Shown: in pieces, positions 1 through 62,399 of the stretch
Numbering within the stretch: the first letter of the stretch is position 1
How the letters are laid out: the number at the start of each line of letters is the position of its first letter
Assembly (NCBI GenBank): GCA_013265495.1
Contig: MU058198.1
Location: forward strand, 7,827,779 to 7,890,177
Length of the DNA: 62,399 bases
Direction of reading: 5' to 3'
DNA from: Vicugna vicugna
Lineage: Eukaryota
Notes under the pieces: generated by a model
What the model was told of the DNA's origin: nothing
What the model saw: the letters and a program-made list of their open reading frames with translations, nothing else
Database searches by the model: none
Position numbers and translations under genes: made by a program

Positions 1-373
1 GACCCTCGGCATCAACTCTCTTCTCGCTCCAGTTCCCAGCAACTCTGGTCTCACTTGCTCAATTCCTTTGAAATGGAAGGATCTAGACTTTTACCTCTAA
101 TTTTCCAAGTCTTGGCTGTAAGCTGAGGATTGGAGGGTAGGGAAACCAAATCCCACACAGTGTTTTCCCCCAAATTTGGATGTGTTGGCAACATTTGTCT
201 GTTTGGTTCAATGCTGTATCCCCAGTGCCTAGAATAATGCCTGGTACATAGAGAGGGCTCAATAAATGCCTGTTGAATAAAAGAATTTAAAACAGGGGGA
301 AGTTCATATACAGTCTGGATTTGTGCTTCTCTTGAAAATTTGGAAGATTAGACACCTTGAGGACCACATTCTT

Positions 374-707
374 TTTGAAAAAATTATTATTTAAAAAAAT
401 TTTTAATTGAAGTACAGTTAATTGCAATGTGTCAGTTTCTGGTGTACAGCACAATGTCCCAGTCATGCAAATACATACACATATTCATTTTCGTATTTTT
501 TCATTAAAGGTTATTACAAGATATTGAACATAGTTCCCTGTGCTATACAGAAGGAACTTAAAAAAATCTATTTTTATATATAATGGCCAATATTTGTAAA
601 TCTCAAACTCCCAAATTTATCCCTTCCCATCCCCTTTCCCTGGTAACAATAAGATTTGTTTATTATGTCTGTGGGTCTGTTTCTGTTTTGTAGATGAGTT
701 CATAGTG
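374..707 (-). mobile_element. LINE-1 3' end, 5'-truncated, with TSD
   Basis: L1 3'UTR-like text starting at a T-rich tail, flanked by the 15-bp direct repeat gaggaccacattctt (359-373, 708-722). Confidence 0.75.
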
Positions 708-774
708 GAGGACCACATTCTTACCTGGCGAAAATTAGCTGAGCCAAATAGCCACCATCCCTTTAAAAGGGGTA

Positions 775-950
775 TAGGCTAGATAGGTAACAAGGATATA
801 CTGTCCAGCACAGGGAATTACAGCCATTATACTAGTAACAACCTGTAATGGAGTATAATCTGCAAAAATTACTGAATCACTATGCTGTGCACCTGAAACT
901 AACCTAATATTGTAAATTAACTATACATCAATGAAGAAAAAAAGAAAGAG
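775..950 (+). mobile_element. LINE-1 3' end fragment
   Basis: ...actgaatcactatgctgtgcacctgaaactaac...aactatacatcaat followed by an A-rich tail. Confidence 0.65.
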
Positions 951-1107
951 ATGCATAACAGAGGAAATGTGAAAAAAAAAACAAAAACGTGGGGGCCTAT
1001 GGCTCCCATCTGAGTCTCCCATAGTCTGGCCGCCATAGTATTTGAGTTTCTTATTCCTGTTCTAGGCTCTTCTACCTTCTGTAATGTAGAACGTTCTTCC
1101 CTCACAG

Positions 1108-4100
1108 GTACGCAGTCAGGAAGTACCAGCTCCTTTGAGTATGAGATGTCTCAGGAAGGCTTCAGTGCTGTCATCACCTCTGTAAGTGGTCTTTTGTTTA
1201 ATTGGTGTTGGGGGGTGCTAGATGAGGGGGAAGAAGAGGTGCAAGGATCTGGGGTCTCTTCTCTGACGGGTACTTGCTGGGAGGCACCTCTTTGATGGAC
1301 AGTGGTGGCCCCTTCTCTCTTCCTTGTCAATCCTGTTTTTTTTTTTTAATTGAGATGTAATGGACATATGAAATGATAGTATCTTCAGGGGTACAACATA
1401 ATGATTTGATGTACGTATGCAGCATTACAAAATGATCACCACAGTAAGTCCAGGTAGCATCCGTCACCACACATATTTACAAAAATGTTTTTTTCTTGTG
1501 GTGAGAACTTTTAAATTTTATTCTTGTAGCAACTTTCAAATATACAATACACTATTATTAACTACAGTCACCATGCTGTACCTTCAGGATTTATTTACCT
1601 TATAACTGGAAGTTTGTACTTTTTGACCACCTTCACCCATTTTTGCATCCACCCCTGCCTTTGGCAACCACCAGTCTGTTCTCTGTGTATGAGTTTGTTA
1701 TTTTAATTTAATTTTATCATTTTAATTCTACATATAAGTAAGATCACACAGTGTTTGTTTTTCTCTGTTTGACTTATTTCAGTTAGCATAATCCTCCAAG
1801 TCCATCTATGTTGTCACAGATGGTAGGATTTCCTTCTTCTTAATGGCTGAATGATATTCCATTGTATACATATATACCACATTTTCTTTATCCATTTATC
1901 CTTTGGTGAGTACTTAGGTTGCTCCCATGTTTCAGCTATTGTAAATAATGCTGTAATGATCATGGTTGCAAATATATTTTCAAGTTTGTATTTTCATTTC
2001 TTTTGGGCATTTACTTGGAAGTGTAATTGCTGGATCTTATAGTAGTTCTATTTTTAACTTTTTCAGAAGCCTCCATACTCTTTTCTGTAGTCTCTGCACC
2101 AATTACATTTCTACCAACAGCGTACAAGCTTTCCTTTTTTTCCACATCCTTGCCAACACTCTTCATTTCTTCTCTTTATGACAGACATTCTAACAGGTAT
2201 AAGGTGATATCTCATTGTGGTTTTGATTTGCATTCCCTTGATGATTACTGATGTTAAGCACTTTTTTTTTCATGTACTTCTTGGCCTTCTATATGTCTTC
2301 TTTGGAAAAATGTCCCTTCAGATTCTCTGCCAATTTTTTAATCAGGTTAAAAAAAATTTTTTTGAATTGTGTAAATTCTTTTCATATATCAGATGTTAAC
2401 CCCTTATTGGATATGTGATTTGCAAATATTTTCTCCTGCTCTGTAAGTTACCTTTTCATTTTGCTTATGGTTTCCTTTGCTAAACAGAAGCTTTTTAATT
2501 TGATGTAGTCCCACTGCTTATTTTGTTTTTTTGGTGCTAAATCAAAACAAATCATCACCAAGACTGATGTCAAGGAAATTACCACCTATGTTTTCTTCTT
2601 AGAGTTTTATGATTTCTGGTCTTATGCTCAAGTTGTTAATCCATTTTGAATTGATTTTTGTCAGTAGTGTAAGATAGTGGTCAAGTTTCATTCTCCTGCT
2701 TGTGGCTGTCTAATTTTCCTAACACCATTTATTGAAGAGACTGTTGTTTCCCTGTTACATATTATTCACTCCTTTACTATAAATTAATTTACCATATATC
2801 TGTGGGTTTATTTCTGGGCTCTCTATTCTGTTTTATTGATCTATGTGTCTGTTTTAATGCTAATACCATACTGTTTTGATTACTGTAGCTTCTCAATATT
2901 GTTTGAAATCAGGAAGTGTGGTACCTCTGGCTTTGTTCTTCTTTCTTAAAATTGCTTTGGTTACTTGGGATCTTTTGTGGTTCCATACACATTTAGGATC
3001 GTTTGTTCTACTTCTGTGGGCAATGCCATTGGGGTTTTGTTAGGGAGTGCATGAAAACTCTAGATTGCTTAATTCTGTTCTACCTTCTTTCCTAGAATGG
3101 TCTCTTTCTGGGCACTGTGGGGAGCTTTGACTGGGCTGGTGGAGCCTTTCTGTATACATCAAAGGATAAAGTCACCTTCATCAACACAACCAGGGTAGAT
3201 TCAGACATGAATGATGCTTACTTGGGTAAGTAGAGAGGGCAGGGTTTCTCTAAGAAAGGGTCAGAATATGGCCTAAATCGACTAGTGTAGATGACCTTGG
3301 ATCTTTTACAAACCCTTAGGATAGGTTTAAAGACAGAAATTTCAAAGTTTCATTTTCATTATGTTAACAAACAGGAATTCAGTGCAGGGTCCTCCCACAC
3401 ATGGGGCTGGCCCATTGCCTCTATTCAAGGGATAGGTCTGCTGGAGCGGGGGAAGGTCTCTGGGGGAAAGCCCTTCTCTTAGTTCACTGTCTTCAGGTTA
3501 CGCTGCTGACATCATTTTGCGGAACCGGGTGCAAAGCCTGGTTCTGGGGGCGCCTCGGTATCAGCATACTGGCCTGGTGGTGATGTTCAGACAGGATACT
3601 GGTGCCTGGGAGAAAACCGCCGATGTTAAGGGCAGCCAGGTGAGTGCAGAGTGTGTGGGGCATGGGTCCTGGGTCCTGGGTCCTGAGGGCTTCTAGGATG
3701 GGCATCACTGGGTGCCGAGTGTGGCAGAGTTATGTCAAGGAGACTTCAGAGGGCTCTGAGTTGGAGAGCTGTGGGGCCAACCTTGCATCTGAGGGTGTTG
3801 TGTTCTAATAACAGTAAGTCACAGCACTTGACCTGTACAGAGCTCTCTACAAGTCTACCTGTACACAAAGCTGGTATCTGACTAGTACATAACCAGTATA
3901 GCCATATTAGTTATTAAAATATTGAAATAAATTCTCTACCTGTCAATAAATAGCTGCTTCCCCGAGACATCCCCACCCCGCATCATGTTTTCTGGCCCCT
4001 CCCCCAGTACTCTTTGATCTTACCCATGATCCTGCAGCTGTGAAGTCAGGCGGGGCACCTCAGGGGACCTCTGGGACCCACTCCAGCTAAGCCTCGGTCA

Positions 4101-7100
4101 GTGCCTGAGCAATCCCATATTTTGAATATCACCCCTGCAAAAGCAGAGTGGTTGCATCTTAAGTAAGGCATCTTCCATGGTGTGTGAAGCAAAAATCTAG
4201 TCAGAGTCATCTTTGCAAATTCTTGAAATAGAACTGCATTCATGATATTGTGCCTGTAGTTCTGTGTGTATTCCTTTAATTTTCATCAGTGGTTTTCTTG
4301 GGCCTGCAATTAATGCATCATATGTGAATGAAACCACTTAGCTCTGACACCTGAATGGCTTTGTCAAAATTTTTGGCCAGGAGTCAAGTTCTCCATATGG
4401 TCTTTCCATAGGTTTTTAACCAACACATATTGAAGGTTAGTGGTGTCAGTGCCCGCAACATTTAAGGGGGTGGGGGCGGAGAATGTGTAAGGGAATTCCA
4501 GGAGGTCAAGTATGGATGTGATGCTACTTTCTCTGTTTTGTGTGTGTGGTCCAGGATCACATGGGGAAGGCTGGCTCCCAAGGTGGTCATCATCCCCCCA
4601 TCCCCAGATATTATATATGCAAATTATAAACCAGGATGATAAATACTTAAATTGGGGCAGTCTGAGAGCAAAGGAGAGGGGCACCCACACAAGGGCATTA
4701 GGGAAGGCTTCCTGGAGGAAGTGACTGTTACAGTAGAAGAGCTAGAAAAATGAAGAGCAGGGAAAGAAAAGGGTCAGAGGAAGGAGACAGCATGAGACAA
4801 AATTCAGAATGTGTGTGTACCGGGGTGGGAGCAGTGTGGGAGAAAACACTGGGAAGAAGGGTAGGGAATAGACTGATCTCAAATCTATCCACTCCCTCCA
4901 TTTCTGCTGCCATCAGCCTGGTCTAGGCCATCAACATCTTTCCTATGGACCGAGCAGTAGCTTCCTTACTAGTCAGTCTCCCTAAATCCCATGCTGCCTC
5001 CCTCCTCTAGTCCATAGAGAGAGGGTGAACTTTCTAAATGGGCAACTGTTTATATCAGTCTTCAGTTTAAGACCCTTTACTGATTACAGCCCAATATCCA
5101 ATAATGGTTTAAAAGTTCTCAACCAAATATCAGCAAATCGAACCCAGCAATCTATAAAAAGCATAATGGATCATGACCAAGTGTGATTTATTCCAGGAAT
5201 ATGGGCTTGTTCAACAATGTTGCAGAAATGGACAAGCTGATTCTAAAGTTCATATGAAAATGCAAGAGACCCAGAATAGCCAAAATAATCTTGAAACAGA
5301 AGAATTAAGTTGGAGGATTTACACGTCCCAATTTTGCAACTTACCACAAAGTTTAAGTAATGAAGACAGGTACCAGCAGAAGAATAGACCTTTAGATCAA
5401 TGGAATAGGGCTGAGGGTCCAGAAATAAACCCATGCATCTATGGTCAATTGATTTTCAACAAAGGTACCAGGTTCATTCGATAAGGAAAAAGAATCTTTT
5501 CAACAGAGTTGCTGGGTCAACTGGACATCTACATGCAAAAGAATAAATTTGGACTCCTACCTCACAATATACAAAAATTAATTCAAAATAGATCAAAGAC
5601 TTGAGTGTAATAACTAAAGCTATAATCAGCTTCTTAAAAGGAATCATAGGTGAATTTTTGTAACCTTGGATTTGGCAACAATTTCTGAGATATGACACCA
5701 CAAGCACAAACAACTAAAGATAAAATAGATAAATTGGACTTCATTAAATTAAAAACTCCTGAGCATCACAGGATACTATCAAGAAAATGGAAAGAATGGG
5801 AGAAACTATTTACAAATCACATATCCGATAAAGGTCTAGTATTTAGAATATGTAAGGAACTCTTACAACTCAACAATAAAAAGATGAATAACCTCATTTA
5901 AAAACGGGCAAAGGATTTGAATAGATATTTCTGCAGATAAGACATACAGATGGCCAATAGGCACATGAAAAGATATTTGACATTATTAGTCATTAGAGAA
6001 ATGCAAATCAAAACCACAATAAAGATATCACTAGAATGGCTATTTAAAGTAAAAAAAGAAAAATAACAAATGTGGGTGAAGATGTGGAAAAATTGGAACC
6101 CTGATACATTGCTGGCGGGGATGTAACATGCTCCTCTAGCTGCCATTATATTCAAACAAGGATTTATCACGAATTGCATAGAGGATCGCATCTCCTCCAA
6201 AGGATTTTCTGCGGCTGGCTTGAAAACCATAGGGAGAAAACCGCCACACTCTGCTTCAGAGGTATGCGATCCTGGCCTTATCTCTTTCAGATTGGCTCCT
6301 ACTTTGGAGCCTCCCTCTGCTCTGTGGATGTAAACAGAGATGGCAGCTCTGACCTGGTCCTCATCGGGGCTCCCCATTACTATGAGCAGACTCGGGGGGG
6401 CCAGGTGTCCGTGTGCCCCTTGCCCAAGGGGGTGAGTGGCTGATGGCCCCTTGTCTGGGTGGGGTCTGGGTGTGGGTGGAGGGGTTGCCTGGGCTGGGAC
6501 CTGACACCGGTTTTGTTTGGCAGAGGGCTAAGTGGCAGTGTGGAGCTGTTCTGCGAGGGGAGCAGGGCCACCTCTGGAGCCGCTTTGGGGCAGCCCTGAC
6601 AGTGATGGGGGATGTGAACGGGGACAAGCTGATGGACGTGGCCATCGGGGCCCCGGGAGAGCAGGAGAATCAGGGTGCTGTCTACCTGTTTCATGGAACC
6701 TCAGGACTGAGCATCAGCCCCTCCCACAGCCAGGTGAGGCCCGATCACTGTACCTGTCACAGCAACAGCCTCTGTGCTGATCTGTCCCTTTCTAATTCAA
6801 TGTTTGCACAGCTGCCTGATCAGTGCTCCCAGTAACCCTTTTCAGAACCTTCAAAAATGACACACACTTCACAGAAAAGATTCATTCTTACTACAACTAT
6901 AGGAGGTACATGGGGCCATCGTCATTCCCACTTTACAGACGAGAAAATTAAGGTACAGAGGTGATAAATGGTAAGCTGAAAGTGTTAGGATGTAGCCATT
7001 CCTTTCCTCTGAATCTCTGTCTTGGTAGGATGACTAGTAGTCCTGATTTGCCCAGATCTGTCCCCGTTTCAGCACTGAAAGTCCCACAGCTCAGGAAGCC

Positions 7101-10100
7101 CCTATGGTCGGCCACCCCACCAGGACCTCATGCTTCATGGACTTGTGACTTGTGCAGTCACGCAGAGCCCCTCTCTCAGAAGGGCCCTGTGCTTGGGTTA
7201 ATGCTCTGCTCTTGCCATCTCGAAATTCTTAATGCATTTTGAACAAAGTCCTACATCCTTTTTCCTACTGGGTCCTGCAAATTATGTAGCTGATCCTGAC
7301 AGTTAGCCATTCAAAATGCTAGTCAGTACAACTGGTTTCCTCCCTAAAGTGGCTCCCTGTTTCCTGCTGGATGACATCTGCTGTCTGGAGGAACCTCCAC
7401 GATCTGGATTTCTCCCCACCACAGCCCGCTGAAGCCATCCAGTCTTCTGGCCTCTGGTCTCCGGCTTTGTTCCATGCTCACATTTTTCTTACGTCCTTTC
7501 TCTCTCCTGCCAAATTCTTCACCCCAGAGGTTCAGTCCTACCAACACTTATTCTAAGCATCACTGCCTGATGTACTTCTTTTGTCTGTGTCATGGAACCT
7601 CTTCCCACAGTTGTGTGAATATTGTAATTATGCTTGTTTTCATTGGCACCTGTTGTTTCTCTGTATAATGGGAAAAACTAGAAGGCTCTAGTTTTATTCT
7701 ATTTTAATTGCAAGAGGTTTACACACTTGTACAAATTTAAACATCTAAAGTAAACAGTGAAAGCCCTTGCTCCCTTCCCTTCCCTTCACCGGAACTCACT
7801 CTGAAACAGAAAACAAGGGTAAGGGGAGAGTCCACACACACACCCACCCCCATCCACAACTACATCCCCACACCCCCNNNNNNNNNNNNNNNNNNNNNNN
7901 NNNNNNNNNNNNNNNCCCACCCAGACACACACCCACCCAGCCCCCCTCACCACCACAGGCTTTGGAAAGAAAAACAGATGCAAAAAGGATCATACAGTTC
8001 TAATGTTCTACTGTTTGCCTTTTTCACTTGCTCTTTTCCTATGATTGTGGGTGGGAATGGTCAGAGTTTGGACAAGCAAACATGCTGTGGGTCTCCCAAC
8101 TACCATAGTATATATATTTATTTATTGTTTATTTTTAATGGAGACGCTGGGGATTGAACCCAGGACCTCGTGCATGCTAAGCACACACTCTACTACTGAG
8201 CTATACCCTCCCCCCGGGGGTAATTATATTTATTTATTTTTTTATTTTTAATGGAGGCACTGGGGCAACTACCATAGTATATAATTTCAAAGCAAAACTT
8301 CCCAACAGAATATGATATATTTTTCTAAAAAACAGTTTGTGATATAACGTACGTGCAGTAAACATGCAAATCTTAAGTGATGAATTTTCACATCTGTGAA
8401 CCCGAGTAAGCGCCTCCCAGATTAAGATATAGCACATTTCCAGCGTCCCACACTTCCCTCTGCTTCTTGTCAGTTGACGAGTGTACATGACCTAGGACTC
8501 ACCATTTTAAGCATTAAGTGTACACGTAACATTAATGTACACATTAAGTGTACACGTCAGTGGCACTAAGTACATGACAAAATCACCATTAAAATTTCTT
8601 AACGTACTTGGCTGTTATCCTTTCAGTGTTACTATTGCACATCGAGTCAAAACTGATCTGAATGGCTCGTTATGAAAAACAGCCATTTCCACACCCACAC
8701 TGTGATCTCCTCTTCATTTCCCCTTCTCTCAGGACAGCACTTTGAGCCCTCTCAATGATTCTCCGTACTCCCCCCAAATACGATTATTTTGCTTCTTCTT
8801 GACTTTTGTTTCCATATTGACTTCCCACCCTGGAAGGGGGAACTGAGCTCTCTTACAGACCTGTCTTATCACATATTCACATGCCTTCCATCCCACTTCC
8901 CCTTCCTTAAATTTATAGGATATTTTTGGTTAGATTGGCGTTCAGTGTTCGCATGACCCTGACCATGTAAATGAGATTCAGCTGAGTCAAGTAGTATACT
9001 ATGTCACTTCCTTCCTGTGAAACTTTTTGTTTTCCCTGGAAAACCCAGATAATTCATGAAAACTTTGGGTATCATCTCAAGGCTGTGATTTAAAACCTGA
9101 TCCCTGACTCCTTGAGAAGCTGTGGGAGATGAGACTTGAGTGGAGCCCAGTCTCTCCCTGGGTCGCCTTGGGAGACTGAGTTCTTTCCCATCCTTGTCTC
9201 CCCTCCTCTTCACTACCCTCAGCGGATCGCAGGCTCTCAGCTCTCCTTCAGACTCCAGCATTTTGGTCAATCACTGAGTGGAGGCCGGGATCTCACAATG
9301 GATGGACTGGTGGACCTGGCCGTAGGGGCCCAGGGGCACGTGCTGCTGCTCAGGTGAGAGCCTCTTTCAGAGCGCACAAGGTATCTTCTTTTTAAGGAGT
9401 GGCTTTGCTGTATGAAGGCCTCTGATGGCCCTCTGGTGTCCCACCAGGTCCCAGCCTGTGCTGAGAGTTGAAGTGACCATGGAGTTCACACCCCAGGAAG
9501 TGGCAAGGAGTGTATATGAGTGTACTGAAAAGGTGGTGAAAAGCCGGAGGGCTGGGGAGGTCAAGATCTGCCTCCAAGTCCGCAAGAGCACGTGGGACCG
9601 GCTAGGAGAAGGTGAGGCTGGGTGGGTGAGGCTCAAGAGCTTAAATGACTGGGGACATTGATGGGTGGCCCAGAGTGAAGTTGTCACAGGCTCCAACAAC
9701 CTTTTTCAAGCTTGGATGGAATGAACAAGTGGTTCCTCTACTGGGTGAGGAGGCCCAGGAAACCCCACCAAAAAAAGTGAGCACGTGGCATTCCCTTACT
9801 TTCCTGGTTCTCCAGCGAACAAAGGGCCCCACAGTTGTAAACTAATCAGGGTTTTTTTTTTAAACTCATCGAAAGGGGAAGTTGAGTTGATGACCCCAAA
9901 CACAAATTCACAAAGCATTCAGGTATACATTTTATCACAACTAACGACTTCCTCCCTTGTTTCTATTCTCAAAGAGTGGCACTGTGCTTGGGGTGGAGAT
10001 GAGTAATGGTGGTACTAGAGAGAAATGGGGCGGGGGTACAGTTAGCTTTCTAGCAGTAATCTTACTGAGCTGAGGAGACAGCACTCGGAGTTTGGGGCAG

Positions 10101-13100
10101 GCAGCATGGCTAGAAATTGAGAGCAAAGTCTTGGAGAAGAGAGAATTATAGAGAGGGTGTCCCCGGATCTACACAGTAATTCCTCTCAAGTCACTGGCCG
10201 ACTCTTAAGCCATGCATATCCAGGCCAATGCTCCCAGAAACTCAGTGGATGACAGCAACTGTAGAGCTAAAGAGGTGAACAGAAATTCAGCAGCTTTCCA
10301 TTGCTAGGGAAGAAGAGATTTGAGAGGGCCTTTGAAAACCACCTTGGTCCTTCTACTGGGACATGCTCCGTTGAGACCAGCAACCAAGAGGAACAATAGA
10401 CAATAGACCCACAGGTGATTCAGAAATTAAAGTTATCAGGTAGGAATTTTAAAAATAACTACAATGAACATCTTTAAGACGATAAGGGAAATGAAGAGCT
10501 TCATAAGAAACCTTGAATTCATAAAATAAAGTTAAATGGAAACACTAGCACTGAAAAATAAACTGAATGAAACTGAGAATTCAATAAATAGATTTAACAG
10601 CAGATTAGAAGCAAGCAGATACACATCACTATATATAAAATAGATAAACAACAAAGATTTACTGTATAGCACAGGAAGCTATAGTCAATATCTGTAATAA
10701 CGTATAGTGGAGAAGAATCTGAAAAAAATTCATGTAACTGAATCACTTTGCTGTATACTTGAAACTAACACAATATGGTAAATCAACTATACGTCAATTA
10801 AAAAAAAGAAGAAGCAGTACAGAGAGTTAGTGAACTGGAAGGAAAATAAATTGAAAGTACCCAGATGAGCACACAGAGAAAAAAGGATGAAAAAAATACA
10901 GAAAAAAATTATAAGAGGCATATGGGACATGGCAAAAGATGTAACACACATGTAATTGGAATTCCAAAAGGAAGAGAGAGAGAATAAGAAAGAAGCAATA
11001 GTTAAAAAAAGATAGTAAAGAATTTTCTACAATTGGAGAGACATCAAGATTCTCTACCAAATCAAAGCAGGATAAATATAAAGGAAATCATAACTTGATA
11101 CATTATACTGATGCACACAACATTAGACATTGTACCATATCAAGGCACAAACTGGTCAAAGACAAAGAGAAATGTTAAAAGTAGCCAGAAAAAAAAAAGG
11201 TACTTAATTTTCTAGTATGTAACAGAATAGCTGCTATTCACTGAGCACTTACTATGTGCTGGGCTCTATAATAAATGCTTTATAGACACGATTTCATTTT
11301 CACCACTGGGATGATAAAAAATTATTATCTTCAGTTTAAAAATAAGAGACACCAAGAGGTCAGCTAACATGCTCAGAGTCATCCAACTGGGGAGCGCAGG
11401 AGCTGGAGGCAAAGCCAGGCACCTTTCTTCCCTGCCCCTGCAGGAGATACCCAGAGCAGCATCACATATGACCTGGCTCTGGACCCAGGCCGCCCACATT
11501 CCCAGGCCATCTTTGATGAGACAAAGAACAGCACGCGCAGGCGTATGCAGACGTTGGGGCTGAGTAGGAAGTGTGAGACCCTGCAGCTATGGTTAATGGT
11601 GAGTGGGTCAGCAGGGGTGGTCCTCCGAGTATGGGGTGGGCTTGGGAGGCTGAGGAGGGCAGACCACCAAATCCCCACTATCTCTCAGGACTGTGTAGAG
11701 GACTCAGTGACCCCCATTGCCCTGCGCCTCAACTTCTCTCTGGTGGGGAATCCCTCGCCCTCTTTCGGGAACCTCAGGCCAGTGCTGGCTGTAGATGCTC
11801 AGAGACTCTTCACAGCCTCGGTGAGTCCAGGAGTTGGGGTCCTGCAGGGGCCTGGAAGGGACCAGAGGCCATAATGATTGGAGCTCATTTTATTTCATTT
11901 CACATAATTTTCTTTCAATATTTTATTTTCTTGTTTCGTTTCATACCTTTTTGTGATCTCCTTTCCGTTTCTCATCTTCTATTTTTGGCAGTTTCCCTTT
12001 GAGAAGAACTGTGGTAATGACAGTATCTGCCAGGATGACCTCAGCATCACCTTCAGTTTTATGAAGTGAGTTTCTGGTCCTCATTCCTACCTCCAAACCT
12101 ACCCAAGGGAGTCTGGCCTAGAGCAGCTGCTTCAGAAACGTTTGTGTGGCTGCCCCCTCCACTCTCTCCAAGTGTCCATGCCTCCTTCCCGTCAGAGCAG
12201 ACTTGTTGCAGGAAAGCCCTCAGCATCTCATGGCCTGGCTTGTTCCTTCCACAGCCTGGACACCCTGGTGGTGGGTGGTCCCCGGGACTTGAACGTCACG
12301 CTGACTGTAAGAAACCAGGGCGAGGACTCCTACAGAACTCAAGTCACCTTCTTCTACCCGTCTGGCTTGTCCTTTCGGAGGGTGTCAGGTGCCCAGGTAG
12401 CCAAACCCTTCTCAGGCTCTGCCTGACTTTCCTTTCCCCGTCCCCATGGCTGGTGGCTGACATCACCACCTCGGCCTTGCTTGCTTTCCAGAACCAGCGC
12501 TCACAGAGGTCCTGGCGCCTGAGCTGCGAGTCTGACGTCTTCACCGGAGGGTCTGGAACCCTGAAGAGCACCCCCTGTAACATCAACCACCCCATCTTCC
12601 CAGACAACTCAGAGGTCAGGCTGCTGCCTTTCCTCCTTTGTCTTCTGCATTGTTCTCCTTTTCTTCTTCTTCTTTTAAAGTAGAGGTTTCTTTTTTCTCG
12701 AAAAACAGCTTTCTTAAGATAAAATTCATGTACCATACAATTCGCCCATTTCCAGCGTACAGTCCCCGTGTCTTTCAGTATGTTCACAGAGTTGTGGTTC
12801 CCTCAGTGTGATCCATTCTAGAGTACTTTATTATCCCAAGAAAAGACGCTGCTCCCTTAGCAGCAGCCCGTGTCTTCTCATCTCTCCCAGTGATGGGCAG
12901 CCACTGGCCTTTTTTCTGTCTCTAGATTCACCTATTCCAGATATTTCGTATAAATGGGATCATACACTGTGCAGGCCTTTGTGACTAGCTTCTTTGACGT
13001 CGCGTCGTGTTTTCAAGGATCATCCATGTTGCAGCCTGTAGTAACACTCCAATTCTTTTTCTGCTGAATGATAGTCTGCGGTATGGATGTATCACATGTT

Positions 13101-16100
13101 ATTTATCCATTCTTCAGGTGGTGGACATTTGGGTTGTTTCTTCTCTCTTAGTCTTGTCACTGTCTCTCCTTTCTCCAACTCCAGGTCACCTTTAATGTCA
13201 CATTTGATGTGAACCCTGATGCTTCGCTGGGAAAAAAACTGCTTCTCAAGGCCAACGTGACCAGGTGTGCTCTGCCCAGCCTCCCACCGGCACCCTCCCT
13301 TTTGAGGCCCCCGTCACCTGCTCAGGTGGACCGGTGCCCTCTCCTCAGTGGTTCTCCCTTCAGCTCATTCATTCACTCAGCGAACACCAGCTGAGCACCC
13401 ACCACGTGCCAGGCGTGGTGTCTAGCGCTGGTGGGACTGTGGTGGGTGAGACAGTTGTGGTTCCTGCCCTCACAGAGGTTATGATTTAGTGGCAAAGGTG
13501 GACAGGAAAGCTGATGATTATGACACAGCATGAAATGAACAATGTCCAGTGTTCTTGGCAGCTTAGTGTTCAGAGAAGATTCCCGAAGATGATACATTCA
13601 TGCTGTGAGTTAGCCGAGCAAAGGCACAGATTGAAGGTGGGCATGAAGGCAGAAAGAAGGCAATGTGTGCCAAGCAAGTCCTGGAGACTGCAAAGACCAG
13701 GCTGTGTTTGAGTGCCTAATGCAGGATTTAAGGCATTGGTTAGGAATGGGCCGTGTCATAAAACAAGTGATGGGGGCCACCGGGGAATTTGCAGTTTAAC
13801 TTGAGGGTGACCTGCTTACATTTGTATGCTAGACAGCTAGACAGCTAGACAGGCCACTCCCCCGGAGGGCTGGGGATTGGGGTGGGAGTGGTTTTGAATT
13901 CAGGGGACCAGTGAGAAGAAGGTGCTGCTGACATCCAGGCGAGTAGAGATGGGCTGGGCTACGGAGGGGCAGCCCTGGTCTTTCTGAACAGCTCTGTCTC
14001 CTCTGTTGGATTTAGAGAACAGTGTTTAGGATTCAGGGAGGAGAGGACTTGTTGGTCGGTTAGAGGTGGAGGGAGAGGAAGAAGGAGAAGGAGAAGGAAA
14101 GGCTGACTCTCAGTTCTCAAGAGCTGGTCGGAACTCTCTGCTTCCCTTCAGTGAGAACAACATGCCCAGGACCAACAAAACCGAATTCCAGCTGGAGCTG
14201 CCTGTGAAATATGCCATCTACGTGCTGGTCAACAGGTGCTGGCTTCTGGGGCTTTTGCTCTGCCTTCACCACGGGGCGGATGTGGTCCACTGCCTATCTG
14301 TGTGCGCGGGTCTGTACACGTGTGCCTGGGTGTGAATCTGAGGCTGTGAGCATGGTGTGTACTTGTGCGTGCGTGTGTGTGTGTGTGAGGGGTCCAAACT
14401 GGCACGCTGTGTGTCGGATACACATCGTCCCTGCACACTGTCCCACTCGTACCCCCTTATACCCTTAGGCTGAACCCCTCTCCCAGGACACCCTTGATGT
14501 TCTGTCACCTCCTGCCCCTTCTTCTTTCTCCCACCAGCCTCGAGGTCTCCACCAAGTATCTCAACTTCACAGCCTCAGAGAATACCAGGCACATTATAGA
14601 GCATCAGTATCAGGTGGGGAACCGAGAAGGAGCTGGGGAGGGAAATCAAGATGATGGGGACGCGGAAGGAATGGGGGGAAGCCTGCCTGAGGAGCCTGCT
14701 TTGTGCCAGGCTCGTTTCCAAGCTCGCTCTGACTCTGCACACACAAGCACACACTTACGTTCTGTGTGTATACATACACATGGAGGTAACTCACTTTATC
14801 TTCATGACGACTCTGTAATGGAGGCACGCTCATCATCCCCAGTTTACAGATGAAGAAACTGGGGCTCAGGGAGGTTAACAGAACATGCCCACAGTCTCAG
14901 TCCCCTTAAGTGGAAGAGCCACTGTAGGAGCAGTCTGTCTGGCTCTTGGATGAGTGTTTAACCAGCACACTCTCCTGCCTCCCGGAGAGCATCAGGAGGT
15001 GGGCGCCTGGGGTCTGCGAGGCCTTATTCAGCACGCGGCTGTGGGGAGCAGAGAGCTGACTCTAGTTGCTGGTGGGGCGGAGAGGCCAGAGCCCTCATAT
15101 CTGCCCCTTCCCCCCGACACAGTTCAACAACCTGGGCGGGAAGAAGCTCCCTATCAGTGTGATCTTCTGGGTCCCTATCCGGCTGAACCAGATAACCGTG
15201 TGGGACCGGCCCCAGGTGACCTTCTCCCAGGTAAGCCCAGCCAGACCTGAGGAGTGGGCCCAATTCCTCCCTCCTCAGCCCTGTTCCTTCCAAAAATCGC
15301 TTTTGTTTCCTTTGTTGGCTCGTGGAGCCATTCCCGCCCCTCTCCTGGACCAGCCCATCTGGCCTCCTGGAGGGTGGACCCAGGAGCCATCATTTATCTC
15401 TTTCCTTAGAACCTCTCCAGCAGGTGCTACACCAAGGAGGTCACCCCACCGCGCTCCGACTTCCAGGCAGAGCTGAACAAGAGCCCAGTGCTGGTGAGAA
15501 GAAGCCTGACCACCCTCAGGGCTGCGTGCGGACTCTGCGCGGTCTGCCCCTCGGGCCCGGGACCGCCTCTCAGCTGAGTGGGCTGAGCACACGGCTCGGG
15601 GTGTTTTCTGCACCTAGCTCTCTCGGCCATCTGTCTCCTCTCCTCCCTCCCACAGAACTGCTCCATTGCTGTCTGCCAGAGAATCCAGTGTGACATCCCG
15701 TCCTTCGGCGTCCAGGAAGAATTCAGTGTCACCCTCAAGGGCAACCTCTCATTTGACTGGTACATCAAGGTGTGTGGGGTCCTGAGGCTCAGCTGGGCAC
15801 AGACCTGCTGTGTCTGGGGCCGCGGATCCAGCTCCCACCATCTCTCTCCCCTAGACTTCACATAACCACCTTCAGGTTGTGAGCACAGCGGAGATCATGT
15901 TTGATGACTCGGCGTTTGCCCTGCTTGCAGGACAGAGCGCATTTGTGAGGGCCCAGGTATCTGCCTTGGACACCGAGGGACCATTGGAGGGAGGAGAGGA
16001 GGCTGGACTTGGGGGAGAGAGAGAGAGAAGTGGGGAGGTGGAGTGAGGGCTGGAGTTGGGGGGCTTAGGGAGGGGTTGGTCATTGGGTTCAGGGAGCACA

Positions 16101-16826
16101 CGAGGTCTGACTGGGGAACCCCTAGAAGTCCAGAATCTTTCTCCCCTGATGCACCCCATCCCCCTCCCTGCCACAGACCGAGACCAAGGTGGAGCCGTAC
16201 GAAGTACACAATCCTGTACCGCTTATCGTGGGCAGCTCGGTGGGCGGGCTGGTGCTCCTGGCCCTCATCACTGCCGCCCTGTACAAGGTATCCCCTTGGG
16301 CTGCTTCCTGCCCACCCCCCTCCCCTCGCTGCTTCTCACCCAGCAGCTCCTTCCTGGGTTCGACTCCCAGCAGTGCTGCCAGCTGGGTGACCTTGGGCAA
16401 GTCCCAGAGCCTCAGTTTCTTCAGCTGTCAAACGAGACCAGAAATACCCATTTTGTGAAGATAATTGGGTTGGTATGTCTAGAGCACTTAGAACAGTCCC
16501 TGGTACAGAGTAACCACTATACAAGTAGTTCTTCTTCTTAATATTGTATTTTATATTTCTTTGCTCCTTTTCTTCCCTTTCTTCCCCAGTACTGATGCCA
16601 TCTCCCTCCCTGCCCTACTCCCCCAGGTCTCTTCAAAGCTCTGCCATGTAGTTCTTTGTGTCTCTCGGTCCCTCCGTCTCCATTCCTGGTCTGCACTGCC
16701 ACTACCCGCTCTCCTGGCCTCCGTGCCCTCACTCCTCTGCCTCTGCCTCCACAGCTCGGCTTTTTCAAACGGCAGTACAAGGACATGATGAGTGAAGGTG
16801 GTCCCCAGGCGGCTGCGCCCCAGTGA
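1108..16826 (+). CDS. ITGAM: Integrin alpha-M (CD11b/Mac-1 alpha), exons 10-30; the 5' part including the I-domain lies upstream of the window
   Basis: GT-AG exons in continuous frame: 1108-1181, 3096-3225, 3497-3639, 6291-6431, 6524-6733, 9223-9353, 9448-9611, 11444-11598, 11689-11820, 11992-12065, 12255-12396, 12492-12614, 13185-13264, 14152-14235, 14538-14613, 15123-15230, 15410-15493, 15656-15769, 15855-15956, 16177-16287, 16755-16826. They encode FG-GAP repeats with Ca-binding loops ([27 protein letters not shown]), the TM segment [22 protein letters not shown] and the tail [24 protein letters not shown], which is typical of alpha-M. No stops or frameshifts seen. Confidence 0.96.
1338..3070 (-). 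mobile_element. Old LINE-1 (ORF2 3' part plus 3'UTR) filling ITGAM intron 10
   Basis: Poly-T start, typical antisense L1 ORF2 text (ctcattgtggttttgatttgcatt), and an imperfect TSD aat(c/t)ctgtt at both ends. Confidence 0.85.
5100..6140 (+). mobile_element. Degraded LINE-1 ORF2 fragment
   Basis: ORF fragments [24 protein letters not shown] and [13 protein letters not shown] are L1 ORF2-like. Confidence 0.85.
7878..7915. other. Assembly gap (38 N) in a CA/C-rich low-complexity tract
   Basis: Run of N bases. Confidence 0.99.
8115..8265 (-). mobile_element. tRNA-derived SINE (Vic-1-like, camelid): one full monomer plus a truncated second monomer
   Basis: The reverse complement reads ggggagggtatagctcagtagtagag...gaggtcctgggttcaatcccc (A and B boxes) with an A-rich tail; 18-bp TSD caactaccatagtatata at 8097-8114 and 8266-8283. 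Confidence 0.85.
10400..11200 (+). mobile_element. Old LINE-1 ORF1-region remnant with a nested younger L1 3' end (~10615-10810)
   Basis: A-rich L1 ORF1-like text; the nested piece reads ...aatcactttgctgtatacttgaaactaacac...aaaaaaag. Confidence 0.6.
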
Positions 16827-16984
16827 TGGCTCCTTCACCACCGAGTGGCCTCTCCTGCAGCAAACAGGATGTGGTTGGGCCAGTGAGCGAGCAGGTCCCC
16901 AGGCTACTGGACAGACACATCTGTTAGGAGACCGGGGCGGGGACATCTCACTCAGGAGTGAGCAACCTGTTTGGGTTTCCATTG

Positions 16985-17025
16985 GTGTGTGTATGTGTGT
17001 GTGTGTGTGTGAGTGTGTGTGTGTG
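16985..17025 (+). repeat. (TG)n microsatellite in the ITGAM 3' UTR
   Basis: Interrupted TG run. Confidence 0.9.
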
Positions 17026-17604
17026 AATTGTGTATGTGGTCCTGATGTCTTTGGCATGAGGACAAGGGCCTTCAGCACCACGTCTTGGGCAGAAGGGAAT
17101 TGCTTGGGCTTCCTCATGTGTGGGCGAAGGTGCCACTGGTCCTTCCTCTGTACAGAGGTGCTGGCAGCTCATGTGGGCGAACACAAAGAGGAACACAGCA
17201 CATCCTCCCCAGGCTGAAGGAAGCGAGACCTCCTTTTGTGGGCGAGCATGCAGGTCTGCAGGGGTCTGTGCAGCTGGGGCTGAGTCCACACAGAGAAGCC
17301 ATGGCTGAACCAGGGTCTGGCCAGCCATCGGGGAGCCTGTCCAGCCTGCCCTGCACTAGAGCTGATAGGTCCAATGAGCAATGGTGCACCTCCCTTTATA
17401 TATTCACTTATTTATTATTTCAGTGCTACTTTTGTGCTTTGAATGGATAAATCTGCCCATAGTACAAAAATCCAAAGATGTGCATGGATATGTGGTGAAA
17501 AATCTCCCTTCCATCCCGGTCCCTGAGCTGTTCAGTTCTCTCGTAAAAGACAGTCAAGGTTATGTGTTTTGGGGTCTCCTTCACAAGGATTCTAGGCATA
17601 TACA

Positions 17605-17636
17605 ACACACAAACACACACACACACACACACACAC
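17605..17636 (+). repeat. (CA)n microsatellite in the ITGAM 3' UTR
   Basis: Interrupted CA run. Confidence 0.9.
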
Positions 17637-17857
17637 GCTTTTTTTTAATGGCAGCACACGTTATTTATACTGTTTTGCATCTTGCTCTTTCCAGTAATGT
17701 AGCTCAGACATTGTTTCATACCAAGATGTAAAGTACTTTTTCATTCTTTTACATAGTGGCACAGTGGTCCATTGTGTGGGTGGATCATAACGTCCTTAAT
17801 CAGTCTCCCTTTGATATATTATTTCCAACCTCTCACAACGACAAGCAATGGTGAATT

Positions 17858-17863
17858 AATAAA
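17858..17863 (+). terminator. Putative ITGAM polyadenylation signal
   Basis: AATAAA about 1 kb after the stop, with a downstream GU/U-rich element. Confidence 0.6.
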
Positions 17864-17914
17864 TTGAATGTGTGTCATTTTTGCATATGTGTAAAATAAT
17901 TTATAGGATGTATT

Positions 17915-18360
17915 CCCAGAAGCTTGGGTTCTCCCAGAAGCGAACCTAAGAGGAGAATTTGAGTGGAAGAAGCTTATTTAAGGGCGGCCCCAGGAAATAC
18001 CAATGAGGGGGTGGGACATGAACTGGGGAAGGAAAGGCAGCCAGTAAAGGCGTGTATTATCAACAGAGGTAACATGAGCTCCTGGAGTGTAAGCCCACAG
18101 GAGAGGCCTGGGAGACTAAGTAGAACACGCACTTCTCTACGCTTCCCACCCAGGAAGGGAAGGAGCCGGGGTATACATACACCAGTTCCACACAGTTATT
18201 GGTTGAGGGCTGCTCTTGGTTGGGAGGGAAGTGTTAATCCCCTGGCACTTCTGGCTGGCCCTGAGTGTAGGCAGAGCGGGCTCTGGTGGCCAGAGAAAGG
18301 GATACAGATTGCTGCCAGTTGGAAGTCTAGCAGATGAGCATAGCGGCTGGCAAGGCCCAC
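17915..18360 (-). mobile_element. Ancient ERVL-type solo LTR (LTR16/LTR33-like)
   Basis: Recognised from gggttctcccagaagcgaacctaagaggagaatttgagtggaag...ttattt; family assignment from memory. Confidence 0.5.
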
Positions 18361-19599
18361 AGGGATCTGGGCAAGACACCCGCAGCGCTTACTACCAAGA
18401 GTGTGTGCAGGTGAAGTTTTGACAGCTGTTTCTAGGGAGCCAGCCCTCCTTGGGGGAGCTGGGGCCAATGCTCGTCTCCCGACCTTTGTCAAGGCAGTAA
18501 ACATGACTCTGCCCTTAGCCGAGTCTAATTCTAATTAGACTCATTCTCACAACAGCCCTGCTAAGTGGCCACCGCTGGCTAATAATAGTATCTGAATTCA
18601 CTTACGGGGAAGCTGAGGCTAAGAGAGATCATCCCAATTGCCCGAGTTTGGACAGATGAGAAAAGAATGGAGCTGGGATTCAAACCTGGCTCTGTCTGGC
18701 TCCAAAGATTTTCTCTTTTCCTGTCCCGAAGGCCTCAGAGGAGTGGCCCGCAGCAGGCACGGGGGATGTGGGGGGAGAGGGCGGCTGTTGTTTAGCTGCG
18801 ATAATATCAAGGGAACATAGGAAATCACTGACATGTTTGTTGATAAAAATGGCAACTGCATGGAGGCCATCGAAAGAAGAGAAAGTCACGGCTTAATTGG
18901 ACACCTGTTCCGGATGTGATAGGAAGGAGGGAAGGTGAGGGAAGGGTCCTGGGGGAGGTGACACGGACTCAAGCAGAGACAGCGTCTTCCAGTCCGAGGG
19001 CAGCACAGGTGGGGCTAGAAGAGTGGGCAGAAGCTTGCGCATATGCACTTTGTAAGCCAGAGGGACGAGTTTCACTTTTATTCAAAGTGCAATAAGATGT
19101 CATCTAAGGGTGACTAGTGAGACAATGGCCCTTATGTCCTTGGGAGTGTTGCAACACATGCCACCTTTAAGTGGTTCTACACAATTTCCTCTTCTGATTG
19201 CAAAACCTGTTAAAAATGCTTTTGCCTTCCTTAAGTCGAAAGACCTCAAGATCTCCAGAAGCCCTTAACTGTCCCAGGAAAGGCGAGAGCCTCTGTTACC
19301 TGGAGGCAATTGTCCTTGGATGGGCAATTAAGGCTCAGAGTCCACATCAGCCTCTTTGCATTGGAAAGTTGTGCTGAATTCAGCAGATAGGAGATTTATG
19401 ATGTTAGAAAGTCAATCCTGTCTAGTGACAAATTACCCTAGCATGACCACGGGGTTACTAATAAACAAGGCCAGAAACCTCGGGTAAGAAGCCAAACTCA
19501 GTAGAGCTTTTACTTTTTGGGGTCCCTTGGTTCAGAATAAACCAAATCTCTGCCGTCTCCACCCTCCTTTTCTTACTTAGCAATAGGTTCTTCTCTGGG

Positions 19600-20126
19600 C
19601 CACCATGGAAGATTGTTCTAGTTACGACCCCTGATGAATTGTGTCTCCACATCCCACTCCCTTGCAAGCTGACCCTACTGCTCCTCCCATCAAGTGGTGG
19701 GGACTACCTCCCTATCTTCTGGAATCTAGGCTGCTCTTGCGGCTTGCTTTGCTCAATAGGACATGGTAGAAGGGATGTTGTGCAAGTTCCAGAGCCCAGA
19801 CCGTCGGGAGTGCTGCAGCTTCTGCTCTCACCCTCTCAGACTCCTGAGAGCACTATACTGAGAGCCAGCCAGACTATTGGAAAATGAGCAGCCACATGGA
19901 GGAGACAACTGAAACCCCCAGCTGACCAGTAGCACAACCGCATGCATGAGGTCATCTTGGACCTTCCAGCCCAGTCCAGCCATCCAACAACTGTGTCCAC
20001 AGGCAAGTTCAAAAGAAGAACTGCCCAGATGGTCACCACCCAGAACTGTGAGAAATAATAAATTGTTGCTATTTCAGTCCGCTGAGTTTTGGAGTGGTTT
20101 GTCATGCTGCAATGGATAACTAATAC
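19600..20126 (+). mobile_element. MaLR (MLT1-type) LTR
   Basis: Ends in the MLT1-type terminus gagttttggagtggtttgtcatgctgcaatggataactaataca. Confidence 0.7.
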
Positions 20127-22149
20127 AACCAGCTAGTGAAAGAACATTTCCCAGTTTCCTTTGTAGCTGGATTCTGCCTAAGGGGATGCGAGTAGAGCGA
20201 GTGAACAACTTTGGAGTCAGGTCCTTTGAAAGAAGGAGCGCCCTCCCTTTCTCCTTGCCGTCTTTCTACCAGCTGGAGCATGAACGTTGTGGTGCACTGT
20301 TTTGGACTTTGCAGATGAGGGCAACACCCAAGAATACCAGAGGGGACAGAAGGAACCTAGGTTCCAACCCTGTAGAACCACCATATTAGCCCTGGACTCC
20401 ATATTTTTCATGCTCTTAAAGGAGAGAGAAATGTCCATTGGTCTTGTTTAAGACACTGGTATTCTTTTTTTTTTTAATTACAGCTGTTCTTTTATTTTAG
20501 TGTTATAAATACTATCTTGATACTGGTAGAGTCTACCAACCAGCTACAAGGAGCTATTTTTTTGAGGTTTTTTTTTTTTTTTTAATAATTGAAGTAGAGT
20601 TGATTTACAATATTTTAAGACACTGGTATTCTGGACCTCCGATAAGGCAGCTGCCCCTGTATTGTAATTGATACAACTGTAATCTTGCCAAAGATTCTGT
20701 TTTCTACTTGGTCCCCCAAAACTAAACTTGTGGTAAAGCCCGAAGGCTTCCTGATGGGGTTGCTACCCCAACTCTAGCATTTCGGCCTAGTCTTCCTTTC
20801 TTGTCATGGCTCATGGTGTGGCTGGGACCCCAAGTGGAGGGGCCCGAGTGGTGTCCTCTATCCATCCTTGGGATGGTCATGGGCTTCAGTCATGCTTTGC
20901 AGGACCTTCCTGATTAGCCCACTTGGTCTGGTGTCCAAGTATTTATCCTCACCCTCTGAGGGCACCACGGCGAGGGACCTACCTCTTGATCCCTTTCTTC
21001 CTGGTGGCAAAATGACCTACTAGAGAAATAAACTGACCAGTTTCCCCTGTAGATGCATGAGAAAGGTACTAAGAAAGTATTTCCCCTCCCTCCTTCTTGA
21101 GGGATGACCCAGAGATGTGTGCCCCGGTGGTGTGGATTTCCCTTCCCCAGGGAGCGCTCAGGCTTTTTTTTTTTTTTCTTTACCCTTGGCTCTTAACCAC
21201 TTACAGTTTAGGAAAGAGATTTCTCACTGGCAACCCTTGGGCCAAATCCAATCCTCAGGTTTTGTTTTACCCCCATGGTTTCCTTTGTTTATTTGTTTTT
21301 GATGAGTTGCTCACATTTAAAAATGGAGAGATTTCCGGGGGAAATCCAGACTTGTGGCTTCTCTATAAAAATGGGAGTGTTTGGTGACATGAGGTGACAG
21401 CTCGGCAGAGTCACCCTGTTGGGCAGGACACGGCTGCCCAGCTCACTGCATGCAGCTGTCCTGTCTCTGAGGCTAAAGCCCGTGTATGTGAGGTGACCTT
21501 GGTGGCCCTGTGTGCACTGGCCCCTGCCTACCTCTGCAGCTCACCTCCACTGCCCTTCCCTCTCAACCTTATATTTCTCAAATGCACCATATTTAGGGTG
21601 ACCAACCAGGACCTTTTTGAAAGTGAAAGAGGGTGTAATTAGTAATTACACCAGGATGTGGGCCTAAATATGACCTGTTGGGGACAGATCAGGAGGTACC
21701 TGTGTTCCCCCTGCACTTGCTCTCACATCCCAGTCTTTGCCCAGGCGGCACCGCCTGATCAGACTCACTTCCTCTCCTCCTTCACCCGACTCTTGTCTCA
21801 GTTTGAGGGTCACTTCCTCCAGGTCCTCCTCACGCCCTGGCTGAGAAGCTCTCTACCCCTCATGTGCTCTCACAGTAACCTGTGCTTCTTCCTCTGGACA
21901 CTGTACCTTCCTGGAGGGCAGGAACCCCTAGGACAGTATCTGAAACATGGAACAAACAACTGCTGGATATACGTGTTGAGTAAATGAACGAATAGGCTTG
22001 GGTTACCCACCTTCCTGTTATGCTGTGCTCTCTACCAGAAGACAGAGCTCGCAAAACATCTGTTTCCCTACATCCTGACCCATTTCTTCAGGACTGTATA
22101 GTATCTGACTCTTTGTGACTACTTCACATTTTCTAAATCCTAAGAGACT

Positions 22150-22650
22150 AATTATAGAAATGGACGACAGGTACACACAGAACTCTGACCCTCAATCTGC
22201 AGCAACCAGCTCAAAATACCAGCATCATCTAGAGGGACCAGCCCAGGAAGCCAGCCTGCTGCCTGTAAATCAGACTTGTAGGAAGTCAGACCACTTTCTC
22301 CAGCAACAGGTCCAGGAAGCTAAACAATAACCCATATAATAATTGGCTCAAAATGATCAAGTCTTGATTAATGACTGACAGCTTCCATAAGTTTTGTCCC
22401 TGCTTCCAACTTAGGACCAACCAGAGAGAGCCAAGTACGCTCCCCCAGCCGATCACAGGATGTCCGGCTCCCAGGATACGTGCCCCTCCTCCAGTTTCTA
22501 GAGCTGACAGCCTCCAGAGCTGACAGCCTCCAATCAGGGCACAGCTGAAGCCGTCCCTTTTCTCCAAAGTCCAGCTTTCCCCTCCTCTGCCTGACATCCA
22601 GTCCCCAAAACATAAGTGAAGGTGGCTGGCTCTCTCGCTGGAGCAAGATC
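22150..22650 (+). mobile_element. ERV1-type LTR fragment (MER34/MER39-like)
   Basis: Motifs tgactgacagcttcc...ttccaacttaggaccaaccagagag...ccaatcaggg; family assignment from memory. Confidence 0.5.
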
Positions 22651-22659
22651 TAGCCCAAT

Positions 22660-23970
22660 TTCCGAAGAAGACATACAGATGGCCTACTGGCGTATGAAAA
22701 GACATTCAACATCACTAGTAATCAGAAAATGCAAATCAAACCACAATGAGATATCACCTCACACCACTCTAGATGGTTATCATCAAAAAGACAGCAAATA
22801 ACAAGTGCTGGCCAGGATGTGGAGAACAGGGAACCCCCATGCGCTGTTAGTGGGAATGTAAATTGGTAAAGCCGTTGTGGAAAACAGTATGGAAGTCCCC
22901 CTAAAATTAAAAATAGAACTACTAGATGACCCAGCAATTTCACTTCTGGGTATTTATCTGAAGAAAGCAAAAACACTAATTCAAAAAGATGTATGTACCC
23001 CTATGTTCACTGTAGCATAATTTACAATAGCGAAGATATGGAAACAATCTAAGTGTCCATCAACAGAAAAATGGATTAAAAAAAGGTATCTATACACAGT
23101 GGAATATTACTCAGCCATAAAACAAATAGTGAAATCTTGCCATTTGTGACAACATGGATGGACCTAGAGGGTATCATGGTAAGTGAAATAAGTCAGACAA
23201 AGACACATCCTTTATGATTTCACTTATATGTGGAATCTAAAAACAAAACAAATGAACAAATAGAACTAAACAGAAACAGTCATAGATACAGAGAACAGAT
23301 GATTGCTAGAGAGGTAGAGGGTAGAGGAAGGTGACAAACAAGTGAGGGAGATTAAGAGGTATAAACTTCTAGTTGCAAAATAAATGAGTTATAGAAGTAA
23401 AATGTACAATGTGGGGAATATAGTCAATAACCATGTAATATCATTGTATGGTGACAGGTGACAACTAGACTTCTTACGGTGATCATTTTGAAATGTATAG
23501 AAATATCAAATCACTATGTTGTGTACCAGGATCTAACATAATGTTATAAATTAATTAGACTTCAAAAACAAACAAACTCATAGAAAAAGAGATAAGATTT
23601 GTGGCGACCAAGGGCAAGAGGTGGAGGAGGGGGAATTAGATGAAGGCAGTCCAAATGTACAACCCTCCAGTTATGAGGTATATGAGTCCTAAGGATGTAA
23701 TGCACAACAGGATAAAGATAATTAACACTGTTGTATGTTATGCATGAAAGTTGTTAAGAGAGTAAGTCCTAAGAGTTCCCATCATAAGGAGAAAACAGTT
23801 TTGTTTTTTTTTTTCCTATTTCTTGTGCCTAGATGAGATGATGGATGTTCATTAACCCTATTTTGGTCGTTTCGCGATATATGTAAATCAAATCATTATG
23901 TTGTACACTTTAAGCTTACACTATGCTCTATATCAATTATATCACAATAAAACTAGAAAAAATAAAGTTC
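22660..23970 (+). mobile_element. LINE-1 ORF2 C-terminus and 3'UTR
   Basis: EDIQMA..RMKRHSTSLVIR motif, the usual L1 3'UTR, and aataaaactagaaaaaataaa at the end. Confidence 0.85.
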
Positions 23971-26900
23971 ACAGTGATATAAATCTTAGTATTATCACAG
24001 CTCCTTTGTTCTGCCATCAAGGTGTTACTACTCTCTGCCTGCTTCTCCCTTCCAGGACCCAAGCTTACCAACCATTGGCTAAAATCCTCCAGTGCTTCCA
24101 AACCATGCATTACACCAGAATTCCACAGACAGGAATCCAGGACTGTAGGGAGGACTGGATGCTTTTGGAGAAGAGCATCTTCCTGACTACCTATGCCTGC
24201 ATATGTTTCTACACTACAGAATTCAAGTAAATTCTGTTTTGAGAAAATTTGAGGGCAAGATAGATAGGAAATTGATCTTCAAAGATAGAGAAGTGAGATG
24301 GATTGCTTGTAGCAAGAGGAAGGGCAGAAACTTTAGAGAAAATCCAGCCAGGTCCTGTGGGTGCATATGGGGTGGAAATGCACAAGAAATCTGAGGGTTT
24401 CTGCCCAGTAGATATCTGTTCTCTTCTTACCAAGGAAGAGACACAGGAGACAGACCCCAACTTATTCAGTTCCACTTAGCTCAGGCAAAGCAGACCTAAA
24501 TTAAAGCAGCTTTTGTCCTGGTTTCTCCATCACCCCGTTCCCACTCCTAGTATATGGCTGATCAGATGCAGTCCCTTCCTCTCCACCATCCTTCTGGAAT
24601 GTTCTTCAGTCAGCACCTCTGGGCTCAGGGATAAAGCAGAGACTTACTGAGTTAGGAATGCCGGTGGTGGGAAAGGCTGGTTGCTCTCCAAATCTCCTCA
24701 GACCTTCCCTCTGCCCCTAACCTCTTGCCACAGGCTTGTCCAGGGGTCCAAACACCCTAGGGTGCCAGTGGACAAAGCTGGATGTGACTGACTCATGATT
24801 TCACTGAGCTGAGGAGAGAAGTAACTTGGATACCCAAGTTACTTGAGTGTTACTTCCTTGTTTATATCATCTCCCTCAATTGCTATCCTTTTTTCTGAAA
24901 ATGTCAAAGTCCTGATTCCCTGAAATGAGGCTGTGAGTTTCAGACACCCTCAGGTCTTGCTGGAGCCTCACTGCCTTCATCTGTAAAATGGGCAGGTTGA
25001 ATTAAGGACACGTTCTATTCTATACTTTAATGAGCCAAGTTATCCTTGCTAAGGGTGAAGTGTCTTACCTGGGTCTTTCGCTGAAGCATCGTGGAAGCAT
25101 ATTGGGCGGCTTGAGAGAAGAGATGGAATCTTACTCATCCAGTATTCTTGTTTTGTTCAGTCTCACCCACCAAGGGTGAAACTCAAGCCTAAGGAAAGGG
25201 AGCAACAGAAGGGCCAGGTTCAAGGTGCTTCCAAGGCCGGTGGCCCCTAGCCCGGTTCATACGCCAGTCCGGAGTCTCCCAGACTTCTGATTTGAGTCAT
25301 TGCCAGTTATCTTTTATCCTCCCCAGGATCTGGGCCACTTCTTCTTTCTCTTTATTGAGTTTTTCTGTCACCATTTCCTTCTTGGAATTGAACCCCTCAC
25401 CCTCGCTCTCTCCAATTTTCTTCATCGCCAAGAATTCCAGGGCCGCTCTCCAGCCATACTGTGTGTGAGATCCCTTCAGGGCCGGTGGTGCGGCCCACCC
25501 CTCCTCCTGGGCCCCTCCCCCACTGCCCTGGCATGGCCTCCTCCAGGGTCACCAACAGCCTCTGTAACCAGATCTAAACACTTCCCCATTTCTTACCTTA
25601 CTCAGTATCACTCGACGACACAGCCCATGCTCCTTCTCTCCAGGCTGCCTGTTCCCCGGGCCCTTCTCTCTCCTCTGAGGGCACCTTCCTCCCCAATCCT
25701 CTTGAGCCCTGACTCTGTGGCCAACACCGGCATTTCCCTGCGACCCACCCCAGGCCCATTTTTCTCCTTCCTCTTCATGCCCCCAAAAGGTCCTCATCCA
25801 GCATGTCTGCCAGGGGTTCCAAAACTCATCTCCCACCAGAACTTTCTCCTGAGATCCAGCCCCGCACACCCTCCGGGATGTCTCCCCTTGGGAAGCCCTC
25901 TTCCCCACCACAATAATCGTCATAGCCTCGTGATGATAAAAGCCAGTAATGAAAGGTTTTACATACTTTGCTAAGCATTTCACACTAACTCAACCTTCCC
26001 AGCAACAATAGGGGATACTTTTATTATCATCCCCATTTTGCAGAGTAGGAAACTGAGACCTGGAGAGGTCAACAGAGTCCAAGTTCTTAAACACCATGTT
26101 TTGGTTTCTTCAACACTTAACTTGGCCCAACCATCACCCTTCCCCACTCCAGTACCCTCTAGCTCAGGAACCATTACCACTGTCCACGCCTAGTGACCAG
26201 TCAGCCTTCAGTTCATCTCCATGGCTGCCAGCTCACCCCACAGGCCCCCATCCTCTCCCTCCTGACCGTCTGTCTCCAGCTAGCTCCCAAGGAAGTTGTG
26301 CCCCACCCAGCCCCTCTTTCTGGCTTTCTGAAATGTAAATGTGAATATCTCTGTCTTTGCAATTTGCTTCTAACCTTCTCTCTATCCTTAAGATAAACTG
26401 ACAGGTCTTAAGGGGGCTTTCCAGGTCTGGGGCCTGCTTCCCCTTCCTCTCCTCCCCCACTGACCTCATCTTTTGTCACCTCCCACTCTCTGGTTTCTAT
26501 CACTGATTTCTTCAGAGTCCTTCCTATCTCATGCCTCTTCCGTGTTTAGCTACCCCTTATGACATATGCACCTCTCTAGTCAGTTGCCTTCAAGACTCAG
26601 ATCAAGGGCCATCTCCTCCAGGAAGCCTTCCTGGAAATCTACACCCTTCCAACATAGGTGAGGTATCCTATGACCAATGGGCTTCTCTTCTCATGGAATT
26701 GCCTTGCTGTTCACATAATTTTCTTCTCTCCTGACCCCAGAGCTGGTGCCCTGTGGTTTGCGTTTTCTCCCTCTGCTAACAGAGGGCTTGCAAAATCTGC
26801 CTCTGATAACGCTTGTTGAATAAATGATGAACAAACGAGCAAATACCCACTCTGAACGCCTCCTAGGGCCCAGAGCCTTGACTCCTGGGCCCAGAGGTTT

Positions 26901-27099
26901 CCAGGTCCACAGTGGAGGGTCCCCACCAGGCTCTCGATTAGGGCCCAGACTCCACCCTGGCATCTGGTTAACTGAAGTTTCAAGGTCAAAGGAAACTTCT
27001 GCCAGTACAATGAGGGAACCTGGGAGAGGTGGGGCCGCGCAGGGGATTTGCATCCACCCAAGTTTAGGTTGGTGAGACAAGAGAAGCAAGCCATGTCAT

Positions 27100-27324
27100 C
27101 TCTGGTTAGAACGGCTCCTGGACACAGAGTGCGTGGGCTGCCTGCCCCCTTTCTCTGCTTATTTTAGATGTATTCTCCACCCTCTACCTCTGAATCCTGC
27201 TGACAGCTTCACTCCCTGCCTCTGCTCCTGACCCCCTCTCTGTTCATTTGCTCCCTTGGCACCTTGGTCCAGTGGCTCCCGCATTGGCTTGGGTGCTCCG
27301 AAACCTATGTCTGACACTCCAGTC
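27100..27324 (+). promoter_or_regulatory. Proximal promoter / 5' UTR region of the + ITGAX copy
   Basis: Pyrimidine-rich, TATA-less region immediately upstream of exon 1; assigned by position only. Confidence 0.45.
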
Positions 27325-29772
27325 ATGCCCAAGACCGGGATCTTCCTCTTCCTGCTGATGGGTGAGCTGAGGGCCCCCATGCAGGGGATGAGGGGCTGAG
27401 GTCCAGGGAGGGAGGGGTCTGGAATGCATGATTTGGACTCACACATTAGGGTAGGGATCTACAGTTAAACAGGTTTGGGGTCTGGATGTATAGGTTTGGG
27501 ATCTGGAGTTTGTGGAGGGAGAGGATATGGAGGAACAAATTTTGGGGGCATTCAAGAGTTGCTGGAGGAGAGGCCAGTTGCCTGGACAATCCAGAGTTTC
27601 CTCAGGTAGGCAGAACAAGTCGATCTTGTACGCTGTCCACAGCATCCTTTTGGCCCCAGTTTTCTGGGTTCTCCCTCATAGGAGCCCAGGGGTAGGGCTG
27701 GGGAAGGAACGTCTTTAAAGCCAGGGCATTGCTCTGTGGAAATGGAGAACTGAAATGTGCCAGCAGGCCGGAGGGGAGAAGACCCATCTCTGGCCCATGT
27801 GAAGGAGAGAAAAGCAGGGCCAAGAGGCCTGAGTCTGGGGGTCCAGAAGACCAGGAGATGCTGGGGCCTTGCTCCTGGAAAGGAGAGCCGGGAGCTAGGG
27901 GCCTGAGAGGTGGAGCAGGAGGAAGACCCTTCTACAAGGCTTGTCTTCTCATCCTCCTCCAAGGCTTGTCTTCTCACCCTCCTCCCTAGCCTTGCCTTCC
28001 TCTCTCTGCTTCAACTTGGAAACGGACAAGCCGACCACCTTCAGCATGGACAGCGCTGGGTTTGGACACAGCGTGGTCCAGTACGCCAACTGGTGAGGAC
28101 AATGTGGGGTCTGCTTTTCGCTCTCAACACCTCTCCTGTACGGGGTCTGTCCACGCCATGGCCATCCCTGCAAAGTCCTGAAGAGTTGGACTGAAAGAAG
28201 GGCCATCTTGCCATCTTGATAACTGCTTTATTTATTTCTCGAGCACTTAGTAAGTGCCAGGCATCCTTTCTGTAGGCACTGATTTTGTCCCCGTAACAAC
28301 CTCAGGATGGAGGAATCCTCCATTCAGCAAATGTTCATTGAGCATCTATTATTATATGTCTCAGGAGCTGGCCATGCACCAGAGAATAAAACAGACAAAA
28401 ATCTCTCCTGGGAGCAACTTAAATGGTTGTTAGCTTCCATCTTACAGATGAGGAAACTGAAGCTCTGAGAGGAGAGCAAACTTGTCAGGTGGCAGCCCAG
28501 CTCCAGCGTCCACACTCTTAGCTGCCGTGTTCTTTGTCTTTTCCCCCAGGGTGGTGGTTGGGGCCCCCCAGGAGATAAAGGCTGCCAACCAAACAGGTGG
28601 CATCTACCAATGTGACTACAGCACAGGGACGTGTAACGCCATCCACCTGCAGGGTGAGTCTCTGCCCCTTGAGGGGACCAGGATCCAGGCTCCCAGGCTC
28701 TGGGGAACTTCAGGGAGCACAGGAGGCCCACCTCCCAACTTTAGCTCTATTTGCAGACCCTGACCTTCAGACAGGCTTCCTCACTCCCTCAAAGTCCCCT
28801 CGCCCACCGCACCCTCTCACTCCACAGCTCCATCAAGACCTGAAAGCCACTGCCACCTGTCAGACCTCCTTATTTATTTCCCAGAGTTGCCATGACCCCT
28901 GCCCAGATCTTACACAGCCTCCTCTGGCCTGAGGGTGACCATGCACATATCTGCCCTTCAGTGCCCCCAGAGGCTGTGAACATGTCCCTGGGCTTGTCCA
29001 TGGCGGCCACCACCAACCCCACTCAGCTGCTGGTGAGTCACCCTGGGTCACAGGGGCATCCTAAGGGAAGGAGGGGGGACCTGGGGCTGCTGGTGCTGGA
29101 GGTCTCATGGCAGGTGGAGGTGTTGGGATGGGAGGGTGGGACAGAACCCCTCCTACTTGTCCCCTCTGTCCCCAGGCCTGTGGCCCCACCGTGCACCGTG
29201 CATGCAGGGAGAACATGCACCTCACGGGGTTCTGCTTCTTGCTGGCCTCCCCGTCCTGGCATGCCCAGAGGATCCCCGCTGCCCTGCAGGGTGAGTGTTT
29301 GGGGCCACTTTGTCCTTTGAGGCACCTACAGACATCTGATGGGGCTGCAGTGGGGCAGAGACACTCTTACCAAAGTGGATATAAAAGAGGGATCCAGAAA
29401 AAAAAAATCTACTGGATGGTGTAGTGATTCCAAACATGGGCTGGGAGTGGGTCTCTGCCTGCCTTGACACCTGCCCTATCACTGTCCCACAGCAGGACCT
29501 TTCCTGTGACCTTTTCCTCTCTGAGCCTCGGCTTCTTTGTCTGTCAGCTGCGGGTAGTAACACACCCAGTGCTGAGAGCGACATGCGATGATCCACAGTC
29601 AGGGGTTAGCACAGGACCTGGTACTACGTGGTGAGGTCTCAGTTTTTCAGTTGAGCCAGCTGCTCTAGCTAGCTGCTCTAATTTTTAGAGAGAAGGGCAG
29701 GCACCCTGCCTATAACCAGTTGGCTTGTGCAGCAGGCTGGGAAGGGGGAATGAGATGCAGATGGTCTGAGCA

Positions 29773-30160
29773 GTGTGCACGTGTGTGTGTGTATATGAGT
29801 GTGTGATGTATGTATGTGTGTGTCTTGTATGTATGAATGTGTGTGTGTATATGTGTGTTGTATGTATGAGTGTATGCATGCATGTGTGTATGTAGGAGTA
29901 TGCATGTTTGTGTGTATAAGTGTGGTATGAGTGTGTGATGCATGTATGTGTGTATATATGTGTATGTGTGTTGTAGGTATGAGTGTGTACGTGTCTGGTG
30001 TATGTGTGTATGAGTATGTGATGTGTGCATATGAGTATATGCGTATGTGTGTATATTGCATGTGTGTATATGTGTCTGTGCGTGTGTGTTGTGTGTGTGT
30101 GTGTTGTACGTGTGTGTGTTGTGCGTGTACAAGTGCGTACATATGCGTGCTGTGTGCGCA
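29773..30160 (+). repeat. ~390 bp degenerate (TG/TA)n low-complexity repeat in ITGAX intron 5
   Basis: Alternating purine-pyrimidine tract; it is the source of the His/Thr-rich and Cys/Val-rich ORFs. Confidence 0.95.
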
Positions 30161-33100
30161 GGTGCAGGTCGAAGCGCAGGGCCCAGCTTCCTTGGTGCTG
30201 ACAGGGATGGGGCACGAGGAGGTGGAGCACTGAGCTTTTCAGACCCGGCTCAGGGCAGACCGAGACCCCTCCCTGGTTTCACATTCACATTCAGGCCCCT
30301 GGGGATACTGCTGTCCGGGGCCCTGAATGGGGTGCCCCTTCGTGCTGGAGCAGCACCCTCTAGGCTTTAGATTCACCCACCGGCCTCTGGGCTCCCATCC
30401 GAACAGCCAGGACACCTCGCTCTGTGGTGAGAAGTCTGTGGCAGGAAGGGGAAGCTGGGAGTTAGACAGGAATCTGTGAGCCGGGAGGGCTTCCGCTTCT
30501 GAGGACAGATTCTGCCCCCACCCAGGAGGAGAGAGGGGCCCGAATGAAGCCGAGAACTGAATAGGACCAGTGTGTGGGTGTTGCCAGGCATGACATTAAA
30601 AATATTTAACAAAAGTACAATTTGATGTTGACAAATGAGGACAGACCCTGGCCAGGGGCTGGAAGAGAGTCCTTTTATTGCTGGATGGTGGGGATGTCGA
30701 GGGAGAAGGTGGGGTGGGGTCGGGGGAGAGGCACAGACAGCCGAGGTGGAAGGACCAGGCGCAGCTTCTCACTGTCTGCATGGGAGGAGTTTTCACTTTT
30801 TTACCAACTGGGTGTGAGCAGCTGAATCACAGATGTGGTCTCTTGAGACTTAAGAAGACCAAAGGGCCCTGTTCTAGGAAGCCCCTGGGAGGGTGAGTTC
30901 TCCTGGGCAGGAGGCTGAGGGCTGGGCTTTGGGGGTGTCCTGCAGAGGACTGGTGCCACCTCCTTCCCTAGAGTGCCCAAAGCAGGAGCAGGACATCGCC
31001 TTCCTGATTGACGGCTCAGGTAGCATCTCCTTCAGAGATTTTGCCAAAATGCTGAACTTCGTGAGGGCTGTGATGAGCCACTTCCAGAGACCGAGCTCCC
31101 AGGTGTGCCCTCGGGGTAGGGAAAGCGAGTGTGCAGGCACCCCCGCCCCAGCCCCTGGGGAGGCTTGTGGGAGGGACCCCGGGGTTGGAGCGCCCTGGCC
31201 TGGCCCCCAGCCCCGCGTGGCTCTCCCAGTTCTCCCTGATGCAGTTCTCCGACAAGTTTGTGGTGCACTTCACTTTCAAAGACTTTGCAATCAGCTCAGA
31301 CCCACTAAGCCTGCTGAATTCTGTAACACAGCTGCAAGGGTACACTTACACGGCCACAGCCATCGGAATGGTCACGTGAGTCCTGACTCCTCCCAGGTGC
31401 TCCCCCCAGACATCTGGGTCCTCCTTTTGGCCCCAACTGTCTCCATGACGAAGGGAGAGGTGAGCACTGGAATTCAGCCTGTGGTCTCCTCACCAAGCCA
31501 GGAGCCTCTGGGTGGGATGGGAGCACCCCAGAGGAAGGGGCATCTCCTGGTTCTCACAAAGGGGTCAAGAGCAGCTCTGTTCACCGGCCGCTGAACCCTC
31601 ATCTTCCCTGACAGAGACCAATTGTTTAGTGCCTCAAAAGGGTCCCGAAAAGATGCCTCCAAGATCCTGATCGTCATCACCGATGGGCAAAAAACAGGGG
31701 ACTACCAGGATTACAAGGATGTCATTCCCAGGGCTGAGGCCGCTGGCATCATCCGCTATGCAATTGGGGTAGGATGTGGGATTGCCCTCCCACTGCTTCC
31801 TCTCCTCACTTCCTCTTAAGGCAACTTCCCTCTTGAGGACAGAAATCCCAGCTCTCTCAGCTTCTACTATCTTCAGGATGAAAACTCTGTTCCAGCCTGG
31901 GGGACCATAATCCTTTTCCCTAAACTGCTTGATGCTGTCTGAGCCCTGTTTTTCTTGCCTGGACACCGGGTGTAATAGCATTAACCTTGGAGGGTTTTTG
32001 GAGGCTCCCAGCATCCAGCACGTGGCAGGCATGTTGTAGTTATGGTTATTTCCACTGAGCTGGTCTTTGTTGGGGACAGGTGGGATCGGCTTTTCAAACT
32101 GAACATTCCTTGCAAGAATTACAGGACATTGCATCAAAGCCGTCCAGTGAACATATATTTAAAGTGGATAATTTTGATGCTTTGAGAGACATTCAAAACA
32201 AACTGAAAGAGAAGATCTTTGCCATTGAGGGTAAGTCAGAGATGGAACTACTCCAGAAATCCTCACCCATAAATGCTTTTCTTTCTAGAACCTGGACCCC
32301 CACATCATGGGCACCAACCCCTCCCTTCGGGTGTTAGTTTCCAACATTAGCTCCTCTTAAAGCTGCGATCGTTCTTGAACCTGGAAAAACTTGTCTTTCC
32401 TCATGGAACCTGGGTGTCATGCCTTTCCCCAGGTACACAGACCGCAAGCAGTAGCTCCTTCGAATTGGAGATGGCCCAGGAGGGCTTCAGTGCTGTGTTC
32501 GCGCCTGTGAGTGGGGCCCCTTTTAGGTCACCGATGTAGGATGAGGAAGAGAAGGGAGAAGGGAAGGCAAGAGTGGATGTCAGATGAGTGGGTGGAGCCA
32601 GCAGCAGGCGGTGCTTTGGAAGAGGCTGTCTTCTCCTTCCCACCTGCTCAGCCCTGGAATCTCTCCTCCCAGGATGGACCAGTTCTGGGGGCTGTGGGGA
32701 GCTTCAGCTGGTCTGGAGGGGCCTTCCTGTACCCCCCCAAAATGAGCCCCACCTTCATCAACATGTCCCAGGAGAACGTGGACATGAAGAACTCTTACCT
32801 GGGTGAGACGGGGCTGCGGCTGGAGGGTCAGGCAGGGCTGCCGGGGAGGGCGGGGCCTGGGGGCGGGAGGGGAAGCCTTTGTGCTGAGGCCTGGTCCCCT
32901 CAGGTTACTCCACTGAGCTGGCCCTTTGGAAGGGGCTATAGAACCTGGTCCTGGGGGCCCCCCACCATCAGCACACCGGGAAGGTTGTCCTCTTCACCCA
33001 GGTGTCCAGGCAGTGGAGGCCGAAGGCTGAAGTCACAGGGACCCAGGTTGGGCGTGGAGGAGGGTCTCCAGGGGCAGAGAGGAGGGAGATGAAGTGGGTG

Positions 33101-34289
33101 TGGGGTGGGGAGAGAGGTGCTGGTGGCTGAGGAGAGCGGGACCTGGCCCAGAAGGGGTCCTCTGGCAAGGGCAGGCAGGATGACTCCAGGCTCTGCCCTG
33201 CAGATCGGCTCCTACTTCGGGGCCTCCCTCTGCTCTGTGGACGTGGACAGAGATGGCAGCTCCGACCTGGTCCTCATCGGGGCCCCGCATTACTATGAGC
33301 AGACCCGGGGGGGCCAGGTGTCCGTGTGCCCCTTGCCCAAGGGGGTGAGTGGCTGACGGGACCTGGGTTGGGCGGAGTCTGGGAGTGGGTGGAGGGCTTG
33401 CCTGGGCTGGGTCCTGACTCTTGTTTTCTTCTGCAGAGGGCTAAGTGGCAGTGTGGGGTCATTCTCCACGGGGAGCAAGGCCACCCCTGGAGCCGCTTTG
33501 GGGCAGCCCTGACAGTGATGGGGGATGTGAATGGGGACAAGCTGATGGACGTGGCCATCGGGGCCCCAGGAGAGCAGGAGAACCGGGGTGCCATCTACCT
33601 GTTTCATGGAACCTCAGGACTGAGTATCAACCCCTCATACAGCCAGGTGAGGCCAGATCACAGATCCTGTTGCTACAAGAACCTCCTCCTGGTTTCTCCT
33701 TGTCTTCTCTACTGCTGCCTGGAAAATTCTCTTTTCTCTCACGTTACCTTTTTTGTACAACACTGGGCATCTTGTTGGCAGCAAGGAAAATCTGTGGAAT
33801 TTGAGAAATAGAAACATTGATTGATATGTTCTCTGCTTTGTCTAAGGACTTGATGCTTGAATGATTTCTCCATCCCAGCCTTTTAATCCCCAGCAGCTTT
33901 ACAGGGTACACAGGCCAGGCATTAGCAAACCCATTTTAGAGATGAAATCTGGGCCACGGAGAAGATAAGTGACTTGACTAGTCTCAGGTTTATAGTGGAT
34001 CAAGAATGGTGATGGGGGGGGTTCCAATTTCTAGACTCTAACCCGATGCTCCATCTCTTAAAGGCTCCCTGTTTTCAGTCGGTTAGGTCTGGTGGCCCAG
34101 TCTGCCTGTCCACTCACCCCTTCACTCCCTGCAATGTGTGATGCGATGACTTCTTTCCCTCCTGCCATCAGTCATCCTGCCGGATGCCTATAGGCAGGAG
34201 CCCTTCACTCAGTGGCACAGGGTTCCCTGAAAAAGAAGGGTTTCATCCCTGGCAAAAGTTAAGGAAGCCCCAGTTAAAAAAGAAGCAAA

Positions 34290-35010
34290 GGCTCTAAGTA
34301 GACTTTTCTCCAAAGATGATATACAAAGGACCAAAATGCACATGCAAAGATGCTCAATGTCAGTAATCATCAGTTATTAGCAAATCAAAACCACAATGAG
34401 ATGCCACCTCACACCCCCTAGGATGGCTGGAATCAGAGAGGCAGGTAATAACAATTGCTGATGAGGATGTGGAGAATCCCTCATCCACTGCTGGTGGGAA
34501 TGTAAAATGGTGCAGCTATATTGGTTTGGCAGTTCTTCAAAAGTTTAACTTACTGTATGACTCAGCAGTTTCACCCAAGAGAATTGAAAACATGTCTATA
34601 CAAAAAATTATACATGAATGTTCATAGTCCCATTATTCATAATAACCATAAGGTAGAAACAACTCAAATGCCCATCAGTTGATGAGCAGATAAGTAAAAT
34701 GTGGTCTACCCATACAATGGAATATTATTCTGCCATGAAAAGAATGAAAAGCTGACATATGCTTCAATGTGAATAAACCTTGAAAACATTATGTTAAAGA
34801 CAGAAAGAAGATTAGTGGTTGTTGGGTTGGTGGTAGAGCAAAATGAAGGACATGGAGGTGACTGCAGAGGGGTCTGGAGTTTCTTTTTGAGGTGATGAAA
34901 ATATTCTAAAATTGATTTGGTGATGGTTGCACAACCCTGTGAATGTCCTAGAAACAGATAAGGGGTAAATTGTGCAGCCTGTGAATTATATCTCAAAAAG
35001 TTATTAGGAA
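34290..35010 (+). mobile_element. Old LINE-1 3' end
   Basis: caaatcaaaaccacaatgagatgccacctcacacc...ggaatattattctgcc... Confidence 0.8.
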
Positions 35011-38000
35011 AAAGGTCAAAGAAGATTCCTATGGTTCTGTCACTTCCCAACTTTGTGATCTTGGTCATGACTCACCTCTCTGTAAAATGGTGACAGTAAT
35101 GGAATCAATCTAACTGGGCAGCTGCCGTGAAGATTAAATGAATTAGCACATATAGAGGACCTACAGGGCGCCTGTATACACCTGTGCCTGGCACATAATA
35201 GGTGTTATATTTTTATAATCAATTATTGTTAATGCAGTTTATCGACTGAAGAGGTTCTAAAGAACTTAGAACTTTAATAAGAGGGTGGAAGACTTTGTTC
35301 GGAATGACAAGAGCTTTCCATTGTTATAAAACTGCATTCTGTCCACACCAACTTCTTAATATCCTCGTGCTGCAGCAGCTTAGAGCCTTATCTATGTAGC
35401 CATTCAATTGCAAATATCATTTGGGTTACACCTGCAAGGCCTGACCCCAAGAAGGGGGTCTCTCCAGATTCATTGGCCCACTATGACTTTCTTTCCTGCC
35501 CAACATAGCCCATCACCTACTTAGCTGGGAAGGGCTTGTCTTGTCCCCTTCCGGCCCACACACCCCTGAGGATGTGGTGGTGAGATCAGTTCTCCTGCGC
35601 ACAAGGCTGCGGACTGCGTACTGTCTCTACGGCCTCTTCCTTGCTAGAGTCCCTTGGTAACTGGTAAATTTCTCTTTCATTGTATTATTACTACTCTGAA
35701 TGTCTGCCAGTCCCAGTGGTGCCCAGAGATTTAAAGGGCACGTTCTTCAAGGGACTGGTCATTTCAGGAGTCCTGGAAATAAAAGGGAAGGGACCCATAG
35801 GGGAGATGAGGTCCAGGGGTGTAGAAACTGTGTATGGAGTGCAGTCACTCCCCACCCCGACTTGGTCTCTCCTTGGCTTCTGAAGAGACAGGGTAGCTAC
35901 AGGAAGCAAAGAGGGGCCTTGGGCATGGGGTCAGAGGATCTGATTGCAGGGTCTGAAGTCAGCCTCTTAAAGGCCGTGTGGCTTGGCACCGCCTGCGATG
36001 TGGGAGGTGGGGGTCTGAGGTCCCCTCCATCCCTGACGCTCATTGGAGTGAGTAACTGACCAGTGACCTGGGCCAGGTGCCGTTCTAAGAACCCCATGCA
36101 TTCATTCACTTAATGCTCTGAGGTGTTATCAACCCAGGTGAGGAACGAGGACACTGAAGCACAGAAAGACTGACTCCTGACCTAGGGTCTCGTGGCTCAG
36201 TGAAGGAGCCAGAATCAGAACCTGAGACTAACCAGCTGAGTGAGTGAATGAAACTCAGGTCACCGGGCCAATCTTTCAATCTCCACTTCTTCATTTATGT
36301 CCTAGAAATCTTTCCTCGTCTGTTGTCACCGTTTCCCCACCCCCTTTCAGGAGCTTCTTGGAGACAGCATTTTACTTCTCACCCCTGTGTTCTGTCTCCC
36401 ACATCCTGACCTCCCTGTTCCTCTTGCTTCATCCAACTTGTTTCCCTCATGTCCTCACCTGACTTTCTTCTCCCTCTCTGGCCAGAGGATCGCAGGTACC
36501 CAGCTCTCCCCCAGGCTTCAGTATTTTGGGCAATCACTGAGCGGGGGTCAGGACCTCACCCAGGATGGACTGGCGGACTTGGCTGTGGGGGCCCGGGGAC
36601 ACGCACTACTGCTCAGGTGAGAACAGCCTTCCTCAGAAACTGCCCAGGTAGTCCTAGGTCTGCCCAGGACACCTGCCTCCCTGCCCCTCGTCCCAGGTTG
36701 TCCTCTGGGTACCAAGAGCCCGTCCTCAGCTCAGTGTTCTGCCCACAGGACCAGACCAGTGCTCAGGGTGCGGGCAAGCATCCGCATCTTTCCGGCAGAG
36801 ATCGCCAGGTCTGTGTTTGAGTGCCAGCAGCACGTGGCCTCTGTCCAGGCTCTGGGTAGTGCCACTGTCTGCCTTCATATTCATGGAAGTCCCAGGAACA
36901 GGCTGGGTGAGTCCTTTCCCCTCCAACCCAGGATATCCTGATGGGGCATCCCCTAGCCCAGGATTCCTATCTCCTGCCTGGCCCCTTGCCCACCTAGGGA
37001 GTTCTTCACTCTCTCAGCCTTTCCCATCCCTTGCTTACCCCTATAGGTGACCTCCAAAGCTCTGTGACCTTTGACCTGACCCTCGATCCTGGCCGCCTGA
37101 GTCCTCGTGCCATCTTCGAGGAGACAAATACCTGGAATCTGACTCGTGTTCGAGTCCTGGGGCTGACAGAGCACTGCGAGGCTGTGAGGCTGCTCCTTCC
37201 GGTGAGGGGGCCTTGGAGTCCTGGGGATGAAGGCGATTCTGGGGCTGGCAGTGGGCTGGGCTGGGCAGAGGGGAACATGTGTGTTCTGGTCTTCGCTGTG
37301 GCTCAGCCCTAACAAGGCAGGTGACGTGCAAGAGATGCTTAACACATGTTAGCGGAGTAAGTGAGTAGATGGATGGATGAGGTTGGCTGCAACTGCCAGA
37401 GGCAGCAGGGCTGGATTTCAGGAAAAAGAGCTCAGCTGCTTCAGTGGGCTGGAGTCCTTTTATTCAGCTAATCCTCTGAGACAGGCTCTGTCCAATGTGC
37501 CAGGAGCCAGCCGTGGACAAAACAATTATGCCCAGAAAGCTCTGGAGGAAGACGAAAAGCGACCAATGTCTTAGATAATAGATGTTGGTAGTGATGAGAG
37601 CTGTGAAGGGAGATAAAGCCAGGGAGAGAACAGAGAGGGTGTCAGGGGCCTCCGGGAGCAGGTGAAGTTTGAGAAGACCCTGAGTAGAGTGAGTGAGACT
37701 GTAGAGGGGCTGGGGGAAGGGAGCTGAAGATGAAGGAAGACCACGGCAGAGGTTGCCTGTGCAGAATCATAGCAATGAGCATTTATCGGCGGCAGGTAGT
37801 TACCACTGTCACCCCATTTTATGGATAAGAAGACGGGGCACAGCTAGTGGCTGTGAGGCTGCATTTCTTAGCCACCTGCTCTCCCTGATGTCCATCCCCC
37901 AGGCTTGTGTGGAAGACTCAGTGACCCCCATCATCTTGCGTCTCAACTTCTCCCTGGTGGGCAAGCATGTCTCTTCCTTTGGAAACCTCCAGCCCATGCT

Positions 38001-38962
38001 GGCTGTGGATGCCCAGAGATACTTCACGGCTTCTGTGAGTCCTGGTGTTGGGCTCTTCCAGAGGGAATAGAGGGTGCGTGGGCTCCAGGTCTTGGGGGAA
38101 ACCCTGCTTTGCCTTCCCTCTCAGCTCCCCTTCGAGAAGAACTGTGGCACCAATCACATCTGCGAGGATGACCTCAGCATTTCCTTTGGGGTCTCAGGGT
38201 GAGCGTCCACCCCCTCAGACCTGTCCTGGTCTCCCAGCCCCTCTCCTGGAACTTGGAACTCCTGCCCCTGGCTCTCCCCAATATCTCTACCCAGTGCTCA
38301 GGACCCAGACCTTTGTCCCCATCTCTCCCCAACTCCCCCACTCTATTTTTCACCCCCATATACCATTTCTAGCCTTAGTCACAGAGTCATCTCCTCCCCT
38401 CTACCACAATGCCTAGCTTGAAGACGCTGGTGGTGGGGAGTAACCTGGAGCTGAGCTTGGAAGTGACAGTGCGGAATGATGGCGAGGACTCCTATGGAAC
38501 CAGAGTCACCTTCTTCTACCCGCCAGGGCTGTCTTACCGACGTGTGGCAGTGGACCAGGTATTGTCCCCTCTGGGGAAAGACGAGGCTGATGACTGGGAA
38601 CCAGAAGAGACTCTCGTGCTGGGCTCAAAACTTGGGCAGGGCCTGTCATTGCTTAGAAGCCTCTTGAAAACCAAGAGGGCTGCGCTGGTTGCAGTTGGAT
38701 GAATGTGACTGTGTTGGCTGGGGCTTGCCTTGGCTCATTCTATGTTCAACTCTGGGCATTGCATTTGAAGGATATTGACTGTCAGAATGGGTTCCCAGGA
38801 GGCCACTAGTATGAAGAGAATGGGGACCCTTGCGTTACACTTCTTTATATTTCACATCATACCAATATTTCTCTTTTTAAAGGAAAATATATCTCAGCCT
38901 TCAGATGTTTACAGCACTGTTCTGTAGAGGAAGGAGTTGATTTACTTGGTTACTCTAGATAA

Positions 38963-39151
38963 GGGCTTGGCAAACTTTTTCTATAAAGGGCTGGATAGTA
39001 AGTATTTCACCTTTGTGGGCCATACAGTTCATCATATCTACTAAACTCTGCAAAAGCAGCCATTGACAATATGTATATGAATAAGCATGGCTGTGTTCCA
39101 ATAAAATTTTATTTATAAAAATTGGTGCTGGGCCATCATACGGCAATCCCT
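38963..39151. mobile_element. hAT-Charlie MITE (MER58-like)
   Basis: ggcaaactttttctataaagggc...ggctgtgttccaataaaattttatttataaaa...ccctg resembles MER58. Confidence 0.7.
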
Positions 39152-42100
39152 GTTCCAGAAGACAGAACTAGGAACACAGGGAGTAAAAGAGAAGCAGATT
39201 TTTAACTAAAATTTTATGAAAAATGTTTAACATTTACAAAAGAAAAGACTAGTTCAACAAACTTACCCCTAAATTATCACCCAGATTCAACAATGATCAG
39301 AATTTTGCCACATTTATTTCATCTGTTTCCCCCCAACCTCCACCACCTTTGCTCAAGTATTTTAAAACACATCCCAGACGTTAGGTTATCACACACCTTT
39401 CTAATTCACTGTTCTGGACAGTGGGGCCATCTTACGTGACCCAGTGACATTATCACATCCAGTGCAATGAATGACTCCTTTATATTCAGACCATTACCAG
39501 ATTTCCTTAATTTTTTCAAAAGATGTCTTTTTTATTTGGTTTATTTGAACCAGCATCTTAACTAGGTCCACACATTATGTTTGGATGCTCTCCCATGTCT
39601 CTCTTAAGCTAGTGTTCCCAATGGGAGCATATTTTGATCAATGCATGAAGAAGGACACCAGGAATGGCAAACTCCAGCTGTGCGAGGGGTGAGCACCCTG
39701 TCACTGGGAGTATTTCTAAATGTGTCAACCGATGCTGTGTGTGGACTTTTGTTGGCTATTTTTAAAAATGAACTTTACGTAACATTTTTGGAGACAATCT
39801 CGGAACACTGAACATGACTTGGATATTAACAGATCTTAACGAGTTATTGAAAGTTTTGTTGGCTATGCTTTGTTGAGTCTTGTGCTTATGATTAAAAATA
39901 CCCTTATCTGTTAGTGGTATACACTGAAGTCTTTCTGGGTGAAGGTATGCGACGTACGGCATGTGCTTTAAATTATTCAGGAAAAAAAAATGGAGGACAG
40001 CTGAATAAAACAAGAGTAGAAAAAAATGGTAATATAATCTGAGTGATGGATACACTACACTACTAAATTAGTCTCTCTACTTTTGAATATATTTGAAATT
40101 TTCATAATGCAAACCTTTTTGAAAGGACAATAATAAATAAAAAATGGAGAAATGCTAATACATCTACAATTTCTACATTAGGAGGAAGTTTGACCAGATA
40201 GTGTCTAAGGATTTTTTAAAAACATAACCTTAAGAGTTTCCAGGAAACCGTCATTACTTTATGGAGTTTCTTTGGAACACTAATAAATGCTTGCCTGCAT
40301 TAATATTTATTTTTTCATCTGTACGTCCCTAGAACCAGCTGCAGTCACGTGCCCTGCGCCTGACCTGTGACAGCGCCCCTGCCGGGAGTCAGGACACCAT
40401 CAGCACCCACTGTAGCATCACCCACCTCATCTTCCGTGAGGGCGCCCAGGTCAGCTTTGCTTCTTCCCACCCCTAACTCCCCTGCACTCACCCTGTCTCA
40501 CTCCCCAGTGACCTCCCCCCTGTTCCTACCTCTTCCTCAGATCACCTTCATGGCCACCTTTGATGTCTCCCCCACGGCCGTGCTGGGAGACCGGCTGCTT
40601 CTGACCGCCAATGTGAGCAGGTGAGCTGGACCAGGCCTAGGGCATCACCCCCTCCCGCCCAGCCTCCTCCCCTGGGGCACTTGCCAACTGGGAGACTCCT
40701 CTTTTTCCAGTGAGAATAACACCCCCAGGACAAGCAAGACCACCTTCCAGCTGGAGCTCCCGGTCAAGTACGCTGTCTACACCGTGATCAGCAGGTGCCA
40801 CACCACGACCTCAAAAGGGTCCTCCCCTGTCACTCTGTGGGGCCCAGGCAATCCTCAGTCTCTGCAGCAGCTGGCCACCTGCCATATTTAAGTTTCACCG
40901 CCACCTTTTCAATTGGGCGATGCTGCTGCTAGCAGCACTCACTGATCAATCCAGTGTTTATCGTGGGCTATTGATGATAACAAGAATTGTCACATTGTCC
41001 CCATTACATCCTACATTTCATAGAGGCTACAGTTCTCAGAAGCCTTTCTTAAAAGCCTCACGATTGTCCAGGATTCCCTAGACGTATGAGACGTGTCCCT
41101 GTCTTCAAGGTTCTTACAGCCTCACTTGGGGAGCAAGGTTACCCTGATCACAGGCAGAGTCTCATCAAGGGCCTCCCTGTGGTTCTGAACCCTGAGGTTG
41201 TGTGAGTTTCCAAGGCGGGGTGGGCGCTAGGGCCTGCTGTCAGGGGAGACCTCCGCTAAACACTGAGGGCTCCGTGACGTTGGGTGTAGACCTTGGGCAG
41301 GACAATTGCTCGTTGCAAGGAACAGATTCTCACCCTGCAGGGCTTTCAGAACCACCCCTCCTCCTTGACCCAGTCTCCATGGGAAGGATGCAGGAAACGA
41401 CCTGCTTGTGGCAGAGGCTGGGAATCAGGCAAAAGCTGGATGGAAGGAAAAGGCCTTAAAACGCTGCCCGGGGAGGGCTAGACCGGCTTTTTGACACTAA
41501 GGAGTCAAGTTAAGGGCTTGAGCAGATACCTTCCTTCAACAAATACCTTCCTAGCATCATATGTTCCAGCCACAGTGCTGTGGTTACTTTCTGTAAATTC
41601 ATTTCACATTCAACAGAGACTTACTGTGCCCTCCCTAACATGTGCCATCAACACCAGACGTAACCCCCTGCCTTTGTGAGATCCGTGTACTCGTGACGTG
41701 AAACGGGCCCAGGTGGCTTGGCCTGGGAACCTTCCCTGCTAGATCTGCCCACACGCCTCTTTGGGTTTCCTCCTCCCGCCCAGAGTCTCCCGCCCTCATT
41801 CACACCCGCACGCGGGGGCTCTCGGCAGCCCCGCAGGAGCAAGCTCGGAGCTCCCTTGCTGGGTCGCCTGAGGGTCTCACACTTGCTTGCAGGGGGCCCA
41901 CAAGCACAACACGCCAAGTCTCGGTGTGTGTGGCCCAACAGCCTGGTTGTACTCTGCAGTTGTGAGTCTGAGGGTGGGGGCACTCAAAGGGACCCCCCAG
42001 GACAAGGCTGGGATGTTTTGGGGGAGCCGCTCACAAAGGAGGGAGGAGACTTCAGAGTAGGAGTCGGGGTCTAGAATTTGGACGGTGCAGGCACAGGACT

Positions 42101-42275
42101 GGTACCCAAGGAGTGGAGCGTGGAGGGGCGGAAGTGAGACCAGCCATGGGGTGAGGGGCCAGGCTGGCCGCTGGGCCTCCAGATGGGCCTAGGAAGGCCT
42201 CTGGAGGTGCGGTTACACTGAGACCCAGAGAAGAGTCTGTATTGGGCCCTCCCTCACCTCGTGGCCCCAAGCCCA

Positions 42276-42866
42276 GAGCAGCCAAGGAAACAAGGCCTGT
42301 GGGAGACGAGACAGAAATGGGTCCAGGAGACCTCTGTCCACAGCATCAGCCTGAGTCTCCCCAAACCTTTGCCGTGTCCCCGTGCCCATCCAGCTTCCTC
42401 CGTGGGCAGCCTCTGCAAGCACTTTGCGCCCAGCTGGAAGCCCAGCCCTGCTCCCTAAACCTCCCGTTACCCCACGTCAGCCACAGACCTCGTTCCAGAG
42501 CAGCCCAAGGGCCACTGACCCGTGTTCTGTTAAGCTCCCAGCCAGAGCCTCCTCAGGGGGCCCTAATGGAACCCCACATCCACCCATTCCCCTCCTCTCC
42601 CCAGCCATGAAGAGTCCACCAAGTACCTCAACTTCTCGGCCTCAGAGGAGAAGGACAGCCGCAGGGCCCAGCACAGATACCAGGCAAGTGAGGGCGACTG
42701 AGGAGCGTGGGCCGGGGCGGGGGGCCCAGGAGCCAGAGACTCGGGAGGGATGTGGGGTTTGGCATGACCTTTGCCCTCACTGCCCTCCATGCAGGTGAAC
42801 AACCTGGGACAGAGGGACCTGCCTGCCAGCATTGATTTCTCAGTGCCCGTGGAGCTGAACCGGGTG
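42276..42866 (+). repeat. Left arm (visible part) of the inverted ITGAX segmental duplication
   Basis: Reverse complement of 61810-62399; about 13 differences including one 1-bp indel over ~590 bp by manual comparison. Confidence 0.95.
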
Positions 42867-45800
42867 AAAGGATTTAATAACTTTATGATCAGAAATTTGT
42901 CCAAGTTGGAAGCTGATATTCAGAGATTGATAGAAAAAAACCAATTCTTCTTAGCCCTTCTCTTCTGAGCTAAAGGTATCCAGAGGGAAAGAAAAAAGAT
43001 TCCAATATAGGTGAATGAGGCTATCTACCCTCTAGCATCCAGGCTACAATTCAACTTTTTGAAACATTAGAAACAACTGTCCTTATCGTATGAATCTTCA
43101 CAAGACTAGAGATGCAGCTCCAGAGGCAATTCAAAATTCACCTATTCCTTTTCACCAGTTCCCCAAACCTTCCTTGTGTATCTTATCAGTCTCATAACTC
43201 AGATTCTTTCCTGTGCTTTGAGTTGAAAATGTCAAAGTACAAACCTCAGAAAGGTAATTTTTAGCAGAAATAAAACAGAAGGAGGAAGGTCATTTGAAAT
43301 TTGGGGATGGGGGCAAGGAAATCCTTAAATCATCTTCTAAGTTCTCTGTTTGCCTCTGTCTGTATGTTCATGTGTGTCTACATATGCTGCAGAGAAGTGT
43401 AGTATTTTCTACCTTTGAATCACATTGCTAAAATTAATTCATAAGAAGAATTCTATTTAATTGTCTTGAAAACAAACAAGTGCTTATAAGAATTAAAATT
43501 TAAGAGAAACTGATCCAAATGCTTTTTCAAGTTCTCATAATCTAGGATTAATCTTTAGTAAATTAAAAGCTACTTTAGGGTTTTGGGTTTAATTAAAATA
43601 AGCATGTCTTTAGAGTTATCAACACTGAATATAATGCAGATATACAACTTTGATTCTACCTGGGTTCATTAGTCAAAGAAGTTCATATTATCTCTGTTAC
43701 AGAATTTGTCAGCAAGAAAAATAACTTGGTGAGATTAAAGTTTTCACAATTAAACATAATTGTTAAAAACAGGTAAACTAAATGGATGTAAGTAAGATGA
43801 AAAATTTCTAGGTGAACTTTTCAAGTAGTTTCCCGAAATCTTTTTTTCAAATCTTAAAGTTTTCTTAGTTGAATTATATGATGGCTAGCCATTGAATATC
43901 TAGATTATTCTCAAATAAGATAAAATAGTGCAACATTAATTACTGAACACTATTTTTGGCTTCACCTTACAGAGAAACTAACACTATTTGGGTCTTTTTA
44001 GTAAACATATTTGGTGCTGAGAAATTTTCTATGAGAAAGCACATGTTTCTAGAAATGATGGAAAATATTTATGTCTGCCAATCCACAGAATGCTATTGTA
44101 AAAGACAGGTCATAATTGCTTACTTCTTAGTTTTCACTGGAAAGTAAAAATTCTAATATATGTAATTAAAACCACTAGAGATAAGAAGGGAAAGGAATCT
44201 TAAGTGTGGTCAGAACTGGCTAAGAATTGGAATGAATTTAACTAAGTTAATGAGTTTTAATATCAAAAATAAGCTGGTGCAAAATTATTATTTGGTTTTC
44301 TCTCTGTGGAAAGACAAAGTTTTTTTGTTTGTTTTTGACTATTGGTCTGCTTTTCATTGTAGAAGGCTTTTCTTTACCTTTTAAAATAATTTGACAAGAA
44401 AACATGGATTCTGTGTTTTGTCAAAATAATTTTCTGTGTTCAGAAAGCTGAATCTTTTCTATTGAAAAAGCTAGTTTTTTTTAAAAAACAGCTATTTAAC
44501 CTTCTGATTTTGCTTTTAACGTTTTGTGTTATCTTTTTATTTCAATAGGTAACTAAGTATTGTTTGAGAGTGATCTATAATTCTTTTTGACCAAGTGTTT
44601 TAAACACTTTTTGATTCTTTGACAAACTTCCCCTAATTATAAATGAAGTCTCTTTTGACCTCAAATTAAACTGAAAAATTGAAAAACTGAAATTTTTCAG
44701 AGGGCTCCTGGAACATTTCAAAAGATTTGTTCTCTCCCCTTTAAAAAAGGGAGATGTTAAACAAATTAGGCTTATCTGAAATGTTAAACCGCATGTGAAG
44801 CGTTGTCAGATAAGTAATACAAAGCCTTCTCTACATTGTATTTATATATGTATATGTTATAAGTGTTTCAGAAATTATGTGAAATTCCTGGAAATCTGAT
44901 AAGTCCTGATCAGTCATAATTCCAGTTATTATCTTAAAATGTTGTGTGTCACAGAAATAACCAAATGTCCTTGTCAATCCCTTCATAATGAACTCTCATC
45001 AGATCTTCAATAACGAACATTTGTAAGTCTCTTGTCATTACAGAGTTATTGTTTTTCCGTGATGATTTTACAAAAGCCTTTTTGCAAAAGTGTTTCATCT
45101 TCAGGAATTCAAGAAAAAGAACTTTGACAAGAACAGTTTTCTGATAACTTTGAGATAATAAAACTAAACTGGGTAAAAATTTCCAGAACTAGTGGAAAAA
45201 TTGGATTCAGGTAGAACAAGAATTAATAACATGGGACTAAATGAACTGAGGAGAATGACTGTAATTTTTATGACTTCTTGTTTTGAAAAATTGCCAGTTC
45301 TCTAATGTTTCACTTTTCTAGACTTGAGGAAATGTTTTCTCTCAAGCTACCTATGGCTTACAGCAATTTGGTGGAACATACTTTTGTAAACAGAGGTGAA
45401 ATAAGTATCTTTTCTCCCCACCTAATCTTTCCAGAATTTTAAAACTCTTGAGTATTGTTTCGTGGCAATATAGTTAGTTATTTTGCATAAGTTCAATAAA
45501 CGTCTGTTCTCCTTGTAACAAAATAGGACACAGTGGGAACCACAGGCTATTACCAAGGCTTTGATTGAAAGATGTCATATTTGAGAGAGAAATGTAGAGA
45601 CTCAGATATGACCAGACAGCTTTAAGGAAGAACCTGAACTTTGGCTTGACTTCCTGTCCTCGAGTGTTTTTCAAGTTCAGTCTGAGATTCCTTATAAAAA
45701 ATTCCAGCAAGGCAGTCTTAAAAGAAACTTACATGGTCAGTCACAATTCTTGCTGCATTTATGTAAGCAATCAGGCCAAGTCTAATACAAACAAGTTAGT

Positions 45801-47583
45801 TTTTCTGTAATTATCCTTGGAAAAAACATGGGGGGAGGGGTAGCTGAGACACCAAAATTATGTTTGCATCTTTGCAGGTATTATATTCGTCTTGTTAATT
45901 GTTTTTGAGGTTTTGCTAAGTACCTGTAAACTGGACTGGATCCTGAATTCTTCTCATTTCCTCAAATACCCAGTTATGATTCTCCAAACTAACATTTCCC
46001 GTTTTCTCCCACCCTTCCGATTTGGAATCGGTAAGAACAAAGATGGCTCTTGAATATTTTTGTAAGGAACTATACCATGTCCCCTTCATGACCCAGAAAA
46101 ATGGCAGCCCAACTTCAAGGACTCCAGCCTTGGGTACACATCTCACAACTAAAGAAGACTGCACTTGACTTCTGGCCCTGGATAGATGCTGGTGACCTCC
46201 AAGTCAAATTAGGTAGGAAGAGAAGGATTTGACATTGAGGTGGACAGCTTTCTCCCAAGTGGCTGGATCGAGACTTAATACTTTAGCAAGACATTCTCCT
46301 TCTCCTTCTCCTTCTTCTCCATCCCTTCTCTTCTCCTTCCCCTTCCTCCTCCTCCTCTTCCTCCTCTTCCTCTTCTTCCTCTTCCTCCTCCTCCTCTCCT
46401 CCTCCTCCCCCTCCTTCTTCTTTTCTCCTTTGCTGTGGCATTGACTTGGGAAAATAACACCATCATCTCTATCTCCCAGGCCATTTTTAAGAGGGGCAGG
46501 TAACATTTCAGACTGCTCTGATCTTTCCATTATGCTACAGACTCCCTGGTGTCTTTCTCTGCCTCTGGTTAACTACCCCAGACTTGCAGAACTTTGAATC
46601 CAGGCTTTATTCAAAGAAAGGGACACAAGGCAAGGGTAATAAAAAATAATATATTAAGTTAAATTAAAAATAAAAAGAATAAAACTACCTGTGCAGTCTA
46701 CAGATCCTTAAATTTTTATTAGCCTCCATGTCTGTCACATTTCCAGTTCTGAGAGACAGATTCAAATGGAAATTATCGGGAGGCACTCATGATTCAAAAT
46801 TAGCTCCCTTTGATAGTCCCCTACTTCCCTGGTTAAGAGAAAATATAAATGAGGAAATTCTCCTTAACTATTGAAAATATTGCAGAATCTGCTGCTCTAA
46901 TAAAATCTGTCCAACAAGAATCCTTACACTCTCTGGCCAAAGTTGTGGGTTTTTTTCTTTTTCCAAAGTTGTTCTTGATGATAGGATAGCCCTTGATTAT
47001 CTTTCAGCTGAAGAAGGAGGTATCTATGCTGTGGCCAAGGCCACGAGTTGCACCTGGATGAACACTTCTGGGGAAGTTGAAATTCAGTTACATGAGGTCA
47101 CTGAGTGATAAGATCACTGAGCAAGTCACTTGGCTTAAAAAAGCAACTCCTTCAGCAGAGTCTTTCTTTGACTTACTTGATTTTGATTGGTTTGGATCTT
47201 GGGGACCATGGTCCAAAGTGCACTGCAGACATGGGGGATTATCCTGCTTTATTGTAATTATAATACTTTCCCGGGTGCATTGTATTCCCTCAAAAGCTTT
47301 AAATGCCTGTTTACAGCTGCTAACCACCAAGCAAATGATCTCCCTAAGCCTGGGACGTCAAAAAAGGAAGAAAAAGAATGACTAACTTAAAGATTGTGAA
47401 CCTGAAGCTGTGACCTGTGACTATCACACGAGGTTAAGCAAAAATGTTATGACCTATAGATACCACACAAAGAATGGATAAAACCCAGAGAACTTCAGAC
47501 CAGTAGCTGAGAGTGGCACTAATGCCTTAAAATTTTTACCACCTCTCTCAGCTAAGCTGAGAGTCTGATCAAAAGGGAAAAAT
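42867..47583 (+). mobile_element. ERV1 (MER4-group-like) internal region lacking its 5' LTR, with a degenerate env TM remnant
   Basis: AT-rich internal sequence. 46900-47290 translates to QQESLHSLAKVV..LDDRIALDYLSAEEGGIYAVAKATSCTWMNTSGEVE..KITEQVTWLKK..FDWFGSWGPW (degenerate immunosuppressive domain and CX6CC). PPT aaaagggaaaaa at 47571-47582. Confidence 0.8.
46293..46430 (+). repeat. CT-rich (TCC/TTC)n low-complexity tract
   Basis: Almost pure polypyrimidine run of ~135 bp. Confidence 0.9.
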
Positions 47584-47947
47584 TGTTAAAAAGGAACAAT
47601 AGAACCCAAATGGAGTCACTTGTGCTAAGCCCCACATCAGCAAAGACTTAATATATAAACTAATTGCAGTTTCAACCTTTCCCAGGAATGTAGTTTTAAC
47701 TGATCAGTCAACTGGTCAGTCTGGAATTTTCTGGACAGCACCGATGAGGTAATCTGCCACATAGGCCCTTTCCATCCCCCAAAGGAAGATGAGGTAATCC
47801 ACTTTCTGACTATAAAAATCTTCCATTTTGTCTGGCTCCTCAGAGTTTCTCTCTACTTGCTAGATGGGATGCTGTCCAATGCATGAATGGTTCAACAAAG
47901 CCAATTAGATCTCTATAATTTACTAAGTTGAATATTTTTTTTTAACA
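47584..47947 (+). mobile_element. 3' LTR of the ERV1 element
   Basis: Follows the PPT; inverted termini TGTTAAAAA...TTTTTAACA; internal TATAAAA. Confidence 0.8.
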
Positions 47948-48072
47948 AAGGACAACAGAGAGTATCTCTAAGACCTCTGGTCACTAAGAGGGTAGTCACT
48001 GTGAAGGGCAAAACCAAGAAACTATTAATACCAGGGGGTGTAGTGTGAAGGAGTTATTTTGTTTTGTAAATC

Positions 48073-48715
48073 TGTTAAAGCAGGCAGATATCTAGATATA
48101 AGCAGAGAAAGGGGGATGCAGGCCAAAGGGCAGGAATTGGGCAAAAAGGAGGGGCATGGGCCAAATGCAGAAAAGCATACATCAAGTAAACAACAGGCGT
48201 CCCTGGACAGAGAAAGAAATGCAAGAACCTCTGGGCTGATAAGTGGTCACACCTTTTGGGGTGATGAGCGGCCTGGAGGCCAACAAAGGAAGGTGGGAAA
48301 AGGCAGGATTCTCTAGTGTTTGAATGGAGCCTTTTGCTCATTATGCCCTCACTTTAATAAAATTAGCGTTGCATATTGGATGTACCCATCGTGCACCAAC
48401 ACCATGACACTTCCAATCTAGACTAAAAAAGGACAAAAATCCCTCCCCCCTTCGAAGGTGGAATTGGGATGAAAATCAGAAAATACTACCCCCAAACTCT
48501 TCCCTCCCCAATGAAAATTCCACCCATTCATTTTTACGCTCCATGTAACCAACTTGCCAGAGAAACTCAGGGCAGCCGCTACCCTGAGCCTGCCTGCTCT
48601 CCCCTCGAGAGTGTACTGTCTATCCCTGAATAAATCCTCGCTTTACTTTCTTAACCTCCGAGTCTCGTCTCTGAATTCTTTCTGCGATGAGACGAGGACC
48701 TGGTCACCGGCAGCA
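48073..48715 (+). mobile_element. Solo ERV1 LTR
   Basis: TGTTAAAG...GGCAGCA with AATAAA near 48629 and a near-perfect 4-bp TSD AATC/GATC. Confidence 0.65.
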
Positions 48716-49176
48716 GATCGGTATCATCAGCTTCCTGAGGAAACTTCACTAAAATGGGTTGTGAGAGTAATTCACCGGGGGACCGGTCTCTGGGTGAATG
48801 CCGCAGAGAGGGCGAGCGCGTTTGGGCTTGACACAGGCACACTGCTCACTCTAAGCAATCACAGATGGCTCCGTGTGACCCAGACACACAGGAGGTTATT
48901 CCTGAGAGATCAGCCAGCCAGGTGGACTGGATAAAAGCCACCGTAAGGTCTGTTTACCCTGAGAAGGGGGACTGTCCATTACCCCCATGAATGCGAAGTG
49001 GAGCACCCCAGATGGAGCAGCTGATATGCCTCAGACTCAGGCCATGTGGTTCTGGCTTTGTGATGACTGAGCTGTTTCCCTGATGACGATGCCCGTTACC
49101 CAGGTCTTGATAAATGCTGGGGTTAAAACGGCCCCTTTCACATGTGCTGGGCTGCACCTCACAGGTCTACAAGGCC

Positions 49177-49596
49177 TGTACTCGTCTGGCTTCAAGATCA
49201 GAGAAAGAACCCGGAGTCAGTGACAGAGACGTCAATGGTTTAATGGGTAGGGGGAGCTTATATGTCTGAAGCCAGGTCCTGGAGCAACTCCCCACCGTGT
49301 GTGGAGGACGTGGCCAGGACATGAGGCAGTCTTCACTCCCAGGGGCTGAGGTAGATGAGCAATTATAGGGAGAATTGATGCCAGGTTGGCTCTTTGGTTA
49401 CCAAGGAAACCAGCAGAGGGGCGCACCCCTCACCGCCCCTTTGATAAGAACAATCACTAGCTGGGGCCTGGGGCAAGTATGTAGGAAGGTCAGTCTTGTG
49501 AGTAGGGTGGAGGTGAAGCAGGCACTGGTCGAGTGAGCAGGGAGGGGATGCACAGAAAGCAGGAGAGCAGCCACCTCGAATGGCCAGATTGTTACA
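49177..49596 (-). mobile_element. Probable solo LTR, antisense
   Basis: TGTA...TACA termini and a reverse ATTAAA; no TSD resolved. Confidence 0.45.
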
Positions 49597-49697
49597 ACAT
49601 GGGCACCGCACGTAACCCTCCTGCTGCAAAACCAAAAAACAGTTCAGGAAGCTTTATCAAATTTCCTGTCTCAGCTTCCCCTCAAAGGTCTTACAGA

Positions 49698-50289
49698 TGT
49701 AACCAAGCAAAGGGCTCACGTCCCCACCGCACACAAAGCCGAACTCTGACAGCAGGAATTTGCAACAAGGCAAGAATTTATTGCAGGGCATCAAGCAAGG
49801 GAGGGGGAGACAAGCCTCAGATCCATGCCACCTTGGTCCTGGGGTTAGAGGTTTTTTTTAAAGGGAAGAACAAAGAGGCTGGGATTAATCATGTCTTGTG
49901 ATATTTCTTTTATTTCTTTATTTTATTTTATTTACTTATTTATTATTTTTTGTCTTGTGACATTGCTTAATCATAGTTTTGGGAGTCAGGATGTCTCTGG
50001 TTTGTGATTCTCTGGCCATGTGGTCCAGGGCTTGGGAGGTCTGTCAGCTCATCTTGCCCTGGAGAAACAACCTGAGTTTGTACATTAATAATGATACCTA
50101 CAGTAGCAATTTTAGTACGTTAACGACGTTATCGACAATAGCCAAATTTTAGTTATCTGATTCTGATTGATTGGTGTTCAGTTAGCACAGAAGTGAGGTC
50201 AGAGGGGACAAGGAGGGAGTAAAGTTTTGGATAGAGAGATTAATCATGCACTCGGTAAGGAATCTCTGTTTTAGGGAGACTCAGTTTCA
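49698..50289 (-). mobile_element. Solo ERV1 LTR, antisense
   Basis: Minus strand reads TGAAAC...GGTTACA with AATAAA; perfect 4-bp TSD CAGA (49694-49697, 50290-50293). Confidence 0.8.
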
Positions 50290-51959
50290 CAGATGGTTAA
50301 TAAAACCATTCAGTTAATTAACAAGAAAATGAGAGGAGGCTGAGGGGTGATTCGAGGAACTTCCCAACAAAGTGGAAAATCTTTCATGGTTATTAAGAAA
50401 TACGGTGAACAAAGAAATACTGATAGGAGCAAAACAAAGAAGAAACAGAAAGGGGAGAGTCATGGAACTTATCCCAGCAGGGGGGGAATTTTTAGATGGT
50501 TTTGGAGAAATTTAAAATTGGAATGCAAAAATTACAATAAGAAGCCTGACAAGTAATCGCTTGGGACCGTGGTTAGACAGATTAATCAGGTTAATGATTG
50601 ACAAAAGGACGTTGGTTCAGTCCCTCACTGGTGACCCAAAGCCTTTGGCACAAGAGTGGGTAAAGTAGTCAGAGGGTGGAGAAGAGATGTTTCCAGGACT
50701 CCTGGATTCAGCAGCTACACCCATTGGTGTAGCCCCTACGTGGGCAACAATTAGATGAGGGGAATGTAAAAATGTACTGATGGATAGGATTATGAAAGTT
50801 GGAATACTTAAACAGATTTTATGTAAAGAAGTTGTGCCTCCTTTACCTGAATACTTTGGGGGAATGGATATAAGGTTTGGCTGTGGAACACTTCCCCTAC
50901 CTAATATTGTAAAACCAAAATCTGTAGATGAGAAGTCCTCATGGAGGCTACAGTCAGGAAGGTAAGGTAAAAGTTTGTAGGCGAATTGGTAGATTTGAAG
51001 TCTTCATATGAAGTAGTTGCATTTCTTTTACCTGTTGTATTTATGGGGATGGACACTGAATCTCGCAGGGGAACATTTCCCCTACCTGGGATTGTGCACA
51101 ACAGAAGACATGTGAATGTAGCCTTCGAGCAATGTTAAGTGCACGTGCTAAATGGGAATCAGCAAGATTGCCTGAGTGTAGAATAGAAGCTAGAGTGTTG
51201 GTGGGGCAAGTTCTCCGCACGATTGCCCTATGTCGGGTAGCCCTACGTGGAGCACAGGCTGGGGCTTATGGCAAAAGCCTCGGAGAGCCTCCCAGCAATG
51301 CCTGCTGGGGTTTTTGGACTAGAGAAAGTGAAGGTGGCGGCACCCAGAAGAATTCCGTATATAATTGTACTGATCTTGTTCTGGGGAGAATGCAAGGAGG
51401 AAATAGATACCAGCAGGGAGCCTTTTTCCCCCAGGATTGACTCTGGTACTGTGTGCGGAGCTGATGGATTCCACTGTCACTTGGACAGTGCCCTTTAAGC
51501 CACTCTCCACTGACAAAGAGCTACTTGGTTTGTGGATGGCAGTTCCAAGGTCAATAGACAACATTCTGTTTGAAAGGCCACCAGTCTAAATGAAAAAGGT
51601 AAAAAGAGATCAGCCTGAATGTGAGTGTGCTGAATTGCATGCTGTTTTCCTAACAATGATGGAAAAATCATATGGTGTTAAAAGCCCCTACGTTTGGGTT
51701 TTTAATGACTCAGTGGCAGTGGCCAATGGCCTGTCCATATAGTCAGGTAGTAGGTCAGTGGAAACCTGGCCTATTAAAGGGGTGCCTATATGGGGTGTGG
51801 CCCTATGAAAATTGGAGGAGTCTGATAAAATGCTTTAAATCTTATTAACCATTGAAAAATCCCATGGGGTTACAATGGAATGCTACTCCGCAACAAAAAG
51901 GATTAGTACCTACAACAATGGTATCAAAGTCGTTATCCTGAGTGAAGGGAGCCTAACAA

Positions 51960-52120
51960 AGCTTCCGGGCTGGTGAACACAAGGAGGTGCAGGTAGAACG
52001 ACACTGGGAGAGGATATGGAGCCCCGTGCCCTTCCCCTCACCTTACCCTCTGTATCTCTCCTATCTGGCTCTTCCTGAGTTAGGTCCTTTTGTAATAAAC
52101 CAGGGATCTGGTAAGTTAAA
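51960..52120 (+). mobile_element. MER21-like LTR fragment
   Basis: gcttccgggctggtgaacac...ggctcttcctgagttaggtccttttgtaataaac resembles MER21. Confidence 0.55.
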
Positions 52121-52269
52121 AAAAAACTAAAGCCTAACAAAAATAGCAAATCCTATCTGACTTCATTTTAAGGAAATCTTTTAAAAATGCAAACGAACAT
52201 ATAGTGACAGAAAGAAAATCAGTGGTTGCCTGAGGATGGGGGAAAGAGGGATTAAAAAGAGGCACAAGT

Positions 52270-53530
52270 TTAGGAAAACTGGGCATCCACTTGCAAAAGA
52301 GTGAAGTTGGGCTCTTACCGCACACCCTTACCATATACAAAAATTGACTCAAAATGGATCAAAGGCCTAAACATAAGAGCTAAACTGTAAAACCCTTACA
52401 AGAAAAATAGGGGAAATTGGATTCATGAAAAGTTCATGAAATTGGATCTGACAATGATTTCATGGATATGACATTAAAAGCATATGCAACAAAAGAAAAA
52501 ACAGGTAAACTGAACTATATCAAAATTAACTTCTGTGCATCAAAGGACACAATCAACAGAGTGAAAAGACGCAATGGGGGAAAAACATTTGCAAATACAT
52601 ATCTGACACAGACTGAATATCCAAAATACCTAAAGAACTCCTGCAACTCAACAACGACAAAAACAACCCAATTTAAAAACAAAGGACTTGAATATGTGTA
52701 TATACAAAGATACACATGTGACTAACAAGCACTTGAAAAGATGCTCAGTAATAATAATAATTAGGGAAATGCAAATCAAAACCACAATGAGACACCACCT
52801 CATACTCTTTAGGATAGATATTACCCCAAAACCCAAAAATACAGCCCACCACAACAAAGAAAAACATAAAACAAGTGTTGGCAAGGGCGTGGAGAAATTG
52901 GAACCCATTGACACCGTGGTAAATATGTAAAATGGTACAACAGCTATGGAAACAGTATGGTGGTTCCTCAAATAATTAAGAACAGAAATACCATATGATC
53001 TGGCAACTCTCCTTCTAGCTATATACACAAAAAGTAGTGAAAGCAGGCTCTCGAGATATTTGTACACACCCATGTTCATAGCAATATTATTCACAACAGC
53101 CAAACGTGTCCATCAACGGTTAAATAAAACATGATTTCTATAACGGAATACTATTCAGCCTTAAAAAGGGAGGGAATTCTGACAGATGCTACAACATGGA
53201 TGATCCTTGAGGACACTATCCAAAGTGAAATAAGCCAGTCACAAAAAGACAAACACGGTTGTGATTTCACTTATGGGAGGACCTAGAGTAGCCAAATTCA
53301 TAGAGACAGAAAGTAGAATGGTAGTTGCCAGGGGCTGGGGGAGGGGATGGAGAGTTGTTTTAAGGGCTATAGAAATTCAGTTGTGCAAGATGAAAGGAGT
53401 TCAGGAGATGGATGGTGGTAACGGCTGCACAACAAAGGACATGTACTTGACGCTACTGATCTTCACACTTAAAAATAGTCGGAGGGTAAATATTACCTTA
53501 TGTGGATTATACCATGATTTAAACTAAAAA
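52270..53530 (+). mobile_element. Old LINE-1 ORF2 C-terminus plus 3'UTR
   Basis: [25 protein letters not shown] and KFIETESRMVVARGWG motifs. Confidence 0.85.
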
Positions 53531-54472
53531 TAAAACCTCAAGTGACTGTATTTCTCACTGACATTACTTTAGTATGAAAAGCAGTCTCGTATTCACCCGT
53601 CCTTCCACACAGCCCTGCAAAGATGAACACCCAGTGGCCACGATTTGATCACATTCACAATTCTCGTTCTTTCCTTCAGCACCGAATCAAGGTTGAAATG
53701 AGTCTTGTTAACTGGCCCCTGTTCTCTGCAAATCCAGTGAAGGCAGACCAGCCTCTCTAGGTTCCATCAGGAGTGGTCCCATGCATTTTCTGCCACTCAC
53801 AGGATGAACATTAATTACAAACAATCAAATCTCATTTTCAGTTACTTGAGTTTTCAGCTGCAAATAACTTATCAAGAACCTCTCCCCCTTGGACGCACTT
53901 CAAAGACACCTCGGGCTGATTCAGGCTCTCCACATCAGGGACTTCATCCCAGTGGAGTGACATGTTTACTCTGTCACCCATGAGTTAGCCATGGCTACCT
54001 CGCTGTATACCTTTGACATTACACAATGTGCGAGTGTTGTCTGATAAAAGAATTTTCCCACAGCTTATTCATCAAGCATAACATTTGTCAGATGCTGGGG
54101 GTAAAACCTACCAAACAGCCACCATCCTTGCCACCTTCTTCCTGGCTGGCACAGCTCCCTCTGTTACCAAGCCTGCAAAAGGCAGATACTAATTTTCTCA
54201 GTGCTCCATGTAGTCAGGGGATGGAATTCTTTCTAAATTGAGACAGAGTTGATGTACAGCATTATATGTTATAGGTATACAACATAGTGATTCACAATTT
54301 TTAAAGGTTATACTCCATTTACAGTTATTATAAAATGTTGGTTGTATTTCCCATGCTGTACTACATATTCTTGTAGCCTATTTATTATATGCATAGTAGT
54401 TTGTACCTCTTTATCCCCTGCCCCTCTCTTGCCCCTCCCCCATCCCCTTTCCCCACTGATAACCACTATTTT

Positions 54473-56055
54473 TTTTAACATTTTTTATTGATTTATAATC
54501 ATTTTACAATGTTGTGTCAAATTCCAGTGTTCAGCACAATTTTTCAGTCATTCATGGACATATACACACTCATTGTCACATTTTTTTCTCTGTGATTTAT
54601 CATAACATTTTGTGTATATTTCCCTGTGCTATACAGTGTAATCTTGTTTATCTATTCTACAATTTTGAAATCCCAGTCTATCCCTTCCCACCCTCTACCC
54701 CCCTGGTAACCACAAGTCTGTATTCTCTGTCCATGAGTCTATTTCTGTCCTGTATTTATGCTTTGTTTTTGTTTGTTTGTTTGTTTTTGTTTTTTAGATT
54801 CCACATATGAGCGATCTCATATGGTATTTTTCTTTCTCTTTCTGGCTTACTTCACTTAGAATGACATTCTCTAGGAGCATCCATGTTGCTGCAAATGGCA
54901 TTATGTTGTCGGTTTTTATGGCTGAGTAGTATTCCATTGTATAAATATACCACATCTTCTTTATCCAGTCACCTGTTGATGGACATTTAGGCTGTTTCCA
55001 TGTTTTGGCTATTGTAAATAGTGCTGCTATGAACATTGGGGTGCAGGTGTCATCCTGAAGTAGATTTCCTTCTGGGTACAAGCCCAGGAGTGGGATTCCT
55101 GGGTCATATGGTAAGTCTATTCCTAGTCTTTTGAGGAATCTCCACACTGTTTTCCATAGTGGCTGCACCAAACTGCATTCCCACCAGCAGTGTAGGAGGG
55201 TTCCCCTTTCTCCACAGCCTCTCCAGCATTTGTCATTTTTGGATTTTTGAATGACGGCCATTCTGACTGGTGTGAGGTGATACCTCATTGTAGTTTTGAT
55301 TTGCATTTCTCTGATAATTAGTGATATTGAACATTTTTTCATGTGCTTTTTGATCATTTGTATGTCTTCCTTGGAGAATTGCTTGTTTAGGTCTTCTGCC
55401 CATTTTTGGATTGGGTTGTTTATTTTTTTCTTATTGAGTCGTATGAGCTGCTTATATATTTTGGAGATCAAGCCTTTGTCGGTTTCACTTGCAAAAATTT
55501 TCTCCCATTCCGTAGGTTTTCTTCTTGTTTTATTTCTGGTTTCCTTTGCTCTGCAGAAGCTTGTAAGTTTCATTAGGTCCCATTTGTTTATTCTTGCTTT
55601 TATTTCTTCTAGGAGAAAATTTTTGAAATGTATGTCAGATAATGTTTTGCCTATGTTTTCCTCTAGGAGGTTTATTGTATCTTGTCTTATGTTTAAGTCT
55701 TTAATCCATTTTGAGTTGATTTTTGTATATGGTGTAAGGGTGTGTTCTAGCTTCATTGTTTTACATGCTGCTGTCCAGTTTTCCCAACACCATTTGCTGA
55801 AGAGACTGTCTTTATTCCATTGTATATTCTTCCCTCCTTTGTCGAAGATGAGTTGACCAAAAGTTTGTGGGTTCATTTCTGGGCTCTCTATTCTGTTCCA
55901 TTGGTCTATATGTCTGTTTTGGTACCAATACCATGCTGTCTTGATGACTGTAGCTCTATAGTATTGTCTGAAGTCTGGGAGAGTTATTCCTCCAGCCTCT
56001 TTCTTTCTCTTCAGTAATGCTTTAGCAATTCTAGGTCTTTGATGGTTCCATATAA
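54473..56055 (-). mobile_element. Young 5'-truncated LINE-1 with an uninterrupted ORF2 C-terminus (~420 codons), inserted in an older antisense L1 3' end (~54232-56245)
   Basis: ORF 54794-56164(-) contains canonical ORF2 text ([24 protein letters not shown]...HCWWEC...). Perfect 15-bp TSD gataaccactatttt at 54458-54472 and 56056-56070. Confidence 0.93.
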
Positions 56056-56989
56056 GATAACCACTATTTTGTTCTCTGTATCTGTGAGTCTGTTTCTTTG
56101 TTGTTATATTCCCTAGTTCGTTGTATTTTTTAGATTCCACATATAAGTGATATGTGGAATACATATCATACAGTATTTTCCTTTTTCTGTCTGACTCATT
56201 TCACTTAGCATAATCCCCTCCATGTCTATCCATGTTGTTGCAACAGAGGATGGAATTTGACTCAATCCTGGTCCTTGAGAACTTAAGGGACCTCATGTGA
56301 GGATCTGTGGAAAAGATTTACCTCCCTGATACATGAAGATGTGAGGAGAAACTTGTTTGCAATCTTGGAAACTCCCTGGGTAAAATCTGAAACTGGCCTT
56401 GTACACGGAGGACAAGGAGAGATGGAAGAAAGAGGCGGACCACTCCAGCTTGGTAGGCGGCAGGTGTAACAAGTGAGGAAACTTACATATGAGACTTGCC
56501 TTGCCACGGCCGCAAGAGGGGTAGATCTCTACACCCATCTGCCAGAATCTTAAAAGCTTGTGTAGAGGCCTTAATGGGGTGCAGTCACGTGCACTGTCCA
56601 TGTGGTCTCTACAACATATTACTCTCTCAAGGCTGTGTCCTTGAAACAGCTCCTAGTGGGGGAAAGGTGGGCAGAACGCCCATTCCAAGGACAGGGGAGG
56701 GGGAGGGGAGCCTCTGATTATTGGGACCCAGCTCGTGGGTCGAAGACCAGTCACGTCCTCTTGATGACTTCCTCCAACCCCCACCCCTCGAGACCAGTCC
56801 TTATAATCTCACACAGCCCCCTCTTCTACAGTGGGCTCTGAGCGGTCAGCAGGGGGTGTCACTAGCATGGAGGTGACTCATTGGGCAGCTGTCTGGAGGC
56901 TGATGCCACAGCAGCCACAGAGGCACATGCTGTTCTCAGCAGCACAGCACGCTGATCCACGGTGAGAACCGGGACAATGCCTGTCTCCC

Positions 56990-57800
56990 TTGACTTCCAT
57001 ACCTTTAAGGCACTGGGTGCAATGCAAATGGGGCAACAGGCCCTACTGGTTGTTACTCAAATGTATTAAAGGCTGGGAAAGTACTTTAGTCCATTCAGCC
57101 AAGGTGGTTTTGCCAGTTAGTAATTTAATCTGCTGCTTTAACATTTTTCTTCCTTTCTACCAGTGCTGCTGCCTATGGCTTATAGGGGAGATAGAACCTC
57201 CATTCGATGTCATGTTCCTTTGCCCAGTCTTGCATTTCATGCACCTTTGAAATGTGACCCTCACCGCTGTATTCAACGAGGGTACCTGTCCATGGTACTC
57301 AGCTTCTCTAATCCTCTAATGGTGGCTGCCTGGTTTGCACAGCAACAAGGGAAAGCTTGGACAGACCAAATGCAGTGTCCACAAAAACCAAGGCATATTT
57401 AGAGCCCTCACTCAGAGGGAGGGGACCAATATACTAAGCTTGCCAATCCCTCACCAGCTGGGAACTCCAGTGGATGGCCCCAGACTCCTTTGGCAGTTGC
57501 CCTGGTTATTGTTTAGAACATACAGGACATGCTATTACTGCACTAGCCAAGTCATTGTATTTCAAGGGCAATCCAGCATCCTTGGCAACACACCATCCCA
57601 CTCTGGCACTGTACTACAGTTGAAGGATTGGTTGCTAGGGCTCACACCTGAGCTACAGCTTCAGCTTCCTGGTTGCTGGGGGAGTGAGTGCCTTCCGAGC
57701 CAAGACATGGAGGAACAATGAGGACTGACTCAAGCTCTTGCAGTCAAACCCAAATATCTTTCCACAGATCCTGACCCCACAAGTGCCTTTTCATGATCAT
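56990..57800 (-). mobile_element. ERVL/class III pol remnant (RNase H C-terminus plus integrase)
   Basis: Minus strand reads LWGQDLWKDI..NQEAEAVA..CPVC..DWQA*YIGPLP..YALVFVDT..QDWAKEHDIEWRFYLPYKP*AAALVER, with stops and frameshifts. Confidence 0.75.
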
Positions 57801-60189
57801 CCACCCCTCAGCTTCCCATTTTCTAAACCATATATTTGAACCCAGTGGCTTTCACTGAAGCCTGGATTTTATCAAAGCTTTTGCATCATTTCCAAACAAA
57901 GCATAATGATCTGATAGTTTCGTGGCACTTTTTGACAGTTTCATAATAGACAACAGCCTAGGAACAAATATATGTCTGACCTGATAAAATCCAATTTTCA
58001 AATGGTGTAAGATTTCCTAGATACATTAAAATTTTTTGGCTCACACTCACTCATCCCAGCATTCATACACTTAATTCTATAGTAATGTGCAGTGGAATCT
58101 CAATACTGATTTTGATGTCACTATTCTAAATTACAGCAATTATGTTTTCATTCTTTATCACAACTTTTAGGCTTCAGTGAATAATTTTTGAGCCATTAAT
58201 CCATTTTTGTGACTTGGGGATATGGTATAACACAATAGAAGCCCTGAAAATGCAATGAAAGTAAGCAATAACACACAAAGGAAAACTATGTGAAAATAGC
58301 ACCTGTTATCTGCATGTTAGACAAGACTTGGAGTCCGTGGACGAGCTTGAGGAACACGATTATTAAGAATATAGCAGGCTGCTGTGAAAGTCACCGGGTG
58401 CAAATGTGTGAGATGTGTGGGTTTAAAATTGTTTCTAGGGTTTTTTTTCCCTCAAAAACTTAGCACTTAGGAGACCACTGGAGACCGCCATGGCTTGTGG
58501 CACACATGTTGAGAAATAGCACTCTAAAGCCTGATTCTCATAGGGTATAATCTGGAGCCCTGCTCAAGGCAGTTTCATTATAATTGGTCCTTCGGGAGAT
58601 TCCAAAGCTTCCAAATCCAAAAAGGTTTGGGACCCTATGGTGGATGTGGGAAATATTTTTGAGTGGAGGGGAAAGGACACTCTCTAGCTTCTCTGCAAAT
58701 CACAGGATCAACTGCATCCTTCATCTGTTTTTTCACTGAAACATCGGCAAGGCCTGAGCACCTTGGTGGTGGCAGCAGCAGTGGGATCTCTCCAGGGAAG
58801 GGAATGGCCTTTTATGTGTTGACTCCCAGCTCAGTACCAGGCACCACTATGAGCTTTATGCTGAGATGGGTGGCATAATAATTAGAATGACCTTACTGGG
58901 GGCATTGGGTCCCGGATAGAGGACTTCAAAGTGCTCTCCAGTCACTAACCATATGCAAACAATGTCCCCTTCAGCACATCCCAGGGTCTGTAAGAAACAT
59001 CTGTGTATTGTTTTCTCCAAGGACCATTCCAGCTGGGAGAGTAGCCACTGAGGGCTACCCCTTCGCCTTGTCTCCCTGTCCCCCACGCCCACATCTCCAT
59101 CAACTTTCTACCAGTGACAGACCTGAGAACGGAGTGAGCAGATTAAGAGGCCAGGTTACCCCCAACAAGGGTAACTTGTTCATAACCCCCACTCTGTTTA
59201 ACTGTCTTGTCCTGGCCCCAGGCCTCAGGGCTGGCTAGGGTCCACCATAACTAGGGGACACCATGGGCATCATTTTCCAGGACTCGTATCCATAAGAGGC
59301 CTTAATTTTAAACCTATGACATGTAACCAATAAAGGCACATCTTTTTTGTGTGTTTGCAATTGTTAATTTATGAATGCAAACAGTGAAAATACAGAATTA
59401 TCATCATGTTCTGGCATTTCTTCATTTGCTATATTTGAAGCCTCAAAATTTGGAAGTGACCCGAGCCCCTTTATATCTTTGAGAAACCCTGGAGCTGGTT
59501 GAGCCAAACTGGCAATGGGACAACCCTGCCCCTGGAGGGGCGCCATACTTCCCTTCTAGCCAGCTAGAAGCCAAGTTTACAAGTTACAATGTGCAGATAT
59601 GTCATTCCCAATTCAGTTTGGGGAACATGAATTCCGATTTCCAAGATGAAACTAAGAACTGACTGGCAATATTTTACTAGAAATTAGAATGACGGAGAGG
59701 CACAGAGCATCTCATACTGTGTGTTCTGAAGCCAGCCTTCTGGAAATGGAACTGGCTTCCTAACATCAAGCTGGAGAGTTCAGAAGTTACACTGCGAGTA
59801 ATGGGGAGCCACTGAAGATGGGTGAGGATGAGTGCCTTTTTCAGCACTGTGTTTTTGAAAGGTCACTGGTGGCTACTGGAAGAGGGGAGACTGGTGCTTG
59901 AGGCTATTATCCATGTATTTCTAGGTAGAAATTCAAAGTCAAGTCCTCAGAGGGGCATGGCAGGGATCTTGTCCTGGGATTTCCAGTTGGAGCCTTGACA
60001 AGACCAGTGGCCCTTCCCAGGCAAGATGTTTGTGCAAACACACTACATCCTCCCAAGGAGCGAAAGCAACCTGATCCCAGCCTCCCTCATATGAAATGCT
60101 TCTTTCCCATCAGAATTAACTTGGGTGAGAGTGAGAGGGCCAGGAAACCTCTCAGGGAAGAGCAGATCCAAACAGCAGAAGGTAGTTTC

Positions 60190-62071
60190 TTATTGGGCAG
60201 CTTGGGGGTCTGCTGTCCCATTTTCTGGGACAGTCTGTCCATTTGCTTCTGCCATCATTTCCTTGTACTGACGTTTGAAGAAGCCAACCTGTTGGGGAGG
60301 AAGCAGAAGAAAACCAGGAAGTCCAGTGGAAGAGAGGAAAAGAGCCAATGGGGAAGGGGAGCAATCACCATTTCTGGAACCCCTCCTATGTTCCAACACT
60401 GCACTAGAAACTTTATATAAATTGTGTCATTTAGACTTTGCCACAATTCTGTGAGCTGGGTAGAACCACCTTCAGTATGAGAACCAAGACCCAGCATGGA
60501 CCAGGCACTTGCCAATAGTCAAGGAAAGAATGCAGTGACTTAGGAAGAATGTGTGCCTGATTCCATGGTGAGCTCTTCTCACAGTATAGGAAGAGTAGGA
60601 TCAAGCACTGGTGGTGTCAGGAGTGGGATAAAAACACTCACCTTGTACAGGACGGCTGTGATGAGAGCTAGCAGCAGCAGTCCTCCCACAGTGCTGCCCA
60701 CAATAATGGGACCAGGGTTATGGACCTCATACTTCTCCAGCACCAGCTCCGTCTGGAGTGGAGGTGACCTCATCAGAAAGTATCATGCCTCTTGCTGTTC
60801 CAGACTCCTCTCGGGTCCCCAGCCTTTACCTCCCTCCCCTCCTTCACCAGGCTCTGCTCCAAGGGATGAGATACAGAAGCACTCGTAGGCTGAGGGACAA
60901 CTGTCCTACCCAGGAACATCCATCCTTCCTCCCTCTAGGCTTGCAAGCCACCCCCCTCCCCCAGCACCACAGATTTAGCATCAGGACCCTCTTGCCAGCC
61001 TGGCCACTGCCCATCACACAGTCACTACCTGGGCTCTCAAAAATGCCTCCTGTCCTGGAAGCTGGGAATACACAGATCTGTCAAATGTGATTTCAGCCAC
61101 ACTCACGACTACCACCTTCTTCTGCAATGTCTGCAAAAGAGAAGCAGAGAAATGGGAGCTAGCTCTGGGGAAGGCTCAGAGTTAGAGAAATGCCCTGGCT
61201 TGAGGTGGACACAGACACCTCAGGCCCCACCCGAGTCTGGGAAAGGGATTCTGCTCTTGGAACTACACACCTGGCTGACCCAGTCAAAGCTGAGGTTGCC
61301 TTTCAAAATGAAGTCAAGTTCCTCCTGGACACCGAAGGAGGGGATGTCACAGCGGAACCTCAGGCAGTCAGCAATGGAGCAGTCCTAGGGACACAGAAGT
61401 AGCATCAGACTAGAGAAGGATGGGTTTGAAGTTAGAACACAGCATTCAACTGTCTGATCTGAGGGGAGCAGCCGTATCTGAACTCAGACAGGCTATTCAG
61501 CAGACATCAATCTGATGTAACATGGATTCCTGAATTAAATTCTTCTGAAGTGTGACTTCCAGTGGGGCACACCTCCTCACCAGCACAGGATTCTTCCGAA
61601 AGTGGGTCAGGAAGTCAGACTCTCTGGGCACTATTCTCTCTGAAGAGCACTGAATGGACGGGTTCTAGGAAAATCACAGAGAGAAAGCATCTCACAGGGT
61701 CATCAGGGATTCATGAAGGACAAGGAGGCCCAGCAGGGCATCAGCAGAGGACCCACACACAGCTCTTGAGTACCTGAGGGTGGAAGACCTCCACATCCTT
61801 CCACACTGCCACCTGGTTCAGCTCCACGGGCACTGAGAAATCAATGCTGGCAGGCAGGTCCCTCTGTCCCAGGTTGTTCACCTGCATGGAGGGCAGTGAG
61901 GGCAAAGGTCATGCCAAACCCCACATCCCTCCCGAGTCTCTGGCTCCTGGGCCCCCCGCCCCGGCCCACGCTCCTCAGTCGCCCTCACTTGCCTGGTATC
62001 TGTGCTGGGCCCTGCGGCTGTCCTTCTCCTCTGAGGCCGAGAAGTTGAGGTACTTGGTGGACTCTTCATGG
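60190..62071 (-). CDS. ITGAX: Integrin alpha-X (CD11c), second copy, exons 24-30; the gene continues beyond the window end
   Basis: Minus-strand exons 62071-61993, 61881-61774, 61664-61581, 61384-61271, 61130-61029, 60752-60642, 60288-60190, all in frame. They translate to ...[46 protein letters not shown].../[17 protein letters not shown].../[69 protein letters not shown]. The EANGQ..PENGT tail is alpha-X-like, not alpha-D-like. Confidence 0.93.
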
Positions 62072-62399
62072 CTGGGGAGAGGAGGGGCATGGTTGGATGT
62101 GGGGTTCCATTAGGGCCCCATGAGGAGGCTCTGGCTGGGAGCTTAACAGAACACGGGTCAGTGACCCTTGGGCTGCTCTGGAACGAGGTCTGTGGCTGAC
62201 GTGGGGTAACGGGAGGTTTAGGGAGCAGGGCTGGGCTTCCAGCTGGGCGCAAAGTGCTTGCAGAGGCTGCCCACGGAGGAAGCTGGATGGGCACGGGGAC
62301 ACGGCAAAGGCTTCGGGAGATTCAAATGATGCTGTGGACAGAGGTCTCCTGGATCCATTCCTGTCTCGTCTCCCACAGGCCTTGTTTCCTTGGCTGCTC
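61810..62399 (-). repeat. Right arm (visible part) of the inverted ITGAX segmental duplication; extends past the window end
   Basis: Matches 42276-42866 in reverse complement; the ORF track shows near-identical 138 aa ORFs at 42382+ and 61878-. Confidence 0.95.

What the first reader, a model, noticed from the sequence alone, without database searches (positions are those of the whole stretch)
32939..32941. Single nonsense codon (codon 418, probably CAG>TAG) in an otherwise clean 24-exon ITGAX reading frame
Seen: exon 12 reads tgg aag ggg cta TAG aac ctg. The aligned ITGAM exon here has Gln ([12 protein letters not shown]). Every other exon keeps frame, splice sites, the MIDAS DGSGS and the Ca-binding loops. 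Inference: very recent pseudogenisation, a segregating null allele, or a base-call error. The predicted 417-aa product (signal peptide, first propeller blades, complete I-domain) would be a likely NMD target; if it escaped, it would be a tailless I-domain-bearing fragment. Skipping exon 12 alone (143 nt) frameshifts; skipping exons 11+12 (273 nt) stays in frame.
Basis: seen in the sequence. Interest (0 to 1): 0.7.

Follow-up and report, generated by a model that had tools for sequence, protein, structure and literature searches.

The report
Likely paralog-borrowed stop in camelid CD11c
The stop codon is really in this South American camelid sequence, but it lies in a CD11c (ITGAX) copy that also breaks off in exon 25 and in a block that ITGAX shares almost residue for residue with its sister gene ITGAD, so it is likely a mark borrowed from a dead copy, probably by an assembly mix-up, rather than a loss of CD11c.

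Summary
TAG at 32939-32941 is in frame at codon 418 of a South American camelid ITGAX, where human alpha-X and 10 of 10 camelid models examined have Gln. The gene is not otherwise clean. It has 24 of 30 exons, breaks inside exon 25 at 42866, and exons 24-30 lie inverted 19 kb away. Three more private changes (R401K, D402N, R426H; two at near-invariant residues) lie within 26 codons of the stop, while the rest of the frame shows no excess change. That cluster falls in exons 11-14, which ITGAX and ITGAD share at 94-100% in 7 of 8 mammal pairs, and camelid ITGAD looks dead. Other camelid draft gene models fail at the same two spots, whereas four long-contig models are full length. Most likely (about 0.5) the stop comes from a dead paralogous block and the layout is an assembly chimera; a real truncated duplicate (0.2) or a real null haplotype (0.17) remain open. 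No donor carrying the stop was seen and no read evidence was obtained. Earlier scan notes list similar isolated stops and a mosaic gene in this genome; none concerns ITGAX.

The parts
32939..32941 (+). In-frame TAG, codon 418 (Gln in other camelid models and human alpha-X)
27325..42866 (+). ITGAX copy: exons 1-24 whole plus 72 nt of exon 25 (978 codons); 98.6% identical to alpaca ITGAX XP_072799100, 95.4-95.6% to four full-length camel models
32673..33646 (+). Exons 11-14, the block that ITGAX and ITGAD share at near identity within a species
32787..32792 (+). Private changes R401K and D402N in exon 11
32963..32965 (+). Private change R426H in exon 12, at a residue that is R in 113 of 113 ungapped aligned proteins
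42276..42866 (+). Left arm of inverted repeat (end of intron 23, exon 24, intron 24, 5' part of exon 25); gene sequence ends abruptly at 42866
42867..60189 (.). About 17 kb without any integrin exon; repeat-rich; reads as the inverted 3' flank of the minus-strand copy (inference)
60190..62071 (-). ITGAX exons 24-30, open frame with transmembrane helix, GFFKR tail and stop; 227 of 231 residues match alpaca ITGAX
61810..62399 (-). Right arm of inverted repeat, 12 substitutions and one 1-base gap against the left arm; runs off the window end
3096..16823 (+). 3' part of ITGAM upstream on the same strand; 2 differences from alpaca ITGAM in 815 residues compared, no stop in them

Best explanation
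The stop likely comes from a dead paralogous copy of the exon 11-14 block and was probably written into ITGAX when the assembly merged near-identical copies, so the animal likely still has a working CD11c gene. Shown: the stop and three more private changes are confined to 26 codons of exons 11-12; exons 11-14 are near-identical between ITGAX and ITGAD within species; the gene breaks at an inverted repeat whose other arm carries intact exons 24-30. Inferred: (1) camelid ITGAD, or a partial inverted ITGAX duplicate, is a decaying donor that holds these four changes; (2) a collapsed consensus took the donor's bases in two short stretches; (3) the path through the inverted repeat was taken the wrong way round, so exons 1-25a and the inverted exons 25-30 are the two halves of one gene. 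Any RNA that did carry the stop would likely be removed by nonsense-mediated decay.
For: Clustering: 4 of 8-9 private changes within 26 of 978 codons, P 0.004-0.006 by simulation. Outside exons 11-12 the copy has 4 derived changes (plus 1 unpolarised) against 5 in the intact alpaca model, and no frameshift or lost splice site. The excess distance from alpaca relative to ITGAM (14/978 vs 2/815, scaled by camel distance; Fisher P 0.041) is no longer significant without the four changes (P 0.12). Shared block: dromedary ITGAD model matches dromedary ITGAX at 157 of 158 residues over codons 363-520 but 49-62% in other regions; 94-100% in 7 of 8 species pairs against 84-89% between camel and hippo orthologues. 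Dead donor plausible: the only camelid ITGAD among the 120 listed of 184 hits is one 974-aa dromedary model, missing 49 N-terminal residues and five internal stretches of 21-38 residues against hippo ITGAD and with GFFIR for GFFKR. Same spots trouble other camelid models: an older alpaca model lacks part of exons 12-14 and ends in exon 21; a Bactrian model is exons 11-13 alone; 4 of 5 dromedary draft models repeat exon 23 and all 5 end at exon 23 or 24; a wild-camel model has two exon-25-like starts; models on 33-47 Mb contigs are full length in four species. A copy neutral since the arms split would be expected to show about 21 (11-37) amino-acid changes against 9 seen.
Against: No donor carrying the stop was seen: the dromedary ITGAD model and the Bactrian fragment read Q, D and R at these sites, and no protein matched exon 11 with K401/N402 (best 95%; 120 listed of 386 hits). 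ITGAD of this genome is not in the window. There is no N gap between 7915 and the window end, so both trouble spots are written as continuous sequence. The neutral-copy test is not significant at its lower bound (P 0.35) and assumes no conversion between the arms. Protein databases under-report stop-bearing alleles by construction. No read evidence.
Confidence: 0.5

Rival explanations
1. The layout is real: a 3'-truncated dead ITGAX duplicate sits next to ITGAM and a complete working ITGAX lies inverted beyond the window end; the stop is ordinary decay of the dead copy.
For: Truncation in exon 25, arms 2% apart, intact exons 24-30 on the minus strand, no N gap. The minus copy shares Q977 with alpaca ITGAX while the plus copy has R as in camels.
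Against: Damage is confined to 26 codons, not spread; 9 changes against about 21 expected; the broken copy holds the ancestral position and exon 1 just downstream of ITGAM; exons 1-23 of the minus copy are not visible.
Confidence: 0.2
2. A real CD11c-null haplotype: gene conversion from dead ITGAD wrote a short damaged tract into the only ITGAX, and/or an inversion between the inverted arms separated exons 1-25a from exons 25-30.
For: A short tract of changes inside a block under concerted evolution is what conversion leaves; inverted arms 18.9 kb apart are a substrate for inversion (mechanism from established knowledge); CD11c knockout mice are viable enough to study (PMC11913667, passages).
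Against: Needs two independent real lesions on one haplotype; four camelid species have full-length models; the same two spots fail in other draft models.
Confidence: 0.17
3. An isolated base-call or consensus error at 32939, unrelated to paralogs.
For: 10 of 10 camelid models examined read Gln. Unchecked earlier notes report other isolated stops in this genome.
Against: Does not explain three neighbouring changes, each reachable by one G>A step, two at near-invariant residues; the window's ITGAM differs from alpaca at only 2 of 815 residues, so general error is low.
Confidence: 0.05
4. The copy makes a functional secreted fragment (417 aa with the I-domain) that acts as a decoy.
For: Signal peptide, I-domain exons and MIDAS are intact.
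Against: Stop is 105 nt upstream of a junction with many more downstream, so NMD is expected; the propeller would be incomplete; no camelid protein of this form among the listed hits.
Confidence: 0.02

Closest known systems
Alpaca ITGAX / CD11c (XP_072799100, P0125)
   Same: 964 of 978 residues identical to the plus copy, 227 of 231 to the minus copy.
   Different: Full length, Gln at 418, R401, D402, R426, continuous through the transmembrane helix and tail.
Collapsed-paralog and mis-joined-repeat artefacts of draft assemblies (general knowledge, not from a call)
   Same: Lesions sit exactly in a near-identical shared block and at an inverted repeat; other camelid draft models fail there too.
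   Different: Not shown with reads here; no N gap at either spot.
Pseudogene-to-gene conversion null alleles such as CYP21A1P to CYP21A2 or GBAP1 to GBA1 (recalled, not from a call)
   Same: Tandem paralog with a near-identical block and a short tract of damaging changes.
   Different: The donor would be a sister gene (ITGAD) sharing only four exons, and it has not been shown to carry the stop.
Duplicated (unprocessed) pseudogene
   Same: Introns kept, nonsense codon, 3' truncation, near-identical neighbour.
   Different: No gene-wide relaxation seen; an intact full second copy is not shown.

Membership tests
ITGAX (integrin alpha-X, CD11c) | Closer to alpha-X than to alpha-M or alpha-D | tested here: met
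   98.6% to alpaca ITGAX, 61.9% to camel ITGAM; exon 12 best hit alpha-X, E 1.3e-22 against 2e-06 for alpha-M
ITGAX (integrin alpha-X, CD11c) | Inserted I-domain with MIDAS DxSxS | tested here: met
   DGSGS in exon 6
ITGAX (integrin alpha-X, CD11c) | Directly downstream of ITGAM on the same strand | tested here: met
   ITGAM ends at 16823, exon 1 at 27325
ITGAX (integrin alpha-X, CD11c) | Continuous frame through transmembrane helix and GFFKR tail | tested here: not met
   Stop at 418 and break at 42866; these exons lie only on the minus strand
Duplicated (unprocessed) pseudogene | Disabling lesions with introns retained | tested here: met
Duplicated (unprocessed) pseudogene | Intact parent copy in the same genome | tested here: inconclusive
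   Only exons 24-30 of the inverted copy are in the window; no whole genome held
Duplicated (unprocessed) pseudogene | Relaxed selection along the whole copy | tested here: inconclusive
   9 changes against 21 (11-37) expected; no excess outside exons 11-12
Pseudogene-derived gene-conversion allele | Near-identical donor block in a neighbouring paralog | tested here: met
   Met in dromedary models and six other mammals; ITGAD of this genome not seen
Pseudogene-derived gene-conversion allele | Donor carries the same lesion | tested here: inconclusive
   Dromedary ITGAD model reads Q, D, R; no South American camelid ITGAD sequence available
Pseudogene-derived gene-conversion allele | Lesion on gene-anchored reads of the animal | not testable with these tools
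   searches returned no data
Collapsed-repeat assembly chimera | Lesion coincides with a near-identical repeat, and other assemblies fail at the same place | tested here: met
Collapsed-repeat assembly chimera | Doubled depth and mixed bases in reads; spanning reads disagree with the consensus | not testable with these tools
   searches returned no data
NMD substrate | Stop more than 50-55 nt upstream of an exon junction | tested here: met
   105 nt; rule from established knowledge; decay itself not tested

The most novel reading that the evidence does not exclude
South American camelids carry a natural CD11c-null haplotype: ITGAX and ITGAD have kept exons 11-14 in step by gene conversion across placental mammals, and once camelid ITGAD died this same process began to write lesions into the live ITGAX, with a flanking inverted repeat able to split the gene as well.
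Probability: 0.15. Interest if true: 0.55.

Novelty: new member of a known kind. Interest (0 to 1): 0.27.

Why it matters
If the best reading holds, the lesson is practical: loss-of-function calls in ITGAX/ITGAD exons 11-14 and exons 21-25 of camelid drafts cannot be trusted without paralog-aware long reads. If the null haplotype is real, it is a natural CD11c knockout in the family used for nanobody production, where ITGAX marks a T-bet+ cluster making up 31.58% of B cells in Bactrian camels (PMC11059136, passages) and where loss would be expected to affect neutrophil maturation as in knockout mice (PMC11913667, passages). The side result, concerted evolution of exons 11-14 between ITGAX and ITGAD in 7 of 8 mammal pairs, was not found in three searches, which cover only the open-licence library.

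Tried and rejected
Read check at 32939: searches returned no data, so base, depth and linkage stay open. Run search: 14 of 24 listed runs, DNA or untyped, of one organism in 6 studies hold 0.86-0.92 of the words of 31900-33900; not diagnostic, because the four changed codons touch only 4.5% of the words, about the spread between runs, and a dead paralog would supply the same words. Exact 24-base pattern next to the stop in metagenome contigs: 0 matches, uninformative for an animal gene. First PDB search was out of frame and found nothing. Idea that the window end is a scaffold end: dropped, nothing shows it; the piece extends at least 6.6 Mb upstream. Pfam scan of two stretches after the break: 0 families in 6 of 6 frames, so the retroelement label is from recall only. 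Cryptic in-frame acceptors inside exon 12: only two, removing 129 or 135 of 143 nt, no rescue. ITGAM as donor: rejected, exons 11-12 are only 52-53% identical. Earlier findings near this place or in relatives: none; word search gave only unrelated microbial notes. Papers: ITGAX+alpaca gave 3, none on the locus (listing); CD11c+llama+alpaca+antibodies 8 (listing); camelid terms 716, the 20 listed without ITGAX; ITGAD+pseudogene+camel 0; ITGAX loss-of-function 1, irrelevant (passages); CD11c/CD11d duplication 4 (listing). No supplements were read.

Full report
Observation. Exon 12 spans 32904-33046 and translates as [22 protein letters not shown]..., with TAG at 32939-32941. A coordinate-based exon map from the ATG at 27325 gives 24 exons with AG acceptors and GT donors (exon 24 has a GC donor, also present in the inverted copy), one stop at codon 418, and an intact DGSGS. 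Human alpha-X has Gln at this position, as does the window's ITGAM. Gln is common but not invariant: 99 of 131 fetched alpha-M/X/D proteins.

Identity. ITGAM lies upstream on the same strand. All 7 camelid ITGAX models compared, plus an older alpaca model, a Bactrian fragment and the dromedary ITGAD model, read Gln: 10 of 10. Annotation pipelines rarely emit a protein for a stop-bearing allele, so this count is biased.

The copy is not otherwise clean: truncation. After 72 nt of exon 25 the gene sequence ends at 42866 and would read 33 foreign codons to a stop. Exons 24-30, with transmembrane helix, GFFKR tail and stop, lie intact on the minus strand at 62071-60190. The stretch 42276-42866 is repeated inverted at 61810-62399 with 12 substitutions and one gap, 18.9 kb apart, and the right arm runs off the window. 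No integrin exon lies between. This layout can arise in three ways (inference): a real truncated duplicate beside a complete inverted gene; a real inversion between inverted arms; or an assembly path taken the wrong way through a partial inverted duplicate. The window cannot separate them.

The copy is not otherwise clean: a cluster. Polarised with camels, the plus copy has 8 derived changes, the alpaca model 5, and one site is unresolved. Four of the plus copy's changes, R401K, D402N, Q418* and R426H, lie within 26 codons; chance for such a cluster anywhere is 0.004-0.006. D402 is D in 112 of 118 aligned proteins and R426 is R in 113 of 118, the rest gaps (118 of 131 proteins, those of 900 residues or more, many of them redundant isoforms). 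Each of the four is reachable by one transition (inference from the codons). Outside exons 11-12 the copy looks like a working allele: 4 derived changes against 5, no frameshift, no lost splice site. The window's ITGAM differs from alpaca at 2 of 815 residues against 29 for camel; ITGAX is further off than that predicts (Fisher P 0.041), but not once the four changes are removed (P 0.12). If the copy had been neutral since the arms diverged, about 21 amino-acid changes would be expected against 9 seen (P 0.003), but the range is 11-37 and the lower end gives P 0.35; this leans against, and does not exclude, an old dead duplicate.

Where the cluster sits. The dromedary ITGAD model matches dromedary ITGAX at 157 of 158 residues over codons 363-520 and at 49-62% in the other regions. 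The same holds in hippo, blue whale, pangolin, squirrel, colugo and armadillo: exons 11-12 and 13-14 are 94-100% identical between the paralogs, against 84-89% between camel and hippo orthologues; the eighth pair, human, used partial isoforms and gave 15/18 and 88%. This is the signature of concerted evolution. ITGAM shares only exons 13-14 (91-94%), not 11-12 (52-53%), so it is not the donor. Camelid ITGAD looks dead: among the 120 listed of 184 hits the only camelid protein is one 974-residue dromedary model that lacks 49 N-terminal residues and five internal stretches against hippo ITGAD and has GFFIR for GFFKR; that search covered only proteins of 535-1705 residues. Against the donor idea, this model and the Bactrian fragment read Q, D and R at the changed sites, and no listed protein carried K401/N402.

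Other camelid models fail at the same two spots. The older alpaca model jumps from exon 12 into exon 14 and ends in exon 21; a Bactrian model is exons 11-13 alone; 4 of 5 dromedary draft models repeat exon 23 and all 5 end at exon 23 or 24; a wild-camel model has two exon-25-like starts. Models on 33-47 Mb contigs are full length in alpaca and three camels. These are gene models, not the underlying DNA, so they are indirect evidence.

What could not be tested. No whole genome was held and no reads were laid. Fourteen of 24 listed runs hold 0.86-0.92 of the words around the stop, but the four changes touch only 4.5% of those words, so this says nothing about the allele.

Mechanism and odds. Most likely (0.5) the four changes belong to a decaying paralogous copy of the shared block and entered the ITGAX consensus by collapse, while the inverted repeat was mis-joined; the animal would then have a normal CD11c. 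A real truncated duplicate with an intact inverted gene (0.2) gives the same biological outcome, so the joint odds that CD11c is unaffected by this stop are about 0.7, or 0.75 with a plain error (0.05). A real null haplotype by conversion from dead ITGAD or by inversion (0.17) is the interesting case. A functional secreted fragment is unlikely (0.02): the stop ends 105 nt before a junction and the propeller would be incomplete.

Comparison and novelty. It works like a paralog-derived lesion, of the assembly kind or the CYP21A2/GBA1 conversion kind (both recalled); membership in either is unproven, since the donor lesion and read support are missing. Searches found no paper on camelid ITGAX structure or on ITGAX/ITGAD conversion; the library lacks most subscription and older papers, where the latter may be described. 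I read passages only of PMC11059136, PMC11913667 and PMC5993790. Earlier scan notes on this genome report an IGSF6 stop absent from four related animals, an APOE stop shared with a retrocopy and a mosaic CD46 copy; I did not check them and use them as leads only. Verdict: real letters, overstated context, probably ordinary; interest 0.27.

Noticed in passing
window 32673-33646 and fetched proteins: ITGAX and ITGAD exons 11-14 are 94-100% identical within species in 7 of 8 mammal pairs, more than between camel and hippo orthologues; ITGAM joins only for exons 13-14. No paper found.
   Followed up: partly
P0004 (dromedary ITGAD model): Only camelid ITGAD protein seen, and degenerate; ITGAD may be lost in Camelidae.
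   Followed up: partly
window 42684-42685 and 61992-61991: Exon 24 has a GC splice donor in both ITGAX copies.
   Followed up: no
window 42276-42866 / 61810-62399: Differences between the arms are uneven: 7 of 12 fall in 42315-42365, while 42589-42861 is identical, hinting at conversion between arms.
   Followed up: partly
window 42867-47950: AT-rich stretch that looks like the internal part and one terminal repeat of an old LTR retroelement, cut at the gene junction; no second copy of the repeat in the window. Label from recall; Pfam found nothing.
   Followed up: partly
window 26566-26655 and 27271-27324: Matches the 48-residue N-terminal extension of the camelid RefSeq ITGAX models, an upstream in-frame start or extra 5' exon.
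   Followed up: no
window 54794-56200: 468-codon open stretch on the minus strand resembling the 3' end of LINE-1 ORF2 (label from recall).
   Followed up: no
window 29770-30160: Long degenerate TG-rich repeat in ITGAX intron 5.
   Followed up: no
window 7878-7915: The only N run (38 bases), in an ITGAM intron.
   Followed up: no

What the first reader, a model, noticed from the sequence alone, without database searches (positions are those of the whole stretch)
42276..62399. Potentially invertible ~19 kb cassette carrying the only ITGAX transmembrane and tail exons
Seen: segment 42867-61809 lies between near-identical inverted arms. One end has the rest of exon 25 plus exons 26-30 (calf-2, TM, GFFKR tail); the other end has an ERV-derived terminus. 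About 270 bp of the arms (roughly 42590-42861) show no difference I can find, whereas 8 differences cluster in 42315-42365, which suggests exchange between arms. Known: NAHR between inverted repeats inverts the enclosed DNA. Inference: a crossover in the arms would swap which 5' half (promoter, I-domain, propeller) is joined to the membrane anchor. The locus could therefore be an inversion polymorphism toggling CD11c between two ectodomain variants, or to a null allele when the TAG-bearing half receives the tail. It could also explain why the copy next to ITGAM is the tailless one.
Basis: inference. Interest (0 to 1): 0.75.

Follow-up and report, generated by a model that had tools for sequence, protein, structure and literature searches.

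The report
Inverted CD11c fragment can split gene
Camels and alpacas carry an old, upside-down partial copy of the immune-cell gene CD11c, likely short and likely swapping sequence with the real gene, and this genome shows CD11c split in two as a flip between the copies would leave it, more likely from an assembly slip than from a true knockout allele.

Summary
Observation confirmed; mechanism half right. The window is a South American camelid ITGAM-ITGAX locus. Both arm ends (exon 25 into ERV-like DNA; exon 25 into the tail) occur in 3 of 3 DNA runs laid, so the duplication is real. RefSeq models of alpaca and dromedary carry the same ERV-like terminus on exons 22-25 only. The second arm is therefore likely a ~2.4-kb fragment older than the camel-llama split, not a second 5' half. 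The arms likely exchange sequence: species-specific residues sit on both arms, and a 273-bp run is identical (P about 0.02). A crossover would thus toggle intact versus broken ITGAX, not two ectodomains. The window shows the broken arrangement, opposite to full-length models in four chromosome-scale references. The exon-12 TAG lies in a separate ITGAX-ITGAD conversion tract, so it is no independent proof. Known kind (PMS2/PMS2CL, F8 intron-1 inversion). Not found in six literature searches, nor noted earlier by this scan.

The parts
1..16826 (+). ITGAM (CD11b), 3' part ending in a GFFKR tail exon
   Evidence: tblastn exon chain and sequence
27325..40449 (+). ITGAX exons 1-21 (signal, propeller, I-domain, thigh, part of calf-1); likely the single 5' half
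   Evidence: exon map; 14 differences in 978 aa from alpaca XP_072799100, 43-45 from Camelus
32673..33646 (+). Exons 11-14: tract near-identical to the dromedary ITGAD model; holds K401, N402, TAG and H426
   Evidence: 100/98/100/91% per exon against 31-80% in the other exons with 10 or more aligned residues
32939..32941 (+). TAG stop at codon 418 (Q in all camelid references aligned)
   Evidence: not checked in reads
40508..42275 (+). Inferred outer part of the proximal arm (end of intron 21, exons 22-23, intron 23); its partner lies beyond the window
   Evidence: inference from the N-termini of XP_031327032 and XP_072798251
42276..42866 (+). Proximal arm, visible part: intron 23, exon 24, intron 24, first 67-72 nt of exon 25
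42589..42861 (.). 273-bp run identical between the arms (candidate conversion tract or assembly collapse)
42862..42867 (+). Exon 25 / ERV-like junction with GGTG shared by both continuations
   Evidence: bridged by a 66-nt contig, 0 differences, in 3 of 3 DNA runs
42867..42968 (+). 34-codon in-frame read-through to TGA; same terminus as the alpaca and dromedary short models
42867..47950 (+). Decayed ERV-like internal fragment (env-like remnant about 46950-47350, LTR-like end about 47580-47950 by eye)
   Evidence: GC 0.35; weak TLV_coat hit; rest by eye
42867..61809 (.). Cassette between the arms, 18,943 bp: repeats plus ITGAX exons 25b-30; no other integrin exons
60190..61809 (-). ITGAX rest of exon 25 and exons 26-30 (calf-2, TM, GFFKR tail), open frame
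   Evidence: 4 differences in 231 aa (exons 24-30) from alpaca XP_072799100
61810..62399 (-). Distal arm, visible part; predicted to end about 1.8 kb beyond the window

Best explanation
An inverted copy of part of ITGAX, likely only about 2.4 kb (end of intron 21 to mid-exon 25) and likely older than the camel-llama split, faces the gene across a 19-kb cassette and likely exchanges sequence with it by gene conversion; the split layout in this window is what a crossover between the two copies would give, and most likely comes from the assembler switching copies inside the repeat. Steps: (1) a template switch at a 4-base microhomology joined exon 25 to ERV-like DNA downstream of the gene (junction shown; mechanism inferred). 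(2) The junction predates the Camelini-Lamini split (shared terminus shown at protein level; age from literature). (3) The arms convert each other (inferred from shared derived residues and the 273-bp run). (4) The usual arrangement is 5' half + tail, with the short arm ending in the ERV-like DNA and transcribed on its own (inferred from RefSeq models and one RNA run). (5) The window has the reciprocal joins, so on the short-arm reading it holds no intact ITGAX (joins shown; cause inferred).
For: Both continuations at exon 25 occur in 3 of 3 DNA runs, two organism labels, at similar depth: 8.2/12.8, 10.5/12.5, 9.4/11.2. Alpaca XP_072798251 (146 aa, same 47.36-Mb chromosome as full-length XP_072799100) and dromedary XP_031327032 (145 aa) are exons 22-25 plus the ERV-like end. 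The dromedary N-terminus matches the last 36 nt of intron 21 (8 of 12 residues); the alpaca one has no match in the window (best 5 of 8). Conversion: residue 916 is I on both dromedary arms and L on both alpaca arms. R948 occurs among references only on the alpaca short arm, yet is on both window arms. P of a run of 273 bp or more among 10 events is 0.021; 4.3-6.9 differences would be expected there at 2.0-3.2% divergence. For a misjoin: full-length 1207-aa ITGAX models in four chromosome-scale references. Other camelid models break or go mosaic at the same repeats: XP_031543126 lacks exon 13 and part of 14 and stops after exon 21; EQB77939 is mosaic at exon 25; 4 of 5 KAB models double exon 23. 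The window has a 38-N gap. Only 6 of 319 unselected inverted duplicate pairs were polymorphic in 54 humans, and such repeats cause reference errors (PMC13629690, passages).
Against: No gap lies at either visible arm, and the arms keep 12 distinct columns in 313 bp, so the assembler did separate them there. The 5' half also carries a stop and changes at two conserved sites (D402 11 of 12, R426 12 of 12 outgroups), as an old null haplotype would. All 5 dromedary KAB models end after exon 23 or 24, which could also reflect a split locus. Arm length rests on gene models, not on DNA beyond the window. The camel evidence for conversion at residue 916 could be assembly collapse. Overall arm divergence (2.0%) is no lower than the distance to the camel-like RNA run (2.0-2.5%), so exchange is local at most.
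Confidence: 0.5

Rival explanations
1. Same short old arm, but the split layout is real. A crossover between the arms, likely between exon 22 and about 42320, flipped the cassette and made an ITGAX-null haplotype. It would give an ERV-terminated, membrane-anchorless message (cut earlier by the TAG) and a promoterless tail.
For: Gap-free sequence across both visible arms. Conversion implies the arms pair. The 273-bp run exceeds the >200-bp minimum quoted for mouse, though not the 337-456 bp quoted for human (PMC3966225, passages). 8 private residue changes in exons 1-21 against 2 in the alpaca reference, including a stop. V887 on the window's exon 22 is the state of camel full-length genes, while the inner arm matches the camel-like RNA contig at 8 of 10 arm-specific events.
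Against: 8 vs 2 is not significant (two-sided P 0.11); tail vs 5' half Fisher P 0.37; 8 of 10 has P 0.11. 4 of the 8 changes sit in exons 11-12 (P 0.006 for that clustering), inside the ITGAX-ITGAD tract, so they may come from the paralogue or from collapse; outside it the count is 4 vs 2. Four references show the intact layout. Low base rate in humans.
Confidence: 0.33
2. One reading: the distal arm is a whole second 5' half with promoter, so the tail-bearing minus copy is a complete gene, the plus copy a pseudogene, and a flip swaps ectodomains.
For: A stop in the tailless half and an intact tail fit a spare copy. DNA beyond 62399 was not seen. Annotation could omit a pseudogenic 5' half.
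Against: ERV-terminated models start at exon 22 in two species; a TAG-broken long copy should leave a much longer model. An exon-7 search found only 2 camelid clusters among 22 hits, all named ITGAX. The junction is shared with Camelus, yet exons 1-21 carry the Lamini state at 32 Lamini-vs-Camelus sites, which would need wholesale conversion over 13 kb.
Confidence: 0.1
3. No partial duplication: an ERV inserted into exon 25, or the minus copy is a converted ITGAD.
For: ERV-like DNA abuts the break; ITGAX and ITGAD do convert each other in camelids.
Against: No LTR at the junction by eye, and the rest of exon 25 lies 19 kb away on the other strand. The minus tail is ITGAX-type (4 differences in 231 aa). 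The dromedary ITGAD model is only 59-79% identical to ITGAX over exons 22-25.
Confidence: 0.03

Closest known systems
PMS2 / PMS2CL (human 7p22; PMC3398144, 12 of 13 passages)
   Same: Inverted partial duplicate of a gene's 3' exons, transcribed, homogenised with the parent; crossover inverts the DNA between and can make a deleterious hybrid allele.
   Different: 100-kb duplicons 0.7 Mb apart against about 2.4 kb and 19 kb here. There the copy includes the last exons, so many crossovers are harmless; here the copy stops in exon 25, so any crossover would detach TM and tail.
F8 intron 1 inversion, int1h-1/int1h-2 (PMC7507428, 12 of 19 passages)
   Same: Intrachromosomal crossover between an intragenic repeat and a near-identical outside copy splits the gene.
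   Different: Intronic repeat, about 126 kb apart, a proven disease allele; here the arm holds exons and no flip is proven.
HsInv1051 (CCDC144B disruption) and HsInv0030 (CTRB1/CTRB2 promoter and exon-1 swap) (PMC3961182, PMC6748972; passages)
   Different: Both orientations were genotyped in people; here only one assembly shows the second orientation, and the evidence favours the gene-breaking type.

Membership tests
Inverted-repeat (NAHR) inversion polymorphism | Inverted repeats of high identity flanking the segment | tested here: met
   97.8% over 591 visible columns, 18.9-kb spacer
Inverted-repeat (NAHR) inversion polymorphism | Both orientations shown in DNA molecules spanning an arm | not testable with these tools
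   Only short-read contigs were available and they break at the arm; the opposite orientation is inferred from RefSeq protein models
Inverted-repeat (NAHR) inversion polymorphism | Breakpoint inside the repeats, no gain or loss at the unique junctions | tested here: inconclusive
   Both inner junctions are present in 3 of 3 DNA runs; the outer junction lies beyond the window
Partial inverted pseudogene in concerted evolution with its parent (PMS2CL type) | Copy holds only part of the gene | tested here: inconclusive
   Models begin at exon 22 in two species; DNA of the outer end not seen
Partial inverted pseudogene in concerted evolution with its parent (PMS2CL type) | Duplication older than a species split, yet species-specific changes on both copies | tested here: met
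   Junction in alpaca and dromedary; I916 vs L916; R948. Protein level only; collapse in a draft assembly could mimic part of it
Partial inverted pseudogene in concerted evolution with its parent (PMS2CL type) | Copy is transcribed | tested here: inconclusive
   1 of 1 RNA run laid has a spliced exon 24-25 contig running through the junction, depth 60; which arm it comes from is inferred
   No second camelid exon-7 protein and short models only argue against; DNA beyond the window not seen
ERV insertion allele | LTR at the junction and the target sequence resuming after the element | tested here: not met
   Junction enters internal-type sequence; exon 25 resumes 19 kb away on the other strand

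The most novel reading that the evidence does not exclude
A 16-million-year-old inverted exon fragment makes camelid ITGAX a standing flip-to-null locus, and a CD11c-null inversion haplotype segregates in South American camelids. Since camelid ITGAD looks degenerate, homozygotes would be natural mammals without CD11c and CD11d.
Probability: 0.3. Interest if true: 0.7.

Novelty: new member of a known kind. Interest (0 to 1): 0.42.

Why it matters
If the flip is real, alpacas or llamas carry a natural CD11c knockout allele that SNP genotyping would miss and one long-range PCR could type. ITGAX marks camel dendritic cells and a large T-bet+ B-cell subset (31.6% of B cells; PMC11059136, passages) in the animals used to raise nanobodies. 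If it is a misjoin, the practical lesson remains: camelid ITGAX has two paralogue-shared tracts (exons 11-14 and 22-25) that corrupt assemblies, gene models and variant calls. An ERV-terminated ITGAX-like transcript could also inflate apparent CD11c expression.

Tried and rejected
No whole genome is held for this window, so DNA beyond 62399 was not read. The TAG was not checked in reads, so whether other animals carry it is open. No DNA contig was shown left of 42832 in 3 of 3 DNA runs; the tool filters records, so this is no evidence on arm length. The absence of a tail-going contig in the RNA run is no evidence for the same reason. The RNA depth drop after 43310, near an AATAAA at 43269, is one run of contigs and cannot show a transcript end. 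The 32-nt contig 42868-42899 has raised depth (25, 17, 11.8); this fits a multi-copy ERV word as well as an unrearranged allele, so it was not used. Decay of the 5' half as proof of a real null allele was dropped once the cluster proved to lie in the ITGAD tract. My first translation of the minus exons had wrong boundaries and was redone. ITGAD exons in the cassette: none. Pfam: 1 of 6 repeat-derived frames gave any hit, below cut-off. An exon-11 search (386 hits, best 120 listed) showed no protein with the window's K401/N402. Literature searches (listings only) found nothing on this locus. PMC6598621 has no 'integrin'; the one held supplement of PMC7498332 has no ITGAX or ITGAD. Supplements of camelid genome papers and gene-loss tables that I did not see may list this locus. 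20 of the 24 runs listed were not examined.
Full report
Locus. The window holds the 3' part of ITGAM, then ITGAX exons 1-24 and the first 67-72 nt of exon 25 on the plus strand (ATG 27325), then 18,943 bp, then ITGAX exon 24 to exon 30 on the minus strand. The plus half differs from alpaca XP_072799100 at 14 of 978 residues and from four full-length Camelus proteins at 43-45, so the animal is a South American camelid. No whole genome is held. Exon numbers count from the ATG exon.

Observation. The inverted pair 42276-42866 / 62399-61810 is 97.8% identical; its left end is only the mirror of the window's edge. There are 12 differing columns up to 42588 and none in 42589-42861. The tail exons form an open frame; the plus half has one stop, TAG at 32939-32941, and reads 34 codons into AT-rich DNA to a TGA. 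That DNA is probably a decayed ERV interior. The support is an env-like frame with a sub-threshold Pfam hit and an LTR-like end seen by eye; the class is recalled, not tested.

The duplication is real. Of 24 runs listed, 14 hold half or more of the words of 42276-43400; I examined 4. All 3 DNA runs, from three studies and two organism labels, contain a 66-nt contig bridging the exon 25 / ERV-like junction without a difference. Each also has a second contig that leaves at 42866 into the rest of exon 25. Depths are of the same order. These contigs cannot give orientation.

The second arm is likely short and old. Searching with exon 25 plus the read-through found 3 proteins. Two are camelid: alpaca XP_072798251 (146 aa, on the same chromosome record as the full-length gene) and dromedary XP_031327032 (145 aa). 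Both are exons 22-25 plus the same terminus. The dromedary model starts in the last 36 nt of intron 21, with Met where the window has Pro. The alpaca model's first 8 residues have no match in the window. An older alpaca model stops right after exon 21. An exon-7 search found no second camelid 5' half (2 camelid clusters of 22 hits; 12 of 13 members of the large cluster were read). I infer an arm from about 40508 to 42861, about 2.35 kb, whose partner would end near 64170. A junction shared by dromedary and alpaca predates their split, about 16 million years ago (PMC5577142, 12 of 14 passages).

The copy is transcribed in at least one animal. RNA run X15 has a 184-nt contig at depth 60 that splices exon 24 to exon 25 and runs through the junction. 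Its letters in the ERV-like part (one base left out at 42941, C>T at 42950) give the dromedary model's ending, and it is 2.0-2.5% from the window, so its host is camel-like. The exon 23 spliced in front differs at three codons from every camelid protein aligned. That suggests a free-drifting short arm rather than the full-length gene, but this is inference from one run.

Exchange between arms. Residue 916 is I on both dromedary arms and L on both alpaca arms; 887 is M on both alpaca reference arms. R948 is confined to the alpaca short arm among references but lies on both window arms. A run of 273 identical bases among 10 events has P 0.021, and 6 events in 51 bp has P 0.003. Against over-reading: total arm divergence is not below the camel-llama distance; collapse in an assembly gives the same pattern; and the alpaca reference arms differ at four residues inside this run (948, 952, 961, 962). 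The arm-specific letters hint that the switch of partners lies further out, between exon 22 and about 42320 (8 of 10, P 0.11).

What a flip does. Full-length models in four chromosome-scale references (alpaca, dromedary, Bactrian, wild camel) imply the 5' half is collinear with the tail there, and the short models put the ERV-like end on the distal arm. I saw proteins only, not those genomes' DNA. The window has the reciprocal joins. With a short arm there is no second ectodomain: one orientation is intact CD11c, the other has a tailless 5' half and a promoterless tail.

Real or misjoin. For real: no gap at either visible arm, distinct letters kept, and a stop plus two conserved-site changes on the same half. 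But a dromedary ITGAD model (KAB1263492) is 100, 98, 100 and 91% identical to dromedary ITGAX over exons 11-14, against 31-80% in the other exons with 10 or more aligned residues. Four of the window's 8 private changes, the TAG among them, fall in exons 11-12. They may have been copied from the paralogue or mixed in by collapse; the dromedary ITGAD model itself has the normal residues there, and the Lamini one was not seen. Outside the tract the excess is 4 against 2. For misjoin: other camelid models fail at these same two tracts; the window has a 38-N gap; and in humans 6 of 319 unselected inverted pairs were polymorphic while such repeats cause reference errors (PMC13629690, 12 of 39 passages). 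I put misjoin at 0.5, true null haplotype at 0.33, long arm at 0.1.

Comparison with known systems. It works like PMS2/PMS2CL and, if flipped, like the F8 intron 1 inversion or HsInv1051 (PMC3961182, 12 of 25 passages). Membership among inversion polymorphisms is not established, because no molecule spanning an arm was seen. Six searches of the held library (listings only) found no description of this locus; most subscription papers are not held. This scan's notes hold nothing on it, though they hold similar cases at other camelid loci.

Verdict. A real, old, apparently undescribed inverted fragment that makes camelid ITGAX structurally fragile; known mechanism; the exciting reading (a segregating CD11c-null inversion) is open at about one in three and is cheap to test. 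Interest 0.42.

Noticed in passing
window 32673-33646; protein P0071 (KAB1263492): Camelid ITGAX exons 11-14 are near-identical to a degenerate-looking dromedary ITGAD model, including camel-specific residues. No RefSeq camelid ITGAD was among the 120 listed of 386 hits, so ITGAD may be a pseudogene still converting with ITGAX.
   Followed up: partly
window 6288-6757 vs 33201-33670: ITGAM exons 13-14 with intron 13 are 89.4% identical to ITGAX over 470 bp; exon 13 is 98% identical in protein. Likely an older ITGAM-ITGAX conversion tract.
   Followed up: partly
window 42602-43310, run X15: Spliced ERV-terminated ITGAX-like RNA at depth 60 in a reproductive-tract library from a camel-like host; AATAAA at 43269; its promoter is unknown.
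   Followed up: partly
window 42684-42685 and 61992-61991: Intron 24 has a GC donor on both arms, and the RNA contig shows it spliced.
   Followed up: yes
window 26566-26655: Upstream exon matching the 48-residue N-terminal extension of the camelid RefSeq models (30 of 30 residues); probably 5' UTR read in frame.
   Followed up: no
window 54476-56066 (-): Young-looking 5'-truncated LINE-1 with an open 3' ORF2 frame, inserted into an older LINE 3' end inside the cassette; a possible orientation or lineage marker.
   Followed up: no
window 7878-7915: 38-N gap in a CA-rich patch of an ITGAM intron, the only gap in the window.
   Followed up: no
window 29781-30128: Degenerate GT-rich array of about 350 bp in ITGAX intron 5.
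   Followed up: no
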